A stretch of 54,971 nt of DNA. Source: Candidatus Daviesbacteria bacterium (GTDB lineage Bacteria > Patescibacteriota > Microgenomatia > Daviesbacterales > UBA10151). The position numbers and the translations under genes were made by a program. The stretch spans positions 1-54,971 of the forward strand of contig JAQUSJ010000003.1 in the NCBI GenBank assembly GCA_028715175.1. The letters are read 5' to 3'. This document shows, one piece after another, positions 1 to 54,971 of this stretch (position 1 is the first letter of the stretch; each line of letters opens with the position of its first letter). Below the pieces are notes generated by a model. It made no database searches, was not told where the DNA came from, and worked only from the letters and a program-made list of their open reading frames with translations.

Positions 1-126
1 AGGAGATGCGGCATATTTAATGAAAAGTATAATCAGAAAAGATACCACCACTCCTTGCATTACCAGACCCCGCTAGCTTATATTAAAAGTTATCTTGAGA
101 AAGGAGGACAACCGTTCTCTATCTAG
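1..126 (+). CDS. 3' end of a DDE (rve/integrase-core) transposase gene; 5' part lies outside the window
   Basis: Frame 1 is open from base 1 and reads RRCGIFNEKYNQKRYHHSLHYQTPLAYIKSYLEKGGQPFSI, with stop TAG at 124-126. YNxxRxHxSLxxxTP is the usual C-terminal tail of IS3/IS481-type transposases. An identical inverted copy lies at 54857-54971. Confidence 0.6.
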   Translation, partial: RRCGIFNEKYNQKRYHHSLHYQTPLAYIKSYLEKGGQPFSI

Positions 127-165
127 GGTGCCAGTACAGATAATTTGACAAGTAGATCTTATTTA
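1..165 (+). mobile_element. Partial IS element end; inverted partner at about 54818-54971
   Basis: 12-127 is the exact reverse complement of 54856-54971 (116/116). Weaker similarity continues about 25-40 nt past the stop codon, including a shared TAATTTGACAA block at 141-151 and 54833-54843. Confidence 0.6.
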
Positions 166-174
166 TGCTATTCT
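145..174 (+). promoter_or_regulatory. Candidate sigma70-like promoter for the T-box/arg operon
   Basis: TTGACA at 145-150, an 18-nt spacer, then TATTCT at 169-174. This places a start near G181, where the T-box Stem I begins. The -35 hexamer lies in the block shared with the other IS copy. Confidence 0.3.
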
Positions 175-180
175 TTTACG

Positions 181-406
181 GCGTTGAAGAGGAAAAGTAA
201 GCAAGGTGACGTTTTATAGCAAGAAGGATAGCTGAAAGCCTTTAAATTTAATCTTGTCTGAAGAGAGCCTCCGAGCAAAGATCGAAGAAATCTGTCCAAC
301 AGAAAGTAGGTCTTCTTAATAAAGAGTATCTTATTAATTACTTAATAAGATAAATTAGGGTGGTACCACGGGTTAATCTCGTCCCTAGTACAAGGACGAG
401 TTTTTT
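181..406 (+). promoter_or_regulatory. T-box riboswitch leader, probable arginine (AGA) specifier, controlling the argG operon
   Basis: Stem I spans 181-277. It has K-turn halves GCGTTGA and CGAGCA, an AGTA element at 196-199, a distal loop AAGG-ATAGCTGAAAG-CCTT at 224-242, and a specifier loop GAAG-AGA-G at 260-267 directly 5' of helix CCTC (268-271), which pairs with GAGG (189-192). Stem III is TCTTATTA/TAATAAGA at 329-350. The conserved T-box sequence AAATTAGGGTGGTACCACGG is at 352-372, followed by the terminator at 378-406. Confidence 0.8.
378..406 (+). terminator. Intrinsic terminator of the T-box expression platform
   Basis: CTCGTCC (378-384) pairs with GGACGAG (394-400) around a 9-nt loop, followed by TTTTTT at 401-406. 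TAGGG of the T-box sequence can pair instead with CCCTA (383-387) to form an antiterminator. Confidence 0.75.
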
Positions 407-426
407 ATACAAAAACTCCAAAAAAA

Positions 427-1650
427 ATGGGAAATAAAGATAATCATGTGAATAAAGTAGTATTGGCCTTTTCAGGAGGTCTAGATACCTCATATTGTGC
501 TCTTTATCTAAAAGAGCAAGGTTATGATGTAGTGACTGTTACCGTTGATACGGGTGGTTTTAGCAAAGTAGAGATAGATAAAATTGCTGCACAATCTAAA
601 TTATTAGGTGCGAAAAACCACTACCTTATTAATGGTAAAAGTCAGCTCTATAATCAGTTTATTTCATATATCATCAAAGGGAATATCTTGCGGGGTGGAG
701 TTTATCCTCTTTGTGCCGGTACCGAGAGATTGGTTATTGTCCAGAAATTGGTTGAAACTGCCAAAAAAGTAGGAGCTGAATACATTGCTCATGGATCAAC
801 TGGTGCAGGTAACGATCAAATCCGGTTCGATGTTGCCTTGCAAGTTTTGGCGCCTGATTTAAAAATTCTTACCCCGGTTAGAGATTCAGGTATCAAGCGC
901 GAGGAAGAATTTGAATTACTGAAAAAATATCATTTACTAGGTTCCTTTACATCAAGTGCTTATTCAATCAATCAGAGTCTTTTGGGAGTTACTGTTAGCG
1001 GAGAGGAAACTAAAGGTTCTTGGGATACATTTCCTGAGGAAGTTATTTTTAGTGTTACTCCACTAAACAAAACACCTCAATCCCTGGTAGAATTTGTTCT
1101 ATCCTTCAAAAAAGGATTGCCTGTTGCCATAGATAATAAGAAAATGAGTGGTATTGTCATCATGGATTATCTTGGAAAGATCGGCAGCCAACATGGTATA
1201 GGTACAGGCATTCATTTAGGCAATACAATTCTTGGTATCAAGGGTAGAGTTGCTTTTGCAGCGCCTGCTGCGATTATTCTTATTAAAGCGCATAAAGAAT
1301 TGGAAAAGTTGGTACAGACAAAATGGCAATCATTTTGGAAAGAAACGCTAAGTGATTTTTACGGCAATTTATTACATGAGGCTCTTTATTTTGATCCAGT
1401 TATGCGCGATTTAGAAGCGATGATTGATAGCAGTCAGCAAAATGTGACAGGTGATGTTAAAGTTCAACTTTTTAAAGGCAATATTATTATAAATGGCTGT
1501 CAGAGTCCTTATTCCTTGATGGATCCTAAGATCGCTACTTATGGGGAGGAGAATATAATGTGGGACAGCCGGGATATTGCTGGGTTCTCAAAGATATACG
1601 CAATACCGGGTATGTTGGCGACTAATGTTAAAAGAAAGAAGAAAATATGA
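427..1650 (+). CDS. argG: Argininosuccinate synthase
   Basis: N-terminal VVLAFSGGLDTS is the PP-loop ATP pyrophosphatase motif. Also present are AHGSTGAGNDQIRF and a 407-aa length typical of ArgG. Confidence 0.9.
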   Translation: MGNKDNHVNKVVLAFSGGLDTSYCALYLKEQGYDVVTVTVDTGGFSKVEIDKIAAQSKLLGAKNHYLINGKSQLYNQFISYIIKGNILRGGVYPLCAGTERLVIVQKLVETAKKVGAEYIAHGSTGAGNDQIRFDVALQVLAPDLKILTPVRDSGIKREEEFELLKKYHLLGSFTSSAYSINQSLLGVTVSGEETKGSWDTFPEEVIFSVTPLNKTPQSLVEFVLSFKKGLPVAIDNKKMSGIVIMDYLGKIGSQHGIGTGIHLGNTILGIKGRVAFAAPAAIILIKAHKELEKLVQTKWQSFWKETLSDFYGNLLHEALYFDPVMRDLEAMIDSSQQNVTGDVKVQLFKGNIIINGCQSPYSLMDPKIATYGEENIMWDSRDIAGFSKIYAIPGMLATNVKRKKKI

Positions 1651-2684
1651 AGAAAATTAAATTAGATAAAATTCCGTCCATTTTTAAGAATGTTGATTTG
1701 TCAGACGAGGTCTGGATCGACAATCATGTTACTGCCGAAGAAGGAATGATGGTAGTAATTCAGGCAGAAGAAAATTCTGGTAAAAAAGACGTCATGGAGT
1801 TTGTTGGTGGACGTCTGGGTGTAACTCTAAAAGGTGATATTTTTGCCGGAGTATTAGGTTACAGAAAGGCACTAGTGGAATTTGCTGGAGTGGTTCCCGG
1901 GAAAATTAAAGTCGGGGATCAGTTATATCTGCTTTGCGAAAGTGGACTTATTGGGGATGTTTCTGGTGTTTATGAAGCTTGGGGTAAACCGATGAAAGTG
2001 AAGATATTGGGAGCGCTGGTGGATGAAAAAGGATGTTCAAAGACTCTCAAAAGCTATGTATTACCAAAAATCAAACCTATTCAAAAGAACATTCCGATGA
2101 TTTGTTTTGTGGCTACCAGAATGGATTCCGGGAAAACCACCATGGCTTGTAAGATAGCAAATTATTTCAAACAGCATGGTAAAAAGATCATAGCTATAAA
2201 GTCTACCGGAGTCAGTTATCTGCAGGATCCGTATAAGTTATTGGATAACGGAGTTGAGCAGGTTTTGGATTTTACGGACATGGGTTTACCTTCAACCTGT
2301 AACGGTAATGTAAAAGAGGTTCTTGAATCGACTGTTAACCTTATTAATCATGCTAAATCAGTGGATCCGGATTTAATCCTTATGGAATTCGGCGAAGGTA
2401 TTCTTGGAGAATATCATGTGCTTGATATACTAAAATACAAACCTATTAGAGATCAATTTTCATATGTGGTTTTGGCAGCTAATGATTTAACAGGCATATT
2501 GGGAGCTAAAGAAATACTCAAGAAAAAATGCAAACTGGAGATCGACATGGTGACCGGTCCGATTGCCAACAGTCATTTAGGTGTTCAGTTAATCGAGAAA
2601 TATTTCCAACTGGATGCAGAAAGTAACCAGCATGAAATTCACAAAACTATAGCTTCAATTAATAAAAAACTTTTCTCTGGATAA
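1647..2684 (+). CDS. Uncharacterised two-domain protein with a Walker-A-like motif (possibly DUF1611/DgcN-like), embedded in the arg operon
   Basis: The ATG overlaps the argG stop (ATGA at 1647-1650). Blocks seen are VATRMDSGKTT, then IKSTG, LDFTDMG and LMEFGEG. The protein is 345 aa. Family placement is from memory only. Confidence 0.45.
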   Translation: MKKIKLDKIPSIFKNVDLSDEVWIDNHVTAEEGMMVVIQAEENSGKKDVMEFVGGRLGVTLKGDIFAGVLGYRKALVEFAGVVPGKIKVGDQLYLLCESGLIGDVSGVYEAWGKPMKVKILGALVDEKGCSKTLKSYVLPKIKPIQKNIPMICFVATRMDSGKTTMACKIANYFKQHGKKIIAIKSTGVSYLQDPYKLLDNGVEQVLDFTDMGLPSTCNGNVKEVLESTVNLINHAKSVDPDLILMEFGEGILGEYHVLDILKYKPIRDQFSYVVLAANDLTGILGAKEILKKKCKLEIDMVTGPIANSHLGVQLIEKYFQLDAESNQHEIHKTIASINKKLFSG

Positions 2685-2690
2685 ACCTTC

Positions 2691-3734
2691 ATGAAACATT
2701 TTTTAACAACCTCAGATTTTGGACAGCAAGAATTGATGAATATGATAAAAACTGCTTTAGTGATGAAGAAATCAGGATGGAAAAAATCACTTCAAGACAG
2801 GATTCTCAGCATGTTTTTTTTCAATCCATCGTTGCGAACCAGATTGTCGTTTATTACCGCCATGGATAAGTTGGGTGGTCTGGCCGTGGATTTATCTTCT
2901 GGTAGTGGCGGTTTTCCGTTTGAATTTAAGGAGAATGCAGTCATGGATAAAAACACTATTGAACATGTTAAAGAAGCAGTGCCTGTGATATCGCGCATGA
3001 GTGATGCTATTGCTGTTAGAGCAAGCGAGCTAGTGACTGCTTCTTCAAAAAGCGTTAAAGTTCTTTCATGGGATGAGGTCAAGAAAGATACTACTATACA
3101 GAGTTTTGCCAAATACGCTACGGTGCCTGTTGTGAATATGGAATCAAATGTTTATCATCCCTGTCAAGGTTTAGGTGATGCCATGACTATTATGGAAAAG
3201 TTAGGTAACCCTAAAGGTAAAAAGTATGTTCTAACATGGGTTTATCATCCCAAGGCTCTACCAATGGCTACGGCGAATTCTCAGATTCTCTCTGCTTGTG
3301 ATTTGGGAATGCAAGTTACCATAACTTATCCTGAAGGATGGGATCTTGACGAGGATATTATCAATACAGCCAAAGCAAGAGCCAGACAAACCGGTGGGTC
3401 TTTAACGCTGGCTAACTCTCAGCAAGAAGCATTTCAGGATGCCCATATTGTATGCGCCAAAAGCTGGGGATCTATCAGGCACTATGGTGCTTGGTCTAAA
3501 GAAGATAAGATAAAGAAAGGATTAAAACACTGGATAGTTGACAAACAAAAAATGGATCTGACTGATAATGCCTATTTTATGCATTGTCTTCCTGTCAGGA
3601 GAAATGTTGAAGTGACGGATGAGATTTTAGACAGCTTATCTTCGATCGTGATTGATGAGGCAGAAAATAGAATGTGGATTCAAATGGCGATACTGGATTA
3701 TTTAATAGGTAAAAAGGATAAAAACCATGGATAA
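2691..3734 (+). CDS. argF': N-acyl-L-ornithine (acetyl/succinyl) carbamoyltransferase-like transcarbamylase
   Basis: FFNPSLRTR replaces the usual STRTR, alongside HPCQ and MHCLPVRRNVEVTD. The N-terminus KHFLTTSDF and C-terminus VIDEAENRMWIQ match the AOTCase/SOTCase subfamily rather than classical OTCase. Confidence 0.75.
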   Translation: MKHFLTTSDFGQQELMNMIKTALVMKKSGWKKSLQDRILSMFFFNPSLRTRLSFITAMDKLGGLAVDLSSGSGGFPFEFKENAVMDKNTIEHVKEAVPVISRMSDAIAVRASELVTASSKSVKVLSWDEVKKDTTIQSFAKYATVPVVNMESNVYHPCQGLGDAMTIMEKLGNPKGKKYVLTWVYHPKALPMATANSQILSACDLGMQVTITYPEGWDLDEDIINTAKARARQTGGSLTLANSQQEAFQDAHIVCAKSWGSIRHYGAWSKEDKIKKGLKHWIVDKQKMDLTDNAYFMHCLPVRRNVEVTDEILDSLSSIVIDEAENRMWIQMAILDYLIGKKDKNHG

Positions 3735-5211
3735 ACCTAAACTTGAAGCATCATCATTTATAGTTTCTGGAGAACAAATGGAATTAGATATAGAAATGGC
3801 GCCTTTTGATATTTGGGGGACAATAGTTCATGTGTTGATGCTTGTTAAGCAGGGAATTATTGATAAAGCTGGAGCTAAAGCTTGTCTTAAGGCTCTAATT
3901 GAGATAGATAAAGAGATGTGGAATGGTCAATTTGCTATTGATCCAAACAAAGGCGCCCAGTTAACCCTGGAAGCAAAACTAGTAGAGAAAGCAGGAGAAG
4001 CTGCCTACAGTATCCATACTGGCCGGAGCCGAAACGATCAGGTGATGGTAGTGGAGCTTTTGTATCTCAGGGAACAAATGCTTAAACTTTCCGAAAACGT
4101 AATTTCTCTCGTAGAATCTTTGCTTAAACTTGCAATTACCCATAAACAAACGGTTATGCCAGGGTACACTCATATGCAGCCAGGGAAAATTACAACAGTC
4201 GGACAGTGGGTAGCAGCATACCTTAATGGTTTCTTAAGGACATTGGATACGATTAAGTACTATCTTGATCTTTATGATATGAATCCTTTAGGAGCTTGTG
4301 AATCTTATGGTACATCTTGGCCGCTTGATCGGGAATTTACTGCCGAATACCTTGGTTTTGCCAAAGTATGGGAAATTCCACAGGACGCTATTTCTTCCCG
4401 AGGTTTTGCCCAACTTGGTTATTTAACTGCCATTTCGGAAATTTGCCTTGTAGCGAGTAAACTAAATGAAGATTTAATTTTATTCAGTACTTTTGAATAT
4501 GGAATGATTGAACTTGGAGATGAAGTATCTCAAAGGATGCATTCCATCACCGGCTCGTCCGTGATGGCACAGAAGAAAAACCCCGATGTTTTGGAAATTA
4601 TACGTTCAACCACTCCTCAGATAATTGGTTTTTGGTCGATTGTGGCCAACATTTTGTCATCTTTACCCATGGGTTATAACCGGGATAGCAGGGAGAGTAA
4701 AAAATTTATTCATCTGGGTTTAACTAAAACCATTTCTGTTGTAGGCTCTTTGCAAAAAGTAATCTCTACCCTAAAGGTTAACGAAAAAAGAATGCTAGAG
4801 TTGGCCACCTCAAATTATTCATTAACTACAGACTTGGCAGATTTTATATCTCAGAAGACCAAAATAGGATATAGACTTATTTATCAAATCATCGGTCAGC
4901 TAGTTGATGAGGCTATTAAGCAAGGCAACCCCTTAAGTCAAATTTCTGCTGCGGAGATTATACAAAAAGCAGCGGAGTTAAATTTAAAGATTAAAATTTC
5001 CGACGAAGAGATTACTAAGGCTGTGGATCCCAAGTTGGTAATTATTAAGAGGAAAAACGTGGGTGGAAGTAATTCAGTCACAATGGATAAGCTATTGGAT
5101 GATGCGAGCAAAAATATTAAAAAACAATTATCTTGGATTCAACAAAAACAAACTACAATCAAGGATGCTCGCCAGAAGACAGATAAATTAGTTAAAGAAA
5201 TGATTTCCTAA
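3727..5211 (+). CDS. argH: Argininosuccinate lyase
   Basis: Fumarate-lyase signature GSSVMAQKKNPDVLE, plus HTGRSRNDQ and GYTHMQPG. The start overlaps the argF' stop by 8 nt. Confidence 0.9.
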   Translation: MDKPKLEASSFIVSGEQMELDIEMAPFDIWGTIVHVLMLVKQGIIDKAGAKACLKALIEIDKEMWNGQFAIDPNKGAQLTLEAKLVEKAGEAAYSIHTGRSRNDQVMVVELLYLREQMLKLSENVISLVESLLKLAITHKQTVMPGYTHMQPGKITTVGQWVAAYLNGFLRTLDTIKYYLDLYDMNPLGACESYGTSWPLDREFTAEYLGFAKVWEIPQDAISSRGFAQLGYLTAISEICLVASKLNEDLILFSTFEYGMIELGDEVSQRMHSITGSSVMAQKKNPDVLEIIRSTTPQIIGFWSIVANILSSLPMGYNRDSRESKKFIHLGLTKTISVVGSLQKVISTLKVNEKRMLELATSNYSLTTDLADFISQKTKIGYRLIYQIIGQLVDEAIKQGNPLSQISAAEIIQKAAELNLKIKISDEEITKAVDPKLVIIKRKNVGGSNSVTMDKLLDDASKNIKKQLSWIQQKQTTIKDARQKTDKLVKEMIS

Positions 5212-6176
5212 TGGCATTGACTGGGCAATTTTGCCCCAAAATCCGGTCTGTCAAAAAAGCCTAGGGCTGCGACTGCCCCGATTAAACCCCGTTCTTCGCC
5301 AATTGGGTAAAGTGTTACCCTGGATTCTTTGCACACTCTTTTCAGCTTTTGAAGATCCTCAAACAAATGGAACTTTAGATCTGTACAAAAATCTATTAGA
5401 TTTTCTGGTAAAGAAAACCCGTCAAAAGTAGCCATCCCTGTTTGAGGACTGACAGTATATTTTTTTAATAGCTTAATAAACTCATCGATGATTTGTTTTT
5501 TCTGGATGTCTCGATCATAAATAAAGCTGATCAAAGTGCTTAGACAGTTTTTGGTCTTATGAGGATTGTTGGGAAAGAGCTGTATGTTATTATGAGTGGC
5601 ATAATAGACATTGAATTTTTTTCCTATGTCAATGGATATGTTATGAGCTAATGCATAAGTGGCACCTTCTGACTCGTTATCCGTATCATCCACCCCGATC
5701 AGCAAAAGTTTTTTAGCAGGCAGTACGATTCTTCCTATACCAAGCTTGTTACCTCCTCCTTCTTGGATAACCTGTACTTTTTCTACTCCTTCGGCTATAC
5801 CTCTGGAAAAGGAAGCGCTAACTCCGCCGCCACCGAAACCTGCAAAAGTGATAGCAACTTTGTCTTTTGTGACTAAACATTCTTCTATGCCGATAGGAGC
5901 AAAAGACGGAACTAAATTAAGTTTGGCTTTACCCTGATTGAGGATGTAAATAGTCATATTTCCTTCCCGGTAGCTTTTTTCGACAATTGAACTGGTTAAT
6001 GGAAAATGTAATGCCCGCCAGCCTTCAATAAAAAAGCCATTTCTGGGGCCATAATCTTCAATGTACATAACTCTCTTAGGAGTTGGGTCAACTACGGCCA
6101 AAATTTTATTGTAAGCCATGACCCATTTTCTGTTTTTCAATTTTGATTTAAGTTCTTGTGGGGTATATGTGGTCAT
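5208..6176 (-). CDS. Fusion protein: unknown Gly-rich N-domain plus a TiaS TCKD (DUF1743)-like C-domain
   Basis: IGVDDTDNESEGATYALA, LFPNNPHKTKNC and GEERGLIGAVAALG are colinear with remembered TiaS blocks GIDDTDSxxGMCTTYLA, NPxIPxKTRGNG and GRGLIGALAAVG. The start was chosen at the ATG at 6176-6174, 1 nt after the upstream stop. The tool ORF extends to 6236. Confidence 0.5.
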   Translation of the reverse strand: MTTYTPQELKSKLKNRKWVMAYNKILAVVDPTPKRVMYIEDYGPRNGFFIEGWRALHFPLTSSIVEKSYREGNMTIYILNQGKAKLNLVPSFAPIGIEECLVTKDKVAITFAGFGGGGVSASFSRGIAEGVEKVQVIQEGGGNKLGIGRIVLPAKKLLLIGVDDTDNESEGATYALAHNISIDIGKKFNVYYATHNNIQLFPNNPHKTKNCLSTLISFIYDRDIQKKQIIDEFIKLLKKYTVSPQTGMATFDGFSLPENLIDFCTDLKFHLFEDLQKLKRVCKESRVTLYPIGEERGLIGAVAALGFFDRPDFGAKLPSQCH

Positions 6177-6177
6177 A

Positions 6178-7149
6178 CTAATTGTGTTTGCCTGGGAAGA
6201 TTTCTGCCAAGAGACAACGGGCACTGCCTCCTCCAATTGTTTCTATGGTGGGAATATTGACAGGAACAATATCTCCATGATTCAACAGTTGTCTCTTTTG
6301 GTTCTCAGTAAAGGCGTCATAGGCTGTAGTGGACATTATGATTCTATTTCTTCCCAAAATAGACTGCATATCCAATACATTTCCGCAAAAAGAGTATAAT
6401 TGGTTTAAGGTAATTGGGATTATCTCCACCCCTAATGTTTCTAGTTCGCCCTGAACACTATGACGTTCTTGAGTATTCCTTATCGCGTCGAGACATACAA
6501 CGGAAAACTCCGCACCAATACTCATAACTACATTGGTGTGATAAATTGATTCTCCGCCTCTACCATATGCATGAAATTTGATTGGCCGATAGCCTGTTTT
6601 TGCACAAAAATCATCCAAAACTTGATAGGAAGTTCTGGCTGACTCATGGGCAAAGACTACTTTTCTTCTTCGATCGAATACCAAACTGCCGGTACCCTCA
6701 AGGAAGCGCCCGGACTGTTCATGATATGTTAAATCCAGTACATGAGATGAATCGGTTGCTATCCAGGGAACCAAACGTCTCACTTGGTCTAATTGTCTTT
6801 CCGCCCTTCTATTAAGAGCAAGCATAGGATATAAAATGACATCTATACCATCTAATTCGCTGTGAAAGGAAATCCAGTTATTGGGAAAGACTGCATCAGG
6901 AGTATTTACACCTGTTCTGCTGGGACACACGACTACTTTAATTCCATTTCCGCGCAATAAATCTACCACTGTGTTAAATTCTGTCATGGCTTTATGGCAA
7001 ATTTCTCCGGAATCTGGAGATAGCTTACTTTGGAAAGTATTAGTACTGGCTGTCTGGTCATTGAAACCAAAGCTATCAGGGCTAACCATTAAGACGATAT
7101 CTGTTAATTGAGTAGTTCTAGTCGATAAAGGCGTTTCTGATATAGCCAT
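6178..7149 (-). CDS. CtlX/amidinotransferase-like guanidino-group-modifying enzyme (citrulline/arginine hydrolase family)
   Basis: The C-terminal GGGSARCLLAEIF carries the catalytic Cys typical of the arginine deiminase/DDAH/amidinotransferase superfamily. HTNVVMSIG and the LMVSP N-terminus resemble the arginine-deiminase-related (CtlX) family. Confidence 0.65.
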   Translation of the reverse strand: MAISETPLSTRTTQLTDIVLMVSPDSFGFNDQTASTNTFQSKLSPDSGEICHKAMTEFNTVVDLLRGNGIKVVVCPSRTGVNTPDAVFPNNWISFHSELDGIDVILYPMLALNRRAERQLDQVRRLVPWIATDSSHVLDLTYHEQSGRFLEGTGSLVFDRRRKVVFAHESARTSYQVLDDFCAKTGYRPIKFHAYGRGGESIYHTNVVMSIGAEFSVVCLDAIRNTQERHSVQGELETLGVEIIPITLNQLYSFCGNVLDMQSILGRNRIIMSTTAYDAFTENQKRQLLNHGDIVPVNIPTIETIGGGSARCLLAEIFPGKHN

Positions 7150-7217
7150 ATTATTGAGCGTAAAGGATATTACATCCGAAGTTTGTGATTGTCAATGTTT
7201 CGAGCTGGTTTAAAGTT

Positions 7218-7724
7218 TTAAGAAGCTGGAGTAGGGTGAGTGGGGAAAGGATAAAATGGACGTGGCAAAATGGTGATCCTTATTCCTGTAGCAGGATCCA
7301 AATGATCAAAGGCTGCTCCAAAACCTATTACAGTTATGGATTTTAAGATGTCTGCGTGGAGAGGGTTATTACTGTCAGTCATAGATTTAACAGCTGCTAG
7401 GAGAGTAGATGGATTCCTGTCTATAATCCAATATGATCCTTCACCATTTTGCGCTCTGCGTGAACTGAGATTTTCTAGTATCTGTCTTGCTCTTTCTTCT
7501 GGTGAACTGCATAGAATGATAGGTAAAGAATCTGGTACTCCAGCTGCAGTTAATAATGCACGTGTTCTTTTCACCATCTCTGTATCTGGTAGATTTTGTT
7601 CGCGATTAGGATAGATCCCTCCGCATAAGGAGTTAGCTCTTTTGACAAAATCAGATATTTCCTTAGGTCTTATGTCTGTGATGTCACCAACAATGATCAC
7701 TCTTTCAGTTCCAATAGAGCTCAT
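7218..7724 (-). CDS. Hypothetical protein, no recognisable motif
   Basis: A 168-aa ORF on the same strand as its arginine-related neighbours. The coding call rests on length and context only. Confidence 0.4.
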   Translation of the reverse strand: MSSIGTERVIIVGDITDIRPKEISDFVKRANSLCGGIYPNREQNLPDTEMVKRTRALLTAAGVPDSLPIILCSSPEERARQILENLSSRRAQNGEGSYWIIDRNPSTLLAAVKSMTDSNNPLHADILKSITVIGFGAAFDHLDPATGIRITILPRPFYPFPTHPTPAS

Positions 7725-7780
7725 ATAGAAAAGACTTTATACAATATCTGATAGTTATTTTCAATACCCTGAAATATTTC

Positions 7781-8887
7781 TTAATCTTTAGCCCAGGCAA
7801 AGTAAACCTGTTCGAAAATACCTGATGCAGTGCTAATTTGTTTAATATCTGCTGATTCATCTGTTGTGTGAGCCTGAGAGGTTTCTCCTGGGCCAAAAAT
7901 CACCCCGTCAATGCCTAAATTTGTAAAAAACCCCAAATCATTGGAAGCATCATTTATTGCTATTTTTATTCCTGGGACTACACTTTGGAATACTTTGACA
8001 ATTTTTGAATCTGGGTTGGTGTAGCCGGCCGGACCTGGGGGATGAAGTAGCGATAATTTAATACCCCGCTTTTGTGCCAGCTGTTTGATTCTGTCAAAGG
8101 CCTTTTCATGGTAGCCGGGAATAGTGCGTAAGTCAAAAGTAGCCCGACAATAGCCGGCTGTTTTATTGGGAGAATCTGATTTAGCTTCAATTGAGGTTGA
8201 GGTAATAGCGGGAGGAACAAACTCAGAGTCTTTAAACTTTTTCTGCCAGCTCAAATTTTCTGTTTGCAAATCGTTTATAAAATTATTCATTTCGGCAATC
8301 GCATGAGACTTTATAGCTGAGGGTCTGGAGGAGTGAGTAGAAGTGCCTGTCTTTTCTGCTTTAATAAAAAAGTGTCCCCGGTGTCCATATTTGACAGTGT
8401 TAAGATCGGTTGGTTCTGCAAAAACAGCAGCCAGCTCACTGTATTGTTTGAGATAACCCTTTTTTTCAAACCACTCTGTAAATTGTTTTGTTCCTGCTCC
8501 GTCTGTTTCTTCTTTCACCACAAAGGTAAACCAAACATCTGTGGATAGTTGCTTTTTGATTAAGGATTTGGCAGTTTCCATCATGGCTAATACTCCACCT
8601 TTCGCATCAGAAGCACCTCTGCCAAAAATTCTGCCATTGACAATTTCACCTTCCCATGGATTGTGTTTCCATCTTATAATATCGCCTATATCCACAATAT
8701 CCACATGACTATTAAAAATAAATGCTCGTTTTTGATCTTCGCCATCCAGTTTGACTATTAAATTATCTCCTTGGAAAAAAGGTTTTATGCCAGCATCTTC
8801 AAGCTGAGTCTTAATATATTCTAAGATCAGCTTTTCTTTGCTTGAATATGATTGGAAATTTATTAATTTTCTTAAGCTATTTATCAT
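7781..8887 (-). CDS. M20 family deacylase (ArgE/DapE-like; candidate acyl-citrulline/acyl-ornithine deacylase)
   Basis: NSHVDIV, GRGASDAKGG and VVKEETDG are the M20 metal and catalytic motifs. The protein is 368 aa and starts 9 nt downstream of argS. Confidence 0.75.
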   Translation of the reverse strand: MINSLRKLINFQSYSSKEKLILEYIKTQLEDAGIKPFFQGDNLIVKLDGEDQKRAFIFNSHVDIVDIGDIIRWKHNPWEGEIVNGRIFGRGASDAKGGVLAMMETAKSLIKKQLSTDVWFTFVVKEETDGAGTKQFTEWFEKKGYLKQYSELAAVFAEPTDLNTVKYGHRGHFFIKAEKTGTSTHSSRPSAIKSHAIAEMNNFINDLQTENLSWQKKFKDSEFVPPAITSTSIEAKSDSPNKTAGYCRATFDLRTIPGYHEKAFDRIKQLAQKRGIKLSLLHPPGPAGYTNPDSKIVKVFQSVVPGIKIAINDASNDLGFFTNLGIDGVIFGPGETSQAHTTDESADIKQISTASGIFEQVYFAWAKD

Positions 8888-8896
8888 CTCTTTATT

Positions 8897-10783
8897 TTAC
8901 ATCCTTTCAGGCGCTTCAATGCAAAGCAAGTCTAGGCCGTTTTTCACAACTTGAGCTGAGGCTTGCGTCAAACGCAGAAGACTGTTCCTTCGTACTGAAT
9001 CCGGTTCATTAACGATACGTACTCTGTCGTACAAGGTAGTAAATAAATCAGCAGCACGGAAGATGTATTCTGCAAGTATATCAGGTCTGCTGGTTTGCGC
9101 GGCTCTAGTAATTGCTTCAGGGAATTTACTAAGATGTTTAATGAGGGCGTTTCCTGGCTGATTAGTCACTTCGATTGGTAAATCGTACCGTAATTCCATT
9201 TGTTCCTTCTGAGCTCGTTGCAGTAGGGCTCTCATTCTGGCATATGCATATTGGATATAAGGAGCGCTGCGTCCTGTGAAGGATAAAGCGCTGTCCCAGT
9301 CAAATTTAATCGATCTTTCTCTACCTTGTCCCAGATCAAAGAATACAACCGCCCCAACTCCTACTTGTCTGGCGATAGTTTCTTTTTCCTCTCTAGATAG
9401 ATCCCTGCTTAAATCATCAATTTTTTGTCTGGCTCTGTCAACAGCTTCAGTTAGCAAATCTTCTAAAAAAATCACTCTTCCGGCTCTGGTGGACATCTTT
9501 CCTTCTGGCAACCTGATCATGCCGAAATGAACATGTTCTGTTTGAGGACCTGTATTCCCCGTCATCATATCGAAAGTGGCAAAAATTTGTCGAAAATATC
9601 TTTGTTGATCTTCACCAACTACATAAATAATTCTGTGGGGATTAAACCAAGCGCAGCGCGCTACCAGTGTGGCTAAATCTCTGGTGGAGTATAAGCTTGT
9701 GCCGTCTGTTTTTTGAACTACTAATTTATCAAGGTTTTTCATAGATAAATCAACCACAATTGCGCCAGTTTCATCTATTGAGGCAATGTTTCTTTCTCTC
9801 ATATATTCTAAAACACGTGGAATCATAGGTATATAGAACGATTCTCCCAGCATATATTCATACCGGGATCCGAGTACATCATATACTCTTTGGAATTCAG
9901 CTAAGCTTTTTTGGGTAGCCCACTTTAAAAGTTCAATTGCTCTTTCGTCTCCAGATTCCAATCTTTGAAACCATCTTCTACCTTCTCGTTCCAAAGCTGT
10001 TTCCACATCCTCGTTTGCATCTAAACCCGATCTTTCTCGTTCGGCGATTTTTTCTTTCTCTACTTCCTCATGAATACGAACATAGAGTTTATATAGACCT
10101 TTGACCGGATCAGTGCCCTCACTTAATTCTTCATAATCATCTGCCCATAGTTCATGAGCTCTTGCCAACATACCGAATTGAGTTCCCCAATCGCCTAAAT
10201 GATTATCACGAATAACTTTATAACCGATGGCTCTGTTTATTCTGGCAAGCGATTCGCCGATTATCGTTGATCTTAAATGGCCGATACTCATGTATTTGGC
10301 TACGTTAGGGGATGAGCAGTCAATTACCACTGTTTCACCTTCTCCGATGTTTTGTTCACCATAGTGGTCTTGATATGTTTCGACTTCAGAGATGGCTTGA
10401 TTTCCGAATATATGCATATTAAGCAGGAAATTAAGATATCCTTTTTGGGCGATAGCTTCTTGAATAGTTGGCGGATTGGGATCTGAATTAAAACCCTCAG
10501 CCAACTCTTGAGCAATTTGCGCAGGACTTTTTCTTAATCTTCCTGCCATTTCATGACAAATTACGGTTAAATCAGCTGCTACATTAGGAGATGGTTCGGT
10601 TGCCCGCATGCCAGCCTCGGCCAAAACAGGATTAAGCCCGACAAGATGAGATATTAAATCTCTTTGTGTAGCAGTCCAAATATATTGGTTACTTCGAGGC
10701 ATATTTAAAAGATCCGGTTTAGTAATTGGGATATTACTCTCGGACAAAACAGGGACAGGAATACCTAAATATTGTTCGGTCAT
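8897..10783 (-). CDS. argS: Arginyl-tRNA synthetase
   Basis: The class I HIGH region reads SSPNVAKYMSIGHLRSTIIG, with an anticodon-binding C-terminus. The start was moved to the ATG at 10783-10781, which forms an ATGA overlap with the arcA stop. Confidence 0.9.
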   Translation of the reverse strand: MTEQYLGIPVPVLSESNIPITKPDLLNMPRSNQYIWTATQRDLISHLVGLNPVLAEAGMRATEPSPNVAADLTVICHEMAGRLRKSPAQIAQELAEGFNSDPNPPTIQEAIAQKGYLNFLLNMHIFGNQAISEVETYQDHYGEQNIGEGETVVIDCSSPNVAKYMSIGHLRSTIIGESLARINRAIGYKVIRDNHLGDWGTQFGMLARAHELWADDYEELSEGTDPVKGLYKLYVRIHEEVEKEKIAERERSGLDANEDVETALEREGRRWFQRLESGDERAIELLKWATQKSLAEFQRVYDVLGSRYEYMLGESFYIPMIPRVLEYMRERNIASIDETGAIVVDLSMKNLDKLVVQKTDGTSLYSTRDLATLVARCAWFNPHRIIYVVGEDQQRYFRQIFATFDMMTGNTGPQTEHVHFGMIRLPEGKMSTRAGRVIFLEDLLTEAVDRARQKIDDLSRDLSREEKETIARQVGVGAVVFFDLGQGRERSIKFDWDSALSFTGRSAPYIQYAYARMRALLQRAQKEQMELRYDLPIEVTNQPGNALIKHLSKFPEAITRAAQTSRPDILAEYIFRAADLFTTLYDRVRIVNEPDSVRRNSLLRLTQASAQVVKNGLDLLCIEAPERM

Positions 10784-12006
10784 ATGTTTGATCTTAAAAG
10801 CTGTCCGGTCATACAATGTGCGGCACCATAACCTTTGGTGCTCTCAAATAAATCGGTATGTACCACTTGTTTACCCAGCCCTCTCAGTTGATTATTTGTA
10901 TCAGTATTATAGCGTAGCGGCACAAATATGACACATCTCCCGCTGCTATCTTCTCCTTTGAGTAGAAAGTTACAGCCAAATCCTTTTTGTTCTTCTTGTG
11001 GAATAATCACGATATTATCTTCTGTTTGCTCCAGAAAGTCAATGAAGCTACCGAAACCATCATTTATAACTAAATTATCCCCAAAACTATTTAAGAATCT
11101 GATTCTTCTTCTTCGCGCTTCTTCTATACAAACAGCTATTTCTCTTTTGCCTACTGGATTTGAGAAAGTATCAAGATGCATGGAGTCTTGTTGTTCGCTA
11201 AAAGATCGGCCGAACGGATCTTCGTCTTCTACTACGGCGAATTTCAGACAGCATTGTTCCAGTTGTGGTTTGAGAGCCTGATATATTCCAACTGCTGCGC
11301 CTAATGTGGTACGTGTGCCTACACCGACAAACACAGTACCATTATGAATATAGGCGTCACCACCTTCAAAGGTTTCGCCAGAAGGGATGATAATTGTTGT
11401 GTGTGGTGCCAAATGTTGCTGGTAGACGAGTTCGTACAAATCAACTTCATGTCGTCTAATAGCCTTGGCCATTCGCGAAACTACCCTTGTGTCGCATAAG
11501 ACATTCATATGATCTCTGCCGTAGAGACTATTACCCAGAGGAAACTGTGGGTCAACGCTCAAAGTTTGATTTAAGTTCAAAGCTCCTTCCTCTCCATACC
11601 GAACAATGTCTTGTTCTACAAGCATTGTTATTAAATCAGCAGAATCTTCTACATGAATATCATATTGATTTTGAATAGCTTGAGCTCTACCAACCATCGC
11701 AGCGATTACTGCGTCTTTTCTTAATGGTCTTGGTTTTAAGGTTTCGGCCAAGAGATCCCTTACCATAAGAACTTTTACTCCGTGATCTTGTAAGATAGCA
11801 GCATAATTTATTCCTTCCTGTCTGGCAGTAATTACATCAAATGACTGATAAAATAGAGAGATTGCTTTAGGATAACACTGGGCTAAAACAGCCTCCGCGC
11901 CAATGGCTCCCCAAGTAGAGACAGCTCTCAAGGGTTCAGCTTCATCGAAAATACCTATTTGAATAGAATTTGGGGGCAGATCCGACTCAAGCGAATGAGC
12001 GATCAT
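10780..12006 (-). CDS. arcA: Arginine deiminase family protein
   Basis: 408 aa, with GGDAYIHNGTVFVGVGTRTT, HLDTF and C-terminal GAAHCMTGQLLR carrying the catalytic Cys. Confidence 0.7.
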   Translation of the reverse strand: MIAHSLESDLPPNSIQIGIFDEAEPLRAVSTWGAIGAEAVLAQCYPKAISLFYQSFDVITARQEGINYAAILQDHGVKVLMVRDLLAETLKPRPLRKDAVIAAMVGRAQAIQNQYDIHVEDSADLITMLVEQDIVRYGEEGALNLNQTLSVDPQFPLGNSLYGRDHMNVLCDTRVVSRMAKAIRRHEVDLYELVYQQHLAPHTTIIIPSGETFEGGDAYIHNGTVFVGVGTRTTLGAAVGIYQALKPQLEQCCLKFAVVEDEDPFGRSFSEQQDSMHLDTFSNPVGKREIAVCIEEARRRRIRFLNSFGDNLVINDGFGSFIDFLEQTEDNIVIIPQEEQKGFGCNFLLKGEDSSGRCVIFVPLRYNTDTNNQLRGLGKQVVHTDLFESTKGYGAAHCMTGQLLRSNI

Positions 12007-12106
12007 CTTTAAAAGAGTAGTTATACTAGATTTGGATAGGTGTTGTCAAACCAAGGTATATAAGATAAATATCCTGGATACGGAGTTTTATGGTAGACTA
12101 GAAAGC

Positions 12107-13147
12107 ATGAAGCGGATACTTACTGGAGATCGACCTACAGGTAGGTTACATTTAGGCCATTACGTTGGGTCACTCAAAAATAGGGTCAGGTTGCAAGATG
12201 AATATGAGTGTTTTTTCATCATTGCAGATTTGCATACCTTAACCACTAAACCAGAGAAAACAAAAGAGTTAAAGGACAATATTTATCAAATGGTGTTGGA
12301 TTATTTATCTATTGGCATTGATCCAAAAAAGTCTACTGTCTATATCCAATCCCAGATTCCGGAAGTTGCAGAACTGGCCCTAATTTTTGGAAATTTAACC
12401 ACAGTTCCAAGGCTTGAGCGCATGCCGACTTTAAAAGATGTAATGAGAGATGCAGATATACAAGTTCCTTCGTATGGACTCTTGGGTTATCCGGTTTTGC
12501 AGGCGGCAGATATTTTGATGGTTAAAGCTAATTTAGTGCCTGTGGGAAAAGATCAGGTATCTCATGTTGAAGTAACCAGAGAAGTGGCTAGGGATTTTAA
12601 TAGAATTTATCGGTCCACCTCCGAGGAGTCAAAGCCCACCTCGGAGGTGTCTAGTCAGGTTTTGCCAATTCCTGAGGTTTTGGTTGGGGAAATTCCCACT
12701 TTGCCCGGTACAGATGGAGCAGTAAAAATGAGTAAATCTGCAGGTAATGTGATTAATTTATCGGATTCTCCTGAAGAAGTAGAGAAAAAAGTCATGGGTA
12801 TGTATACAGATCCAACCAGGATTCATCCTACAGATCCAGGGCATGTGGAGGGTAATCCGGTATTTACATATTTGGATGCTTTTGGAGCTGATTCTGACAA
12901 ACAACAAATAACTAAGTACCAAGAACTATACAGACAAGGCCAGGTTGGGGATATTGAGGTAAAAAAGTATCTGGTTAAAGTTTTAAATAATTTCCTGGAT
13001 CCAATAAGAGAAAATCGAGCTCGATACGAGCGAGATCCTGAGCTTGTCGAACGGATCTTAAAAGAAGGTACTGCCAAAACCAGAACAGAAGCCCAAAAAA
13101 CCCTCCTTGAAGTCAAAGCTGCCATGAAGCTGGATTATTTTGTATAA
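12107..13147 (+). CDS. trpS: Tryptophanyl-tRNA synthetase
   Basis: GDRPTGRLHLGHYVG is the HIGH motif and KMSKS is present. The start was chosen at MKRILTG. It contains an in-frame hairpin insert at 12615-12649. Confidence 0.9.
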   Translation: MKRILTGDRPTGRLHLGHYVGSLKNRVRLQDEYECFFIIADLHTLTTKPEKTKELKDNIYQMVLDYLSIGIDPKKSTVYIQSQIPEVAELALIFGNLTTVPRLERMPTLKDVMRDADIQVPSYGLLGYPVLQAADILMVKANLVPVGKDQVSHVEVTREVARDFNRIYRSTSEESKPTSEVSSQVLPIPEVLVGEIPTLPGTDGAVKMSKSAGNVINLSDSPEEVEKKVMGMYTDPTRIHPTDPGHVEGNPVFTYLDAFGADSDKQQITKYQELYRQGQVGDIEVKKYLVKVLNNFLDPIRENRARYERDPELVERILKEGTAKTRTEAQKTLLEVKAAMKLDYFV

Positions 13148-13289
13148 AGCAGCTTGTCGCAGTACAAAAAATCACTCGCACGGTAGGGACTTGCTCGTTT
13201 GTGTTAGTTTTGTGTCGATCGGTTTCTGGTCCGAGATTTAGTTAGCACAAAACTAACAACATTTTTTGTTTACTTACGACTTCGCTGCC
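13148..13289 (+). repeat. Structured intergenic repeat, copy 1 (family also at 51431-51570 and 52163-52306)
   Basis: Shares the 5' block GTACAAAAAATCACTCGCAC...GCTCGTTTG and the 3' block CAACATTTTTTGTTTAC...ACTTCGC with the other copies. An internal perfect stem pairs 13201-13214 with 13246-13258. Confidence 0.7.
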
Positions 13290-13317
13290 TTTTAAGGTTT
13301 TATTGTGAAGCTGTTTG

Positions 13318-13326
13318 TGTTACAAT
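13318..13326 (+). promoter_or_regulatory. Candidate extended -10 promoter element for ftsH
   Basis: TGTTACAAT (TGn + TACAAT) lies 31 nt upstream of the ftsH ATG. No good -35 was found. Confidence 0.3.
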
Positions 13327-13356
13327 TTGCAACACTTGTAGCGAGCAAGTCGAACT

Positions 13357-15204
13357 ATGGCAAATGGCAAAAGAAGAATCAATTTGAACAAAAGAATATG
13401 GGCAATTATTAAAGGTTTAGTCATTTATATCCTAATTGCTTTAGCTGCTCTGATTTTCTTTTATCAAGTTTCCGGCGGACCCAAAACTGCTGACAGCAGT
13501 GAAGTGCCAATTTCTCAAATTATTTCTGATGTCAAAGATAATAAATTGACAAAAATCTCTGTGGAAGGGGATAAGGTAACAGCAGAAGTAAAAGATTCAG
13601 ACAAGAAGATTACCTCCCGCAAAGAAGCCGGGGAATCCATCTATAAAATTTTAGAGTCGAGTGGTGTTGATCCTAAAACCGTTACCATTGAAGTAAAAGA
13701 TTTGTCTATCCAGGAGGCTTGGATTGGGATTTTGTCGGCAGTGTTACCAATCCTGATATTGGTGGGTTTGATGTTTTTGCTTTTCAGAAACGCCAGAGAA
13801 GGAGCACAGGGTATTTTTTCTTTTGCTCAATCCAGGGCCAGGCTTTTCACCAAAGATCAGCCACAAATTAAGTTTTCAGATGTAGCCGGGGCAGAAGAAG
13901 CAAAACGCGAACTATCTGAAGTAGTGGAATTTTTAAAGACCCCGGGGAAGTTTAAAGCCTTAGGAGCAAGAATACCTAAAGGAGTATTAATGGTGGGTCC
14001 GGCCGGAACAGGTAAAACATTACTATCAAGGGCAGTGGCAGGGGAAGCCGGAGTGCCATTTTTCTCTATTGCAGGGTCAGAGTTTATGGAAATGTTAGTT
14101 GGAGTTGGTGCGGCCAGAGTCCGGGATATGTTTGCCCAGGCCAAAAAAGCCGCTCCGGCAATTATTTTTGTTGATGAAATTGAATCAATCGGCAGGCAGC
14201 GCGGTATGGGTTTTTCCGGCGGGCACGATGAAAGGGAGCAAACTTTAAACCAGATCTTGGTGGAGATGGACGGGTTTACCCCTAATGATCATGTGATAGT
14301 GTTGGCAGCTACAAACAGACCTGATCTTTTGGATGCAGCCTTAGTAAGGCCGGGCCGTTTCGACAGGCGGGTAGTTTTAAGCTTACCGGATTTGGCAGAA
14401 AGAAAAGCTATCATTGAACTTCATATGAAAGGTAAGCCTTTCACCAAAGATGTTTCAACAGAAAAATTAGCGAGAAGAACCGTGGGGTTTTCCGGGGCAG
14501 ATTTGGCTAACATGTTAAATGAGGCGGCAATTCTGGCAGCACGAGAGGGAAAAACTGCCATAGACAATAAAGATTTGGAAGAAGCTGCCACTAAGGAAAA
14601 ATTAGGGCCGCAGCGAAAAAGAATACAATCGGAACAAGACCGGAAACTGGCAGCCTATCATGAAGCAGGTCATGCCATTGTAGGGCATTTTTTAAAAAAC
14701 GTTGATCCGGTGCACCGTATTTCGATAGTTGCCAGAGGCATGTCCGGAGGACATACAATGTTTCCTCCAACAGAAGACCGTTCTAACGAGAGCAAATCCC
14801 GCCTTTTGGAACAAATTACCGCGGCCCTGGGAGGGCAAGCTGCAGAAGATTTGATTTTTAAGGATATTTCAACAGGCGCGGCATCGGATATTGAAATAGC
14901 CACTAACATTGCAAGATCAATGGTTACCCAATATGGCATGTCTTCTTTAGGGCCGATTAATGTAAACCCCAGGCCCATGTTTGGAATTTGGCGGGGGATG
15001 GAAGAGGGAGCAGATCTCTCCCCGAAACTTCATGATGCGGTGGATACGGAAACAAGGAAAATAATGGATCTTTGCTATAAAAATGCCCAGGATATTTTAA
15101 GAAATCATAAAATTAAATTGGATAAGGTAGCCAAAGAGCTTTTAGAAAAAGAAACCCTGGAATCTGAGGAATTTGAAAAAATTGTGGGGAAGAAGAAAAG
15201 TTGA
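13357..15204 (+). CDS. ftsH: ATP-dependent zinc metalloprotease FtsH
   Basis: An N-terminal TM pair, the AAA Walker A motif GPAGTGKT, the second region of homology, and the HEAGHA zinc motif. Confidence 0.95.
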
Positions 15205-15216
15205 TAAAATAAGATA

Positions 15217-15858
15217 GTGAGAATAATTACCGCTTGTTTTCTGCTTTTTACTTTTTACTTTTTACTTTTTACTCCGTCCTATGCCCAAGAGGATGATATA
15301 GGACAATCTCAAATTACTCCTGCCTCGCCCCTTTATTTCTTAAAATCAGTCCGTGAGATTCTGGAGTTAAAATTTGCAGGGACCACCCATGTAAGAGCTA
15401 TCCGTGAGTTTGAATTTGCAACAAGACGGATCAGGGAGGCCAAAGGATTGGTTAAAACCAGCCGCCAGGATTTGATTGAACCAACGCTATACCGGTATCT
15501 ATTCCATCTGGAGGAGTTTATCGGTATAGCCAACTTTAAAGATCCGGATTTTGCAAGTCAAGTCAGTAAAAATATAACCGGGCAGATGAATGTTTTGCAG
15601 GCAGTTTATAACCATGTCTCTGACAAAAGAGCATTGATGTCAATCAGAGCAACAATCAATAGTTTATCCAAATGGGACCTAAAGCTGATTGATAAGCTCG
15701 GCTTAGCAGAAAAACCGCTGCTTGCAGAGCAGATTGCAGTCTCCAGGCTGTCAGCATGTAATTTTTTAAGTCATGAAGCATCTTCTTCTGCTTTAAATGA
15801 GGTTGAAAGAGCTGTCTTTTCAGAAAGGACCAAACAATGTTTAACCCCAAAACTATAG
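15217..15858 (+). CDS. Secreted hypothetical protein (DUF5667-like)
   Basis: A signal peptide with FLLFTPSYAQ. PASPLYFLKSVRE resembles the DUF5667 N-terminal block common in CPR genomes. GTG start. Confidence 0.45.
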   Translation: MRIITACFLLFTFYFLLFTPSYAQEDDIGQSQITPASPLYFLKSVREILELKFAGTTHVRAIREFEFATRRIREAKGLVKTSRQDLIEPTLYRYLFHLEEFIGIANFKDPDFASQVSKNITGQMNVLQAVYNHVSDKRALMSIRATINSLSKWDLKLIDKLGLAEKPLLAEQIAVSRLSACNFLSHEASSSALNEVERAVFSERTKQCLTPKL

Positions 15859-15865
15859 CGGTAAA

Positions 15866-16576
15866 TCATTTGTCATAATGGCCAAATTTGTAATTGAAAA
15901 TATTATTTTTTATCTTTCCGATAAAAATTAGATGTAACTCTATGGCGATATATTTTAAAACTATCTTGAGTCTGCCATCTTTTGATAGTCTGCGGACAGA
16001 GACAGGTATTTTATAAGATTTTAGATAACCAAATCTGCCGATTCTTTTGGCGCGTTTGACATAATCATGATCTTCAGCGAGCATCAAAGATTCGTCAAAT
16101 CCTTTGATAGCTAAATGGAGATCTTTTTTTACAAAGATGCAAAATCCGGGTATGTGGGGATGGAATTTTTGTGTCAGCCGCATATATTGATTGGTAAATT
16201 TATGCAGGATGTGATCAATTCGAAGTGAGGATCTTGGTGTGATGAAACAAGAGGTAATATCAAGTTTCCTTCTTACCATTTCCGCAGTAGTTTCTTCCAG
16301 AAACGTGGGTGGTAAAACTACATCAGCATCTAAAAACAACAGCAGAGGTGCTGTGGCAACCATGGCGCCGCTATTTCTGGCTATTCCTGGTAAACCACCA
16401 TTAACAAGTTTACAGCCAAATTTTTGGGCGATTTTTCTTGTCGTATCAATAGAAAATGCATCAGCGATAATTATCTCTTCCGGTTGTCTGGTTTGATTTT
16501 CGATGGATTTTAAGAGTTTTGGCAGAAACTGCTTTTCATTAAAAGTGGGGATTATAATACTTAAAGGAAGAATCAT
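15866..16576 (-). CDS. Glycosyltransferase family 2
   Basis: LSIIIPTFNE and LDADVV form the GT-A fold with a DxD motif. Confidence 0.8.
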   Translation of the reverse strand: MILPLSIIIPTFNEKQFLPKLLKSIENQTRQPEEIIIADAFSIDTTRKIAQKFGCKLVNGGLPGIARNSGAMVATAPLLLFLDADVVLPPTFLEETTAEMVRRKLDITSCFITPRSSLRIDHILHKFTNQYMRLTQKFHPHIPGFCIFVKKDLHLAIKGFDESLMLAEDHDYVKRAKRIGRFGYLKSYKIPVSVRRLSKDGRLKIVLKYIAIELHLIFIGKIKNNIFNYKFGHYDK

Positions 16577-16632
16577 TGTTTAAATATAATCAACTTCCCT
16601 TTGGTTGTCAAAAGTCTGATAAAATTAGAAAT

Positions 16633-17079
16633 ATGCATAAAAAGATCCAAAACATACTCAAGATTTTTTTGGTTTTAGGAGCTATTTATCTTCTTGCTGA
16701 TGCTTTTATACATTTTTTTGATTTTAAATTAACTGATGTTAATAATGATTGGCCTATTTCAGCCTTGGTCTATGCTCAATTACTTGATAAAATTTCTGGG
16801 GCTTTTATGTTACTTATTGCTATCATTGTGTTTGTAATTCATAAAGATCTGGAAAAATACCGGCTAGTGGTGTACCTTTCGGCTGTCTGGACATTCTTTT
16901 TAGGGTTGACCTTCATTTATCTTAGTATGTCAACAGATTATTTACATATCTTTAACTTTTTGCCATCGCTTTCTTTTTGGCTGCCGTTTTATAGAGAATA
17001 TTTACTTTTAGAATCAGGGGCGCTCATTTTTTACAGTGCAATAGTTTATCTGTGGTTTAAGACTAGATCCCATGAATAA
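16633..17079 (+). CDS. Hypothetical integral membrane protein
   Basis: Four hydrophobic segments. The start was chosen at MHKKIQ. The end overlaps the next GT2 start. Confidence 0.45.
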   Translation: MHKKIQNILKIFLVLGAIYLLADAFIHFFDFKLTDVNNDWPISALVYAQLLDKISGAFMLLIAIIVFVIHKDLEKYRLVVYLSAVWTFFLGLTFIYLSMSTDYLHIFNFLPSLSFWLPFYREYLLLESGALIFYSAIVYLWFKTRSHE

Positions 17080-17803
17080 TTCTAACCCAAAAGTATCGAT
17101 TGTTATGCCTGCTTTTAATGAAGAAAAATATATAGAAAATTCTTTATTTTCTCTTTTAGAATCGGAGCAGAAAACAAAAATAAGTTATGAAGTAATCTTA
17201 GTTGACAATAATTCTTCTGATCAAACTGTTAAGTTGGCCCAAAAATTTGCCAAAGGGATGAACTTAAGGATTATTAGAGAAGACAGGCAAGGTAGAGGAG
17301 CTGCCAGAGCCAGAGGTTTTGATGAAGCTCGAGGGGAGATTATTTTATCTGCCGATGCAGATACTGTTTTTTATCGGGGTTGGATAGAGACTTTAGTTTT
17401 TGCGATCAAAGGTGAGGTGGTAGCAACTACTACTTCTTGCAAGATTACGGATTGTTCGCCTTTGGCTAATGCATTAATTAATTTTTCTCAGCCCAGAATA
17501 GCATCTTTTTACAGGTTATTCTCAGGCCATTACTGGTTGGCTGGATTCAGTTTTGGTATATTAAAAACCATCTATCAAAAAAGCGGTGGGTTCAATACCA
17601 GTCTGCAAGCACAAGAGGATATAGATTTAAGCTTTAGGGTTGCAAAATTGGGCAAAATAAAATTTATTAACAAACCTGTAATATTCTCCGGAAGAAGATT
17701 CAAAAAAGGACTTTGGATTGGATTTTATGAGTATATTCAAACATTTGTTGAAGCTTTTGTCTTTAGAAAAGAAAAAAATGTCTATCTTGATAATCCGAGA
17801 TAA
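17072..17803 (+). CDS. Glycosyltransferase family 2
   Basis: VSIVMPAFNEEKYI and SADADT (DxD). Confidence 0.8.
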   Translation: MNNSNPKVSIVMPAFNEEKYIENSLFSLLESEQKTKISYEVILVDNNSSDQTVKLAQKFAKGMNLRIIREDRQGRGAARARGFDEARGEIILSADADTVFYRGWIETLVFAIKGEVVATTTSCKITDCSPLANALINFSQPRIASFYRLFSGHYWLAGFSFGILKTIYQKSGGFNTSLQAQEDIDLSFRVAKLGKIKFINKPVIFSGRRFKKGLWIGFYEYIQTFVEAFVFRKEKNVYLDNPR

Positions 17804-17824
17804 TTAATTTGGTAAGATATAAGA

Positions 17825-18940
17825 ATGGAGAGAGCTGAAGGAACCCCATCCGCAGAAACTAGGTCCTCACTTGGCACTAAGGATGTATTTATTGGCTCGG
17901 ATATAGTTAGGGTTTCTTGGGTGGAATTTTCTCCTCCTTTAACAAAGCAAGAAAAAGAGCACTTCGACCCTACTCGAGCAGTAATACACTTACCTGGTTG
18001 GCCATGGAAAGTTGATCAATCGGTTATCTGGCCTTTGCCTGGAAGTCTTGCCGAACAGTCTAAAGTCAGAACTTTAAGTATTGATACCAGAACTAATAAG
18101 ATAGGACCAGATTCTTTACAAATAGAATCAGCTGGAATAGCTGCATTTCTAAAAGAACAAGGCGTTAGAGAAGTTACACTAGTCGGACACTCGGAAGGGG
18201 CGATAAGAGCTGGTGATTTGGCCGTTATACTTCAGGAGCAATACCCTGATATAAAAATTAATGGCGTAGTTTTAGCAAATCCTATGGGTATGAATAATAG
18301 AAGTCTAGCGGAGATGGCAAAAGGTTTTTTATTGGATGTATTTAAAATCAGTGGCCAGGAGCGTCGGAAAATGGGGGTAGATAAACCAAAAGGACTAGAG
18401 ATGCAATTTGCGCAGAGTCTTTTGAAAGACATTGCTTTTGCCGGGCCTAGATATCTGCATATGCTTAAAAATCAATTAAATAATTTAATAAATATTAACC
18501 CTTATCTTGAGAAGATTAAAGCTCCGGTGGTGGTAATGGCAACAGACAGGGATTTAGTTTCTGATTTAAGAAAATATCTTCCTCCATCTGAAATTGAAAA
18601 CAGACAGCCTCCTCCTCAGACAGAAGAAGAATTAATTGATGAGATAGGTAAAAAATGGGACGAGATGAGTGAGGAGCGAAAGACGGAGTATGAAGCTATA
18701 TATGGCAGCAGGGAAAATTATATTAATAGTTATCAGGATGCCTACAAAAGCAGAAAAGAGATGGCAAGTTTAACCAGAGTCAGGCAGCATCATCTAAAAG
18801 AAAAATTATTACCTGAGGCAGAAAATGTGGTATTTTTAGTTGGCACTAAACATGCGGATCATGGAGGCATTGTTGATTTTAGACCTGAAACTGCAGCACA
18901 CATAATTTCTAGAATTTTTGGCAGACTAAGAAGACAATAA
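17825..18940 (+). CDS. Alpha/beta hydrolase fold protein
   Basis: The nucleophile elbow is LVGHSEGA (GxSxG), followed by a long charged C-terminal extension. Confidence 0.55.
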   Translation: MERAEGTPSAETRSSLGTKDVFIGSDIVRVSWVEFSPPLTKQEKEHFDPTRAVIHLPGWPWKVDQSVIWPLPGSLAEQSKVRTLSIDTRTNKIGPDSLQIESAGIAAFLKEQGVREVTLVGHSEGAIRAGDLAVILQEQYPDIKINGVVLANPMGMNNRSLAEMAKGFLLDVFKISGQERRKMGVDKPKGLEMQFAQSLLKDIAFAGPRYLHMLKNQLNNLININPYLEKIKAPVVVMATDRDLVSDLRKYLPPSEIENRQPPPQTEEELIDEIGKKWDEMSEERKTEYEAIYGSRENYINSYQDAYKSRKEMASLTRVRQHHLKEKLLPEAENVVFLVGTKHADHGGIVDFRPETAAHIISRIFGRLRRQ

Positions 18941-18944
18941 TTAT

Positions 18945-19955
18945 ATGGTTAGAATTAGATCTTTTTTAAAGATTCTGGTTATAGTATTTTTCTTTTTAAT
19001 TCTCTTGATTTCTTTTGGAGAATTTATTTTTAATTCTGTTAATCAGAACCTTCAGAAAATTGAATATGGTGTAACATTTTCTCCAAGATATGCTGGTTAT
19101 TTGAATTTGGACTGGCAAAAAACCTATGCTGCTATGCTAGATGATCTTAAAGTTAAACATTTAAGAATCCCAAGTTACTGGAATATGCTGGAGCCAAACC
19201 CAGACCAATTTGATTTTTCAGTCACAGATTACATGTTAGATGAGGCAGCAAAAAGAGGAGTAAGGGTAATTTTAGTTTTAGGAATGAGACAGCCCCGCTG
19301 GCCGGAATGCCATATTCCTGAGTGGGCCAAAAGTTTAACGTTACAAGATAGACAGCAAAAGATTTTGGAATTTGTGCAAAAAACCGTCGAAAGATATAAG
19401 GATCATCCAGCGGTTTGGGCTTGGCAAATTGAGAATGAACCTCTTTTGCGAGGATTTGGAGAAAATTGCGGCATTCCGGATAAAATTTTCCTCAAAAAAG
19501 AAGCGATTCTTGTTAGAAGTCTTAGCGATAAAACAATTATTATGACAGATTCCGGAGAATTGGGTTTTTGGATTACCCCTGCAGAGTTTTCAGATGTGTT
19601 TGGGACAACTTTGTATAGAAAAGTGCATGATAGATTCTTTGGGTATATAATCTATCCTTTACCCCCGTATTTTTACAGCCTTAAATCAAGCTTAGTGAGA
19701 AATATTTTTGCCCGCAACAATCAAAAGACTATTATTGTGGAACTTCAGGCAGAACCTTGGTTAGCAAGTGGCAGTTTTATATCCCCAGAAGAGCAAGCTA
19801 GAATTTTTACGGTGGATGATTTTAAAAATTATGTAAATTTTGCTAAAAAAACCGGCTTTGATGAAACTTATCTTTGGGGAGTGGAATGGTGGTATTTTAT
19901 GGCTAGCCAAGGCCGTTCTGAGTATTTGGAATTTGCCCGAGCTCTTTTTAAATAA
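18945..19955 (+). CDS. Membrane-anchored TIM-barrel glycoside hydrolase (clan GH-A-like)
   Basis: An N-terminal TM segment. WAWQIENEP is an acid/base NEP motif, and VELQAEPW is a candidate nucleophile Glu. Confidence 0.45.
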   Translation: MVRIRSFLKILVIVFFFLILLISFGEFIFNSVNQNLQKIEYGVTFSPRYAGYLNLDWQKTYAAMLDDLKVKHLRIPSYWNMLEPNPDQFDFSVTDYMLDEAAKRGVRVILVLGMRQPRWPECHIPEWAKSLTLQDRQQKILEFVQKTVERYKDHPAVWAWQIENEPLLRGFGENCGIPDKIFLKKEAILVRSLSDKTIIMTDSGELGFWITPAEFSDVFGTTLYRKVHDRFFGYIIYPLPPYFYSLKSSLVRNIFARNNQKTIIVELQAEPWLASGSFISPEEQARIFTVDDFKNYVNFAKKTGFDETYLWGVEWWYFMASQGRSEYLEFARALFK

Positions 19956-20772
19956 AGTTAATTTTCTTAAGAAATGTTTCAATACTTTTTTCTAAATCAG
20001 CAGGATTGTTTATAACTATAATGTGATTTGCTCTTTCAATGAAATCCAGCTCAGATCCTTTAATCCTTTTGGCAAGATAACGGGCAATTTCCGGAGGGAA
20101 AATAATATCTTTTATACCTTCAATCACTAATGTAGGAACAGTGATTTTATCCAGCAGTTTTTTGGCATTTAGACCCACCAAATTTTCACTCATCAACAAA
20201 TAGCTTCTTAAAGAGGTGTGTAAAATATCAGAAGATAATCGTCTGATATCCAAATCGGTTGTGCCAATAAATTTCTCAAAGTGGGCATGCCCGGAAGTTT
20301 TTATATCAGGCACAAATTTTAAGATCAGATTAATAAGATGTTTAAAAAAAGTTTTTTCTACGGGATTGTAGCTAAAAAATGGCGGCTTGAAACTTGTATC
20401 TATCAGCACTAATCCCTTGGAAACTTTGGGAAATTGAGCCTGAAAATAAATAGCGACCATGCCTCCAAAACAATGGCCGATAACTACCGGATTCGCGAGT
20501 CCCTCTTTCTTTACTAAGCTGGCCACATCTTTTGAGAAATTTTCCAGTTTATAGAAATTTTCATTATTGCTACGCTCTGATAAACCATGGCCCCGCAGAT
20601 CCATGGCAATGGTGGAAATCCCGAGCCTAGTAAAATATGTTCTTTCCTTTTTCCAGGCAGTCAGATCACCTCCAAACCCATGAAGAAATACCAGCCACTT
20701 ATTTTTATCTCTGGTAGTTTTGTGGTAATAAATCTTGGCTCCATCAAAGCTGGTAAAATAACCTCCTGCCAT
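19948..20772 (-). CDS. Alpha/beta hydrolase with Cys in the nucleophile elbow
   Basis: HGFGGD oxyanion region, elbow VIGHCFGGMVA (GxCxG), and late IEGIKD and ANH residues. Confidence 0.65.
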   Translation of the reverse strand: MAGGYFTSFDGAKIYYHKTTRDKNKWLVFLHGFGGDLTAWKKERTYFTRLGISTIAMDLRGHGLSERSNNENFYKLENFSKDVASLVKKEGLANPVVIGHCFGGMVAIYFQAQFPKVSKGLVLIDTSFKPPFFSYNPVEKTFFKHLINLILKFVPDIKTSGHAHFEKFIGTTDLDIRRLSSDILHTSLRSYLLMSENLVGLNAKKLLDKITVPTLVIEGIKDIIFPPEIARYLAKRIKGSELDFIERANHIIVINNPADLEKSIETFLKKINFI

Positions 20773-21150
20773 AATGGAAATAGTTTAGCATATAATGCTA
20801 CAATCGGAGCATGAATCCTCCGGTAAAGTCTACACTGAGTGAGATCGAAGCGTTCAGAACAAGAAAACTGGTACTTATGGTAAAATACTGATACTTATGG
20901 AAAGAAGAGGAGGAATAGAATCGGGTTATCCGTCAGAACTCGATTCGAATGCAGATATAATAACACCGCCATCTTTCAGAGAGATGTTAAGACATCCAGG
21001 CAGTCTTCTATGGGCAGTTGGTCTGGTATGCTTGGTCAGATTGACTCTTTGGGCAGAAGGATGTCCAAAACCTCAAAAATCTCCAAAAAATACTTAATTC
21101 TGCTTGTTAGTCGCAATGACATGAAGGTTGGATAATGCTACAATCGGAGC

Positions 21151-23400
21151 ATGAAAAGATTAGTGCTTGTAGACGGTAATGCCCTGCTTCATCGGGCATA
21201 TCATGCCACTCCTCCTTTTACTACTTCCAAGGGAGAGTTAGTTAATGCTGTTTTTGGCTTTTCTTCCATGATTTTAAAGGTTATTTCTGAACTTCATCCT
21301 GAGTATTTGGCTGTGGCCTGGGATGAAAAAGGGCCAACTTTCAGGCACCAGGCTTATACCCAATATAAAGCCACCCGGGGGCCTGCGGATGAAGGTTTAT
21401 CCAACCAATACAAAAGGGTTCATGAAGTAGTCCGGGCTTTTAATATTCCGGAATTTAAAGTTTCCGGGTACGAAGCAGATGATTTGATTGGGACTTTAGC
21501 TTTGCAGGCACAAAAAGAGAAGGATTTAGAAATTGTCATTGTGACGGGGGATCGGGATATCATGCAGCTTATTGATAAAAAGATTAAAGTATTTATGCCC
21601 AAAAAGACTCTTTCTGATGTGGGGCTTTATGGGGTAGAGGAGTTTATGGTTAAATACGGGTTTTTTCCTAAACAACTTACGGATTATAAGGGTTTGGCAG
21701 GAGATGCATCAGATAATATTCCCGGAGTAGCAGGGATTGGGGATGTTACAGCCACTAAATTAATTCACCAATTTGGTTCTATTGAAGAAATTTACAACCC
21801 TAAAAATTTAAAAACTCTTCCGGAAAGAACGCAAACACTGCTATCAGAAGGTGCAGAATCTGCGGTGATGAGTAAAAAATTGGCTATGCTAGACACAAAA
21901 GCACCTATCAAATTAAATCTTAAAGCTTGTGTAATGCATGATTTTGATAAGGAAAAGGTGGTTAAACTGTTTGAGGAATTAGAGTTTAAAAGTTTGATTG
22001 CCAGGTTACCCGAAGACGCTCGGGGTCCTGTCAGCTCGATATCCCGCCGTGCATCCTCGCTGGACGCTGCGGCTACGCGTCGGGATGCCCTTCTCGCTGC
22101 CACCCCTCGCGTGGCTACTTCTGACTTCGCCATCTCTCTTGATAACTTTGTTGCACCTATATTAGAAAAAATGTCTAAAACAGGTGTTTTAATAGATTTG
22201 AAGTTTTTAAGTAAGTTTGGTAAGGAACTAAAAGCTAAATTAGCCAAACTCGAAAAAGATATTTACTCAAAAGTGGGACATCAGTGTAATCTGAACAGCC
22301 CGAAACAATTATCGCAAGTGCTTTTTGATGAACTAAAATTACCGGTGGTCAGGAAAACTAAAACCGGCCGCTCAACCGATGAAGAGACTTTGCAAGAGTT
22401 ATCTTCCGCCCATCCTGTTGTGCCGTTCCTCCTCCAATACAGGCAGCTGTTTAAGCTGGTTTCAACATATATTGATAGCCTGCCAAAATTTGTTGGGCCG
22501 GATGGCAGAATCCACTCTACTTTTAATGTAGAGGGAGCTGCTACCGGCAGACTATCTTCAAAAGATCCTAATTTGCAAAACATTCCGGTTAAAGGTTCGG
22601 CAGGGGGAGAAATAAGGAAAGCGTTCGTGGCGCCCAAAGGCAAGATTTTATTGGGAGCTGATTATTCACAAATTGAGCTTAGAATAATGGCGCATCTGGC
22701 AGATGACCCGGGGCTAAAGAAAGCTTTTGAGCAAAGTTTGGATATCCACGGCGCCACTGCCTCAAGAATTTTTGGAGTACCAGTGGATAAAGTTACCAGG
22801 CAGCAGAGAATGGTAGCTAAAACCATGAATTTTGCCACGCTTTACGGGCAAGGCCCCCATGCTCTTTCCCGCCAGTTGGGAGTGAAATATGAGGTGGCGC
22901 GTCAATATATTGAAGAATATTTTGAGCAGTTTCCCAAAGTCAGGGAGTGGATGCAAAAAACTTTGGCTTTTGGTTATGAAAATGGTTACATTGAAACTTT
23001 ATGGGGGAGGAAAAGATATATTCCGGAGCTGCGAGCCGAAAATAGAATGATTAAATCAGCAGGTGAGCGGGCTGCTGTTAATCATCCTGTTCAAGGAACT
23101 GCCGCAGACATGATTAAAAAGGCAATGGTGGAAATAGAGAAAGAGCTATCAGCTATCAGCTATCAGCTGTCAGAAAGTCTGAAAGCTGACAAGTCGCCAA
23201 AGGCGACTGATACTGAAAGCTGCCGACTTATTCTCCAGGTTCATGATGAGCTACTTTTTGAATGCAACCCCAAACGTGTTAATGAAGTAGCAAGAATGGT
23301 CAAGGAGAAAATGGAGAATGCCTTAAAACTTTCTGTGCCGGTTTTGGTTGATCTAAAAACAGGGAAGAACTGGGGAGAAATGAAGCCCCTTAGAATTTGA
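21151..23400 (+). CDS. polA: DNA polymerase I: 5'-nuclease plus polymerase domains, no 3'-5' exonuclease domain
   Basis: The N-terminus LVDGNALLHRAYHA and GDASDNIPGV mark the 5'-nuclease. RLSSKDPNLQNIP, ADYSQIELRI and LQVHDELLFE are polymerase motifs A to C. Two repeat-derived inserts are present. Confidence 0.9.
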   Translation: MKRLVLVDGNALLHRAYHATPPFTTSKGELVNAVFGFSSMILKVISELHPEYLAVAWDEKGPTFRHQAYTQYKATRGPADEGLSNQYKRVHEVVRAFNIPEFKVSGYEADDLIGTLALQAQKEKDLEIVIVTGDRDIMQLIDKKIKVFMPKKTLSDVGLYGVEEFMVKYGFFPKQLTDYKGLAGDASDNIPGVAGIGDVTATKLIHQFGSIEEIYNPKNLKTLPERTQTLLSEGAESAVMSKKLAMLDTKAPIKLNLKACVMHDFDKEKVVKLFEELEFKSLIARLPEDARGPVSSISRRASSLDAAATRRDALLAATPRVATSDFAISLDNFVAPILEKMSKTGVLIDLKFLSKFGKELKAKLAKLEKDIYSKVGHQCNLNSPKQLSQVLFDELKLPVVRKTKTGRSTDEETLQELSSAHPVVPFLLQYRQLFKLVSTYIDSLPKFVGPDGRIHSTFNVEGAATGRLSSKDPNLQNIPVKGSAGGEIRKAFVAPKGKILLGADYSQIELRIMAHLADDPGLKKAFEQSLDIHGATASRIFGVPVDKVTRQQRMVAKTMNFATLYGQGPHALSRQLGVKYEVARQYIEEYFEQFPKVREWMQKTLAFGYENGYIETLWGRKRYIPELRAENRMIKSAGERAAVNHPVQGTAADMIKKAMVEIEKELSAISYQLSESLKADKSPKATDTESCRLILQVHDELLFECNPKRVNEVARMVKEKMENALKLSVPVLVDLKTGKNWGEMKPLRI

Positions 23401-23473
23401 CGATAGATGGTAGAAAGTAGAAGATGGAACTTTGAAGATGGAGAATGGACGATAGAAAAGTTATGATAAATAC

Positions 23474-23836
23474 ATGATTCAGAGCTTCAAAGATTTAGAG
23501 GTTTATCAAGAAAGCTATGAATTAGCAATTACTGTAAATAAACTTTGTATAAAACTTCCGATTTATGAGAAAAATGATTTAGCTTCACAATTAAGGCGTG
23601 CCTCAAAATCTGCACCTGCCAATGTTGCCGAAGGTTGGGCGAAAAGAAGATTTGAAAAAGAATTCAAAAAGCATCTCGATTGCGCAATTGGATCAGCTAA
23701 TGAGATGGAGGTGCATTTAAATATGGCAAAAGATTTAGGTTATCTGAATCAGGTAATTTGTGATGAGCTTATTAGTAGATATATTGCTTTAGGCGGGAAA
23801 CTAACCAATCTTAGAAATAATTGGAAAACTTATTAG
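23474..23836 (+). CDS. Four-helix-bundle protein (23S rRNA intervening-sequence protein family)
   Basis: FKDLEVYQESYELA, LRRASKSAPANVAEG and GSANEMEVHL are characteristic of the IVS/four-helix-bundle family. The protein is 120 aa. Confidence 0.8.
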   Translation: MIQSFKDLEVYQESYELAITVNKLCIKLPIYEKNDLASQLRRASKSAPANVAEGWAKRRFEKEFKKHLDCAIGSANEMEVHLNMAKDLGYLNQVICDELISRYIALGGKLTNLRNNWKTY

Positions 23837-23899
23837 TCTATTTTCTACCTTCAATCTTCAAAAATTCTACCATCTATTTTCCATTATCTACTGTCTAGA

Positions 23900-24826
23900 T
23901 CACACCACCATTTTCTTAACAGTTCTTTGTTCTGTTTCAAATTTCACAAATCCAGTTTTTTCCAAAATTAGGAAAATCAGCCAAAGTAGAGGATAGATTA
24001 GAAGGTTGAGGATAGAAACTAGAAATTGGAAAGTCAGAAAAAGTAATATTGCCAGAACTGCTGGCACAAAGCCTAAATAAGGCTTGAGAAAATTTTGCAC
24101 TTGATCCTTGACAGTTTGTTTGATTAAATTATTACTCAATTCTTGCGGAGCTAGGCTAGTTTTAGAAGAATTAGCTAAGCTATCAAGGATTTTAGGGTCT
24201 AAGCCAGATTGTTTTATAAGATCAGGATTTTTCTTTAAAAGTTCTATCTGTTCACCGGTGATTTGCGGCAGGTTTGCTTGTTCAGTCTGGGTGCCGGTTG
24301 TAGGTAGCGGCGCCATTTTAATGGCAGTATCTATCAGAGAATCGGGAATTTGGAAGCCGTTTTGGGCAATAATTTTGCTGGTGGAGAAGAAATAAACAAT
24401 ACAAATTGTCAGTATTAAAAGCCCTGACAAATGCCGAGCAGGAGGGCCCAACAGGCTGGATGGTTGGAAATTTAAGTAGCTTTTTAGCGCGACATCAAGG
24501 CTTAAGTTTGACAGCAGGAAACTAATAAAAATTGCTACTGCAAAAATTACAGCAAAAACTGGGTCCATAAACACAAAAGCTATTGCAGACCCAATAATTG
24601 CAGTAGATAAGCTAATTCTCCAATCCTCTGCAATTGTGGCCAAAAGAATAAATAATAAGCTGGAGAAGGAAATCAAAACTGAAATATAAATTAAAGTAAT
24701 TAGAGTATTTAAAGAAAGCGAGAAAATGAAATCATAGGATCTGAAAAGAGGAGTAGTTAGATAAATTAAGGTTAGGAAAGATATTAAAAAAAGAGGAGCA
24801 AAGATGAGTTTTTTAAAGTTAATCAT
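23900..24826 (-). CDS. Hypothetical polytopic membrane protein
   Basis: Multiple hydrophobic helices at both ends with a polar central segment. No motif recognised. Confidence 0.45.
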   Translation of the reverse strand: MINFKKLIFAPLFLISFLTLIYLTTPLFRSYDFIFSLSLNTLITLIYISVLISFSSLLFILLATIAEDWRISLSTAIIGSAIAFVFMDPVFAVIFAVAIFISFLLSNLSLDVALKSYLNFQPSSLLGPPARHLSGLLILTICIVYFFSTSKIIAQNGFQIPDSLIDTAIKMAPLPTTGTQTEQANLPQITGEQIELLKKNPDLIKQSGLDPKILDSLANSSKTSLAPQELSNNLIKQTVKDQVQNFLKPYLGFVPAVLAILLFLTFQFLVSILNLLIYPLLWLIFLILEKTGFVKFETEQRTVKKMVV

Positions 24827-24847
24827 GGTATACTCTTAAATCATAAC

Positions 24848-25681
24848 ATGAAGACTCTGGTTACACATATCAACCCACACCTGGATGATATTGCCTCAAT
24901 TTGGCTTTTCAAAAAATTTCATCCCGAATTTAAAGATGCAAAAATAGAATTTATCTCCGCATCGCGCAACCAGGCAACTACAGAAGAGAGCGAGGATAAG
25001 GTATTTTTAGGTACAGGTGGAGGAAAGTTTGATGAACATAAAGAAGGTCTTAATACCTGTGCCGGTTCTTTGGTTTATGATTATTTAAGGCAAAAAGGAT
25101 ACATTCCTCAAGACGAAATCACCCAAAAAGCGCTGGAGGTTCTGGTTGAATGGAATCGGTTGATAGATACCGGAAAAGCTCCAAATTCTCAGTTTGATGA
25201 ATTCAGTGTGCAATCTTTTATCAGGTGTAAGGACGGCACGCCCCAAAATTCCAATAGATCAGTTGAGTTAGGTATAGAGATTTTAAACAGAATCCTGGTA
25301 GTCTTAAAAAGAAAACAGCAAAGTTTGAAAGATTGGGAAAAAAGAAAAGAGTTTGCTACCAAGTTTGGCAAGTCTTTTGCGGTAGTTTCAGAAACCGTGG
25401 ATCGTGAATTCTGCAGGGAACAGGGAGGCGATCTGTTTTTAATGTATCACCCAAAATATAAATCAGTTCAATTTTTTACTCCTTCTTTTGAGATTGATTT
25501 GGAGCCAATTTATACTAAGGTTAAAACTTTGGATCCAGAGGCTTCCTGGTTTTTGCATCAAAGCCATCACATGGTTATTTGCGGTTCATCTTCTGCGCCT
25601 GACAGCAAACTCACAAAATTAAGTTTTGAAGAACTCATAGAAGTTACCAAACTAGTAGACAAGCATTCTCACATCTCCTAA
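24848..25681 (+). CDS. Hypothetical protein, possibly a MYG1/UPF0160-like metal-dependent hydrolase
   Basis: THINPHLDDIAS and GTGGGKFDEH resemble the THxGxFHxDE and DVGGxxDxxxHH blocks of the family. The match is weak. Confidence 0.35.
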   Translation: MKTLVTHINPHLDDIASIWLFKKFHPEFKDAKIEFISASRNQATTEESEDKVFLGTGGGKFDEHKEGLNTCAGSLVYDYLRQKGYIPQDEITQKALEVLVEWNRLIDTGKAPNSQFDEFSVQSFIRCKDGTPQNSNRSVELGIEILNRILVVLKRKQQSLKDWEKRKEFATKFGKSFAVVSETVDREFCREQGGDLFLMYHPKYKSVQFFTPSFEIDLEPIYTKVKTLDPEASWFLHQSHHMVICGSSSAPDSKLTKLSFEELIEVTKLVDKHSHIS

Positions 25682-25769
25682 TCCATCAAGCCCTTTTGCT
25701 TATTTTATAGGTAATTTTGTGATTCATATTACTGCAGCTAGAAAATTTTTATGGTAAAAAAGGATTCTT

Positions 25770-25955
25770 ATGTCCAGTAATATGCTTACCAACGGATTTT
25801 TAAAAGAAATTCAATCTTCCCTAGAGGATTTAGGAGGATGGGGTAGTGTAGAAATTTTTGTTCAAGACGGTAAAGTAACTCAAATTACCAGCCGGTCAAT
25901 CAGAAAAACCCAACATGAAATAGCTCAATTAATACCTGAAATTTTAACAGTTTAA
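25770..25955 (+). CDS. YezD/DUF2292-like small protein
   Basis: 61 aa. GSVEIFVQDGKVTQITSRSIRK matches the remembered DUF2292 core. Confidence 0.55.
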   Translation: MSSNMLTNGFLKEIQSSLEDLGGWGSVEIFVQDGKVTQITSRSIRKTQHEIAQLIPEILTV

Positions 25956-25997
25956 ATTTTGAAAGAAAATTAAATAAAGATTGCTGAGCGCGAACGC

Positions 25998-26028
25998 AGG
26001 CGACCCTATTTGGGTCGCCTTTTATTTT
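25998..26028 (+). terminator. Intrinsic terminator
   Basis: AGGCGACCC and GGGTCGCCT form a 9-bp stem with loop TATTT, followed by TTTATTTT. Confidence 0.8.
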
Positions 26029-26137
26029 GAAAATATGATTTCACTATTTTATTTGCCAATTTTAAGACCAGCTATAAAACAGGTTAAATCGCCTTAAGCT
26101 AGTTGGTTTTCGAATTGAAGGAAGGAGGTGAGAAAGA

Positions 26138-26683
26138 ATGATTAATAAATTAGCAGCAGGAGCAATTGGCGTGGCACTGCTTTTAAGTTCAGCAATTCCA
26201 ACTTTTGCCAGCGGTTTTGATAATTTGACGTTGGTAAAAAATAAGGCATGGCTTAAAAACATTGTCGTTACCAAAGCAAATGTCGGGGAGAACTCGATTA
26301 TGGCTAACGAGGATGTCGAGGGTGGGAGTATTTTAACCGGAGCGGCATCTGCAGCAGCTTTAGTAGACAACATGCTTAACACAAACGAGCTTAGTTGTGG
26401 CTGTCCAACTGAGGATAACAATGAGTGTTGTCCGGATGAGTGTGGTTGTGAGGATGAATGCGGTTGCCAGGACGAGAACAATAATGGTTCAGGTCTGATA
26501 ATCAAGAATCTGGCCGAAGTCAAAAACATTATCATTGCCAAAGCAAACACCGGAGATAACTTGATTTGGGCTGAAGACGAGGTAGGAGGGGGTAGTATTA
26601 ACACTGGAGCAGCGGATGCTGCTGCAGTAATAACCAATGTGGTTAATACCAACATGATTGGTGTTGGTACCACAAGTCCGTAA
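26138..26683 (+). CDS. Secreted protein: two copies of an N/TG-rich repeat flanking a Cys/acidic cluster
   Basis: A strong SD (GGAAGGAGGTGA) lies upstream. There is a signal peptide ending TFASG. The repeats end ILTGAASAAALVDNMLNTN and INTGAADAAAVITNVVNTN. The central segment is CGCPTEDNNECCPDECGCEDECGCQDEN. Confidence 0.7.
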   Translation: MINKLAAGAIGVALLLSSAIPTFASGFDNLTLVKNKAWLKNIVVTKANVGENSIMANEDVEGGSILTGAASAAALVDNMLNTNELSCGCPTEDNNECCPDECGCEDECGCQDENNNGSGLIIKNLAEVKNIIIAKANTGDNLIWAEDEVGGGSINTGAADAAAVITNVVNTNMIGVGTTSP

Positions 26684-26764
26684 ACTTTTGTCTTCAAGAG
26701 AGGGGTTTTAAAACCCCTCTCTTGGGACAGAGAATGCAGAGATTTAGTTAGTGAGGTAGTCAAG

Positions 26765-28969
26765 ATGAATAAAAAAAATTTAATTATTATTTTAAGAAAA
26801 AGTTTAATCTTTACGCTGTTATTGTTTCTTTGTTTTAGTAACTTTTATCAACAAGTCTATGCAGAGGATTTTTCTAATTCCACTAATTCTGCAGAATTAG
26901 CAGTAGAACCAGCGGTCACTGCGACTGACCAGGGATCTTCTGAGACCAGTGTTGATAATAATACTACTTTAGAAAATAGCATTGATCAGACAGCAGATAC
27001 AGGTAATAATACGATAAATCCCACTCCTGAGCCTACTCTTGAGCCTACTCCTCAGGCTGCTGAGTTAGCCGGTTCAACCCCGGAGCCAAGTTCTTCCTCC
27101 GAGCCTTTGGATTCTACTGAAACCGAACCGCCAGCCGATGTAACAAACAGCGCAGAAGTAGAAAATAATGTTTCAACTTCTGCTGAAACAGGCCAAAATA
27201 GTATTCTGGCTTCAGAAGACTCGCAAGCTCCAGAAGAAGCCACTCATGCTGCGCAAATCAATACCGGAGATGCTATTTCCGTAGTGGAGGCGGAAAATAA
27301 TGTCAATTCAACCGAGGTAAACTCTACTGCCATAAACCAAACCTTAAATATCTTTGTATCGGAAGATGTAAATTTGGCAGTTTTACCGTATATAATCGCC
27401 GAAGCAGTCTTTGCCCAAAATACTCAACATGATCAAGTGATTAATGTGGGCGTATTTAATGGCAACAATTATGCCTATTTATCCAATGATATTGTTTCAC
27501 TGGCTAGTAGCGGAGCAAATTCAGTTTCTGGCACAGAACAGGCCACCATTAAAACCGGTGATGCTTACTCTGTGGTGTCACTGGTTAATAAAGTCAATAC
27601 CACCTTTGTGGATTCGGTCATTCATATTGTGACCATTAATATTTTTGGCACTGTTAATGGCAATATAATTCTGCCGGAGTTTACTTTAGAGAAAGGGAAA
27701 GATGGTCAAATTAGTTACGTCGAAAATGTGGCTTTAGTAGAAAATAATGTTTCCTCAGAGGCAACCAGCGGCCAGAATCAGATTATCTCAGCAGAAGGAG
27801 GCACCATCACCACCGGTGATAGCCAAAGTGTGGTTAATGTAGTAAATTTTGTCAATGCCAATATTATTGGCGCGCTCTTTCACTATCTTTTTATAAACAA
27901 CTTCGGCCTTTGGAATGGTGATTTCCTGGGTTGGGATGGAATTGCGCAGTCAGAAGGAGGTGGTAATTTCCAATTGAGTTCGGTACAGGTGGGGCAGGAT
28001 TGCCAAACTACTTGTTATAGTGATATTAATTTATCAAACCAAGCTTACGTTATGAATAATATTTTCTCTACTGCCAACAGCGGAGGAAATTATATTGGAG
28101 GGGAGTGGGGCTCTATTACCACCGGTAACTCTTATAGCGCTATTTCTCTTTTGAATTTTATTAACACCAATATTATCCGTTCCATCGGCTTTTTCGGATT
28201 TATCAATATTTTTGGAATCTGGAATGGAGATATTGGCGGGAGCAGCGAATTTGCCGACAATCAGGAAACTTCTCTACCAGATCAAATCAGCGCTCAAGAG
28301 GGTAATAGCTCAGATGAAAATAAAGATAGCAGCGAACAAATCCAGCAATCAGGTGGTTTACTCGAGGTTGAGGCCAAAAATGATGCCGGAACATATTATC
28401 CAGGAGACACAATTACTTTCTTTGTTAAAGTCCAAAATCCTGGGACAGGAAAAGTTTACAACACCAAGACCCAAATTATGCTGATAAAAGACGGAGTTGA
28501 GATGGGAGGAGCTCTTTTTGAGATGGGAGATATTGAGGCAGGCAGAGGCATAATGCTAACAACCGGACTGGTGTTATCCAGTAATGCTCCGGCAGGAGTA
28601 TATACTGCCAGAGTAATGGTCTTAGGCTATGTTGGCCCGGATAACAAACAAATTTCCAATTATAAAGATCTTACTTTTGTAATAGCTCAACCAGTTATTT
28701 TATCTCAGTTTTCCACAGATGTGATGGGATTTGTACAACAGGTAAATGGGGCAGAAGATTTAGCCGGGCCAGCAGCTCAGGCAGGAGGAGGTATACAGGA
28801 TATGATGAAATTACTTTTATTTGCTTCTCTTCTATCCTATGCTTCGATTAGAAGTGTTAGAGAAAGAAAAAAACTGACTTTAGCTTTTTCCCAGAGTAAA
28901 ACATTTCTAGCTAAAAAGTCAGCGGCGCTTGGGTCATTTTTCTTCAGTCATTTCCCGCCTTTCTTTTAG
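26765..28969 (+). CDS. Large secreted/anchored repeat protein of the same repeat family, with a C-terminal TM anchor
   Basis: Signal peptide. Four modules of the type I(N/K/T)TGD(A/S)xSVVxxxNxVN...INxFGxWNGD. A PT-rich linker. An Ig-like segment GDTITFFVKVQNPGTG...AGVYTARV. A C-terminal hydrophobic segment. Confidence 0.7.
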   Translation: MNKKNLIIILRKSLIFTLLLFLCFSNFYQQVYAEDFSNSTNSAELAVEPAVTATDQGSSETSVDNNTTLENSIDQTADTGNNTINPTPEPTLEPTPQAAELAGSTPEPSSSSEPLDSTETEPPADVTNSAEVENNVSTSAETGQNSILASEDSQAPEEATHAAQINTGDAISVVEAENNVNSTEVNSTAINQTLNIFVSEDVNLAVLPYIIAEAVFAQNTQHDQVINVGVFNGNNYAYLSNDIVSLASSGANSVSGTEQATIKTGDAYSVVSLVNKVNTTFVDSVIHIVTINIFGTVNGNIILPEFTLEKGKDGQISYVENVALVENNVSSEATSGQNQIISAEGGTITTGDSQSVVNVVNFVNANIIGALFHYLFINNFGLWNGDFLGWDGIAQSEGGGNFQLSSVQVGQDCQTTCYSDINLSNQAYVMNNIFSTANSGGNYIGGEWGSITTGNSYSAISLLNFINTNIIRSIGFFGFINIFGIWNGDIGGSSEFADNQETSLPDQISAQEGNSSDENKDSSEQIQQSGGLLEVEAKNDAGTYYPGDTITFFVKVQNPGTGKVYNTKTQIMLIKDGVEMGGALFEMGDIEAGRGIMLTTGLVLSSNAPAGVYTARVMVLGYVGPDNKQISNYKDLTFVIAQPVILSQFSTDVMGFVQQVNGAEDLAGPAAQAGGGIQDMMKLLLFASLLSYASIRSVRERKKLTLAFSQSKTFLAKKSAALGSFFFSHFPPFF

Positions 28970-28988
28970 AAATGTTAGAATAAGGTGA

Positions 28989-30224
28989 ATGAAAGCGGCC
29001 CTTGTTCATGATTATTTAAAAGAATATGGCGGGGCAGAAAGAGTCCTGGAGGTTTTACATGAGATTTTCCCGGATGCTCCTGTTTATACTGCCTATTACA
29101 ATCCTGAAAGCCTGGGAGAAAACGGTAAAAGATTTAATCCGCCAGCTGGCGGATGGGATATCAGGACTTCCTGGTTTCAAAAATTCCCTTTTGCCAACCG
29201 GTTACTTTCCCCATTCCGCATATTTGGGCCAATGATGTTTGAAAGTTTTGATCTTTCAGAATATGATTTGGTGATTTCTTCCTCATCAGCTACTCATTTG
29301 GCCAAAGCAGTGATTACCAAACCGGAGACTTTGCATATAAGTTACATTCACACACCACCCAGGTTTTTATATGGTTATGTCACCTCTTTTAACTACAAAA
29401 AACACTGGTGGACCAGAATTGGGGGAGAAATAATAAATCACTTTATGAGGATCTATGATTTTGAAGTTTCCCAGAGGCCGGATATTTTGGTAGCTAATTC
29501 CAGGAATGTCCAGGCCAGAATAAAGAAATTTTATCGCAGAGACAGTGTGGTTATTTACCCGCCGGTAGATGTAGCAGCGATCAGTCGTCAGTCGTCAGTC
29601 GTCAGACAATCTGAAAGCAGAAAGCTGAAGGCTGATAGCTATTATCTCGTTTTAAGTAGATTAGTAAGAGGAAAGGGAGTGGAGGTAGTGGTAGAGGCTT
29701 GTGGCAAATTAGGATTACCGCTAAAGGTAGCTGGTACAGGCCCTGAATTGAATAATCTTAAAGATCTTGCTACCAACTACCCGCTTCGCAGTGAGGCGAG
29801 CCAGCTACCAGCTACCAATTTTCTAGGTTGGGTGACAGATGAAGAAAGGGTGAAGCTATTATCAAATGCCAAAGCTTTGATTGTGGCATCAGAAGATGAG
29901 GATTTTGGTATTACTTCAATTGAGGCTCAAGCTGTAGGGACTCCGGTGATCGCTCCTGCCTCCGGAGGTTTCTTGGAAACAGTAATTGATGGCCCGCCTA
30001 CGCATAAAACTTCGGCAGGGCAAGGTAAAACCGGTATTTTGTATGGCGGAGCGGGAATGGTCAATGTTGAGAATTTAGTCGGGGCATTGCAAAAATTTGA
30101 TGCTTCTAAATTTGATCCAGAGGACTGTCGCATGAATGCTGAAAGATTCTCTAAAGAAAGATTTAAAAAAGAAATTTTGGAATTGGTAGAAAAGAATTTG
30201 ACAATAGCGGGTAGTATAGGATAG
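28989..30224 (+). CDS. Glycosyltransferase family 4 (GT-B)
   Basis: EDEDFGITSIEAQAVGTPVIA is the E-x7-E motif. It contains three repeat-derived inserts. Confidence 0.8.
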   Translation: MKAALVHDYLKEYGGAERVLEVLHEIFPDAPVYTAYYNPESLGENGKRFNPPAGGWDIRTSWFQKFPFANRLLSPFRIFGPMMFESFDLSEYDLVISSSSATHLAKAVITKPETLHISYIHTPPRFLYGYVTSFNYKKHWWTRIGGEIINHFMRIYDFEVSQRPDILVANSRNVQARIKKFYRRDSVVIYPPVDVAAISRQSSVVRQSESRKLKADSYYLVLSRLVRGKGVEVVVEACGKLGLPLKVAGTGPELNNLKDLATNYPLRSEASQLPATNFLGWVTDEERVKLLSNAKALIVASEDEDFGITSIEAQAVGTPVIAPASGGFLETVIDGPPTHKTSAGQGKTGILYGGAGMVNVENLVGALQKFDASKFDPEDCRMNAERFSKERFKKEILELVEKNLTIAGSIG

Positions 30225-30241
30225 TTTTAGATATACTCTTT

Positions 30242-31255
30242 ATGGTCAAGGTTAGAGATCATATTACCCGCGCCACGGAACTGACTGCACTTTCTGTTTG
30301 GAGATTGATACAGGAAAAAGGCTTTACTCCCCAAGATATTTTGGATGAAGAAGAAAATATAAAAAGAGAAAAACTGATTGATCAAACAGGAGCAGATGCC
30401 ATGTCTGCTTCTTTAACAGATATACCCTTTATTTTGGAGGTAGTGGGGTCTGAAGGCAGGAAACATGTTCACCAATACGGAGAAGCTCTGGCAGCTTTGG
30501 AGGGAACTTTTGGTTCGCCATCTAGCGAATTAAAGCTAGACATGGTTAATGATGTGGTAGAAGGAAGTAAAGCTGCCAAGCTAAATTCTCCTGGTGCGGT
30601 TTCTGTGATAGCAGTTTCCTCTCACAAGGGTTTAATGCCAACTCCTTCAGATATTGATTATATGGATAAATTGTTTGGTCCGCCACAGCTTCTTGGCAAA
30701 ATCTCAATTGACAGACCAATAGAGGAAAATCTGGCAGAGGTGGTAGATGTGTTTAAAGTGGAGCCCCATGAGATTAATGTGGTGGTAATGGACCGTGACA
30801 GAAATGCCCATTTAATCAATGCTTGCCAAAAATTTGGAGTGAATTTAATTCTGATTAAAGCAGGAGATTTTTTGCCTTCTATTTTATCCTGCATGAATCC
30901 CAAAAAAGATTCCGGACAAGCCAGAACGACCAAGGGGATACATTTAGTTATGGGTATTGGCGGGTTTGAGGAGGGGGTTTTGGCAGCTGTGGCTGCCAAA
31001 GCTTTAGGTGCGGTAGGAGAAGGTAGGGGTTGGTCCGGCGACAGCCGGATTGCCAGAAAATACCAACAAGTCTGGACCACGGATGAGTTGGTGGCTGGTA
31101 AAAAGGAAGACTGTCTGGTATCAGTTTCTTTTATCACCGGAGATAACAAATGGTTTAATCTGCCTGGGGTGGTAGAAAAAGATGGAGGACACCAAGTCAC
31201 CACCTTGACAGTTGATAAAAGTGGTGTGAATATAAATACTAAAATTCACCACTGA
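30242..31255 (+). CDS. glpX: Fructose-1,6-bisphosphatase class II (GlpX-like)
   Basis: TRATELTALSVWR, NDVVEGS (equivalent to DPxDGT), YMDKL and GIGGFEEGVLAAVAAKALG. Divergent from the canonical family. Confidence 0.65.
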   Translation: MVKVRDHITRATELTALSVWRLIQEKGFTPQDILDEEENIKREKLIDQTGADAMSASLTDIPFILEVVGSEGRKHVHQYGEALAALEGTFGSPSSELKLDMVNDVVEGSKAAKLNSPGAVSVIAVSSHKGLMPTPSDIDYMDKLFGPPQLLGKISIDRPIEENLAEVVDVFKVEPHEINVVVMDRDRNAHLINACQKFGVNLILIKAGDFLPSILSCMNPKKDSGQARTTKGIHLVMGIGGFEEGVLAAVAAKALGAVGEGRGWSGDSRIARKYQQVWTTDELVAGKKEDCLVSVSFITGDNKWFNLPGVVEKDGGHQVTTLTVDKSGVNINTKIHH

Positions 31256-31263
31256 GAAAAAAA

Positions 31264-32265
31264 ATGGATATCAATACACTAAAACAAACAGCTTCTGCTA
31301 TGGTTGCCCCGGGAAAGGGGATACTGGCAGCTGATGAATCAAGCAAAACTATCCAAAAAAGGTTTGATAAAATCGGCGTTTCTTCAAATCCGGAAACCAA
31401 TCTATCTTACAGACAGATGCTTTTTACCACTCCCGGGATAGAGGAGTGTATCTCAGGGGTGATTTTATATGATGAAACAATCAGGCAATCAATTGATGGT
31501 GTGAGTGTTCCAAAATATCTGGAAAGCAAAGGAATTATTCCGGGGATAAAAGTGGATAAGGGAGTAAAAGAGATCCCTAATTTTCCTGGAGAAAAAATGA
31601 CTGAAGGGTTGGACGGTTTAAGAGAGCGGTTAACAGAATATAAAAACTTAGGTGCAAGATTTGCCAAATGGAGAGTAGTTTATACAATAGGTAACGGGAT
31701 GCCCTCAGAGGCTTGTATTTTGGCAAATGCCCACTCCTTGGCTTTATATGCCGGCCTTTGCCAGGAGGCTGATTTGGTGCCAATTGTAGAGCCGGAAGTT
31801 TTAATGGATGGGGGGCATGATTTAAAAAGATGCCAAGAAGTGACTGTACAAGTATTAAAAATTGTTTACGAGCAGTTGAAACTTTACAAAGTAGAACTTT
31901 CCGGGACTCTTTTAAAGCCCAATATGGTGATTTCCGGAAAAGAAAGCCCGACTCAGGCAAGTGCAAATGAGATTGCCAAGGTTACCATTGACACATTCAA
32001 AGAAGTGGTACCAAAAGAGGTGCCGGGGATTGTCTTTTTGTCCGGAGGTCAAACACCGGATCAGGCTACAGAAAATTTGGCTGCCATAAATAGAATTGGT
32101 CCGGCATCTGCCGGATGGCAGCTGTCTTTTTCATACGGTAGAGCCTTGCAGGAAGAAGCACTCAAAACTTGGGCAGGAAAATCGGAAAATATAGCAGCTG
32201 CCCAGCAGGTATTCCTGGAAAGAGCTAAAAAGGTCTCCGCAGCCCGTTCAGTAAAACCGACTTAA
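31264..32265 (+). CDS. fba: Fructose-bisphosphate aldolase, class I
   Basis: GKGILAADES, LLKPNMV (Schiff-base Lys region), and LSGGQ. Confidence 0.9.
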   Translation: MDINTLKQTASAMVAPGKGILAADESSKTIQKRFDKIGVSSNPETNLSYRQMLFTTPGIEECISGVILYDETIRQSIDGVSVPKYLESKGIIPGIKVDKGVKEIPNFPGEKMTEGLDGLRERLTEYKNLGARFAKWRVVYTIGNGMPSEACILANAHSLALYAGLCQEADLVPIVEPEVLMDGGHDLKRCQEVTVQVLKIVYEQLKLYKVELSGTLLKPNMVISGKESPTQASANEIAKVTIDTFKEVVPKEVPGIVFLSGGQTPDQATENLAAINRIGPASAGWQLSFSYGRALQEEALKTWAGKSENIAAAQQVFLERAKKVSAARSVKPT

Positions 32266-32421
32266 TCTCTGGTATTTAGCCTCAATTTAATCTACAATAA
32301 TATTTATCATTCTGATCCGGCTTTGCCGGAGAAGAATCTCTTAACTTGTTTAAGGTTCCTTGCATTCGCGTAAGAGGTCCTTCGGTCGTTTCACCCCCTC
32401 AGGACGACAGAAAGAAAAGTT

Positions 32422-33165
32422 ATGGCTAAAAAAGTGTTGGAAGTAAAAAATCTGGTTAAAAGTTTTAATGGCTTTGTGGCCATTGATGATATTTCTTTTT
32501 CTTTGGAAGAAGGGGAGATTCTAGGATTTTTAGGGCCAAACGGTGCTGGAAAATCTACTACTATTTATTGTATTTTGGGTTTGATTGAACCGGATGAAGG
32601 TGAAATCCATATTTTTGGCAAGGATTTTAAGAATCATCGAAGCGAAATTATGACTCAGGTAAATTATGCATCAGCTGAGTTTCATCTGCCTTGGAATTTA
32701 AACTTATGGGAAAATTTGTATGTGTATGCCAACCTTTATGAGGTTCCTGATGCCAAAAAAAGAATCACAGAACTTTTGCAGATTTTTGAGATGACCAACT
32801 GGCGCAATGTTGCTATCCGCGACCTTTCCACAGGGATTAGAGCCAGAGCCAGTCTTTGTAAGGCATTACTGAATAAACCCAAACTTTTGCTTTTGGATGA
32901 ACCAATGGCTTCCATGGATCCTGATGTGGTGGATAAGGGGATAAATTTATTAAAACAAATTCAAAAAGAAGAGAATATTACTATTCTTTATACCTCACAC
33001 AATATGTGGGAGATAGAAGAAATTGCCAACAATGTGATTTTCATAAATCACGGGAAAATTATGGCTCGAGGTACACCCTTGGAACTTACTCAAAACGTGT
33101 TAGATGTAGAAGCAGGGGAGGCTAATTTACGGGATGTATTTATCCATCTATCAAGGACCAAATGA
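32422..33165 (+). CDS. ABC transporter ATP-binding protein
   Basis: Walker A GPNGAGKST, signature-like LSTGIRAR, and Walker B LLLLDEP. Confidence 0.9.
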   Translation: MAKKVLEVKNLVKSFNGFVAIDDISFSLEEGEILGFLGPNGAGKSTTIYCILGLIEPDEGEIHIFGKDFKNHRSEIMTQVNYASAEFHLPWNLNLWENLYVYANLYEVPDAKKRITELLQIFEMTNWRNVAIRDLSTGIRARASLCKALLNKPKLLLLDEPMASMDPDVVDKGINLLKQIQKEENITILYTSHNMWEIEEIANNVIFINHGKIMARGTPLELTQNVLDVEAGEANLRDVFIHLSRTK

Positions 33166-33183
33166 ACTTTAAGAGGGTTAAAG

Positions 33184-33966
33184 ATGAACTTTAATAGAGT
33201 TTTTGCAATAGTTTTAAGGCATATTTTTACCACCATGCATCAACTGGAGAGGTTTTTTGATGTGATTATTTCCCCTGTTTTGGTTTTAATCCTGTGGGGG
33301 TTTTTATCAAAGTATGTGCAAAATATCCAGTCACAACAGTTGGCAGCATTTTTATTGGGAGGAATGATACTTTGGGTTGTTTTTGAAAAAGTCAGTACAG
33401 ATATCGGGGTAAATTTTATGTTTGAAATCTGGGATCGTAATATCATCAACCTTTTGGCCTCGCCAATTACATTTTGGGAATTTTTAACCGGGCTTTTAAC
33501 AATTAGTTTTATTAAAATAATTATTGCTTTAATTTCAATGTGGCTGATGGCGGGAATTTTTTATAACTTCCAAATTACTTCTTTGGGTTTTGGTCTGGCT
33601 TTGCTTTGGATCAATTTATTTATCTTTGCCGTCAGTTTTGGTATTTTTAATGTATCCCTGGTTTTAAGGTACGGCCATTCAATCGGGCCGCTGACTTGGA
33701 TTTTGCCGTTTTTTGTCCAGCCTTTTGCGGCGGTTTTTTATCCTGTTAATATCCTGCCACCCTTCTTTCAAAAAATTGCCTGGGTGATACCTATATCTCA
33801 TGTATTTGAGGGGATGAGGTATACTCTAAAATTTGGCCAGTTTGATTTTAATTCATTTTGGCTGGCAACATTGCTGAATATGGCTTATATGGCTGGCTCA
33901 GTTGCCTTTTTTACTTTTATATTTAAAAAAGTCCTAAAAAGCGGAAGGCTGGTTAAACTGATTTAA
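33184..33966 (+). CDS. ABC-2 type transporter permease
   Basis: Six hydrophobic segments, immediately downstream of the ATPase gene. Confidence 0.7.
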   Translation: MNFNRVFAIVLRHIFTTMHQLERFFDVIISPVLVLILWGFLSKYVQNIQSQQLAAFLLGGMILWVVFEKVSTDIGVNFMFEIWDRNIINLLASPITFWEFLTGLLTISFIKIIIALISMWLMAGIFYNFQITSLGFGLALLWINLFIFAVSFGIFNVSLVLRYGHSIGPLTWILPFFVQPFAAVFYPVNILPPFFQKIAWVIPISHVFEGMRYTLKFGQFDFNSFWLATLLNMAYMAGSVAFFTFIFKKVLKSGRLVKLI

Positions 33967-34546
33967 TAGATACTCTTTTGCCGATTTTGAATTGAGCAAG
34001 TAAGAAAATAATCAAATCAACAATCAGGATATAAAGAGGAAAGCCATAATAGGCAAAAACCCAAGTTTTTATAGTCAATAAGGTCAATAGTGCATAAATA
34101 ACGCCTGTTAAGTATAGCCAGCCATTTTCAGTCTCCGGGTAGTGATAAGTTTTTACAATTGTGGGAAGAGCTGCCAGTCCATCTGCCAAGATAGCAAACA
34201 TGATAGCGATATTTCCTACCTGCGTTATGTACCAGAGCAAAAGACCCACCAGAGAAAGCCCTCCGCATATAAAATCAAAAGGTCGCAGTTTCCACTCTGC
34301 TTTTTTATTTAAAAAAGATGCAAAAAAGATCAGTAAAGGAAAAAATCCTACACTAAAAGTTAGTAGAGACTGAATACCTACCCCTTGTTTTATTTCAGCA
34401 GCAAATGCGATCATTGGTGCCAGAGCCCATAAGAAGAAGGAGACTTTATTTGGTTTGATTCGTCCCTGAATAGTTTCGATCAGATACTTCAAGCTGCCTA
34501 GTGCCTGCAGTACAAACCCCAAAATGACAAAATTTTCATTGATCAT
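33953..34546 (-). CDS. Hypothetical integral membrane protein
   Basis: 197 aa with about six hydrophobic helices. No motif recognised. Confidence 0.45.
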   Translation of the reverse strand: MINENFVILGFVLQALGSLKYLIETIQGRIKPNKVSFFLWALAPMIAFAAEIKQGVGIQSLLTFSVGFFPLLIFFASFLNKKAEWKLRPFDFICGGLSLVGLLLWYITQVGNIAIMFAILADGLAALPTIVKTYHYPETENGWLYLTGVIYALLTLLTIKTWVFAYYGFPLYILIVDLIIFLLAQFKIGKRVSIKSV

Positions 34547-34630
34547 CCTTATTGATCATCCTTTGAGTGTATCAAATAACTGTTGACAAAGAAATCCAAT
34601 TTTCCTTATTCTTAAATTAAGAGAGAAAAG

Positions 34631-34876
34631 ATGGCTTCATTATCAGTAGAAGGCTTATCTGGCGTAGTTGGTAGAGTAGTGGGAACCATGGGTAGTGGTC
34701 TCAATGGAATGTTCCCCGATAAGGAGAGGGATGATTACAATAGAATGATATTCGATGGTAGTGATGATGAGGATGTAGAGAGGTTCCTTAGACGAGTAGC
34801 ACCACCTCCTCTTATAAGTGTTTTAGCTATTCCCTGCCAAAGACTTGTTAGTCGGCTTAGAAGGCATTTTGAATAA
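34631..34876 (+). CDS. Hypothetical small acidic protein (uncertain gene)
   Basis: An 81-aa ORF preceded by TTGACA (34595-34600), a TATTCT-like -10 and a purine-rich stretch. No homology recognised. Confidence 0.3.
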   Translation: MASLSVEGLSGVVGRVVGTMGSGLNGMFPDKERDDYNRMIFDGSDDEDVERFLRRVAPPPLISVLAIPCQRLVSRLRRHFE

Positions 34877-34956
34877 ATAATCTGTGATAAAATTACTCCA
34901 TGCCGGAGCTTCCTGAAGTAGTCCTTCGGCTACGCTCAGGATTATAAAGATATACT

Positions 34957-35901
34957 ATGCCAGAGTTACCAGAAGTGGAAACTATAAAGTTAGGGTTAGA
35001 GAAGAGAATTATTGGGTTAAAAATCCAAAAAATCCAGATTTTATCCCCAAAATCTTTTATTGGAAATCCTAATTTAGCCCAGGGTCAAATTGTACTCAAA
35101 ATCTGGAGAAAAGGTAAGATATTAGGAGTGGATCTGAGTAGCTGTCAGTCTTCAGCTATCAGCTATCAGACTAAAAGCAAAAAAAGTCTGACGACTGACG
35201 ACCGACAGCTGACGACTATTCTATTTCATCTAAAAATGACAGGTCAATTAATATATGAAGACGGCAAGAGAATGATAGGTGGTCATCCGACAGAGGATAT
35301 GTTAGGCAAGATGCCAAATCCACATACCAGGGTAATTTTTTCTTTTTCCGATGGGTCGCATTTGTATTTTAATGACCAGAGGAAGTTTGGTTGGGTAAGA
35401 GTTAGTGATAAGCAAAGCTTGCGATCTGTCGATCTTAGGGGAAAAGTGACAAGTGACAAGTTATTTAAAAATTTAGGGCCGGAGCCACTGGAGAAAGAAT
35501 TTACGTGGCAAGCACTAAAACAGAACCTTTTAAAACACCGTCGTATGCCTGTGAAAGTGGCGATTATGGATCAATCTGTGCTTTCCGGCGTGGGCAATAT
35601 CTATTCTAATGAGGCCTGTTTCAATGCTAAAATTGATCCGCGCAAAAAAGTGGGAGATATGAAAGATAGGGAATTTAAGGCACTACACGATGGGATAATT
35701 AAAGCACTCAAGGATGGGATAGCGCACGGAGGTTCAACCAGAGCACATTTTGTGGATCCTGAAGGGCATAAGGGTTATTTTTTGGATTATGCCAAGGTTT
35801 ATGGTAAAGGAGGTTATCTTTGCCAAGGCTGCAAAGGTAAAGTCAAAAAAATTACTCTGGGAGGCCGCGGCACATATTTTTGCCCCAAATGCCAAAAATG
35901 A
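34957..35901 (+). CDS. mutM: Formamidopyrimidine-DNA glycosylase
   Basis: N-terminal MPELPEVE, an H2TH region, and a C-terminal zinc finger CQGCKGKVKKITLGGRGTYFCPKCQ. A repeat insert lies at 35137-35218. Confidence 0.9.
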   Translation: MPELPEVETIKLGLEKRIIGLKIQKIQILSPKSFIGNPNLAQGQIVLKIWRKGKILGVDLSSCQSSAISYQTKSKKSLTTDDRQLTTILFHLKMTGQLIYEDGKRMIGGHPTEDMLGKMPNPHTRVIFSFSDGSHLYFNDQRKFGWVRVSDKQSLRSVDLRGKVTSDKLFKNLGPEPLEKEFTWQALKQNLLKHRRMPVKVAIMDQSVLSGVGNIYSNEACFNAKIDPRKKVGDMKDREFKALHDGIIKALKDGIAHGGSTRAHFVDPEGHKGYFLDYAKVYGKGGYLCQGCKGKVKKITLGGRGTYFCPKCQK

Positions 35902-35944
35902 GTGTAGTATAATGGACTTTGGCCCGCCAAAGGCGGGCAGATTT

Positions 35945-37315
35945 ATGAGTGAAAAACCAACATTTGCCTCGGTAATTGCAAACCGGGGGTTTTTAAATCT
36001 TTGGATTAATCAAATTTTAGTTCAACTGTCTTTTAATTCCCTAAATTTTGCCCTGATCCTTTGGGTTTTTAAGTTAACAGATTCTAACACTGCTGTATCT
36101 GCTTTGCTTTTTTCAATTTACCTGCCGGCAGTAATTTTGGGTTTATTTGCAGGTGTTTTGGTAGATATTATTGACCGGCGTAAAATTATCATGGTGATTA
36201 ATTTTTTCTTGGGCTTATCTTTTTTTAGTCTGATTTTTTTAAAAACTTCTCTGCCGGCCATTTTGGTAATTACTTTTTTTGTTAATGCCTTAGGCCAATT
36301 TTATGCTTTGGCCGAAGCCTCAGCTATTCCACTTGTAGTTTTGAAAAATCAACTAATTACCGCCAACTCCATTTTTTCCGTCACCCTTTATTCCGCATTC
36401 CTGGTGGGGTTTGGTCTGTCAGGGCCACTTCTTAATCATTTAGGCATCAACTGGGTATTCGGATTGGAAGGAGCGGCTTTAGCTGTGGCCTTTTTATTAT
36501 CTTTGAAATTTCCTTCTATTAAGTCTTTGCCTGATATACAAGGACAAAGGCTGATTCGTGCCCTTTCGGAAAAGAAATATGGCAGAATTTGGGAGATTGG
36601 ACTAATTGAGATTTTGGATACTATTCGCCTCATTAGAGGGAAACTTCCAGTTTTAACATCAATAATAATTTTGGCAGGAGTACAAATGGGGATCGGGATT
36701 GTGGCAGTTTTAGTCCCGGGCTTTTTGGAAAAATCCCTTCATATTAAAGCTACTGATGCCACATATGTTTTGGTTATTCCTTTAGGGGTGGGGATTGTGA
36801 TTGGCGGGCTGATTTTAGGTAGATTTGGCAATAGACTGATGAAAAGAAAATTAGTGGGATGGTCAATTTTGTTTGCCGGGCTATTGTCTTTTATTGTAGG
36901 TATTGCCCCAATCATTTCACCTGCCATTCGCTATCTGGGTTATCCCAGACCACAGCCATTTTTCTACCAACCATCTTTAAGCCAAGTGTTGATGGTAGGA
37001 TCATTTTTGCTGGGCATTGCTGTAATTTCAATTTTAGTCCCATCGCAGACAGTTTTACAGCAAAACACTTCTGAAAAAGATCGGGCTAAGGTATTTTCAG
37101 TATTGGGTGTGGCTATGTACGGGCTATCACTGCTTCCGATTTTACTCTCCGGAGTTTTGGCAGATGTTTTTGGGACCGGGCCGATTTTTATCGGACTTGG
37201 TGTAATAATCATATTGATGGGACTGTTTGGGTTAAAGCCCTCTCTCTTTTTCAGAAAGAGAGAGTTGTCTTATCGGGTCAGAGAATTTTTAGGGTTAGGA
37301 CATTGGGAGAATTAG
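35945..37315 (+). CDS. MFS transporter
   Basis: About 12 hydrophobic helices. The loop 2-3 motif is VDIIDRRKIIM. The start was chosen at MSEKPTF, because the tool ORF start at 35750 lies inside mutM. Confidence 0.75.
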   Translation: MSEKPTFASVIANRGFLNLWINQILVQLSFNSLNFALILWVFKLTDSNTAVSALLFSIYLPAVILGLFAGVLVDIIDRRKIIMVINFFLGLSFFSLIFLKTSLPAILVITFFVNALGQFYALAEASAIPLVVLKNQLITANSIFSVTLYSAFLVGFGLSGPLLNHLGINWVFGLEGAALAVAFLLSLKFPSIKSLPDIQGQRLIRALSEKKYGRIWEIGLIEILDTIRLIRGKLPVLTSIIILAGVQMGIGIVAVLVPGFLEKSLHIKATDATYVLVIPLGVGIVIGGLILGRFGNRLMKRKLVGWSILFAGLLSFIVGIAPIISPAIRYLGYPRPQPFFYQPSLSQVLMVGSFLLGIAVISILVPSQTVLQQNTSEKDRAKVFSVLGVAMYGLSLLPILLSGVLADVFGTGPIFIGLGVIIILMGLFGLKPSLFFRKRELSYRVREFLGLGHWEN

Positions 37316-37440
37316 ATGATAGAAGATAGAATGTAGAAGGTAGAATTTTGATAATAGAATATGGAAGATAGATTATTTCTGTCCATCTTCTATTTTCCAT
37401 CCTCAAATATCCATCATCCATTTTCTACAATCTATCGTCG
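37315..37440. repeat. Empty hairpin of the GATAGAAG/ATGGAAG palindromic family, related to the arms flanking the four-helix-bundle gene
   Basis: The left arm 37315-37372 and right arm 37382-37440 are inverted. The reverse complement of the right arm is about 80% identical by eye to 23399-23460. Confidence 0.7.
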
Positions 37441-37449
37441 AAATAAACT

Positions 37450-38586
37450 ATGTTTTTAAAAAGATTAAATTTAACTAATTTTAGAAATTATTCAACGCTC
37501 GAGGTAAACTTTGACCAAAGACCGACCATTTTGCTTGGTAACAACGCTGTCGGGAAATCCAATCTTTTGGAGGCAATTTATCTTCTTTCCACTGCTAAGT
37601 CGCTGCGCGTGGAAACAGAAGATGAATTGATAAAAAAAGAGGAGGAATTTACCAAGATCGAGGGGTTTTTGGTGGATAGTCCGTCAGCCCATTCGGGTCT
37701 GAGCCCCTCAGGGTTGAAGACTGGCGGAGATATTGAACTTTTGGTGATTATCAACAAACCCACTAGGGACGTGCTTTTTAGAAAGAAAGTTTTGGTTAAT
37801 GGGATCGGGAGGAGAATTGTGGATTTTATTGGAAATCTTCCGGCAGTTATTTTTTATCCAGCTGATATCAATTTGGTAACCGGCCCTCCCAGTCTTAGGA
37901 GATGGCATCTGGATTTGGCGCTGGCCCAAATTGACCCGGAATATGAGCACAGCTCTAACCTCGCTTCGCTCAGTTATAAAAAAGCTTTAACTTTGTACGA
38001 ACAATTCCTGACTGCTAGGAATAGAGTATTAAAGCGTATTAGAGAAGGGTTCGGAAAGCCAAACGAATTAGATTACTGGACAGAAGAGTTGGTAAAACTG
38101 GCCAAAGTAATAAGTGACAAGAGAAAAGTTTTTTTTGAGTTTATAAATGCTTTGGAAAGACCATTAGGAGAATTTATGTTTGAATACAAGCCAAGCGAGA
38201 TGAGTGTTGACAGATTACTTGAGACAAACGGTAGGGAGGTAGCTGCAGCTGCAACATTAATTGGTCCGCACAGGGATGATTTTGATATTGTCACATCAGG
38301 TAGAAACCTTCGCCGTTTTGGCTCCCGGGGCGAACAAAGAATAGCCACTTTGGCTTTTAAACTTTTACAACTGGAATATATGGCCTTTAGTTTAGGCAAA
38401 AGACCAATACTGCTTTTGGATGATGTTTTTTCCGAACTAGATGCTCCTCACAGGGCTCATGTGGTGGGGGTAGTCAGTAAACAGCAAACAATTATTGCTA
38501 CAGTGGACCTGGAAAACATCCCAAAAGATTTTTTAGATTCTGCCAGGATTTTGAGAGTAGAGGATGGCCACGTTCATGTAAACTGA
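37450..38586 (+). CDS. recF: DNA replication and repair protein RecF
   Basis: LNLTNFRNY and Walker A GNNAVGKSNLLEA, the SMC-like signature GSRGEQR, and Walker B LLLDDVFSELD. Confidence 0.9.
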   Translation: MFLKRLNLTNFRNYSTLEVNFDQRPTILLGNNAVGKSNLLEAIYLLSTAKSLRVETEDELIKKEEEFTKIEGFLVDSPSAHSGLSPSGLKTGGDIELLVIINKPTRDVLFRKKVLVNGIGRRIVDFIGNLPAVIFYPADINLVTGPPSLRRWHLDLALAQIDPEYEHSSNLASLSYKKALTLYEQFLTARNRVLKRIREGFGKPNELDYWTEELVKLAKVISDKRKVFFEFINALERPLGEFMFEYKPSEMSVDRLLETNGREVAAAATLIGPHRDDFDIVTSGRNLRRFGSRGEQRIATLAFKLLQLEYMAFSLGKRPILLLDDVFSELDAPHRAHVVGVVSKQQTIIATVDLENIPKDFLDSARILRVEDGHVHVN

Positions 38587-38592
38587 ACGTGG

Positions 38593-38859
38593 TTATTTTT
38601 TAAGTCCCCACCTTTGGGCTAAGCGGGTCAGTTCAAAGGTGATAATAATACCCAAAATTGTCACCAAAAGAGCATAAATGAACCTAGATAAGATTCCCAA
38701 ACCAGGCAATCTTGGTTCAATAAACTCTTTGACTGTTTGCTGAATGGTTTCATTCCAGGCCAGCGCTGCTGCCAAACCAAAAGCAGAGGTTGATAAAGTG
38801 ATAAGTTGTCTTACCAACTCTTTATGAAAGATAAACTGCCTATTATTTTTTTTGGCCAT
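38593..38859 (-). CDS. Small membrane protein (DUF5654-like)
   Basis: 88 aa with two TM segments. AFGLAAALAWNETIQ resembles the DUF5654 core. Confidence 0.45.
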   Translation of the reverse strand: MAKKNNRQFIFHKELVRQLITLSTSAFGLAAALAWNETIQQTVKEFIEPRLPGLGILSRFIYALLVTILGIIITFELTRLAQRWGLKK

Positions 38860-38924
38860 ACAGTATCATTATAACTTATACTGTAAGTTACAAGAAGTAA
38901 GATGTAATCTTACGATTATAACAA

Positions 38925-39989
38925 ATGGCAAACATTAAACTTCCAGGGTTAATTGATCCTCATGTACACCTTCGTGAGCCTGGTGCTATCCAAAAAGAAG
39001 ATTTCCAGACAGGCACCAAGGCAGCCATTGCCGGTGGTTTTACCATGATATTAGATATGCCGAATAATCCGATTGCCACCATATCCCCTCAAGCTTTACA
39101 GGAAAAAATCAAGCTGGCAAAAGACAGAATCTTTTGCGACGTTGGATTTCATTTTGGAGCGAGCAAAGAAAGTATTCAATATTTTCCAAAGATAAAAAAT
39201 AAAGTTTGGGGCTTGAAAGTTTATATGAATCTGACCACCGGAGATTTACTGATGGAAGACGATAAGATCTTAGAAAGTGTTTTTTCCTCCTGGCCAAAAA
39301 ATCCGCCAGCTGGTGGACCAATCATAGTTCATGCAGAAGGGGATACTCTTGGGAAAGCTATTGCTTTGGCGAAAAAATTTGGAAATCAGTTACATGTTGC
39401 TCATGTATCGCTGAAGCGTGAAATAGAACAAATCAAAGTTGTCAAGAGAGAAGGCATGAATATTACCTGTGAAGTTACACCTCACCATTTGTTTTTATCA
39501 GAAGAAGATTTGGGGAGGTTAGGGCCATATGGGATGATGAAACCTCCTTTGGAAAGCAAAGATAATCAAGCAGCCCTTTGGCAAGCACTAATTGATGGTA
39601 CCATTGATATGATCGGTTCTGACCATGCACCACACACCAAAGAAGAAAAACAAGGTGAAAAACCTGTGTATGGTGTGCCAGGACTGGAAACCACTCTGCC
39701 TTTACTTCTGACTGCAGTAAACGATGGTCGGCTCACCATAGAAAGAATGATAGAGCTGACTTATACTAATCCCAGAAAAGTTTTTGACTTACCGGAGCAA
39801 AAAGACACTTTCGTGGAGGTAGATTTAGGAGAAAGTTATGTCATTGAGGAGAATAACTTGCAAACAAAATGCGGCTGGAGTCCATTTACAGGAATGAAAG
39901 TTAAAGGAAAAGTTAAAAAAGTAGTTTTAAGAGGACAACTGATTTTTGATGGCCAAAATATCTTTGGCCCGTATGGTCAAATCTTGTAG
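38925..39989 (+). CDS. pyrC: Dihydroorotase (short form)
   Basis: PGLIDPHVHLREPG, HVAHVS and GSDHAPH are the metal ligands. Confidence 0.8.
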   Translation: MANIKLPGLIDPHVHLREPGAIQKEDFQTGTKAAIAGGFTMILDMPNNPIATISPQALQEKIKLAKDRIFCDVGFHFGASKESIQYFPKIKNKVWGLKVYMNLTTGDLLMEDDKILESVFSSWPKNPPAGGPIIVHAEGDTLGKAIALAKKFGNQLHVAHVSLKREIEQIKVVKREGMNITCEVTPHHLFLSEEDLGRLGPYGMMKPPLESKDNQAALWQALIDGTIDMIGSDHAPHTKEEKQGEKPVYGVPGLETTLPLLLTAVNDGRLTIERMIELTYTNPRKVFDLPEQKDTFVEVDLGESYVIEENNLQTKCGWSPFTGMKVKGKVKKVVLRGQLIFDGQNIFGPYGQIL

Positions 39990-40076
39990 TATTGACAGGA
40001 GGTAATTTTGTAGTTAAACTAGCAAAAGATTCGTATGATTAGGAAATATTTTTTAATTAGTTTAATGATTTAATGC

Positions 40077-40100
40077 ATCCGCCAGAGGGCGGATTTTTTT
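40077..40100 (+). terminator. Intrinsic terminator
   Basis: ATCCGCC and GGCGGAT form the stem with loop AGAG, followed by a T7 run. Confidence 0.8.
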
Positions 40101-40165
40101 AAAAAAGATTCTGGACAAGTCCTTCGATCCCGAGGTACTCAGGACCGAGGGGCCAGAATGACATT

Positions 40166-41089
40166 ATGAAATTTAAAGGCAGGGATATTATAGATATAAA
40201 CGATTTTTCCAGAGAAGAGTTGTTATATATTTTAAAAATTGCCAAAAAGTTCGATCCCAGCTTTGTTAAAAGCGATAGGTCCAACTACACTATTGCCCAA
40301 GGCAAAATCGCTGCGCTGCTTTTTTTTGAACCCTCCACCAGAACTCAACAATCTTTCTCCTCAGCAGCCCAAAAAATAGGTATGGGTCTGATTGGTTTTA
40401 ATGACCCAGAGTTAACCTCTATTCATAAAGGTGAATCTTTTGCAGACACAATCAGAGTCATGATGGCTTATGCAGATGTGATGATTATCAGACACCCGGA
40501 GCCTGGATCTGCCAGAAAAGCTGCCGATGTAGCTGATATTCCGGTGATTAATGCCGGAGACGGTCCCAATAGCCACCCCACTCAAACAATATTGGATTTG
40601 TACACTATTTCAAAAGTTTTTAATCGTTTAGATAATCTCAAAATAGCTTTTGTAGGTGATCCACTACATTATCGAACCTTTCATGGGCAGTTTTCAGCTT
40701 TGGCAAAATTTTCCGGTAATAAATTTTATGGTGTTTCACCAAAAGGTTTGGAGATGCCCAAAGAGTTTAGAAATAAGGACTATCAGGATGTGGTGATTGA
40801 TATGAAAAATCTGGATAAAACGCTAGCTGAACTTAAACCAGATATTGTTTCTGCTGGTAGGATTCCCAAAGAATATATTAAAGGTGATGCTAAAAAATAT
40901 ACTTACAGTATTAATAAAGACACGCTGGCAGCTTTACCCAAGCATTGCGTTATTATGCATCCGCTGCCTAGAGTAGATGAAATTGATCCAGAGATAGATT
41001 CCAGTCCGCAAGCAATCTACTTTGCTCAAGCACGGAATGGTTTATATGTTAGAGAAGGATTACTAACATTAGTTCTGGGAAGATTATAA
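40166..41089 (+). CDS. pyrB: Aspartate carbamoyltransferase catalytic subunit
   Basis: FFEPSTRTQQSF, HPTQ and HPLPR. Confidence 0.9.
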   Translation: MKFKGRDIIDINDFSREELLYILKIAKKFDPSFVKSDRSNYTIAQGKIAALLFFEPSTRTQQSFSSAAQKIGMGLIGFNDPELTSIHKGESFADTIRVMMAYADVMIIRHPEPGSARKAADVADIPVINAGDGPNSHPTQTILDLYTISKVFNRLDNLKIAFVGDPLHYRTFHGQFSALAKFSGNKFYGVSPKGLEMPKEFRNKDYQDVVIDMKNLDKTLAELKPDIVSAGRIPKEYIKGDAKKYTYSINKDTLAALPKHCVIMHPLPRVDEIDPEIDSSPQAIYFAQARNGLYVREGLLTLVLGRL

Positions 41090-41111
41090 AAATATAAAAA
41101 GGTTTTAAATT

Positions 41112-42218
41112 ATGATGGGGAGACTGGTTCTGTCCGATGGGACAGTTTTTTTAGGGGAAAGTTTCGGGAAAGAGGATACCACCTCAGGGGAGGTGGTTTT
41201 TAATACCGGAATGGCAGGCTACCCCGAATCTCTGACAGACCCATCTTATTTCGGGCAAATTCTGGTTTTAACCTACCCCTTGCAAGGCAATTATGGGGTT
41301 CCGGAGAGTAAGTTTTGGGAATCAGGGAAAATTCAGGTTAAGGGACTAATTGTCCAAAATTATATTGATCACCCATCACATTTTGAAAGCCGGAAAACTT
41401 TGGGAGATTGGCTTAAGGAACAAGGAATACCTGCTATACAAGGAATTGATACCAGAGAGCTGACCAGGAAGTTAAGGGAACATGGAGTGATGTTGGGGAA
41501 GATAGTCGTCAGCTATCAGCCATCAGTCGTCAGAGAAGACATAATTGGGATTTATGATCCTAACAAAGAAAATATTTTGCCTTATGTAAGTACTAAGAAA
41601 GTTGAAGTCTATGGTGAAGGCAGAAAAAATATAGTTCTAATTGATTGTGGAGCAAAGGAAAATATTATCAGGAGTTTAGTAAAGAGAGGCGTAAGAGTGA
41701 CAAGAGTGCCTTGGGACTTTAATCCGCTGACATCAAAAATAGATTCTTCGCTAGTCGCTCAGAATGACAGGGGGGGTGGGCTGGATTTTGACGGAGTGCT
41801 GGTTTCAAATGGGCCGGGTGATCCGAAACAGGCAAAGGATACTATAAAAATTGTCAAACAGCTTCTAGAAGCAAATATTCCGACATTTGGTATTTGTTTA
41901 GGCAGCCAGATTTTAGCGTTAGCTGCAGGCGGAGAAACCTACAAATTAAAATTTGGCCACAGAGGTCAAAATCAGCCAGTCATGGACCAATTTAATAAAA
42001 AGGCTGTGATAACCAGTCAGAATCACGGATTTGCAGTTGATATGAAATCAATGGATAAAGATTGGAAGGAATGGTTTGTTAACTTAAACGACGGGACAAA
42101 TGAAGGAATCAGGCATAAAAGTAAACCGTTTTTGGCAGTGCAGTTTCACCCGGAGGCAAACCCGGGTCCGATTGAGGGAGGATATTTGTTTGATGAGTTT
42201 CTAAAATATGTCAAATAA
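41112..42218 (+). CDS. carA: Carbamoyl-phosphate synthase small (glutaminase) subunit
   Basis: The N-terminus LSDGTVFLGESFG, the GATase triad region FGICLGSQ, and QFHPE. Confidence 0.9.
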   Translation: MMGRLVLSDGTVFLGESFGKEDTTSGEVVFNTGMAGYPESLTDPSYFGQILVLTYPLQGNYGVPESKFWESGKIQVKGLIVQNYIDHPSHFESRKTLGDWLKEQGIPAIQGIDTRELTRKLREHGVMLGKIVVSYQPSVVREDIIGIYDPNKENILPYVSTKKVEVYGEGRKNIVLIDCGAKENIIRSLVKRGVRVTRVPWDFNPLTSKIDSSLVAQNDRGGGLDFDGVLVSNGPGDPKQAKDTIKIVKQLLEANIPTFGICLGSQILALAAGGETYKLKFGHRGQNQPVMDQFNKKAVITSQNHGFAVDMKSMDKDWKEWFVNLNDGTNEGIRHKSKPFLAVQFHPEANPGPIEGGYLFDEFLKYVK

Positions 42219-45200
42219 GTTAAGAAAGGTTTTAGTTTTGGGTTCAGGGGCGCTAAAAATAGGCGAGGCAGGAGAATTTGATTACTCCGGTTCACAAGCC
42301 TTAAAAGCTTTAAAAGAAGAAGGAGTGGAGGCTATTTTAATCAATCCCAACATTGCCACAATTCAAACTTCGAAAAGTTTGGCAAAAAAGATTTATTTTT
42401 TGCCTGTAACAGCGTATTTTGTCCAAAAAGTGATTGAAAAAGAAGCTCCTGACGGAATTTTTTTGAGCTTTGGAGGGCAAACTGCCCTAAATTGCGGTCT
42501 GGCGCTGGAGCGAAGAGGGCTATTTAAGAAATTACATTTACAAGTTTTAGGCTCTTCAGTACGAAGCATCCAAGTTACCGAAGACAGGGAATTATTTGCC
42601 AGGGAACTTTCCAAAATTGCTGTCAAAGCGCCGAAAGGAGGTTTTGCAAAAACCCTTGATGAGGCGCTAAAAATTGGCCAGAAATTAGGTTACCCCCTGC
42701 TAATCAGATCGGGATTTTCACTAGGAGGATTGGGTTCCGGGGTGGTTAACAACAAGGAGGAATTTATTAAAACGGTCTCTATTGCTTTGAAACAAGCTCC
42801 ACAAATTGCGATTGAGGAATACTTAAAACACTGGAAAGAGATTGAATATGAGGTAGTGCGGGATAAAGATGGCAATAAAATCACTGTTTGTAATATGGAA
42901 AATATGGATCCTTTGGGAATTCATACCGGTGAAAGTATTGTGGTAGCTCCTTCCCAAACCCTCAATAATTATCAGTATCACTTCCTCCGCAAGTTATCTT
43001 TGCAGGTAATTGAACATTTGGGGATTGTGGGTGAGTGCAATATCCAGTTTGCCTTAAATCCTAAAAATAATGATTACAGAGTTATTGAAGTTAACGCCAG
43101 GCTGTCACGATCTTCAGCTCTGGCTTCAAAAGCAACCGGATACCCGCTGGCTTATATCGCAGCCAAGCTGGCTTTGGGTTACAGTTTGCCTGAGATAAAA
43201 AATAACGTGACTCTCTCAACCAGCGCATTTTTTGAACCTAGCTTAGATTATATTGTAGTCAAGATTCCCAGATGGGATTTACAAAAATTTGTGGGGGCGA
43301 AAGAGATAATCGGTTCTGAAATGAAAAGCGTGGGAGAGGTTATGGCAATCGGGCGAAGCTTTCCAGAAGTTTTACAAAAAGCCATCAGAATGCTGGAAAC
43401 AGGTCAGGATGGTTTATTGGGAAACGATATAGATGATACCAAGCTTTTGCCTACAACAGAGCGGCTTTTTGTTGTGGCCCAAAGATTTGCCAGGGGGGAG
43501 CAGATAGAAGATATTTATAAGGCAACAGGCATTGATCCCTGGTTTCTTTATCAAATACGGGAAATGGTAACCTTTGAGAAGAAACTATTAAATTGTCATT
43601 CTGAGGCGAAGCCGAAGAATATATCTACGGAATTATATCCTTCGCTAACGCTCAGGATGACAAAGAAGGTGATGAGTGAAGCCAAGAAGTTGGGTTTCTC
43701 GGATAAATTATTAGCTAAAGCATTTGGAATCTCTGAGGGTGGAATAAGAAGGTTTAGGAAAAAACACGGTATAGTGCCGAGAGTAAAGCACATAGATACT
43801 TTGGCTGCCGAATATCCGGCCAAGACGAATTATCTTTATTTGACTTATCATGGAAATGAAACAGAGGATAATAAGATAAGAGTAACTAGTGATGAGTCTA
43901 AAATACAAAAGACTCTTCACTCTTATCCTAGTTCCTCTTATCCTAAAAAGGCTATTGTTTTAGGATCAGGTCCTTACAGAATTGGTTCATCTGTTGAATT
44001 TGATTGGTGCTCTGTTACGGCTGCGGAAACTTTGCGATCAAAGGGACTTCAAACGATTATTATCAATTGCAACCCGGAGACCGTTTCAACTGACTACGAT
44101 TGTGCAGACAAATTATATTTTGAGGAGTTAACCTTTGAGCGGGTCAGTGATATTTATGAAATCGAACAATCTGCAAGTTTGGTTTTGGGTTTTGGCGGCC
44201 AGGTGCCTAATAATCTGGCAATGAATTGTTTCCGGGCAGATTACAAAATCCTGGGGACTTCACCTGAAAATATAGACAGGGCAGAAGACAGAAACAAATT
44301 TTCCAAACTTTTGGATAAATTAAACATCGAACAAGCGTCGTGGCAGAGCTTGAAACGTTTAGATGATGCTTTAAAGTTTGCCAGAAAAATCGGTTATCCG
44401 GTTTTAATAAGACCTTCGTATGTTTTATCAGGATCAGCGATGAATGTTGCATATTCCAGCACTGATCTTAAAAAATATCTTAAGAGCGCTTCAGATGTGT
44501 CTTCGGAGCATCCGGTAGTAATTTCCAAATTTGTAGAAGGAGCAAAGGAGATTGAGATTGATGGTGTCGGACAAAACGGAAAACTTTTAATTTATGCCAT
44601 ATCTGAGCATGTAGAGAATGCAGGAGTGCATTCAGGCGACGCTACGATCGTACTTCCTCCCCAAAAACTATACCTGAAAACTGTCAGAATGGTAAAAAAT
44701 GCCACCAAAAAGATTGTTGAAACATTAAGCATTAATGGTCCGTTTAATATCCAATTTTTAGCAAAAGCAAATAAAATTATGGTGATCGAGCTAAACCTTA
44801 GAGCCTCGCGCTCTTTCCCGTTTGTCTCAAAAGTGACCGGGTTTAATTTTGTAGAAATGGCAACTAAAGTGATGCTTGGAGAAGTTCTTTCCGGCGATTT
44901 TAATACCATTGATTTGGACTATGTTGGGGTGAAAGCACCCCAATTTTCTTTTAGCCGGATTAAGGGTGCTGACCCCAGGTTGCGGGTAGAGATGTCCTCA
45001 ACAGGGGAAGTGGCTTGTTTCGGAGACGATCTGGAAGAAGCCTATCTTAAAGCAATCCTGGCAACAGGATTTAAGATGCCGGAGAGGAGTGTTTTCCTGA
45101 CCATTGGCGGAGAAAAAAACAAGCTTGATTTGCTGGTATCTGCTAAGGAACTTTTCCATTTGGGTTTTAAAATCTATGCCACGGAACATACCTCTGAATT

Positions 45201-45489
45201 TTTAAGCAAGCATGCTATTAAAAATATCCGGGTCTATAAAATTTCGGAAAGAAAAACGCCTTCTGTTTTAGACCTTCTTAAAGACGGTAAGATCGATCTG
45301 GTGATAAATATATCTGAATCAAGATCAAACCAGGGCGAAACTGCAGGATATCTTATCAGAAGAAACTGTGTGGATTTGGGGATTCCCTTGATAACCAATG
45401 TGCAGGCAGCAGAACTCTTGGTTTCTGCTCTTTCTTCTAAAAAAATGGAAGATTTGGAAATTAAAAGTTGGGATGAATATGTTGGGTAA
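42208..45489 (+). CDS. carB: Carbamoyl-phosphate synthase large subunit
   Basis: 1093 aa with duplicated ATP-grasp halves, an N-terminus [24 protein letters not shown], and an MGS-like C-terminus. Confidence 0.95.
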   Translation: [1093 protein letters not shown]

Positions 45490-45523
45490 TTAGATTTTTT
45501 GCGGGAAAAATGCGATAATCAAA

Positions 45524-45609
45524 ATAGCTATCAGTCATCAGTCATCAGTCTTCAGCTATCAGACTTAAAATTAAAGTCTGACGACTGAAAGCTGACAGCT
45601 GATAGCTAT
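45524..45609. repeat. Prototype heptamer-palindrome element (intergenic copy)
   Basis: ATAGCTATCAGTCATCAGTCATCAGTCTTCAGCTATCAGACT, then loop TAAAATTAA, then AGTCTGACGACTGAAAGCTGACAGCTGATAGCTAT. The arms are built from CAGCTAT/CAGTCRT 7-mers. Confidence 0.85.
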
Positions 45610-45613
45610 AATC

Positions 45614-46702
45614 ATGTTTATCCCTAAGTATACAATTACAAATAAAATACTGAAGGATATCGGCGTAGTTGAGGCCAGCCGTGAGATTATAATGAATGCC
45701 CCTTTAGTTCCGGCCTGGGAGGCAAAGTTTAGAAAAGAGGCGGTGGAAAGGACAATTCATCATGGCACTCATTTGGAAGGAAATCAGTTATCCCCGGAGG
45801 AAGTTAGAGATGTTCTTGAAGGAGAAGAGGTTGTAGCAAGAGATAGAGATGTACAGGAGGTTATTAATTACAGAAATGTCTTAAAATTTATTGACGGAAT
45901 TTATATCCAGATTGGTCCGCCAGCTGGTGGGTTAGGCAGCTACAATTTCACTATTGAAACAATACTGGAAATGCATAAACTTACCACCGAGAAAATTTTA
46001 CCTCCAGAAACTTCGGGGCAATTTAGAATCAGGCAGGTGATTGTTAAAAATACCAAAACAGGGCAAATTTCCTATACTCCGCCTCCGGCTCCCGAAGTAC
46101 CATATCTGGTGGAAGATTTAGTTAACTGGATCAATTCGGACGAGGGGAAGGCAATTCATCCGATTATCAAAGCCGGAATCATCCATTATGAGCTGGCCAG
46201 GATTCACCCGTTTGTAGACGGGAATGGCAGGGTAGCCAGAGCTGTTGCCACCCTCATTTTATTTTTAGATGGTTATGATATCAGGAAGTTCTTCTCTTTT
46301 GAAGAATATTTTGATGAGAGCCCAATGCAGTACTACTTAACGCTGCAAGCTGTATCAAACCAGCTCGTACTAGATACTCATGAGCGGGATTTGACTCCAT
46401 GGCTGGAGTATTTTACCGAAGGAGTAGCGATAGAACTCAATCAGGTTAAAGAAAAAGTACAACGGATTTCCGTGGATGCCAGGATTAAGGATAAACTGGG
46501 GGAGCAGTTGATGTTAAATGAGCGGCAAATGATGATTATGGAGTATATTCACCGGCATAAGGGTTTGTCCAATAAAGATTTTAGAAAAATTTTTCCGGAC
46601 TTTTCAGATGATACGGTCTTGCGGGAACTTAAATTCCTGCGGCAAAAGGGTTTGGTTAAAAAATCTGGCGGTACCAAAAAAGCTATGTATGTTTTAAAGT
46701 AA
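45614..46702 (+). CDS. Fic family protein with a C-terminal winged-helix domain
   Basis: The Fic motif is HPFVDGNGRVARA. There is a C-terminal HTH-like segment. Confidence 0.85.
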   Translation: MFIPKYTITNKILKDIGVVEASREIIMNAPLVPAWEAKFRKEAVERTIHHGTHLEGNQLSPEEVRDVLEGEEVVARDRDVQEVINYRNVLKFIDGIYIQIGPPAGGLGSYNFTIETILEMHKLTTEKILPPETSGQFRIRQVIVKNTKTGQISYTPPPAPEVPYLVEDLVNWINSDEGKAIHPIIKAGIIHYELARIHPFVDGNGRVARAVATLILFLDGYDIRKFFSFEEYFDESPMQYYLTLQAVSNQLVLDTHERDLTPWLEYFTEGVAIELNQVKEKVQRISVDARIKDKLGEQLMLNERQMMIMEYIHRHKGLSNKDFRKIFPDFSDDTVLRELKFLRQKGLVKKSGGTKKAMYVLK

Positions 46703-47452
46703 AGTAATCCTTCCTTGGATTTCTTTCGAAAGATCATCAACTGGTATACCTAGGCCAATTCCGACTATTTGGTCCTTACCAAACTCCTTAGCTGCCTTTT
46801 GACCCTTATCTGCTCTTTCAAATAAAGATTGAGCATTATCACCTTCCATAAACCTAGTCACACCTATTGAAGCTGTTAGAGTTGCAAAGTCTGGTGCTGC
46901 GGAGGGGATTATGTTTAAGACTCTGAAAGCAACTGCAAGAGCTTCTTCGCTAGTAGTATCCGGTAAGACAATGCCGAATTCATCTCCTCCCCAATGAGCT
47001 CCAATATCATTCATTCTGATACTTTCCTTAATTCTTCTGCCCATTACTGCTATAGTTCTATCTCCTTCTAAATGACCGCATGTATCATTAATCAGTTTAA
47101 ACCCGTCTGCATCTAATACGATGAGAGACAAAGGAGCGTTGTTTCTCCTAGCTCTCTCGATCTCGCGTCCTAGCTGGTCATCAAATCCTCTCTTGTTATA
47201 TAATCCCTCAATAAGAGGATCTAAGCCCATAGCCTCTATAATTTGTAGAGCAGATCTATACTTGGCTTCGTCAAGCTTTCTTGGGTCCACCTGAGGACGG
47301 AATTGTTCAAAAAGCTGTCCATTCGCTGTAATGATTCTTGCAACAACAGAATTTTCTTTTAGAAGTTCTTGTATCTCAGGATTACTTAAATCTAGTCCTT
47401 CATTATTTTGATCATCGATTCTATTGCCATCTTCTGTTTGAGATTCTGTCAT
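46694..47452 (-). CDS. Diguanylate cyclase (GGDEF domain) with a short unknown N-terminus
   Basis: The active site reads HWGGDEFGIVL. An RMND (RxxD I-site) lies 5 residues upstream, and DADGFKLIND is present. Confidence 0.85.
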   Translation of the reverse strand: MTESQTEDGNRIDDQNNEGLDLSNPEIQELLKENSVVARIITANGQLFEQFRPQVDPRKLDEAKYRSALQIIEAMGLDPLIEGLYNKRGFDDQLGREIERARRNNAPLSLIVLDADGFKLINDTCGHLEGDRTIAVMGRRIKESIRMNDIGAHWGGDEFGIVLPDTTSEEALAVAFRVLNIIPSAAPDFATLTASIGVTRFMEGDNAQSLFERADKGQKAAKEFGKDQIVGIGLGIPVDDLSKEIQGRITLL

Positions 47453-47595
47453 ATCTTCTTTAGAATAACTTAAGGAGAGTGTATTTTACAATATCTCCCC
47501 AATCTATTACAATCTTGAGGAGTAACTAGTACAGTAAATGTAACAAGGCAAAAGAATTAAAATAGCTTGTTACTTGTCACCAGTTACTTGTTACT

Positions 47596-49365
47596 ATGCT
47601 ATTTTCTAAATTAGCGGAATACTTTGAAAAATTGGAACAAACTTCTTCCAGACTTACTTTAATTGATATTCTCTGTGATTTATTTAAAGAAGTAAAAGCA
47701 GAGGAGGTTAGTAAAGTTTGCTATTTAATCCAGGGTCGAGTGGCTCCTTTTTATGAACCGATAGAGATCGGCATGGCAGAGCGTACAGTTGCTGCCAGCA
47801 TAGCCCGGGCATATGGAGTGAAGCGGGAAGACGTTCTTGAGGAATATGGTAAGGTTGGTGATTTAGGGTTGGTGGCAGAGCAGATGACCATTTGTCATTC
47901 TGGTAAGCGAAGCGCATCCATAATCGATTCTGGACAAGCCAGAATGACAGTTGCAGAGGTTTTTAAGACATTAAAAGAAATTGCTCAAATTTCAGGGGTT
48001 GGGACTGTGGAGAAAAAACAAGGTCTGTTGGTAGGTCTTTTGCAAAAAGTAGATTCTGTTTCAGCTAAACATCTGGTCAGAATTCCCCTCGGGGTATCAA
48101 GACTCGGGATTGGGGACCCGACAATTTTGGATGCTTTTGCCAAATTAAAATTGGGGGATAGATCCAAACGTAAACTTTTGGAAGGGGCATATAACCGGGT
48201 TTCTGATTTAGGTTTGATTGGGGAAACTTTATGGAAAGGTGGACTTGTCGCGGTTGAAAAACTGCAAGTCCGGGTGGGAAGACCAATACGGTCCCAGCTT
48301 GCAGAAAGGTTGCCAAACCCGGAAAAAGTCATAGAAAAAATGGGCGAGGTGAATGTACAAAGAAAGCTGGACGGATTCCGTGTTCAAATCCACAAAGATG
48401 GAGAAGCAGTCAGGCTTTTTTCGCGGAATTTGGAGGAAACAACAGCAATGTTTCCGGAGATTGTAGAAGGGACTACGGTGCAGATTAAAGCCAAAACTGC
48501 AATCTTAGACTGTGAGGCAATTGGTTTTAACCCTTTGTCTGATGAATTTTTGCCTTTTCAGGAAACTACCCAAAGACGTAGAAAATACGGCATTTCTGAA
48601 ATGGCAAAAAAGATCCCCCTGAAAGCTTTTTGTTTTGATATTTTGTATAAAAATAACAAATCTCTGATTAATTTACCTCTTCACGAAAGACTAAAAGAGC
48701 TGGAAAGTATTGCCAAACAGGACGACACGATTATTATTGAAAAGGGCGAAACTGTAAAAGACGGAAAAAAACTGCAAATACTTTTGGATGATGCTATTTC
48801 CAAAGGTTTGGAAGGGGTTGTTTGCAAAAGACTGGATTCAAAATATGAGGCAGGGGCCAGAAATTTTAACTGGGTTAAACTGAAGAGACATTCTGCAGGG
48901 GAGCTAGAGGATACCATTGACTGCGTGATTTTAGGTTACATTTTTGGCAAGGGAAAAAGATCCGGGTTCGGGGCCGGGTCTTTGCTTGTGGGTGTTTACG
49001 ATGAGTCGCAAGATGAATTTGTGACAGTTTCCAAAATTGGCACCGGTTTAACAGATGAGGAATGGAGAGAAATACACAAAAGAGCGGATAAAATTAAGGT
49101 TTTGCACAAACCTGCCAGGGTGAATTCTCTTTTGACCCCCAGTGTTTGGATTGAACCCTCGATTGTGATTGAAGTTTTGGCAGATGAGATTACCCGTTCT
49201 CCTGTACATACTGCCGGAAAAAAGGGTCCGCCAGCTGGCGGAGAACCTGGCTATGCCCTAAGATTTCCCCGGCTGGTGAAATTCCGCGAAGCTGACAAAA
49301 AAGCAGAGGATGCCACAACAGTGAAAGAGTTGATTGAGATGTATAAACAGCAGTTTAAAAAGTAA
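47596..49365 (+). CDS. lig: ATP-dependent DNA ligase (three-domain, archaeal/eukaryotic Lig1-like)
   Basis: Motif I is KLDGFRVQIH, with the adenylated Lys. Also present are EGVVCK, NWVKLK, and an OB domain with LRFPRLVKFR. Confidence 0.9.
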   Translation: MLFSKLAEYFEKLEQTSSRLTLIDILCDLFKEVKAEEVSKVCYLIQGRVAPFYEPIEIGMAERTVAASIARAYGVKREDVLEEYGKVGDLGLVAEQMTICHSGKRSASIIDSGQARMTVAEVFKTLKEIAQISGVGTVEKKQGLLVGLLQKVDSVSAKHLVRIPLGVSRLGIGDPTILDAFAKLKLGDRSKRKLLEGAYNRVSDLGLIGETLWKGGLVAVEKLQVRVGRPIRSQLAERLPNPEKVIEKMGEVNVQRKLDGFRVQIHKDGEAVRLFSRNLEETTAMFPEIVEGTTVQIKAKTAILDCEAIGFNPLSDEFLPFQETTQRRRKYGISEMAKKIPLKAFCFDILYKNNKSLINLPLHERLKELESIAKQDDTIIIEKGETVKDGKKLQILLDDAISKGLEGVVCKRLDSKYEAGARNFNWVKLKRHSAGELEDTIDCVILGYIFGKGKRSGFGAGSLLVGVYDESQDEFVTVSKIGTGLTDEEWREIHKRADKIKVLHKPARVNSLLTPSVWIEPSIVIEVLADEITRSPVHTAGKKGPPAGGEPGYALRFPRLVKFREADKKAEDATTVKELIEMYKQQFKK

Positions 49366-49382
49366 TGTGGTAAAATCCCACT

Positions 49383-50672
49383 ATGGCTTATGTAGCTGAT
49401 TTGCATCTTCACTCCAGATTCTCAAGGGCTTGCTCCCAGAAGTTAAATATACCTACTTTGTCTGCATGGGGGAAGACAAAAGGTATTAATGTTTTAGGTA
49501 CTTCTGATTTTTTGCATCCTGTCTGGTTTATCGAACTTAAAAACCAACTTAAAGAAGACGGTTCAGGTTTTTTAATTCATGACGGTTCGGAAACAAAATT
49601 TGTTTTATCTGTTGAGGTGGCCTCAATTTATTCTCATAAAGGTAAAGGTAGGAGAATACATAATGTTATTTTGTTGCCTGATTTTGCATCCGCAGAGAGA
49701 TTTCAAAAAGAGCTGCTATCACGCCATGCAAATTTGGGTTCTGATGGCAGGCCGATTGTGGGGATTTCCTCAAAAGATCTTTTAAGTATAGTTTTACAGA
49801 TTTCCGAAAAAGCCATTTTTATCCCGGCCCATGCCTGGACGCCCTGGTTTGGGATTTTTGGTTCAGAGTCTGGTTATGACTCTTTGGAAGAATGCTTTGA
49901 GGATTTAACAGAGTATATTTATGGAATAGAAACAGGGCTATCTTCTGATCCGGCCATGAACTGGCGGATAAAAGAACTTGATAACCGGTCAATAATTTCC
50001 TGTTCCGATGCCCACTCACTGCCTAATTTAGGCAGGGAAGCAACGGTATTTGATGAAAGATTGGAACAGGGATATCAAGGGTTATTTGAGGCTATAAAAA
50101 ATCAGAAAATTGCCGGTACTATTGAATTTCATCCGGAAGAGGGGAAGTATCATTACACGGGGCATCGCAATTGTAATATAAAATATTCACCCGAAGAAAC
50201 AAAGGTAAAAGGCGCAATTTGTCCAAAGTGCGGTCGGGGATTAACTGTCGGAGTAATGGAGAGGGTGGAGAAGTTAGCTTTGCGATCGAATGAAGAATTG
50301 AGAATTGATAATGTAAAAGGAATAATAAAAAGCAAAGCGTTTCCGGAAAAAGCAGGATATAGGATGCTGGTGCCTCTTTTACAAATAATTGCAGAAAGTT
50401 TTAATACTGCTCCAACAACCCAAAAGGTCTTAAACGAGTATGAAAAGTTAACAGATTTATTGGGAGGAGAGATTAAGATTTTGACTAAAGTTGACACAGG
50501 GGAAATTGCCAAAGTGTCCGGTTCGAAAATTGCAGAAGGGGTGGATAAAGTAAGGCGCGGGGATTTGGTAATTGATCCTGGGTATGATGGGGTGTATGGG
50601 GTGGTGAAGATTTGGGGTAGTGAAGCTGGACCGAAAGAGGAAGAGACTCCGCAGTTGGAGTTGTTTGATTAA
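49383..50672 (+). CDS. Endonuclease Q-like PHP-domain nuclease (TIGR00375 family)
   Basis: ADLHLHSRFSRA, GTSDFLHPVW, GRP, PAHAWTPW, GLSSD, SCSDAHSLPNLGRE, GKYHYTGH, the zinc ribbon CPKCGRGLTVGVMERV, and C-terminal PGYDGVYG. These are colinear with the remembered Pyrococcus EndoQ sequence. Confidence 0.75.
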   Translation: MAYVADLHLHSRFSRACSQKLNIPTLSAWGKTKGINVLGTSDFLHPVWFIELKNQLKEDGSGFLIHDGSETKFVLSVEVASIYSHKGKGRRIHNVILLPDFASAERFQKELLSRHANLGSDGRPIVGISSKDLLSIVLQISEKAIFIPAHAWTPWFGIFGSESGYDSLEECFEDLTEYIYGIETGLSSDPAMNWRIKELDNRSIISCSDAHSLPNLGREATVFDERLEQGYQGLFEAIKNQKIAGTIEFHPEEGKYHYTGHRNCNIKYSPEETKVKGAICPKCGRGLTVGVMERVEKLALRSNEELRIDNVKGIIKSKAFPEKAGYRMLVPLLQIIAESFNTAPTTQKVLNEYEKLTDLLGGEIKILTKVDTGEIAKVSGSKIAEGVDKVRRGDLVIDPGYDGVYGVVKIWGSEAGPKEEETPQLELFD

Positions 50673-50682
50673 AGAGTTGGTT

Positions 50683-50783
50683 CGCTCGGGGTCCTGCCGG
50701 CTCGATATCCCGCCGTGCATCCTCGCTCGACTATGCTCGCTGCGGCTACGCGTCGGGATGCCCTTCTCGCCGTCACCCCTCGC
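50683..50783. repeat. GC-rich hairpin element, intergenic copy (coding copy in polA at 22017-22110)
   Basis: About 90% identical to 22017-22110, with one 7-nt indel. Internal pairings include ATCCCG/CGGGAT and GCATCC/GGATGC. Confidence 0.8.
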
Positions 50784-50806
50784 TTATTTTGTTCGTTTTA
50801 ATTGAA

Positions 50807-51430
50807 ATGAAGATTTTTAAAGATAGACAATCTGCTGGAAAATTATTGACTGAGAGGCTAAAAAACATCAAGGCTGATCTGGTTTTAGGTATCCCGAGAG
50901 GCGGGGTGGTAGTGGCGGCAGAAGTGGCCAGACAATTAAATCTGCCATTGGATATCATAGTTACCAGGAAAATTGGCGCTCCAAACCAGGAAGAATTGGC
51001 TCTGGGGGCTGTGGATCCGGACGGAGAAGTAGTATGGGATCAGGAACTTTTGGATGAACTTAAAATAAAACCTGAAGATTTAAAACAAAAGATTGGTACA
51101 GAGATAAAAGAATTAAAAAGAAGGGAAAAACTATATAGACAAGGCAGATCGTCTCTTGATATCTCCGGGAAAACAGTCATTTTAACAGATGATGGCATGG
51201 CTACCGGCTCCACTACTCTTGCTGCTGTTAAATACCTAAAAAGGCATGAGGTAAAGGTAATATTGGCTGTGCCAGTGGCAAGCCAGGAGGCTTTGGATAA
51301 AGTGGAAAATGAGGTTGGAAAGCTGGTAGTATTGGAGATTCCTGAATATTTCCAGGCCGTAGGCCAATTTTACCAGCAGTTCCTACCTGTTTCAGATGAA
51401 GAAGTGATACAATTAATGCTTAGAAGTTAG
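50807..51430 (+). CDS. Phosphoribosyltransferase family protein
   Basis: The PRPP-binding loop is VILTDDGMATGST. The start was chosen at MKIFKDR. Confidence 0.8.
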   Translation: MKIFKDRQSAGKLLTERLKNIKADLVLGIPRGGVVVAAEVARQLNLPLDIIVTRKIGAPNQEELALGAVDPDGEVVWDQELLDELKIKPEDLKQKIGTEIKELKRREKLYRQGRSSLDISGKTVILTDDGMATGSTTLAAVKYLKRHEVKVILAVPVASQEALDKVENEVGKLVVLEIPEYFQAVGQFYQQFLPVSDEEVIQLMLRS

Positions 51431-51570
51431 CTCGTCAGCGCGCAAAAAATCGCTCGCACGCTAGTATCGTTGCTCGCTTGTGAGGATTTTGTGGTAGCCA
51501 GATTCAATATCATTTGGTTCTATCTGCACAAAATCCTCAACATTTTTTGACTGCTGCTGACTTCGCTATC
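51431..51570 (+). repeat. Structured intergenic repeat, copy 2
   Basis: Has the same terminal blocks as 13148-13289. The stem pairs 51480-51493 with 51527-51539 and carries compensatory changes. Confidence 0.7.
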
Positions 51571-51577
51571 TTTACCG

Positions 51578-52159
51578 ATGAAACTTATTGTGGGTTTAGG
51601 AAATCCGGAAAGTAGATATGCGGGAACCAGGCATAATTTGGGGTTTGCCGTGGTCGATGAGTTCGCACGGAAATGTATAATTGATAATGTACAATTTACA
51701 ATTGATCAGAAATTTAAATCAGAAATTATTAAACTTCAGGAGTTAATTTTAGTTAAACCTCAGACCTACGTGAACAATTCAGGTATGGCTGTCAAACTCC
51801 TAACTACATACTACAAACTACCAACTACCAGTTTGATTGTGATTCATGACGAGTTGGATCTGCCTTTGGGAAAGATTAAAGTAAGAATGGGTGGAGCAGC
51901 AGCAGGCCATCATGGGGTGGAGTCAGTGATCAAAGCTTTAGGAACAGATCAGTTTATCCGGGTGAGATTAGGGATTGGGAATTTAAGAACTCAAAGCGGG
52001 GAGCATAAAGGTCAAAGCTTGTCTGCCGAAAAATTTGTCCTGGAGCCATTTATGCCTAAAGAAAAAACTTTAGTTAAACATATGATCAGGCAGGCCATAA
52101 AAGCTTTGGATTTGCTTTTGGAAAAAGGTCTGGAATCAGCCCAGAATCAGTTTAATTAA
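51578..52159 (+). CDS. pth: Peptidyl-tRNA hydrolase
   Basis: LIVGLGNPESRYAGTRHNLGF and VIHDELDLPLG. Confidence 0.95.
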   Translation: MKLIVGLGNPESRYAGTRHNLGFAVVDEFARKCIIDNVQFTIDQKFKSEIIKLQELILVKPQTYVNNSGMAVKLLTTYYKLPTTSLIVIHDELDLPLGKIKVRMGGAAAGHHGVESVIKALGTDQFIRVRLGIGNLRTQSGEHKGQSLSAEKFVLEPFMPKEKTLVKHMIRQAIKALDLLLEKGLESAQNQFN

Positions 52160-52162
52160 TAA

Positions 52163-52306
52163 GCGGCTCGTTCGTGTACAAAAAACCGCTCGCGCAACCA
52201 AATCGCTCGCTTGATGTTTGTTTCGCGCCATGCAAACATCTGAATCATGAAGTAGGTAAATGTGCTCAACTACACAACATTTTTTGTTTACACTGAACTT
52301 CGCCGC
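52163..52306 (+). repeat. Structured intergenic repeat, copy 3
   Basis: GTACAAAAAACCGCTCGCGC...CGCTCGCTTG at the 5' end and CAACATTTTTTGTTTACACTGAACTTCGCCGC at the 3' end. The internal hairpin differs: 52213-52220 pairs with 52233-52240. Confidence 0.65.
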
Positions 52307-52353
52307 TTTTTGTTCTTGACAGAAAGTAGGTTTCTCTTTAGACTAAGGTATTC

Positions 52354-53163
52354 ATGGATAGCAAGAACACTTTTTTAACAACCCCGAAGGCAGTAATTAT
52401 TGGCTCTATTGTAATCTCTGTTGCCATTCTTATAGCAGGAGGCATTATAAAAATAGGTCCAAAAAATGCTGGGACTGCCGCAAATACCCCTGTTCCTACT
52501 GCTTCACCTGCTGCCAGACCCCAACAACCCACAGTTACCTTGGATGCTGTTAAAAAAGCCTTTTCTGAAAGCCAGATCAAATTTGGTGATACCAACAAAA
52601 AACTTATTATACTGGAAATTTCCGATCCTTCTTGCCCTTATTGTTCAATTGCTACCGGTAAAAATCCGGAGCTTAATAAAGAAGCCGGTTCCCGCTTTAC
52701 TTTGGTGGCAGACGGGGGAACATATGTTGCACCTGTTTCGGAAATAGAAAAACTGGTCAAAAATGGTTCTGCTTCTTTTGCCTGGATTTATACTCCAGGT
52801 CATGGCAACGGGGAAATGGGTACTAAAGCATTGTACTGTGCATTCGAACAAGGTAAATTCTGGGAAGCCCATGATTTACTCATGAGTTCAAAAGGATATG
52901 ATTTGCTGAATAACACAGTCAAGAATGATAAAAGCAAATCCGCAGATGTGGCAAATCTTTTATCATCTGCTGTCAATTCTGCCACTTTAAAATCCTGTTT
53001 GGATTCAGGTAAATATGATGGTAGATTACAAACTGATGTAGGGCTTGCACAAGGATTGGGAATAACCGGGACTCCGGCATTTTTCCTCAATGCCACCCCG
53101 TTTACCGGCGCTTATTCTTATAAAGATATGGAATCTGCAGTTAAAACCGCACTGGGTCAGTAA
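52354..53163 (+). CDS. Membrane-anchored thioredoxin-fold thiol:disulfide oxidoreductase (DsbA-like)
   Basis: An N-terminal TM segment, the CxxC motif SDPSCPYCS, and GITGTPAFF (cis-Pro loop). Confidence 0.75.
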   Translation: MDSKNTFLTTPKAVIIGSIVISVAILIAGGIIKIGPKNAGTAANTPVPTASPAARPQQPTVTLDAVKKAFSESQIKFGDTNKKLIILEISDPSCPYCSIATGKNPELNKEAGSRFTLVADGGTYVAPVSEIEKLVKNGSASFAWIYTPGHGNGEMGTKALYCAFEQGKFWEAHDLLMSSKGYDLLNNTVKNDKSKSADVANLLSSAVNSATLKSCLDSGKYDGRLQTDVGLAQGLGITGTPAFFLNATPFTGAYSYKDMESAVKTALGQ

Positions 53164-53915
53164 TGGATATCTTAGCCTATATATTGGTCTTCAGTTTTAT
53201 TGGAAGTGTAGTCTCCTTAATAGGTGGTGTATTGCTTCTGATTAAAGAAAAATTTGCCATTAAAATCTCCCATTTTTTAGCTTCGTTTGCTGCCGGAACT
53301 TTACTTGGAACAGCTTTTTTTGATCTTTTACCGGAAGCTCAGGAACTTGGGCAAGATAAAGTAGATGTTTTTCTTTGGACTTTGGTGGGAATTTTAGTAT
53401 TTTTTCTGCTGGAACGATTTATCCATCATCATGGTCACGGCAAGAATCATGAAGATACAAGGTCGATTGTGCCGCTTATTATAGTTGGGGACAGTTTGCA
53501 TAATTTCATTGATGGTATAGCCACTGCTGCAACTTTTTTAATCAGTATTCCCTTGGGTATAGTAACAGCTATAGCTGTAGCTGCGCATGAAATACCGCAA
53601 GAAATAGGGGATTTTGGTTTGATGCTTAATAAGGGGATTCCAAGAAAAAAAGTGCTTATGATAAATTTCTATAGTGCCTTGGCAGCTTTAGCGGGCGCAA
53701 TTTTGACTTACCTGGCAAAAGATTCAATACAAGGATTACTGCCGGTAATTTTAGCCTTAACCTCGGGCTTTTTTATTTATATTGCGGCAGCAAACTTAAT
53801 CCCCGAGATTCACTTACACGAGAATCAAAAAATAGCTTTTTGGGAAACAGTCATGTTGCTTTCAGGTGTTTTAGTAGTATATCTGGTTGTATTTCTGCTG
53901 GAAGGCCATGTATAA
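53163..53915 (+). CDS. ZIP family metal transporter (ZupT-like)
   Basis: HEIPQEIGDFG, a His-rich loop HHHGHGKNHED, and about 8 TM segments. Confidence 0.85.
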   Translation: MDILAYILVFSFIGSVVSLIGGVLLLIKEKFAIKISHFLASFAAGTLLGTAFFDLLPEAQELGQDKVDVFLWTLVGILVFFLLERFIHHHGHGKNHEDTRSIVPLIIVGDSLHNFIDGIATAATFLISIPLGIVTAIAVAAHEIPQEIGDFGLMLNKGIPRKKVLMINFYSALAALAGAILTYLAKDSIQGLLPVILALTSGFFIYIAAANLIPEIHLHENQKIAFWETVMLLSGVLVVYLVVFLLEGHV

Positions 53916-53924
53916 TCGTTCTTT

Positions 53925-54485
53925 ATGGATGATCAGGTTATTTTAGCAGTAGACGATAACGGTAAATTTTTGGAGTATATTCCCAAAGAAGAGGGTCATA
54001 AAGGATCAGGCAGAAGGCATTTGGCAATTGCTGTGCTTTTGCAAAATTCCCAAGGAGAAGTGTTACTCCAAAAAAGAAAACATAAAATTTTTGATAATAT
54101 CTGGGATATGACAGGTGCCACCCACCCTTTACATAAACAGGATGGATCTGATGAGGCTTTAGAAGAAGCAACATGGAGATGTTTGGAAGAAGAGTTCGGC
54201 ATCAAAGATAAAATCCCACTTAAAAATTTGGGATTTTTTAATTATTTTGCTCCGTACCATACAATACAGGGTAATTTTTGTGAGAATGAGGCGGAGCCTC
54301 TTTTCTGCGAAAATGAACATTGCGCGATGATAGTGGGGGAATACGATGGAGTGGTTAAGATGAATCCTGATATGGGTTATGAATGCAAATGGATGGATAA
54401 AGAAGAGTTTTTAAAAGATGTTGAGAAAAACCCCCAAAATTATACCCCCTGGGCAATTAAGAGTTCAGAGTTACTTAAACGTTGA
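53925..54485 (+). CDS. idi: Isopentenyl-diphosphate delta-isomerase type 1-like Nudix protein
   Basis: HLAIAVLLQN..LLQKR, WDMTGATHP, EEATWRCLEEEFGI and CENEHCAMIV (ENE catalytic block). The FCENE block is duplicated. Confidence 0.6.
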   Translation: MDDQVILAVDDNGKFLEYIPKEEGHKGSGRRHLAIAVLLQNSQGEVLLQKRKHKIFDNIWDMTGATHPLHKQDGSDEALEEATWRCLEEEFGIKDKIPLKNLGFFNYFAPYHTIQGNFCENEAEPLFCENEHCAMIVGEYDGVVKMNPDMGYECKWMDKEEFLKDVEKNPQNYTPWAIKSSELLKR

Positions 54486-54797
54486 AATATCTGGTAATCT
54501 AGATGCGTGGTTTAAGTCATCTAATAAAGCTTGGCGTTGTTTCTCGTTATTCTCCATCATCTCGGCGCGTAGTCCTCTCTTGGTTGCATTCAGATGACCC
54601 GTAAGATCACCTGACCAGCGAAACTCGCTTCCTCTTCTTGCTATTTTGGAATGAGGTGTACGACATCTTCCTTGAAGTATTGAAAATATGCTTATTTGAG
54701 TTGAGCGGAAGCTTTTTTCAGTGTCTGTAGTTAGAGGTAAGTTACCCCCCCTATCTGGGTATGGACTAGATATAGGTTCAAAGTCAGGTTTAGACAT
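54471..54797 (-). CDS. Hypothetical protein adjacent to the IS end (uncertain gene)
   Basis: A 108-aa ORF with no recognisable motif. It starts about 35 nt inside the outward-facing TTGACA of the right IS copy. Confidence 0.3.
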   Translation of the reverse strand: MSKPDFEPISSPYPDRGGNLPLTTDTEKSFRSTQISIFSILQGRCRTPHSKIARRGSEFRWSGDLTGHLNATKRGLRAEMMENNEKQRQALLDDLNHASRLPDISTFK

Positions 54798-54856
54798 ATT
54801 AATGCCTTATAGGTTAACAAATAATAATTTTATTGTCAAATTAGTGTCTTGGCCAC

Positions 54857-54971
54857 CTAGATAGAGAACGGTTGTCCTCCTTTCTCAAGATAACTTTTAA
54901 TATAAGCTAGCGGGGTCTGGTAATGCAAGGAGTGGTGGTATCTTTTCTGATTATACTTTTCATTAAATATG
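54857..54971 (-). CDS. 3' end of a second, inverted copy of the same transposase gene (5' part outside the window)
   Basis: The reverse complement is identical to 12-126, with stop codon CTA at 54857-54859 on the plus strand. Confidence 0.6.
   Translation of the reverse strand, partial: IFNEKYNQKRYHHSLHYQTPLAYIKSYLEKGGQPFSI

Follow-up and report, generated by a model that had tools for sequence, protein, structure and literature searches.

A GC-rich segment of 94 nt within the DNA polymerase I gene (polA) of a Candidatus Daviesbacteria bacterium is probably a copy of a non-autonomous, hairpin-forming dispersed repeat, termed element A here, which lies in a pre-existing tether of Pol I, and the absence of the 3′-5′ exonuclease domain from this polymerase is probably unrelated to it. 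The descriptive part of this explanation can be stated with good confidence. Element A would have landed in an existing flexible tether between the 5′-nuclease and polymerase domains, where it may be tolerated because the length and sequence of the tether are nearly unconstrained. The analysis covered a window of 54,971 nucleotides (the whole stretch of DNA under study), and the features discussed below are collected in Table 1.

Table 1. Position of polA, of the two copies of element A and of other repeat sequences in the window.
Feature	Position	Strand	Description
Family C, intergenic copy 1	13147..13292	+	About 150 nt, multi-hairpin
polA	21151..23400	+	ORF of 749 aa; 5′-nuclease ~1-283, disordered linker 284-333, family-A polymerase 334-749; compact, without 3′-5′ exonuclease domain
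Element A, intragenic copy	22017..22110	+	94-nt GC-rich imperfect hairpin, in-frame in polA; covariance model 95.8 bits
Linker tail VATSDFAI	22111..22135	+	Resembles the 3′ end of family C (83% match to 51548-51571)
Family B repeat in polA	23141..23190	+	In-frame; TCAGCTA-type heptamer hairpin arm
Family G hairpin repeat, GTCATTCTGG...CCAGAATGAC	47889..47951	+	In-frame in the ATP-dependent DNA ligase gene
Element A, intergenic copy	50683..50783	+	101 nt; covariance model 101 bits
Family C, intergenic copy 2	51425..51573	+	Multi-hairpin repeat
Family C, intergenic copy 3	52161..52310	+	Multi-hairpin repeat

A preliminary description of the window had noted a GC-rich in-frame segment in polA and its recurrence, with one 7-nt indel, in noncoding DNA, and both observations hold. 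The GC contents of the intragenic and intergenic copies are 70.2% and 70.3%, respectively, compared with 39.6% for the whole window, and no 60-nt stretch of the window is richer in GC than those within the two copies (maxima 0.73 and 0.70; all others ≤0.63). They differ by five substitutions and the 7-nt indel, which is located in the apical loop, and are 94% identical over the aligned columns. Two probes of 32-44 nt match these two sites of the window only, with none of 100 shuffles giving any match, and a covariance model scored at every position of the window also finds these two copies only. The intragenic copy encodes residues 290-320 of Pol I, ARGPVSSISRRASSLDAAATRRDALLAATPR (codons 290-320, ARGPVSS...ATPR). 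The intergenic copy begins 10 nt past the stop codon of a PHP-like gene (49383-50672) and stops 5 nt ahead of the start of a phosphoribosyltransferase gene (50789-51430).

All copies of element A have one common imperfect hairpin that spans the whole element. In the family alignment, which was fitted to the model, 92.7% of the cells are paired, compared with 43-56% when the partners are slid, and changes on both sides are found in 15 of the 22 pairs. The covariation score is 0.386 vs. 0.133 in shuffles, none of 500 shuffles reaching 0.386. A mismatch position that the search pattern left free is occupied by C.T in 55 copies, by T.C in 43 and by C.C or T.T in four (Fisher p=6e-24), and the window copies themselves differ by a compensatory change from A:T to G:C. 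The foot of the element consists of GC, a TC mismatch and a GGGGT stem, followed by a 3-nt bulge and the C.T mismatch, so that the ends read GC-TC-GGGGT vs. ACCCC-TC-GC; the bulge (CCT) is fixed, and bulge and mismatches are asymmetric and conserved. On the complementary strand, the foot would contain tandem G.A pairs in a CGAG/GAGC context. Two pairings had been proposed in the preliminary description, of which ATCCCG/CGGGAT is part of the family-wide helix, whereas GCATCC/GGATGC, which overlaps it on its 3′ side, is confined to the window copies and is not supported because relatives have GGGATCCC at that place. Since G.T cells (68) are hardly more numerous than A.C cells (53) in the family alignment, wobble pairs cannot tell which strand folds or whether the folded molecule is RNA or DNA.

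Covariance model R1 detects 108 copies of element A in 100 loci, which come from Patescibacteria as well as from high-GC phyla, and other genomes have several copies per 8-kb locus. A termini-only pattern scan of species genomes gave at least 118 stretches, of which about 23 look like chance matches in high-GC genomes; the remaining matches have common features beyond those required by the pattern. True and chance matches were separated by the covariance model, a simple stem P2 heuristic being too strict. As exact termini were demanded in the genome scan, their apparent conservation is in part circular. The consensus of the element can be written as 5′-nGCTC GGGGT CCT G Y C [variable stem]...[variable stem and loop]...(N)CCCTC [stem] G Y C ACCCC TCGC-3′. 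Among the matches listed, these termini and this architecture occur in Patescibacteria and in high-GC records of Thermoanaerobaculia, Planctomycetota, Elusimicrobiota and Acidimicrobiales; the termini-pattern scan found no element A in viral contigs. Of 73 low-GC copies, 61 have the + strand of the element on the G-rich strand (p=5e-9); GC skew serves here as a proxy for replication direction, and a milder preference for the majority gene strand (46:27, p=0.03) may partly explain the bias. Both this orientation and the asymmetric, conserved bulge and mismatches hint at a single-stranded form. Literature searches for the sequence of element A or for characteristic peptide strings of the other families, and for the Candidate Phyla Radiation together with MITEs or in-frame repeats, returned nothing relevant.

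Strong covariation and conserved non-helical features would also be expected of a functional structured RNA, such as a cis-regulatory element, a terminator or stabiliser, or a small RNA, the polA copy then being incidental. The position of the intergenic copy in the window, right after a stop codon in sense orientation and ahead of a T-rich tract, fits such a role, as do the many intergenic copies elsewhere that lie within a few nt downstream of a stop codon and the mild bias towards the majority gene strand. However, long ORFs contain 38 of the 72 low-GC copies, of which 17 run with the host gene and 21 against it, and the interior of the element is replaceable by unrelated AT-rich sequence with the ends retained (L070, L087 and L056). 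G.T is not enriched over A.C. Rfam 15 has no match for element A at the gathering threshold over the whole window and gives nothing meaningful at E≤10 over 50640-50830, and in a terminator/promoter consensus scan the intergenic copy is not recognised as a terminator. An RNA function is thus an unlikely explanation of the family, and the dispersed-repeat explanation is preferred. The sole Rfam match at gathering score in the window is a T-box at 175-389.

As the preliminary description had suspected, element A appears to be mobile. A relative whose DNA is syntenic with 45-51 kb of the window (L025) has its copy one intergenic spacer upstream of the position in the window, and each of the two genomes is empty at the site of the other, the L025 spacer orthologous to 50683-50783 being empty and AT-rich. 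The closest relative (L001, about 91% nucleotide identity) has no element A in 22 kb and has a repeat of family C in its polA linker. The two window copies are each other's closest relatives (94%), and orthologous polA copies, at 71-88% identity, resemble one another no more than copies in unrelated genes do. The flanks have neither a consistent direct repeat nor a common upstream sequence, and neither a duplication of the target site nor a target motif could be established. A model with CTCG as target duplication was rejected, because variants of the 5′ end (TTCG, for example) have no counterpart at the 3′ end; the model gives an inserted length of 87 nt (29 codons) in the window polA and fails for other polA copies (92 or 101 nt).

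These comparisons also bear on the alternative that element A was inserted once into an ancestral Pol I linker and has been inherited since, its intergenic and other copies being secondary. In at least 10 orthologues the element lies in forward orientation at one and the same codon, 7 codons past FKSL, and several of the element-bearing orthologues have a family-C-like tail after it, both of which would follow from a single insertion. However, orthologues bearing element A occur in separate parts of the polA tree, interspersed with lineages that have short or different linkers, and three of them (P0009, P0017 and P0027) carry it reversed, which is confirmed in the DNA of P0009 and P0017 (L126 and L127) and seen in the peptide only for P0027. 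The presence of family C at this site in the closest relative, and the greater likeness of the window polA copy to its own intergenic copy than to any polA orthologue, likewise make one inherited insertion very improbable. At least four other repeat families are found in the polA linkers of further orthologues. Judging from these sequences, the polA linker is a permissive site that has been hit repeatedly; the repeated hits could reflect selection of permissive sites, targeting of earlier repeats or gene conversion.

The host frame is open through element A in all 38 intragenic low-GC copies as well as in polA and continues into recognisable domains. The hosts are housekeeping genes, and those checked with Pfam encode a class-I aminoacyl-tRNA synthetase, DinB, topoisomerase I, RadA, a MurA-like enzyme and ATP-dependent DNA ligase, in which Pfam domains flank the insert on both sides; DnaX is assigned as a host from reading of the translation only. 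Open frames count against removal of the insert by mRNA processing, ribosome bypass or protein splicing, since skipped or spliced inserts would not need an open frame. GC-rich inserts are bypassed by the ribosome in some yeast mitochondria, and a GC-rich hairpin within AT-rich coding sequence resembles such a case, as does the finding that lengths in the family are not restricted to multiples of three (remainders of 0, 1 and 2 in 45, 38 and 25 copies). Intein or intron signatures were, however, found with neither Rfam nor Pfam, and the element occurs in both orientations within genes, so that the absence of the insert from the mature protein has only a very small probability. The open frame suggests instead that the insert is read through and translated as 31 Ala/Arg/Ser-rich residues, which are predicted to be disordered. 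The term "exapted" used for this linker in the preliminary description finds no support, as there is no sign of a function of the peptide, which is absent from the closest relative.

The assignment of the polA product to Pol I is based on the presence of both the 5′-nuclease and DNA_pol_A domains. Pfam detects 5_3_exonuc_N (PF02739) at residues 3-170 (E=4e-54), 5_3_exonuc (PF01367) at 173-268 (E=3e-27) and DNA_pol_A (PF00476) at 352-743 (E=6e-147), and the profile search finds no 3′-5′ exonuclease family even at E≤1. Residues 13-283 and 437-829 of Taq Pol I align to residues 3-284 and 334-743, leaving 49 residues in the place of about 150 of the vestigial exonuclease domain of Taq. In the AlphaFold model, two folded domains are connected by a segment (290-324) predicted to be unstructured, with pLDDT <50. 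The best structural matches are full-length Taq and M. smegmatis Pol I, and the polymerase domain superposes on KlenTaq over 413-418 columns with an rmsd of 2.2-2.4 Å. The window Pol I would resemble the Taq/Bst-type enzymes in being a family-A polymerase with an N-terminal 5′-nuclease and no proofreading activity. Taq retains the fold of the exonuclease domain (~290-420) in inactive form, whereas the window Pol I is without the whole domain, and the tether that takes its place measures 19-70 residues among Daviesbacteria Pol I orthologues.

The absence of the domain had been recognised in the preliminary description, which tentatively linked it to element A and regarded the domain junction as built from the repeat. 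This link is not borne out. In an alignment of 118 unsplit Daviesbacteria Pol I proteins (696-777 aa), all 118 are without the 3′-5′ exonuclease domain, whatever the content of the linker, and in the shortest linkers the conserved motifs FKSL and LD are separated by 19 residues. Among clusters at 50% identity, the nearest ones of 830-980 aa match in two stretches with about 190 additional residues in between, and only a few, of 710-755 aa, match in a single stretch. The loss is older than, and independent of, the insertion, because the domain is missing from every one of the 118 orthologues, including those with 19-residue linkers. As far as these alignments indicate, the domain was lost in the common ancestor of the Daviesbacteria-type Pol I, and a pre-existing, length-tolerant linker later received element A and other repeat families. 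Element A does lie exactly where an exonuclease domain would be expected, which would suit a repeat that replaced the domain or helped to delete it; with repeat-free linkers, linkers holding other families and the closest relative all without the domain, this idea retains hardly any credibility. An assembly chimera or contamination, to which the foreign composition and the origin of the window from a metagenome contig that ends in repeats might point, has a negligible probability, given the preserved reading frame, the same kind of insert in independent NCBI, ENA, JGI and Logan assemblies and the more than 100 copies with a common covarying structure.

Element A is accompanied in the window by other repeat families. 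The linker tail that follows the intragenic copy probably derives from an earlier insertion of family C, which element A interrupted or replaced, as suggested by the sequences of the closest relatives L001 and L007, which have a full family C at the polA linker site ending in ...GACTTCGC. Families A and C have the basal GC-TC...TC-GC motif as their only common feature, and this foot (5′-GC TC [stem]...[stem] TC GC-3′) is the basis for including family C in the cross-phylum class considered below. The family B repeat in polA lies in an insertion of about 20 residues relative to Taq, just upstream of the QVHDE motif, and L001 has a different, shorter sequence at this site (31 nt vs. 23145-23229 of the window). 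In the orthologous ligase of L123, element A is found at the same protein site as the family G repeat of the window.

Regarding the mechanism, element A may move as a folded single strand of DNA rather than RNA, and its conserved foot would be recognised by an enzyme supplied in trans. One candidate is a transposase of the HUH/Y1 type, of the kind known from IS200/IS605 or associated with REPs, which would act at the replication fork. A single-strand HUH mechanism is a tentative proposal, held far less firmly than the description of the repeat itself. No TnpA or TnpB was found near element A, and none of the 11 window proteins scanned against Pfam is a transposase. The search for solitary 5′ or 3′ ends bracketing a gene found complete, slightly variant elements only, and no long element with the ends of element A was found. 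It is also conceivable, although doubtful, that element A, perhaps together with family C, represents a previously undescribed class of mobile single-strand hairpins that extends across phyla, which is served by an unrecognised but widespread enzyme and systematically seeds peptides into essential proteins of Patescibacteria. The recognition module would then comprise the tandem pyrimidine mismatch, the GGGGT stem, the 3-nt bulge and the covarying C.T/T.C pair. If this were true, element A would be a general driver of variation in the length of proteins in reduced genomes, acting repeatedly at the same permissive loops.

Among known systems, the Rickettsia palindromic elements (RPEs) are the closest analogue, in the sense that element A seems to work like an RPE rather than to be one. 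RPEs are described as palindromic dispersed repeats of about 100-150 nt, located in-frame in unrelated housekeeping genes and in intergenic regions (Ogata et al. 2000, in PMC10969869), and as confined to Rickettsia and close relatives (PMC10969869). Element A is likewise short, palindromic and dispersed, with several copies in a genome (two in 55 kb) and a hairpin supported by covariation; it inserts frequently in-frame into unrelated genes of small-genome hosts without destroying the protein (38 of 72 low-GC copies), is also intergenic, and coexists with other families in one genome. It differs in being GC-rich in AT-rich hosts and in occurring across phyla, and the likeness drawn here is one of behaviour. 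Membership in the named RPE families is unlikely because the host belongs to Patescibacteria (Daviesbacteria). We know of no description of a covarying C.T/T.C mismatch or a fixed bulge for RPEs.

REPs and REPINs, which are reportedly mobilised by RAYTs, are non-autonomous imperfect hairpins of about 70-110 nt that are extragenic by definition and have a GTAG-type head. They resemble element A in their conserved distal sequences, in arms with compensatory change, in forming families within genomes and in the presumed recognition of a single-strand hairpin. In contrast, about half of the element A copies are intragenic, and the head of element A is GCTCGGGGT instead of the GTAG type. The ends of IS200/IS605 elements and their miniature derivatives (PATEs) are a further comparable system. 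Imperfect hairpins with bulges and mismatches, which are functionally important in IS200/IS605, and the absence of target duplication are common to both, and the replication-coupled, strand-specific orientation bias there may be compared with the 61:12 preference of element A for the G-rich strand, which is partly confounded with the gene strand (46:27). However, IS200/IS605 elements have two distinct subterminal hairpins and a defined tetra- or pentanucleotide target, whereas element A consists of one hairpin, and its flanks revealed no target motif. Bacterial MITEs are small non-autonomous repeats that are occasionally intragenic and read through, with in-frame fusions recorded for intragenic ERIC, Coxiella QMITE1 and Anabaena MITEs (PMC10969869). 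The intragenic fraction is much higher for element A. Classical MITEs have target duplications and terminal inverted repeats that match those of a parent IS, neither of which was found for element A.

A Pol I of this compact kind, entirely devoid of the exonuclease fold, is rare and may be of interest for replication and repair in reduced genomes and for polymerase engineering. The well-defined structure and termini of element A in unrelated phyla point to a conserved recognition machinery, for which complete genomes can be searched. The in-frame spread of palindromic repeats into essential genes has been regarded as a peculiarity of Rickettsia, and the same behaviour is encountered here in Patescibacteria. 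The inserts enlarge and diversify housekeeping proteins in metagenome-assembled genomes and can mislead alignment, domain annotation and phylogenomics. Repeated hits at the Pol I tether, at a Pol I surface loop and at a DNA ligase loop amount to a natural experiment on the origin and tolerance of protein segments.

Pfam analysis of the DNA polymerase I (Pol I) in the window detected 5_3_exonuc_N (residues 3-170), 5_3_exonuc (173-268) and DNA_pol_A (352-743), and no 3'-5' exonuclease family at E<=1. The alignment with Taq Pol I, which has solved structures, falls into two blocks (Taq 13-283 with query 3-284, and Taq 437-829 with query 334-743), so that Taq's vestigial exonuclease domain, approximately 150 residues long, has 49 residues in its place. 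The AlphaFold model, computed with 50 orthologues (mean pLDDT 77.7), contains two folded domains with residues 290-324 unstructured (pLDDT <50); the fit of its polymerase domain to KlenTaq covers 413-418 columns at 2.2-2.4 Å. The host organism belongs to the Patescibacteria and is of Daviesbacteria type. Of the best 120 matches, 118 are unsplit orthologues; all of these (696-777 aa) possess the same three Pfam domains, and their linkers between the FKSL and LD motifs, i.e., the tether of the 5'-nuclease and polymerase domains, are hypervariable (19-70 residues). Among 1.84 billion cluster representatives searched, the Pol I clusters ranking next (42-53% identity, mostly 830-980 aa) match in two stretches separated by approximately 190 extra residues, and single-stretch matches are limited to a handful of clusters (710-755 aa). 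The comparison of orthologues and clusters indicates that Pol I without the exonuclease fold is an old, rare and lineage-wide architecture, which is not attributable to the insert of this gene. Therefore, the preliminary description was right about the absence of the domain, and its proposed link between the insert and the domain loss is not upheld. Two orthologues of 1153-1164 aa (P0054 and P0059) carry intein/LAGLIDADG domains (PF14528, PF14890 and PF05204) inside Pol I, another kind of selfish insert in polA.

The GC-rich segment in the tether, element A, is encoded in-frame within ORF 21151-23400 (749 aa) as residues 290-320 (ARGPVSSISRRASSLDAAATRRDALLAATPR). The second copy occupies an intergenic spacer, with a PHP-like gene (49383-50672) on one side and a phosphoribosyltransferase gene (50789-51430) on the other. 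The recurrence of a conspicuously GC-rich segment, as first described, was confirmed: the whole window has 39.6% GC, and the two copies are its highest-GC 60-nt stretches (maxima 0.73 and 0.70), apart from which the value never exceeds 0.63. Probes of 44 nt and 32 nt matched at the two element A sites only (0/100 shuffles matched). The copies are 94% identical over aligned columns, differing by five substitutions and, in the apical part, by a 7-nt indel.

Repeat copies, Pol I linker inserts and other features of the window and related loci
Feature	Position or protein	Strand	Remarks
Element A, polA copy	22017-22110	+	94 nt, 70.2% GC; reads CGCTCGGGGTCCTGTCAGCTCG...GCTGCCACCCCTCGC
Element A, intergenic copy	50683-50783	+	101 nt, 70.3% GC
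Family B (TCAGCTA-type heptamers, hairpins)	23141-23190, 29576-29652, 35145-35219, 41502-41537, 45523-45609		In-frame in PolA, GT4 glycosyltransferase, MutM/Fpg and CarA; complete hairpin in one intergenic spacer
Family C (~150 nt)	13147-13292, 51425-51573, 52161-52310; L001 10868-11020; L007 10876-11030		Intergenic in the window; in-frame in polA linker of two closest relatives
Family G hairpin	47889-47951		Perfect 10-bp arms GTCATTCTGG...CCAGAATGAC; in-frame in ATP-dependent DNA ligase (ICHSGKRSASIIDSGQARMT)
Element A in Pol I linkers	P0001, P0011, P0039, P0045, P0058, P0060, P0069, P0090, P0106, P0110	forward	
Element A in Pol I linkers	P0009, P0017, P0027	reverse complement	Peptide ...RRVAA..EDARR..ELTGPRA
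Family C in Pol I linker	two closest relatives		GAARHGAKNRS...PHFLTARDFA
Other linker repeat translations			VIPANAGIQ...LDPRLRGDD; VILNASEGSQDLKSRDSS; VIASEAKQS...IATS..PRNDK; DSGQARMT
PF05635 gene	23474-23836		23S rRNA IVS protein / Avd-like four-helix bundle; block 23399-23906
Arms of PF05635 block	23396-23456, 23861-23897		AT-rich, GATGGTAGAA-type; related to 37313-37442
GT4 glycosyltransferase ORF	28989-30224		Extra GC-rich in-frame inserts (29990-30030 and other sites)
Window-end inverted copies	12-138, 54845-54971		97% identical; read as C-terminus of rve/DDE-type transposase (..YNQKRYHHSLHYQTPLAYIKSYL..)
T-box leader	175-389		Rfam RF00230, 104 bits; upstream of gene 427-1650

The family was collected starting from polA loci of orthologues with linkers opening ARGP, and element A was found at the same polA place in L002, L003/L004, L005 and L006 (L numbers denote loci from other genomes). 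A termini-only pattern (CGGGGTCCTGNC, 55-85 nt, CACCCCTCGC) scanned against one genome per species (185,579 species) yielded at least 118 stretches. Approximately 23 among those listed have no further resemblance and lie almost all in records of 60-74% GC, a number near the chance expectation for so GC-rich a pattern. The remaining matches listed represent about 100 distinct sequences sharing features absent from the search pattern: a preceding GCT, one long hairpin, a 3-nt CCT bulge after a GGGGT/ACCCC stem, an inner CCC...GGG helix, GTCCTCG/GCTGCGG-like motifs by the apex and, on the 3' side, a bulge rich in pyrimidines (CCCTC). For the termini themselves, conservation is partly circular, as they were the query. 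The interior is specific to each genome, and the architecture is common to all. Record titles include Daviesbacteria, Levybacteria, Curtissbacteria, Microgenomates, Doudnabacteria and Saccharibacteria, as well as Omnitrophota, Elusimicrobiota, Planctomycetota, Thermoanaerobaculia, Acidimicrobiales, Bacillota and a Legionella MAG. Titles reading "MAG TPA_asm: uncultured Gammaproteobacteria" (L043, L020, L060 and others) are unreliable and should be discounted, because at least L043 is syntenic with the Daviesbacteria polA, ftsH and tRNA-synthetase genes of the window; the low-GC MAGs so titled are probably Patescibacteria. No Rfam family matches element A, and the literature search returned nothing on its sequence or on in-frame repeats in the Candidate Phyla Radiation.

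RNAalifold analysis of 28 diverse copies gave 22 pairs, 10 of them with compensatory changes. The covariance model built from this alignment recovered 108 copies over 100 loci, some without exact termini, and only the two known copies when applied at every window position. In the alignment of the 108 copies behind the pair statistics, which was fitted to the covariance model, 92.7% of cells are paired (43-56% with partners slid by 1-3 columns), 15 of the 22 pairs show both-sided changes, and the covariation score is 0.386, as against 0.133 for shuffles (0/500 reach 0.386) and 0.03-0.08 for slid partners. One pair left free by the search pattern behaves as a covarying non-canonical pair (C.T 55, T.C 43, G-C 4, C.C 3, T.T 1; Fisher p=6e-24). 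The two window copies illustrate both covariation rules, since four of their five substitutions constitute a T.C to C.T swap with an adjoining compensatory A:T to G:C change. Regarding the two pairings proposed initially, ATCCCG/CGGGAT corresponds to a supported inner helix, and GCATCC/GGATGC overlaps it and is not conserved. Wobble G.T cells are only slightly more frequent than A.C cells (68 versus 53) and thus do not indicate the folded strand or an RNA or DNA nature. The conserved TC/TC foot would form a tandem G.A motif in a CGAG/GAGC context on the opposite strand, and the fold z-scores of the window copies are better for the minus strand (-2.0 to -2.2) than for the plus strand (-0.6 to -0.7). 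Family C, in which an outer stem (AGCAGCTCGTC..CAAAAAAT / ATTTTTTG..GACTTCGCTGC) surrounds inner hairpins, shares a basal GC-TC...TC-GC motif with element A.

Approximately 60% of the ~100 copies lie within long ORFs. Restricted to low-GC loci, where long ORFs are meaningful, the count is 38 of 72; with respect to the host gene, 17 of these are forward and 21 are reverse. Most copies are open in 5/6 frames, and in-frame residence in genes is the rule for element A, not the exception. Pfam domains flank the insert on both sides in the checked hosts (n=6): class-I aminoacyl-tRNA synthetase (two genomes, same site), topoisomerase I (two genomes, different sites), DinB, RadA, a MurA-like enzyme and ATP-dependent DNA ligase. 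Five further hosts (DnaX, TypA, PheT, the CCA-adding enzyme and another polA) were assigned by reading translations, without a profile search. In L022, the DinB/Pol IV gene holds element A (TARGPASSVSRRASS...) and a VIPAKAGIH-type element, two different repeat families, both in-frame. Within genes, the copies show no orientation preference, which favours a DNA-level element over a sense-strand RNA function. Judged by flanking GC skew, element A is strongly oriented: the G-rich strand is its plus strand for 61 of 73 low-GC copies and for 53 of the 60 with absolute skew >0.05 (p about 1e-9), a stronger bias than that to the majority gene strand (46:27). In the window, cumulative GC skew climbs throughout and both copies are plus-strand. 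This orientation is suggestive of what replication-coupled single-strand transposition would give, GC skew being only a proxy for the direction of replication.

Element A differs in position between genomes. The Daviesbacteria locus L025 is syntenic with the window at 45-51 kb and carries element A, set within C-like flanks, in the spacer that separates the orthologues of the ligase (47596-49365) and PHP-like genes; the intergenic copy of the window lies one spacer beyond, each genome's other spacer being empty. The closest available relative, L001, has ~91% nucleotide identity over 20 kb, and carries no copy of element A in 22 kb. L001 and the window differ precisely at repeat-bearing spots, i.e., the polA linker, the second polA site, some intergenic hairpins and a 508-nt block holding a four-helix-bundle gene (PF05635). 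As the whole block is missing from L001, it looks like a cassette inserted inside a hairpin repeat. Relative to L001, the GT4 glycosyltransferase has the additional small inserts NPPA, PLRSEAS and GPPTHKTSAGQ, and short insertions dot coding regions even among close relatives. The window's two copies are mutual nearest relatives (94%), and orthologous polA-site copies of other genomes show 71-88% identity, which does not exceed that of copies located in unrelated genes (87-90%). From the transposase-like sequence at both window ends, the contig probably terminates in an insertion sequence on either side, the two copies being inverted.

In a neighbour-joining tree of the 118 Pol I orthologues with the linker masked, element A-derived linkers are scattered. 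Both orientations share one starting codon, seven beyond FKSL; the covariance model detected minus-strand copies within polA of L127 (P0017, 78 bits) and L126 (P0009, 40 bits, enlarged apex), the reversed reading of P0027 being on a peptide basis only. At this spot, other orthologues contain translated hairpins of other families. A tail like the 3' end of family C (window 22111-22135) follows element A in the window, L002 and L003, and a C-like 5' fragment comes before it in L005; element A therefore seems to have inserted into, or taken the place of, an older C element. The Pol I tether is thus a recurrent landing site for several repeat families, rather than a junction built from one element. 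This recurrence may reflect selection for permissive sites alone, or also a preference of these elements for earlier repeats. A second in-frame repeat of polA, from family B, lies in the loop that precedes the QVHDE motif, a site at which L001 carries another, short repeat, and family G occupies the window's DNA ligase exactly at the element A site of the L123 ligase.

Taken together, element A is a structured repeat, dispersed and variable in position, which the disordered tether tolerates in-frame; family copies and differing positions between genomes bear out the mobile nature of the linker segment proposed earlier. There is no sign of the suggested exaptation: the peptide would be a passenger, as it is Ala/Arg/Ser-rich, predicted to be disordered and missing from the nearest relative. 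Element A may be mobilised as a folded single strand, via its conserved foot, by a trans-acting enzyme. HUH/Y1 transposases are obvious candidates, because they read imperfect bulged hairpins, leave no duplications and give a replication-linked orientation bias. Against this view, element A is a single hairpin without two distinct ends, its copies share no target motif, and no partner gene occurs in the little sequence covered. Its architecture and presumed recognition resemble REPINs and IS200/IS605 ends, and its behaviour matches that of Rickettsia palindromic elements (RPEs), although it lacks several defining features of each class. RPEs are described as repeats of ~150 bp in ten families, with nearly half inserted in-frame in unrelated genes (PMC10969869). 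Given the match in behaviour, the lack of an Rfam family and the empty literature search, the novelty here is RPE-like behaviour in Patescibacteria by an undescribed, unusually widespread structured family. The polA locus alone is an ordinary passenger insertion; the family and the scale of its in-frame colonisation of essential genes merit attention.

Follow-up and report, generated by a model that had tools for sequence, protein, structure and literature searches.

GC-rich hairpins of the form TCCGSC-N4-GSCGGA, among which the palindrome TCCGCCAGCTGGCGGA is the most frequent, make up a family that is apparently invasive in the AT-rich genomes of Candidatus Daviesbacteria and in many other AT-rich uncultured genomes as well. 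The window, meaning the whole stretch of 54,971 nt that was analyzed, comes from a Candidatus Daviesbacteria (CPR/Patescibacteria) genome and carries four copies of the palindrome in four genes, together with a composite form and several related hairpins (Table 1; gene identities of the copy-bearing open reading frames [ORFs] by Pfam). Comparison with orthologs shows that the motif is an insertion and not conserved coding sequence.

The 14-mer CCGCCAGCTGGYGG, with which the original prediction began, occurs at positions 29139, 39303, 45917, and 49228 of the window against 0 expected, and it appears in 0/100 dinucleotide-preserving shuffles of the window, so these four copies are real and not due to chance. 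Allowing up to two mismatches to CCGCCAGCTGGYGG adds a sole further match in the window, at 40079, within the hairpin ATCCGCC-AGAG-GGCGGAT. The true unit is the 16-mer, with 75% GC in a window of ~40% GC; in the copy at 29137-29154 it is extended to an 18-nt perfect palindrome. Perfect palindromes of this kind are predicted to fold as DNA hairpins. The TC, or a close variant of it, said to precede each copy proved to be a T only, as the bases before the 14-mers are AT, AT, GT, and GT in window order. No conservation was found between the window copies outside the 16-mer. A longer repeat around the motif was rejected, since the flanks do not align and the sole bias among copies is a T at +1.

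It is barely credible that no DNA element is involved and that convergent protein-level selection for PPAGG, chance, or an assembly or sequencing artifact produced this pattern. PPAGG would be a plausible flexible linker, but the copies agree even at synonymous positions, their DNA is also read in two other frames, and none of the 100 shuffles contained the motif. Moreover, copies are found in independent assemblies from different studies, and Logan contigs, a separate assembly of the source run, match the window copies without differences.

TABLE 1 Copies of the palindrome and related hairpins in the window
Feature	Position	Strand	Sequence	Context
Copy 1	29137..29154	.	ATCCGCCAGCTGGCGGAT, 18-nt perfect palindrome	GT4 glycosyltransferase ORF 28989-30224, N-PPAGG-W
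Probable decayed relic	30512..30529	.	GGT TCG CCA TCT AGC GAA	glpX gene
Sister-family stem	31034..31049	.	TCCGGCGACAGCCGGA	Inside glpX; origin uncertain
Sister-family copy	32100..32115	.	TCCGGCATCTGCCGGA	Class-I aldolase gene, G-PASA-G
Hairpin	35922-35938		GCCCGCCAAAGGCGGGC	Downstream of fpg; kept in nearest relative
Composite copy	37680..37728	.	TCCGTCAG + 33-nt inner hairpin + CTGGCGGA	recF-like gene; read SPSAHSGLSPSGLKTGG
Copy 2	39302..39317	.	TCCGCCAGCTGGTGGA	pyrC-like amidohydrolase/dihydroorotase-like ORF 38925-39989, N-PPAGG-P
Same-stem hairpin	40077..40094	+	ATCCGCC-AGAG-GGCGGAT then TTTTTT	Downstream of pyrC, terminator-like
Copy 3	45916..45931	.	TCCGCCAGCTGGTGGG	Fic ORF 45614-46702, G-PPAGG-L
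Copy 4	49227..49242	.	TCCGCCAGCTGGCGGA	ATP-dependent DNA ligase ORF 47596-49365, G-PPAGG-E

The orthologous sites of other Daviesbacteria lack each of the four window copies, and the same is true of seven more copies carried by relatives. At copy 1, the nearest relative (L206) shows a clean 12-nt gap, reading TTT GCT GGT TGG against TTT AAT CCG CCA GCT GGC GGA TGG in the window; the PPAG insert is found in only 3/120 orthologs of the GT4 gene, and L201 has a different 42-nt GC hairpin at this site. The 12 nt at copy 2 are missing in all close relatives, including the nearest (L001/L206), and in run X2 the stretch corresponding to 39231-39327 is also shorter by 12 nt in a low-depth relative. 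Copy 3 is common to the window and L001, corresponds to a 12-nt gap in nine other relatives, and has decayed forms of the same length in L002 (CCG CCG GTT AGC GAA) and L005 (CCA GCG GTT GGC GGA). Aligned to the solved structure of a Sulfolobus ligase (2hiv), copy 4 maps to a variable loop, where a 12-nt gap is seen at eight loci and larger gaps at two more; PPAGG is present in this loop in 5/120 orthologs, and others carry a different insert, TSSASGEK, there. A relative in X2 with 93% identity has this copy unchanged, and one in X4 with roughly 85% identity has it decayed, with C>T at 49231 and 49235. A look-up of the ligase protein of the window gave no record. Nowhere among the orthologs was PPAGG found conserved and encoded by nonpalindromic DNA. 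Presence/absence polymorphism of this kind makes a mini-insertion element the best fitting of the explanations offered by the original prediction.

Insertion of the 16-mer has been recurrent. Three copies of the same sequence lie at nonorthologous sites in L004 and two in L011, with others in L006, L202, and a Levybacteria locus, and in metagenomes the 16-mer lies inside SecA, TopA (at two different positions), RecG, SMC, and PolA. Copy number is uneven among close relatives, with 3 in 23 kb of L004 versus 0 in L005 and L007-L010. Judged by the aligned relatives, old copies are shown not to be conserved but to decay after insertion, as in the degenerate Fic copies of L002 and L005, the mutated ligase copy, and the glpX relic; copies are lineage specific and decay at about the neutral rate. 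The glpX sequence at 30512..30529 is probably a decayed relic of the palindrome: L202/L203 read GGT CCG CCA TCT GGC GGA (TCCGCCATCTGGCGGA) at this site, L204 reads GGT CCG CCC AAT GGC GGA, and L206 is without 12 nt relative to L202/L203.

This turnover bears on the idea of a functional site under positive selection, whether a DNA uptake signal, a parS/NBS-like site for a chromosome-organizing protein, or a Chi-like signal, which we consider improbable. The 16-mer is over-represented and dispersed, and a perfect palindrome would suit a dimeric DNA-binding protein. In favor of a Chi-like signal, two window copies contain GCTGGTGG, and GCTGGYGG occurs 12 times versus 1.3 expected, yet 8/12 of these fall within the four palindromes. 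Tolerated reading frames are favored by the uptake signals of other bacteria too, and known ones occur at about 1 per kb, a density well above the ~1 per 11-40 kb seen here. Orthologous sites show none of the positional conservation that would be expected of parS/NBS-like sites; rather, filled sites differ between relatives, copies decay, many close relatives are without any copy in about 23 kb, and the same positions can hold the sister family or other hairpins. In addition, copies arise as a fixed inserted block and not by point mutation. Lineage specificity, roughly neutral decay, and a density of ~1 per 10-40 kb likewise tell against the uptake signal or protein-binding site originally proposed.

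Other functional roles were tried and rejected. The core CAGCTG, at first likened to a PvuII-type site, is over-represented and not avoided (20 versus 9.3 expected), and no cognate methyltransferase or restriction enzyme was found among the window ORFs scanned against Pfam. As for a terminator role of the 16-mer, a T-rich tail follows 8/97 copies, which equals the 8.5% background. The sole terminator-like member is the related hairpin at 40077-40094; four relatives have ATCCGCC-AATG-GGCGGAT, likewise just downstream of pyrC, and this hairpin probably works as a terminator and is not a mobile copy. Among known RNA families, only a T-box leader (positions 175-389) was found in the window.

Filled coding sites have the form xxT|CCG SCA NNN GSC|GGA, and the best-resolved empty sites have the form xxT|GGN, with a glycine codon. 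Because the empty alleles come from genomes 15-30% diverged, we infer the exact junction and the T|GGN target from them and regard the microhomology as putative; an insert CCGCCAGCTGGC between T and GGN is the candidate form. No filled/empty pair with identical flanks was found in the assembled contigs of public runs. Aligned alleles show that new copies are short patches mostly of net +12 nt, some of which replace sequence: the net change is +12 at seven sites (the modal value) and +9, +6, or 0 at others, the copy in L006 being an equal-length replacement within a region of constant length. No target duplication was found at the filled sites compared with relatives; T borders the insert on one side and GGA on the other, and neither is repeated.

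Sister and composite forms display further kinds of change. The sister family has the sequence TCCGGCA-TC/GA-TGCCGGA. Its copy in the aldolase gene is an insert relative to L202/L203 and is present in flipped form, TCCGGCAGATGCCGGA, in the nearest relative (L206/L001). At an ABC-transporter site (L001 versus L004) and at a second recF site (L004 versus L003), the two sister families alternate: positions 5 and 12, which pair with each other, are exchanged jointly. The sister-family stem at 31034..31049 shows no length difference from L206 or L204, and L202/L203 have unrelated sequence of equal length there. The split version of the palindrome reported in recF is also real: this 49-nt composite, the longest form found, is the palindrome split at its center, and in L001 it has undecayed arms, TCCGCCAG...CTGGCGGA. 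Its site holds the plain 16-mer in L011 and neither form in six other relatives. As a side observation, 12 indels separate the window from its nearest relative, and only about half are hairpins (folding z-score of <=-2 in 6/12), so no general rule is claimed.

How does a sequence this short spread? The explanation that we favor, and to which we give about an even chance, is that an invasive family of mini-hairpins spreads by templated short-patch insertion or replacement and is then filtered for tolerated loop peptides. Copies would be templated from other copies in a nonreciprocal short-patch process, akin to short-patch double illegitimate recombination or to microhomology-anchored gene conversion. 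A single-stranded copy might anneal at a replication fork or in a repair gap, anchored by T/GG..GGA matches or by the TCCG/CGGA ends of an existing copy, and the stability of the hairpin may prolong the life of such single strands. No dedicated enzyme would be needed, though one may take part. Survivors would be those that add a multiple of 3 nt within a permissive loop, with PPAGG, made of small, flexible residues, presumably better tolerated than RQLA[DE] or SASWR.

Several observations support patch templating over classical transposition: the variable net length (+12 at seven sites, +9, +6, and 0), the equal-length replacement in L006, the lack of target duplication and of a conserved flank, a payload of only 12 nt, the sister-family swaps at the ABC-transporter and second recF sites, and the flipped aldolase copy. 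To these is added the content of the window, where no transposase, restriction enzyme, methylase, or reverse transcriptase was found among the 45 ORFs scanned against Pfam. On the other side, the variable net lengths could also have arisen if +12 insertions in variable loops later underwent ordinary indels, and a single 16-mer with a constant junction in many AT-rich lineages would fit a sequence-specific enzyme equally well or better. The mechanistic precedent, short-patch double illegitimate recombination (described in bioRxiv 10.1101/2023.11.22.568220), is itself very rare where measured.

Such an enzyme is the core of a different proposal, in which the hairpin is moved in trans by a Y1/HUH transposase (IS200/IS605 or RAYT type) or by another nuclease-ligase, the 12-nt payload being placed between T and GGA. 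We judge dedicated transposition unlikely, though it accounts well for some of the data: one 16-mer is found at many unrelated sites in many lineages, every coding site examined has the junction xxT|...|GGA, the most frequent gain is +12 nt, copy number differs sharply between L004 and L005 or L007-L010, and perfect palindromes would fold into the hairpins on which these enzymes might act. It fits poorly with the absence of a transposase among the scanned window ORFs and of target duplications, with the equal-length replacement and the +6 and +9 cases, and with the copies themselves, at which no GTAG-type guide heads were found. The chemistry of IS200/IS605 needs separate left and right ends, which the payload is without, and 12 nt is to our knowledge shorter than any known transposase substrate.

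The composite suggests yet another origin, namely that the 16-mer is the joined terminal inverted repeats of an excised element ending in CCGCCAG...CTGGCGG, whose in-frame scars survive in genes. Two joined inverted termini would indeed give a palindrome, and the recF copy holds 33 nt between the same two arms. We nevertheless hold an excision footprint to be very improbable. In a search of 2.2 Mb of fetched loci for a longer element TCCGCCAG...CTGGCGGA with arms <=400 nt apart, only the 33-nt recF form, itself only a hairpin, was genuine, and other pairings of the two halves were chance pairs in high-GC DNA or neighboring copies. Scars would also be expected to be heterogeneous and the target duplicated, whereas the copies are identical and no duplicated target was seen.

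Reading frame supplies evidence for the filtering step of patch templating. All four window copies lie in + strand ORFs in the frame CCG CCA GCT GGY GG, giving PPAGG, so the claim that the motif is always read as PPAGG holds within the window; it fails elsewhere, where RQLA[DE], SASWR, and copies without an assignable long ORF occur. PPAGG is the frame at 11/12 independent Daviesbacteria coding sites and at 19/34 assigned metagenome sites (among the matches listed), against about 26% expected from the availability of T|GGA and TCC|A targets, which supports a selective filter on frame. Target availability alone was rejected as the source of the bias, as xTG GAx is the commonest phase of TGGA and would favor the RQLA frame. 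That only PPAGG is tolerated was too strong a statement: the preference is marked, yet RQLA[DE] and SASWR are found inside long ORFs, e.g., those of SMC, PolA, and a PMT-family protein. Better tolerance of PPAGG would thus account for the shared frame of the surviving copies. All 12 independent Daviesbacteria sites resolved by ortholog comparison are intragenic, and two other exact copies span no long ORF (L004 7335 and L038 6753).

Enrichment was observed to be specific to the two family stems. In 373 kb of Daviesbacteria DNA, TCCG-N8-CGGA occurs 29 times versus about 2 expected from our base-composition estimate, and the inner positions are complementary in 28/29 matches. The stems TCCGCC..GGCGGA and TCCGGC..GCCGGA account for 20 and 11 occurrences in Daviesbacteria and for 2 and 0 in 1.2 Mb of other genomes; of six other stems tried, TCCGAC, TCCGTC, and TCGGCC gave 0 each, TCCCGC gave 5, ACCGCC gave 2, and TGGCGG gave 1. 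Among the metagenome matches listed, 95/120 lie in DNA of <50% GC, and matches in a viral collection, used as a control, lie mostly in high-GC DNA, as chance predicts; the metagenome enrichment is read from this GC distribution of the matches listed, not from a count. The window has a density of ~1 per 11 kb; Daviesbacteria loci (about 0.4 Mb of loci, not whole genomes) have 1 per 28 kb, and metagenome loci, with the anchoring copies excluded, have 1 per 42 kb.

A literature search returned no match for the sequence and no description of the element, nor was it described in any of the publications listed that deal with palindromic insertions in frame and name Patescibacteria or the Candidate Phyla Radiation. 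By analogy, the closest systems are the Rickettsia palindromic elements (RPEs) and mitochondrial GC clusters. Like RPEs, the Daviesbacteria copies are palindromic repeats lying in frame in unrelated housekeeping genes of a small AT-rich bacterial genome, absent from orthologs and polymorphic between related species, adding surface peptide segments and having no known transposase of their own. RPEs are about 100-150 bp long with a family consensus, whereas the Daviesbacteria unit has 16 nt with a 12-nt payload (49 nt in its longest form) and is set apart by this length and its unconserved flanks, by a CPR host instead of Rickettsia, and by its equal-length replacements and flipped copies.

Repetitive extragenic palindromes (REPs) with their RAYTs and miniature inverted-repeat elements (MITEs) are also short, hairpin-folding, nonautonomous palindromes dispersed in genomes. 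REPs, however, are extragenic, imperfect, 20 to 40 nt long, headed by GTAG, and found together with a RAYT gene, in contrast to a perfect 16-nt unit that is intragenic at 12/12 ortholog-resolved sites and has only a T bias at +1. MITEs measure at least 50 bp and have terminal repeats as well as target duplications; the filled Daviesbacteria sites lack such duplications, and the 2.2 Mb of loci held no longer element of this kind. HIP1 (GCGATCGC) of cyanobacteria and DNA uptake sequences resemble the palindrome in being short motifs over-represented inside genes in a preferred frame. Both are much denser and are considered to spread chiefly through substitution and biased retention, while the Daviesbacteria copies are inserted blocks at about 1 per 10-40 kb. 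Measured against uptake sequences, with about 1 per kb and retention across strains, they stand at 1 per 11-42 kb and are not retained at orthologous sites.

AT-rich mitochondrial genomes, that of yeast among them, contain palindromic GC clusters such as GC42 (PMC4478555), and sponge mitochondria contain repetitive hairpin-forming elements (PMC2800124). They share with the Daviesbacteria family GC-rich hairpin palindromes scattered in AT-rich DNA, sporadic distribution with rapid turnover, several sequence families, merging or nesting of hairpins (cf. the recF composite), and occasional insertion into genes; the analogy is one of behavior only, as the organellar context is not common to both. 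GC clusters as a rule measure 30-50 nt or more, lie mainly between genes, and show putative AG/TAG target duplications, whereas the bacterial elements have 16 nt, are coding at 12/12 independent ortholog-resolved sites, and are bordered by T and GGA without duplication. The amplification of GC clusters is debated, with cut-and-paste, RNA-mediated, and recombination routes all under discussion (PMC4478555; PMC2800124). As would hold for the Daviesbacteria copies on the favored explanation, short-patch double illegitimate recombination inserts or substitutes short patches of variable net length, anchored by microhomology, with no element-encoded enzyme; in Acinetobacter, however, it is rare and sequence-unspecific and is not known there to amplify one sequence into a family (bioRxiv 10.1101/2023.11.22.568220). 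T/GG..GGA ends are common to filled and empty sites in Daviesbacteria, the empty alleles being from diverged genomes.

Taken at its broadest, the case is tentative but possible that Daviesbacteria, and probably many AT-rich uncultured bacteria, harbor an active, undescribed class of mobile DNA whose 12-nt payload combines with bases already present in the flanks to give a 16-nt palindrome. This DNA would enter at T|GGN, for the most part in glycine codons, through a hairpin-specific enzyme or by self-templated copying, would keep adding PPAGG-type loops to essential proteins, and would be the smallest bacterial mobile element known. If confirmed, a sequence of 12-16 nt can act as invasive DNA in a bacterial genome, at a size far below that of REPs, MITEs, and RPEs. 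How short GC-rich hairpins multiply in AT-rich genomes has been an open question for decades in the case of mitochondrial GC clusters, and Daviesbacteria would offer a clean system for it, with hundreds of sequenced close relatives and with filled, empty, decayed, flipped, and nested alleles in well-understood housekeeping genes. CPR proteins have many loop insertions specific to single lineages, some of which the inserts would account for; such inserts can lead sequence alignment, gene calling, and structure prediction astray, and their presence or absence could serve as a strain-level marker.

An exact search of the window placed CCGCCAGCTGGYGG at four positions (see the table), all within plus-strand ORFs and all in the frame CCG CCA GCT GGY GG, read as PPAGG. 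This confirmed the four 14-nt palindromes in one frame of four genes reported in the original prediction, and Pfam assigned the host ORFs to a GT4 glycosyltransferase, a dihydroorotase-like amidohydrolase, a Fic protein and an ATP-dependent DNA ligase. The earlier view that the copies are not due to chance also held, as CCGCCAGCTGGYGG arose in 0 of 100 dinucleotide-preserving shuffles of the window; its GC content is ~75 to 80%, versus ~40% for the window. The true repeat unit is 16 nt, TCCGCCAGCTGGCGGA, and the flanks of the four copies have nothing in common outside it, the base preceding the 14-mer being T rather than the TC described earlier.

Four codons are missing from the orthologues of related genomes at each of the four window sites, the empty alleles coming from genomes 15 to 30% diverged. 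In the nearest relative, JAQTPP010000008 (~85% nucleotide identity to the window), the GT4 and pyrC sites show clean 12-nt gaps, with TTT GCT GGT TGG at the GT4 site versus TTT AAT CCG CCA GCT GGC GGA TGG in the window. No PPAG insert is present in 117 of 120 GT4 orthologues, all but one of which read KRF-xx-WDI, and PPAGG occupies the window's ligase site in 5 of 120 orthologues. The Fic copy is common to the window and its nearest relative, decayed in two relatives and missing in nine, and the ligase copy persists unaltered in a population at 93% identity but has two C>T substitutions in another at ~85%. Presence/absence polymorphism, which the original prediction proposed to look for in orthologue alignments, is thus evident; because orthologues lack the insert and copies are shared patchily or decayed, PPAGG is not a conserved peptide encoded elsewhere by nonpalindromic DNA. 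It is very likely that the element is real and of insertional origin, and the insertional part of the earlier suggestion of a mini-insertion element is well supported.

Artifact, chance and protein-level convergence are excluded by the shuffles, by the occurrence of other frames, and by independently built contigs of the source sample, a landfill metagenome, which match the region without differences. The closest relatives of the carB-like protein are 92% and 75 to 82% identical and come from MAGs labeled Candidatus Daviesbacteria, Microgenomates or Patescibacteria, some bearing other automatic labels; gene order is kept between these MAGs and the window, and GT4 and ligase orthologues carry the same organism names. 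The window encodes arginine, pyrimidine, glycolytic, replication and repair genes. No mobile-element or restriction gene, including the cognate restriction enzyme proposed as a check, was found among its ORFs scanned against Pfam.

The 16-mer belongs to a family of GC-rich hairpin palindromes, TCCGSC-N4-GSCGGA. The analysis took in ~0.4 Mb of Daviesbacteria DNA in all, of which 373 kb of loci contain 29 occurrences of TCCG-N8-CGGA, versus ~2 expected by our estimate from base composition; 28 of these show complementarity at two or more of their four inner pairs. The stems TCCGCC..GGCGGA and TCCGGC..GCCGGA number 20 and 11 in the Daviesbacteria loci, and 2 and 0 in 1.2 Mb of other genomes; six other stems gave 0 (TCCGAC, TCCGTC and TCGGCC), 5 (TCCCGC), 2 (ACCGCC) and 1 (TGGCGG). 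A sister family, TCCGGCA-TC/GA-TGCCGGA, has a copy at an ABC-transporter site of the nearest relative where the window is empty. The filled coding sites examined read xxT^CCG SCA NNN GSC^GGA, and well-resolved empty sites read xxT^GGN, with a glycine codon. As DNA hairpins, perfect copies have z-scores of -2 to -3, and two T-variant copies fold weakly. The split recF version noticed earlier was recovered, with an inner hairpin of 33 nt lying between its arms in both the window and the nearest relative; the site holds a plain 16-mer in one relative (L011) and nothing in six.

A second repeat family consists of hairpins of 7-nt units, TCAG(C/T)(T/C)(A/G), with complementary units forming the other arm. 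Its copies lie in frame within PolA, GT4 (also a host of the 16-mer), Fpg and carA, and a further copy of 88 nt is intergenic, upstream of fic. The nearest relative lacks the PolA copy of 54 nt and the intergenic copy of 76 nt, which have folding z-scores of -5.5 and -6.7.

The 16-mer also recurs at other sites in relatives, and a scan of public metagenome contigs found it at no fewer than 120 loci. Among the matches listed, 95 of 120 loci have a GC content below 50%, against expectation, since chance matches to a 75%-GC 16-mer would be far commoner in high-GC DNA; a whole scan of a viral collection, used as a control, gave 55 matches, mainly in high-GC contigs, as chance predicts. Over 549 kb, the AT-rich metagenome loci listed have ~13 further copies, exact or nearly so, and host genes among the matches listed include SecA, TopA (two different positions), RecG, SMC and PolA.

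Table. Features of the window and of related loci (L001 and L206, nearest relative; L002 to L011 and L201 to L204, other relatives; L165, AT-rich metagenome contig)
Feature	Locus	Position	Remark
CCGCCAGCTGGYGG, GT4	window	29139	18-nt perfect palindrome at 29137-29154 (TCCGCCAGCTGGCGGA copy plus matching outer bases)
CCGCCAGCTGGYGG, pyrC	window	39303	
CCGCCAGCTGGYGG, fic	window	45917	
CCGCCAGCTGGYGG, ligase	window	49228	
Sole extra match at two mismatches	window	40079	
Related hairpin	window	40077-40094	only one resembling a terminator; hairpin of this stem just downstream of pyrC in four relatives
Split copy, recF	window	37680-37728	
Sister-family copy, aldolase gene	window	32100-32115	
Decayed relic, glpX	window	30512-30529	site filled in L202
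One-mismatch form TCCGCCATCTGGCGGA, glpX	L202		
One-mismatch form TCCGCCAGCCGGCGGA, ABC transporter	L004		
16-mer, second ligase site and recF site	L011		
16-mer, second recF site, carA loop, intergenic site	L004		
16-mer, one copy	Levybacteria genome		
TCAG-unit copies	window	23144-23215, 29578-29640, 35137-35222, 41500-41535, 45523-45610	
GC-rich hairpin inserts, GT4 loops	window; L201; L204	29780-29800, 29991-30021; 10154-10195; 2575-2613	21, 33, 42, 39 nt
Hairpin motif TTCTGGACAAGCCAGAA, pyrC-pyrB intergenic and ligase gene	window	40109-40165, 47928-47946	intergenic copy: 33-nt GC-rich hairpin nested in loop, missing in nearest relative
71-nt GC-rich hairpin (GCCTGCC...GGCAGGC), fpg 3' end	L001; L206	3675-3745; 16562-16632	equivalent to window 35887; absent in window
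T-box leader RF00230	window	175-389	104 bits; upstream of argininosuccinate synthase gene (427-1650)
PF05635 ('23S rRNA intervening sequence protein') ORF	window	23474-23836	directly after polA; position likewise occupied in L202/L203
30-nt perfect palindrome CAAGAGAGGGGTTTTAAAACCCCTCTCTTG	window	26695-26724	just upstream of 734-aa ORF
734-aa ORF	window	26765-28969	no Pfam match
carB-like protein	window	42208-45489	
DNA ligase	window	47596-49365	ATP-dependent archaeal/eukaryotic type, conserved across Daviesbacteria; best solved relative Sulfolobus 2hiv, E = 4e-121
Repeated intergenic module, ~120-150 nt	L165	3430-3574, 4796-4914, 6723-6872	hairpin slot CCTGAATC..GATTCAGG in two copies, TCCGGCAGCTGCCGGA in third; contig also has two exact 16-mers

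The claim that the palindrome is always read as PPAGG stands as a strong tendency, with this frame at 11 of 12 independent Daviesbacteria sites, and fails as a rule: metagenome ORFs, among the matches listed, show 19 PPAGG, 8 RQLA and 7 SASWR. Under a target model counting T^GGA (or TCC^A) in window ORFs, the phases offered are 26%, 53% and 21%, respectively, and the metagenome counts among the matches listed depart from this availability (p ~2e-4). The copies sit in loops of variable length, which accept other inserts as well: the GT4 PPAG site holds a 42-nt GC hairpin (CTGCCTGCC...GGCAGGCAG) in another genome (L201), and the ligase loop, variable in alignment to the solved Sulfolobus ligase, takes a TSSASGEK insert where the window has PPAGG. 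Selection acting once a copy has inserted best accounts for the frame bias.

How does so short a unit arrive at new sites? Seven sites show a net gain of 12 nt, while the gain is 9 nt in aldolase and in recF of L011, 6 nt at the second recF site and in carA of L004, and 0 elsewhere; one copy in the RQLAD frame (L006) is an equal-length replacement at a position without length variation in eight relatives. Neither target duplication nor a conserved flank accompanies the copies, the sole flank signal being a T at +1, on one side only. At two sites (ABC site, L001 versus L004; second recF site, L004 versus L003) relatives have different family members, in which positions 5 and 12, a pair, are swapped together, and the aldolase copy is flipped in the nearest relative. 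Such variable net length, lack of duplication, swap and flip are awkward for classical transposition. They would follow naturally if new copies were templated by existing ones by way of short matches at the ends, since an existing copy would then make a suitable target in its own right and the near-palindrome could anneal by one strand or the other. We propose this copy-templated patching tentatively, and as a specific mechanism it is somewhat doubtful; a serious rival is a hairpin-specific enzyme that inserts the element, in favor of which are the constant junction at the sites and the identical sequence across lineages. An excision footprint is unlikely, as no longer parent element was found in the searched loci.

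Functional readings fared poorly. A terminator reading was rejected, since only 8 of 97 copies have a T-rich tail after them, the background frequency. The suggested PvuII-type restriction target does not agree with the over-representation of CAGCTG (20 versus 9.3 expected), nor does the suggested uptake signal or binding site agree with low density, lack of positional conservation and decay of copies. A Chi-like GCTGGTGG lies inside two copies, and 8 of 12 GCTGGYGG matches fall within the four palindromes themselves.

A literature search found no account of this sequence or, among the results listed, of such inserts in Patescibacteria. The 16-mer lacks the defining features of uptake sequences and terminators, the extragenic location and GTAG head of REP/RAYT systems, and the target duplication and parent IS of MITEs. 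In behavior it is akin to the palindromic GC clusters known from AT-rich mitochondrial genomes, sharing sporadic distribution, several families and merger, the amplification mechanism of those clusters being still debated (PMC4478555). Like the Rickettsia palindromic elements, it forms in-frame palindromic inserts in housekeeping genes, and differs from them in length, its unit being 16 nt. We regard it as an invasive palindromic mini-element with an unusually small unit.

Follow-up and report, generated by a model that had tools for sequence, protein, structure and literature searches.

The 54,971-nt stretch of DNA analysed here (the window; contig JAQUSJ010000003.1 of assembly GCA_028715175.1) has a G+C content of 39.6% and is a chromosomal housekeeping region, encoding arginine and pyrimidine biosynthesis, aminoacyl-tRNA synthetases, FtsH, PolA and an ATP-dependent ligase. 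Its proteins have their closest homologues in Candidatus Daviesbacteria (Patescibacteria/CPR). A sequence-only reading of the window had singled out five palindromic elements built of 7-nt units, one between genes and four in frame inside genes, and had likened them to Rickettsia palindromic elements (RPEs). All five loci are real. A regular-expression scan for three or more tandem CAGNNNN units recovered 23150, 29575, 35146, 41510 and 45532 together with one chance hit, compared with 0.2 hits in shuffled sequence, and an independent nhmmer profile, built from 103 unique, independent copies from public metagenomes, matched the same five loci and none beyond in the 55-kb window. That all five share an orientation carries little weight, because the core pattern of this near-palindrome is identical on both strands. 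The window copies are not near-identical to one another and so give no direct sign of very recent transposition. A heptamer hairpin of another type (TAGAAGA) also occurs in the window.

An intergenic element absent from a sister genome

The intergenic copy, which we use as the prototype (45523..45610, + strand; nhmmer E = 2e-19), lies between the carB stop (45489) and the Fic start (45614). Positions 45524–45609 read ATAGCTA TCAGTCA TCAGTCA TCAGTCT TCAGCTA TCAGACT TAAAATTAA AGTCTGA CGACTGA AAGCTGA CAGCTGA TAGCTAT; that is, ATAGCTA, four TCAGNNN units, TCAGACT, a loop, AGTCTGA, three NNNCTGA units and TAGCTAT, with four CTGA units, all of them intact. Compared with shuffled sequences, the prototype folds well both as DNA (ΔG −19.7, z −5.6) and as RNA (ΔG −38.6, z −7.7). 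To call it a near-perfect hairpin, as had been done, overstates the pairing: the prototype arms are 78% complementary, and the triplets of the family consensus are systematically non-complementary. A terminator scan did not call the prototype as an intrinsic terminator, and with no U-tract it is not terminator-like; the right flank of family copies is weakly T-rich (43–49%). Searched in full against Rfam 15 at the gathering score, the window gave no match to the element. The sole Rfam 15 match in the window is a T-box leader at 175–389.

At the syntenic position in the sister genome GCA_028712705.1 (L120), whose carA and carB are 91% nucleotide-identical to those of the window, the carB–Fic spacer measures 37 nt, compared with 124 nt in the window, and the alignment has one clean 84-nt gap that covers nearly the whole element. 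Empty sites in related genomes, which the RPE-like proposal had implied, thus exist at this locus, and they exist at the mutM and polA sites as well (see below). The empty carB–Fic site of L120 could be a precise deletion instead of the ancestral state; an exact search of metagenome contigs for the conserved carB–Fic flank, aimed at polarising the insertion, gave 0 matches.

A polar element with heptameric arms

Members of the family are typically about 60–90 bp long (observed range 47–96 bp, mode near 75 bp) and follow a constant order, in which a terminal aTAGYYN is followed by usually four TCAGNNN units, a TCAGAC–loop–GTCTGA core, usually three or four NNNCTGA units and a terminal NRRCTAt (family consensus, AATAGCTATCAGTCTTCAGCTTTCAGCTTTCAGACTTTTTAATTTGTCTGACGACTGACGACTGATGACTGATGACTATT). 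Of 105 copies, 65 have four TCAG units in the left arm and 63 have four CTGA units in the right. Both termini are conserved, the left as aaTAG[C/T][T/C]N and the right as NRRCTAtt. Within the 5′ aTAG the frequencies are 63% for T, 78% for A and 86% for G, and the 3′ end carries CTA as the mirror image of the motif; GTAG is found in the copies of mutM and GT4.

Complementarity between the arms is confined to the TCAG/CTGA cores, the centre and the ends. The variable triplets are Watson–Crick complementary in no more than 10–29% of copies, and their preferences differ, with CTT, CTA and TCT in the left arm and TCG and TCA in the reverse-complemented right arm. Because the triplets differ systematically between the arms, the element is polar and not a true palindrome; because they are not complementary, they offer no testable sites for compensatory pairing (covariation). 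As a single strand, the element would form 4-bp helices separated by small internal loops. An ordered triplet asymmetry common to more than 100 copies at unrelated loci favours a common source over independent growth at each site.

Hosts and genomic placement

The narrow core pattern TCAGCTNTCAGAC...TCTGANNACTGA is matched by at least 120 stretches of the JGI metagenomes; in GTDB species genomes it is matched by at least 102, and the single genome JACPDA01 holds at least 13 matches. Among the matches listed, the named genomes are almost all Daviesbacteria, with a few Gottesmanbacteria or Omnitrophota metagenome-assembled genomes (MAGs). Some matching MAGs are labelled ‘uncultured Gammaproteobacteria’, including the assemblies L124 and L125, whose MutM is Daviesbacteria-like. 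In a census of copies, 89 were non-coding, 15 coding and 21 unassigned, which places about 85% of the classifiable copies between genes and about 15% in open reading frames (ORFs). Coding copies from metagenomes lie in dnaX, gyrA, prfA, tsaD and the gene for a membrane protein. Intergenic copies are flanked by tandem genes in 48 cases, by convergent genes in 12 and by divergent genes in 5, and, when oriented by their triplet asymmetry, they show no bias relative to transcription (21:27).

All of these sequences are metagenome assemblies, so that chimeric joins at low-complexity repeats, or other artefacts of assembly or binning, have to be weighed as their source. We give that explanation next to no credence: copies turn up again in NCBI, JGI, ENA and Logan assemblies that are independent of one another, as expected if they are genuine, the orthologous copies among them keep the same frame and the same stop-avoiding substitutions, and their flanking genes are collinear.

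Copies inside genes

Four of the five window copies lie inside ORFs, and the frame is kept in all four, as had been claimed. The host ORFs carry the Pfam domains DNA_pol_A, Glycos_transf_1, Fapy_DNA_glyco/H2TH and CPSase_sm_chain/GATase, respectively. The accompanying idea that the frame is preserved by units coming in threes does not describe these copies, as the actual inserts are not multiples of 21 nt. A further estimate, that at least ten genes of the window carry repeat-derived inserts, could be verified for six (polA, GT4, mutM, carA, carB and DNA ligase) and not for ten.

The mutM copy (35137..35220, + strand; E = 8e-20; ORF 34957–35901) is a full element in frame that encodes roughly SSCQSSAISYQTKSKKSLTTDDRQLTT; a peptide across the insert junction reads, for example, ...GVDLSSCQSSAISYQTK. 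Its unit at 35199–35205 is CGACCGA in place of CGACTGA, and the in-frame TGA at 35203–35205 is gone. Orthologues of this copy were found in seven other lineages, and L130 provides an empty site, giving a DNA comparison set of eight orthologous copies and one empty site. Among close MutM homologues (60–78% identity), 72 of 120 are empty at exactly this position, where they read ...ILGxDL-[D/G/TG]-xxT-LLFHLKMSGQ..., about 11 carry the present family and the remainder are occupied by recognisable inserts of at least six further families. An AlphaFold2 model of the window MutM (mean pLDDT 71) places residues 61–87 at the tip of a β-hairpin with strands 55–60 and 86–91, with a pLDDT there of about 54, and in a sequence search against solved Fpg structures the alignment breaks at the insert. 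A neighbour-joining tree of MutM was too star-like for counting gains and losses.

In the GT4 glycosyltransferase gene, the copy (29573..29643, + strand; E = 2e-16; ORF 28989–30224) occupies the linker between the two Rossmann halves. CAGA replaces CTGA at 29618–29621, which removes the in-frame TGA at 29619–29621, and the RNA fold has a z score of −4.5. The same site is identical in L120 and degenerate in L124, and it holds a shorter, different sequence in L122 and L125.

The polA copy (23141..23232, + strand; E = 5e-10; ORF 21151–23400) lies between the HPVQGTAAD helix (HPVQGTAAD...EIxKEL) and the QVHDE motif (LILQVHDELLFE). Its right arm is broken by a nested small palindrome, AGTCGCCAAAGGCGACT (23192–23208), at the point where an in-frame CTGA would fall. 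An orthologous copy is present in L125; the site is empty in P0128, P0131, P0133, P0136, P0137 and P0139 and in all distant PolA homologues, and it is filled by other families in P0124, P0126, P0130 and P0132.

The carA copy (41501..41551, + strand; ORF 41112–42218) is a half element. Its presence stands, with nhmmer matching half of the model only (E = 9e-8 / 2e-5), whereas its description as a palindrome does not extend to a full one, since only the left arm is there (ATAGTCG TCAGCTA TCAGCCA TCAGTCG TCAGAG) and no hairpin forms (z −0.7). It lies in the linker that joins the CPSase and GATase domains, which is hypervariable among 120 homologues and contains many short heptamer-derived peptides; in L120 the site holds a (TTCAAAG)×4 array. 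Placement at the protein surface is suggested for MutM by the modelled β-hairpin tip, and for GT4 and CarA by the position of the inserts in interdomain linkers between Pfam domains.

Stop-codon filtering and conservation of the core

The (TCAGNNN)n arm holds no obligatory stop codon in any frame, whereas three NNNCTGA units in a row bring a TGA into each of the three frames. None of the six frames stays open through an intact element, and coding copies must therefore be edited or truncated in the 3′ arm. In the coding copies of the window, the altered unit is each time precisely the CTGA that would put TGA in frame, changed to CAGA in GT4 and to CCGA in mutM (35202–35205) and interrupted by the nested palindrome in polA; across the mutM orthologues it reads CCGA, CAGA or CTCT, and the metagenomic coding copies have a long arm in the TCAG sense and two CTGA units at most. 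Such filtering of stops is the pattern expected if the inserts are translated, and the conserved frame and the avoidance of stops together suggest that they are.

We compared the eight orthologous mutM copies at third positions with the same amino acid and the same first two bases. The fraction of differing pairs was 0.041 in the cores (196 comparisons), 0.295 at variable positions of the insert (325) and 0.470 in the rest of mutM (4,863), so that synonymous sites in TCAG/CTGA are about 11-fold more conserved, with the pairs being phylogenetically non-independent. At codons such as TCA (Ser), CAG (Gln), ATC (Ile) and CTG (Leu), all or nearly all lineages agree. On this point the comparison favours the sequence-only reading: the peptide shows no conservation separate from that of the DNA motif, and differences at synonymous core sites amount to 4%, compared with 47% in the rest of the gene. 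This conservation implies that a DNA or RNA motif is maintained, and not the peptide alone. Between mutM orthologues, whole units switch type, for example from CTA to TCG, a change that takes three substitutions or a single unit replacement; such switches around fixed cores show that the arrays evolve by unit-level turnover.

A possible alternative is that usefulness explains why in-gene copies persist: they might supply flexible or disordered peptide modules at particular loops, or form mRNA hairpins that adjust translation or the stability of the transcript, and dispersal would be secondary. Several findings agree with such a role, namely the retention of the mutM copy in at least eight lineages that differ at 47% of synonymous sites, the conservation of core bases beyond what the peptide needs, and the folding of most coding orthologues, which is better than that of shuffled sequences (z −2.2 to −5.2, with one at −1.4). 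However, the mutM loop is empty in most close homologues and otherwise filled by at least seven unrelated families, with a different family even in the closest relative; moreover, most copies are intergenic and unbiased in orientation relative to transcription, and the host proteins are functionally unrelated. We therefore regard retention for usefulness as an improbable account of the family.

Turnover at shared insertion sites

In the MutM alignment, 48 of the 120 sequences are filled at one and the same turn, compared with far fewer inserts at each of about ten other sites. In relatives, at least seven unrelated palindromic families occur in these protein loops, with rapid turnover. The mutM loop holds the present family in the window and a GTCATTCTGGAG...CTCCAGGATGAC palindrome in L120; in the L120 gene, AGTAG precedes a family-C element and might be a remnant of the present family (family A), although only one codon is truly common to both. 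At 91% nucleotide identity, the two genomes also differ in the carA linker, in two carB regions, in the MFS–recF spacer and in several mini-inserts. Selection together with a heavy influx of elements might be all that the shared sites require, because a β-turn tolerates insertion at one or two codons only. Elements might also replace one another by a targeted mechanism.

The elements could, alternatively, be immobile, each having grown in place by 7-nt slippage and intrastrand template switching at hairpin-prone sites, in which case their similarity would be convergence on a unit that slippage favours. Orthologous copies do differ by whole-unit replacement from CTA-type to TCG-type. The carA linker has (TTCAAAG)×4 in L120 where the window has TCAGNNN units, and its 120 homologues contain many different short arrays. 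The TAGAAGA-type hairpin of the window, and hairpins with heptamer arms and other cores in many phyla, fit the same account. So does the reported rank of heptamers as the commonest class among the long simple repeats of prokaryotes (summarised in PMC4679880). Given the whole-unit changes in orthologues and the other heptamer arrays at the same sites, local slippage clearly contributes. Independent local growth, however, would not give more than 100 copies at non-homologous loci the same termini, modal unit number, core and left–right triplet asymmetry, and genomes that are 91% identical either have or lack the prototype as an entire 86-nt unit. Growth in place as the origin of the family thus appears unlikely to us.

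Probable origin as a dispersed repeat family

Our preferred reading, to which we assign a probability of roughly 70%, is that the window copies belong to a dispersed, non-autonomous palindromic repeat family of Candidatus Daviesbacteria. The comparison with RPEs made from the sequence gains support from the multiple copies, the in-frame copies, the empty sites, the placement in loops and linkers and the further host genes dnaX, gyrA, prfA and tsaD. Presence or absence of a whole element is observed between near-identical genomes, and new copies would arise as whole units at non-homologous sites. The likeliest route may be hairpin-dependent mobilisation in trans without target duplication, as has been proposed for REP/RAYT and for single-strand transposition of the IS200/IS605 type. 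A trans-mobilised repeat is favoured by the resemblance to REP/REPIN, in the absence of duplication, the hairpin, the end motif and the location at gene 3′ ends, and to RPEs in the in-frame copies. Mobilisation in trans is proposed or left open in the literature on REPs (PMC3733652) and on RPEs (PMC10969869).

Searches for the machinery and traces of transposition were negative within their scope. No transposase was found in the window, and no RAYT gene in the window, in the gene tables of L120–L130 or near any copy examined. Direct repeats of 2–7 nt at the boundaries of 31 elements were no commoner than in shuffled pairings, which gives no sign of a target-site duplication. A search of 0.89 Mb of related DNA for a parent element with split arms found none; the one pair of left and right arms spaced 300–4,000 bp apart proved to be an ordinary element.

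In the dispersed-repeat model, most copies would land between genes. Survival inside a gene would require that the length keeps the frame, that the in-frame CTGA is absent or has been mutated or interrupted, and that the site encodes a surface turn or an interdomain linker able to tolerate insertion. The in-gene element would then be translated as an insertion of 12–28 residues rich in Ser, Gln, Thr, Asp and Lys. After insertion, arrays would gain, lose and replace whole units, as the orthologues illustrate, and 7-nt slippage would shape the arms. The constant TCAG cores could reflect concerted evolution with other copies, or an interaction at the level of DNA or RNA.

Relation to known repeats

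RPEs (Ogata et al. 2000, 2002, as summarised in PMC10969869) are dispersed elements found between genes and in frame in housekeeping genes. The Daviesbacteria family is like them in consisting of palindromic repeats dispersed through a small genome, between genes and in frame in unrelated housekeeping genes, in adding a peptide at fold-compatible positions and in having no known transposase. It is set apart by its host phylum (Patescibacteria, not Rickettsiales) and its shorter length (about 60–90 bp, compared with about 100–150 bp for RPEs). Further differences are the arms, in which each 7-nt unit combines a constant TCAG core with a triplet that is not complementary between the arms, and the 3′ arm, whose TGA forces editing.

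Di Nocera et al. (2013, PMC3733652) describe intragenic REPs tagged with GTAG or CGTC and single out genes of replication and repair among their hosts. Like REPs and REPINs, the Daviesbacteria elements are small palindromes found mainly 3′ of genes, where the neighbouring ORFs are tandem or convergent, and show no target duplication. Like REPs, they have a short 5′ motif, (A/G)TAG, and intragenic copies in replication and repair genes, here polA, mutM, dnaX and gyrA. However, a REP measures 20–40 bp and has a fully paired stem of 5–13 bp with an unpaired tag at one end only, whereas the Daviesbacteria element is periodic, is two to three times longer and has its TAG mirrored by CTA. With observed lengths of 47–96 bp and triplets that pair in 10–29% of copies, it has neither the size nor the continuous stem of REP/REPIN.

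Cyanobacterial STRRs are heptamer tandem repeats. TAACTGA repeats are described from Beggiatoaceae, Cyanobacteria and Bacteroidetes (PMC4679880). The present family shares with these repeats the 7-nt unit and a mostly intergenic location; TAACTGA itself fits NNNCTGA, and all-frame stops restrict ORF orientation. Those repeats are, however, homogeneous direct arrays of one unit, whereas the Daviesbacteria element is one discrete element with heterogeneous units round a constant core, two inverted arms and defined termini. Its units (CTT, CTA, TCT, TCA, CTG and others) and inverted arms rule out a homogeneous heptamer array.

MITEs, for example Correia, ERIC and Nezha, are short, non-autonomous, multi-copy elements with inverted-repeat ends that occasionally lie in frame in ORFs. 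The Daviesbacteria family has all of these traits, but we found no target-site duplication at 31 elements and, in 0.89 Mb of related DNA, no parent insertion sequence with the same ends.

Coding palindromic repeats as a kind are thus known already, from RPEs and intragenic REPs. Unusual here are the 7-nt periodic architecture with non-complementary arms, the conservation at the nucleotide level inside ORFs and the fast turnover of multiple families at fixed loops. In the literature covered, which is incomplete, we found no earlier description of coding palindromes in CPR.

With this family, ‘selfish DNA inside protein-coding genes’, a phenomenon known above all from Rickettsia, reaches into the Candidate Phyla Radiation, in which genomes of about 1 Mb carry several palindromic families in essential genes (polA, mutM, carA/B, dnaX, gyrA, prfA and tsaD). 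Loops that are empty, hold the present family or hold one of at least six others, with turnover visible at 9% divergence, amount to a natural experiment on how proteins tolerate and recruit insertions. The 7-nt architecture brings its own internal controls, setting a stop-free against a stop-forcing arm and core against variable synonymous positions, and maintenance at the nucleotide level inside ORFs calls for a mechanism. The inserts also add to protein lengths, break up HMM alignments and can lead the annotation and phylogenomics of CPR genomes astray.

Heptamer-armed hairpins beyond Daviesbacteria

A relaxed pattern, (TCAGNNN)×2-TCAGA...TCTGA-NNNCTGA, matched at least 119 loci in very diverse phyla, compared with about 2 by chance on a rough estimate. 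Heptamer-armed hairpins are thus a general phenomenon, apparently little described, that is related to the excess of heptamer repeats and to TAACTGA arrays. A bolder proposal is that the Daviesbacteria family belongs, as one branch, to an undescribed and very widespread class of hairpins whose arms have a 7-nt period; what is conserved in this class would be the polar TCAG/CTGA motif every 7 nt, and not base pairing, read by common cellular or mobile machinery; palindromic families of CPR would then swap at fixed loops by site-directed replacement, and not by random insertion and selection. We consider this proposal doubtful. In genome contigs, the pattern of opposite polarity (CTGA first) was matched too, the counts for both polarities being lower bounds that are not comparable with each other. 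In viral contigs, the TCAG-first pattern matched 37 stretches, compared with 5–8 for swapped or permuted cores, which suggests that it is enriched there.

Palindromic families within the window's genes

The loop of mutM that holds a copy of the heptamer family (TCAGNNN/NNNCTGA hairpin repeats) in the window is occupied in L120, the syntenic sister-genome contig, by a different palindromic family, GTCATTCTGG...CCAGAATGAC. When translated, this second family reads 'HSGAKRSEAIES...LQDDK', and besides the mutM loop in L120 its in-frame copies lie in the DNA ligase gene and carB. The window carries it at 47894–47948, within the DNA ligase ORF (47596–49365), and in an intergenic region at about 40090–40162; in L120 it is found at 10183–10260, 18625, 18915 and 7638.

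Other in-frame inserts also distinguish the window's genes. A perfect 14-nt palindrome in GT4, CCGCCAGCTGGCGG (29139–29152), encodes PPAG(G) and is absent from L120. The 'PPAGG' peptide recurs in many CarA homologues (…NPLxSPPAGGFDG) at another hot spot, that is, a protein loop or linker where different palindromic families take each other's place between relatives, and an insert in a PolA homologue is similar to it; the GT4 palindrome looks like a separate mini-palindrome family. Further short inserts that are missing or different in L120 encode, for example, PLRSEAS and GPPTHKTSAGQ in GT4 (29778–29807 and 29988–30029), KQSLRSVDL in mutM (35407–35442) and, as a half palindrome, DSSLVAQNDR in carA (41727–41777). 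Two replaced segments of carB (43380–43470 and 43860–43950) likewise differ from L120 or are missing there.

A second insert in polA, the GC-rich RGPVSSISRRASSLDAAATRRDALLAATPRVATSDFA (22021–22131), lies between the 5′–3′ exonuclease and polymerase domains, is strongly self-complementary (RNA dG of about −49 for 157 nt) and belongs to a different repeat family. The PolA orthologue encoded on L124 (1–2201), a relative's contig, is 1,140 amino acids long; precomputed Pfam matches show an intein in it, complete with a LAGLIDADG domain, which is another sort of selfish insert in the same gene.

Hairpins and signals between genes

The MFS|recF spacer contains a second kind of heptamer-built hairpin (37313–37430), with TAGAAGA/TAGAATG... 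units in one arm opposite ...TCTTCTA/TCCATCA units in the other; in its place, an unrelated palindrome, GAGCAGCTCGTCGAAG...CTTCGCTGCTC, takes up the entire spacer in L120. At 26695–26724, a perfect 30-nt palindrome, CAAGAGAGGGGTTTTAAAACCCCTCTCTTG, marks the junction between two ORFs of unknown function.

In the carB|Fic spacer, the right end of the heptamer-family prototype and its flank together make a sigma-70-like sequence (45585–45612; CTGAAA, 16 nt, TATAAT), a consensus match only, which stops 2 nt ahead of the Fic start codon. The GAG-rich stretch that precedes the ATG in L120 was removed by the prototype insertion in the window. Near the start of the window, the argininosuccinate synthase gene (427–1650) is preceded by a T-box leader (175–389), which matches Rfam RF00230 at 104 bits.

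Heptamer-armed hairpins in other genomes

Many phyla (L001–L119 and L251–L370) have hairpins with arms of tandem 7-nt units, in which the TCAG (or CTGA) core is constant and the triplets vary with the lineage, their hosts including Acidobacteriota, Gemmatimonadota, Nostoc, Alphaproteobacteria, Chloroflexota and Planctomycetota; in these stretches they often immediately adjoin the 3′ ends of tRNA genes.

The heptamer family itself is present in several TPA MAGs titled 'uncultured Gammaproteobacteria' (L124, L125 and L431–L497; CAZDFU01, CAZDEH01, CAYQAW01, CAYNFQ01 and others). In at least two of these MAGs, those to which L124 and L125 belong, the encoded MutM is Daviesbacteria-like and its gene stands in Daviesbacteria-like synteny, and the titles of the repeat-carrying MAGs look wrong.
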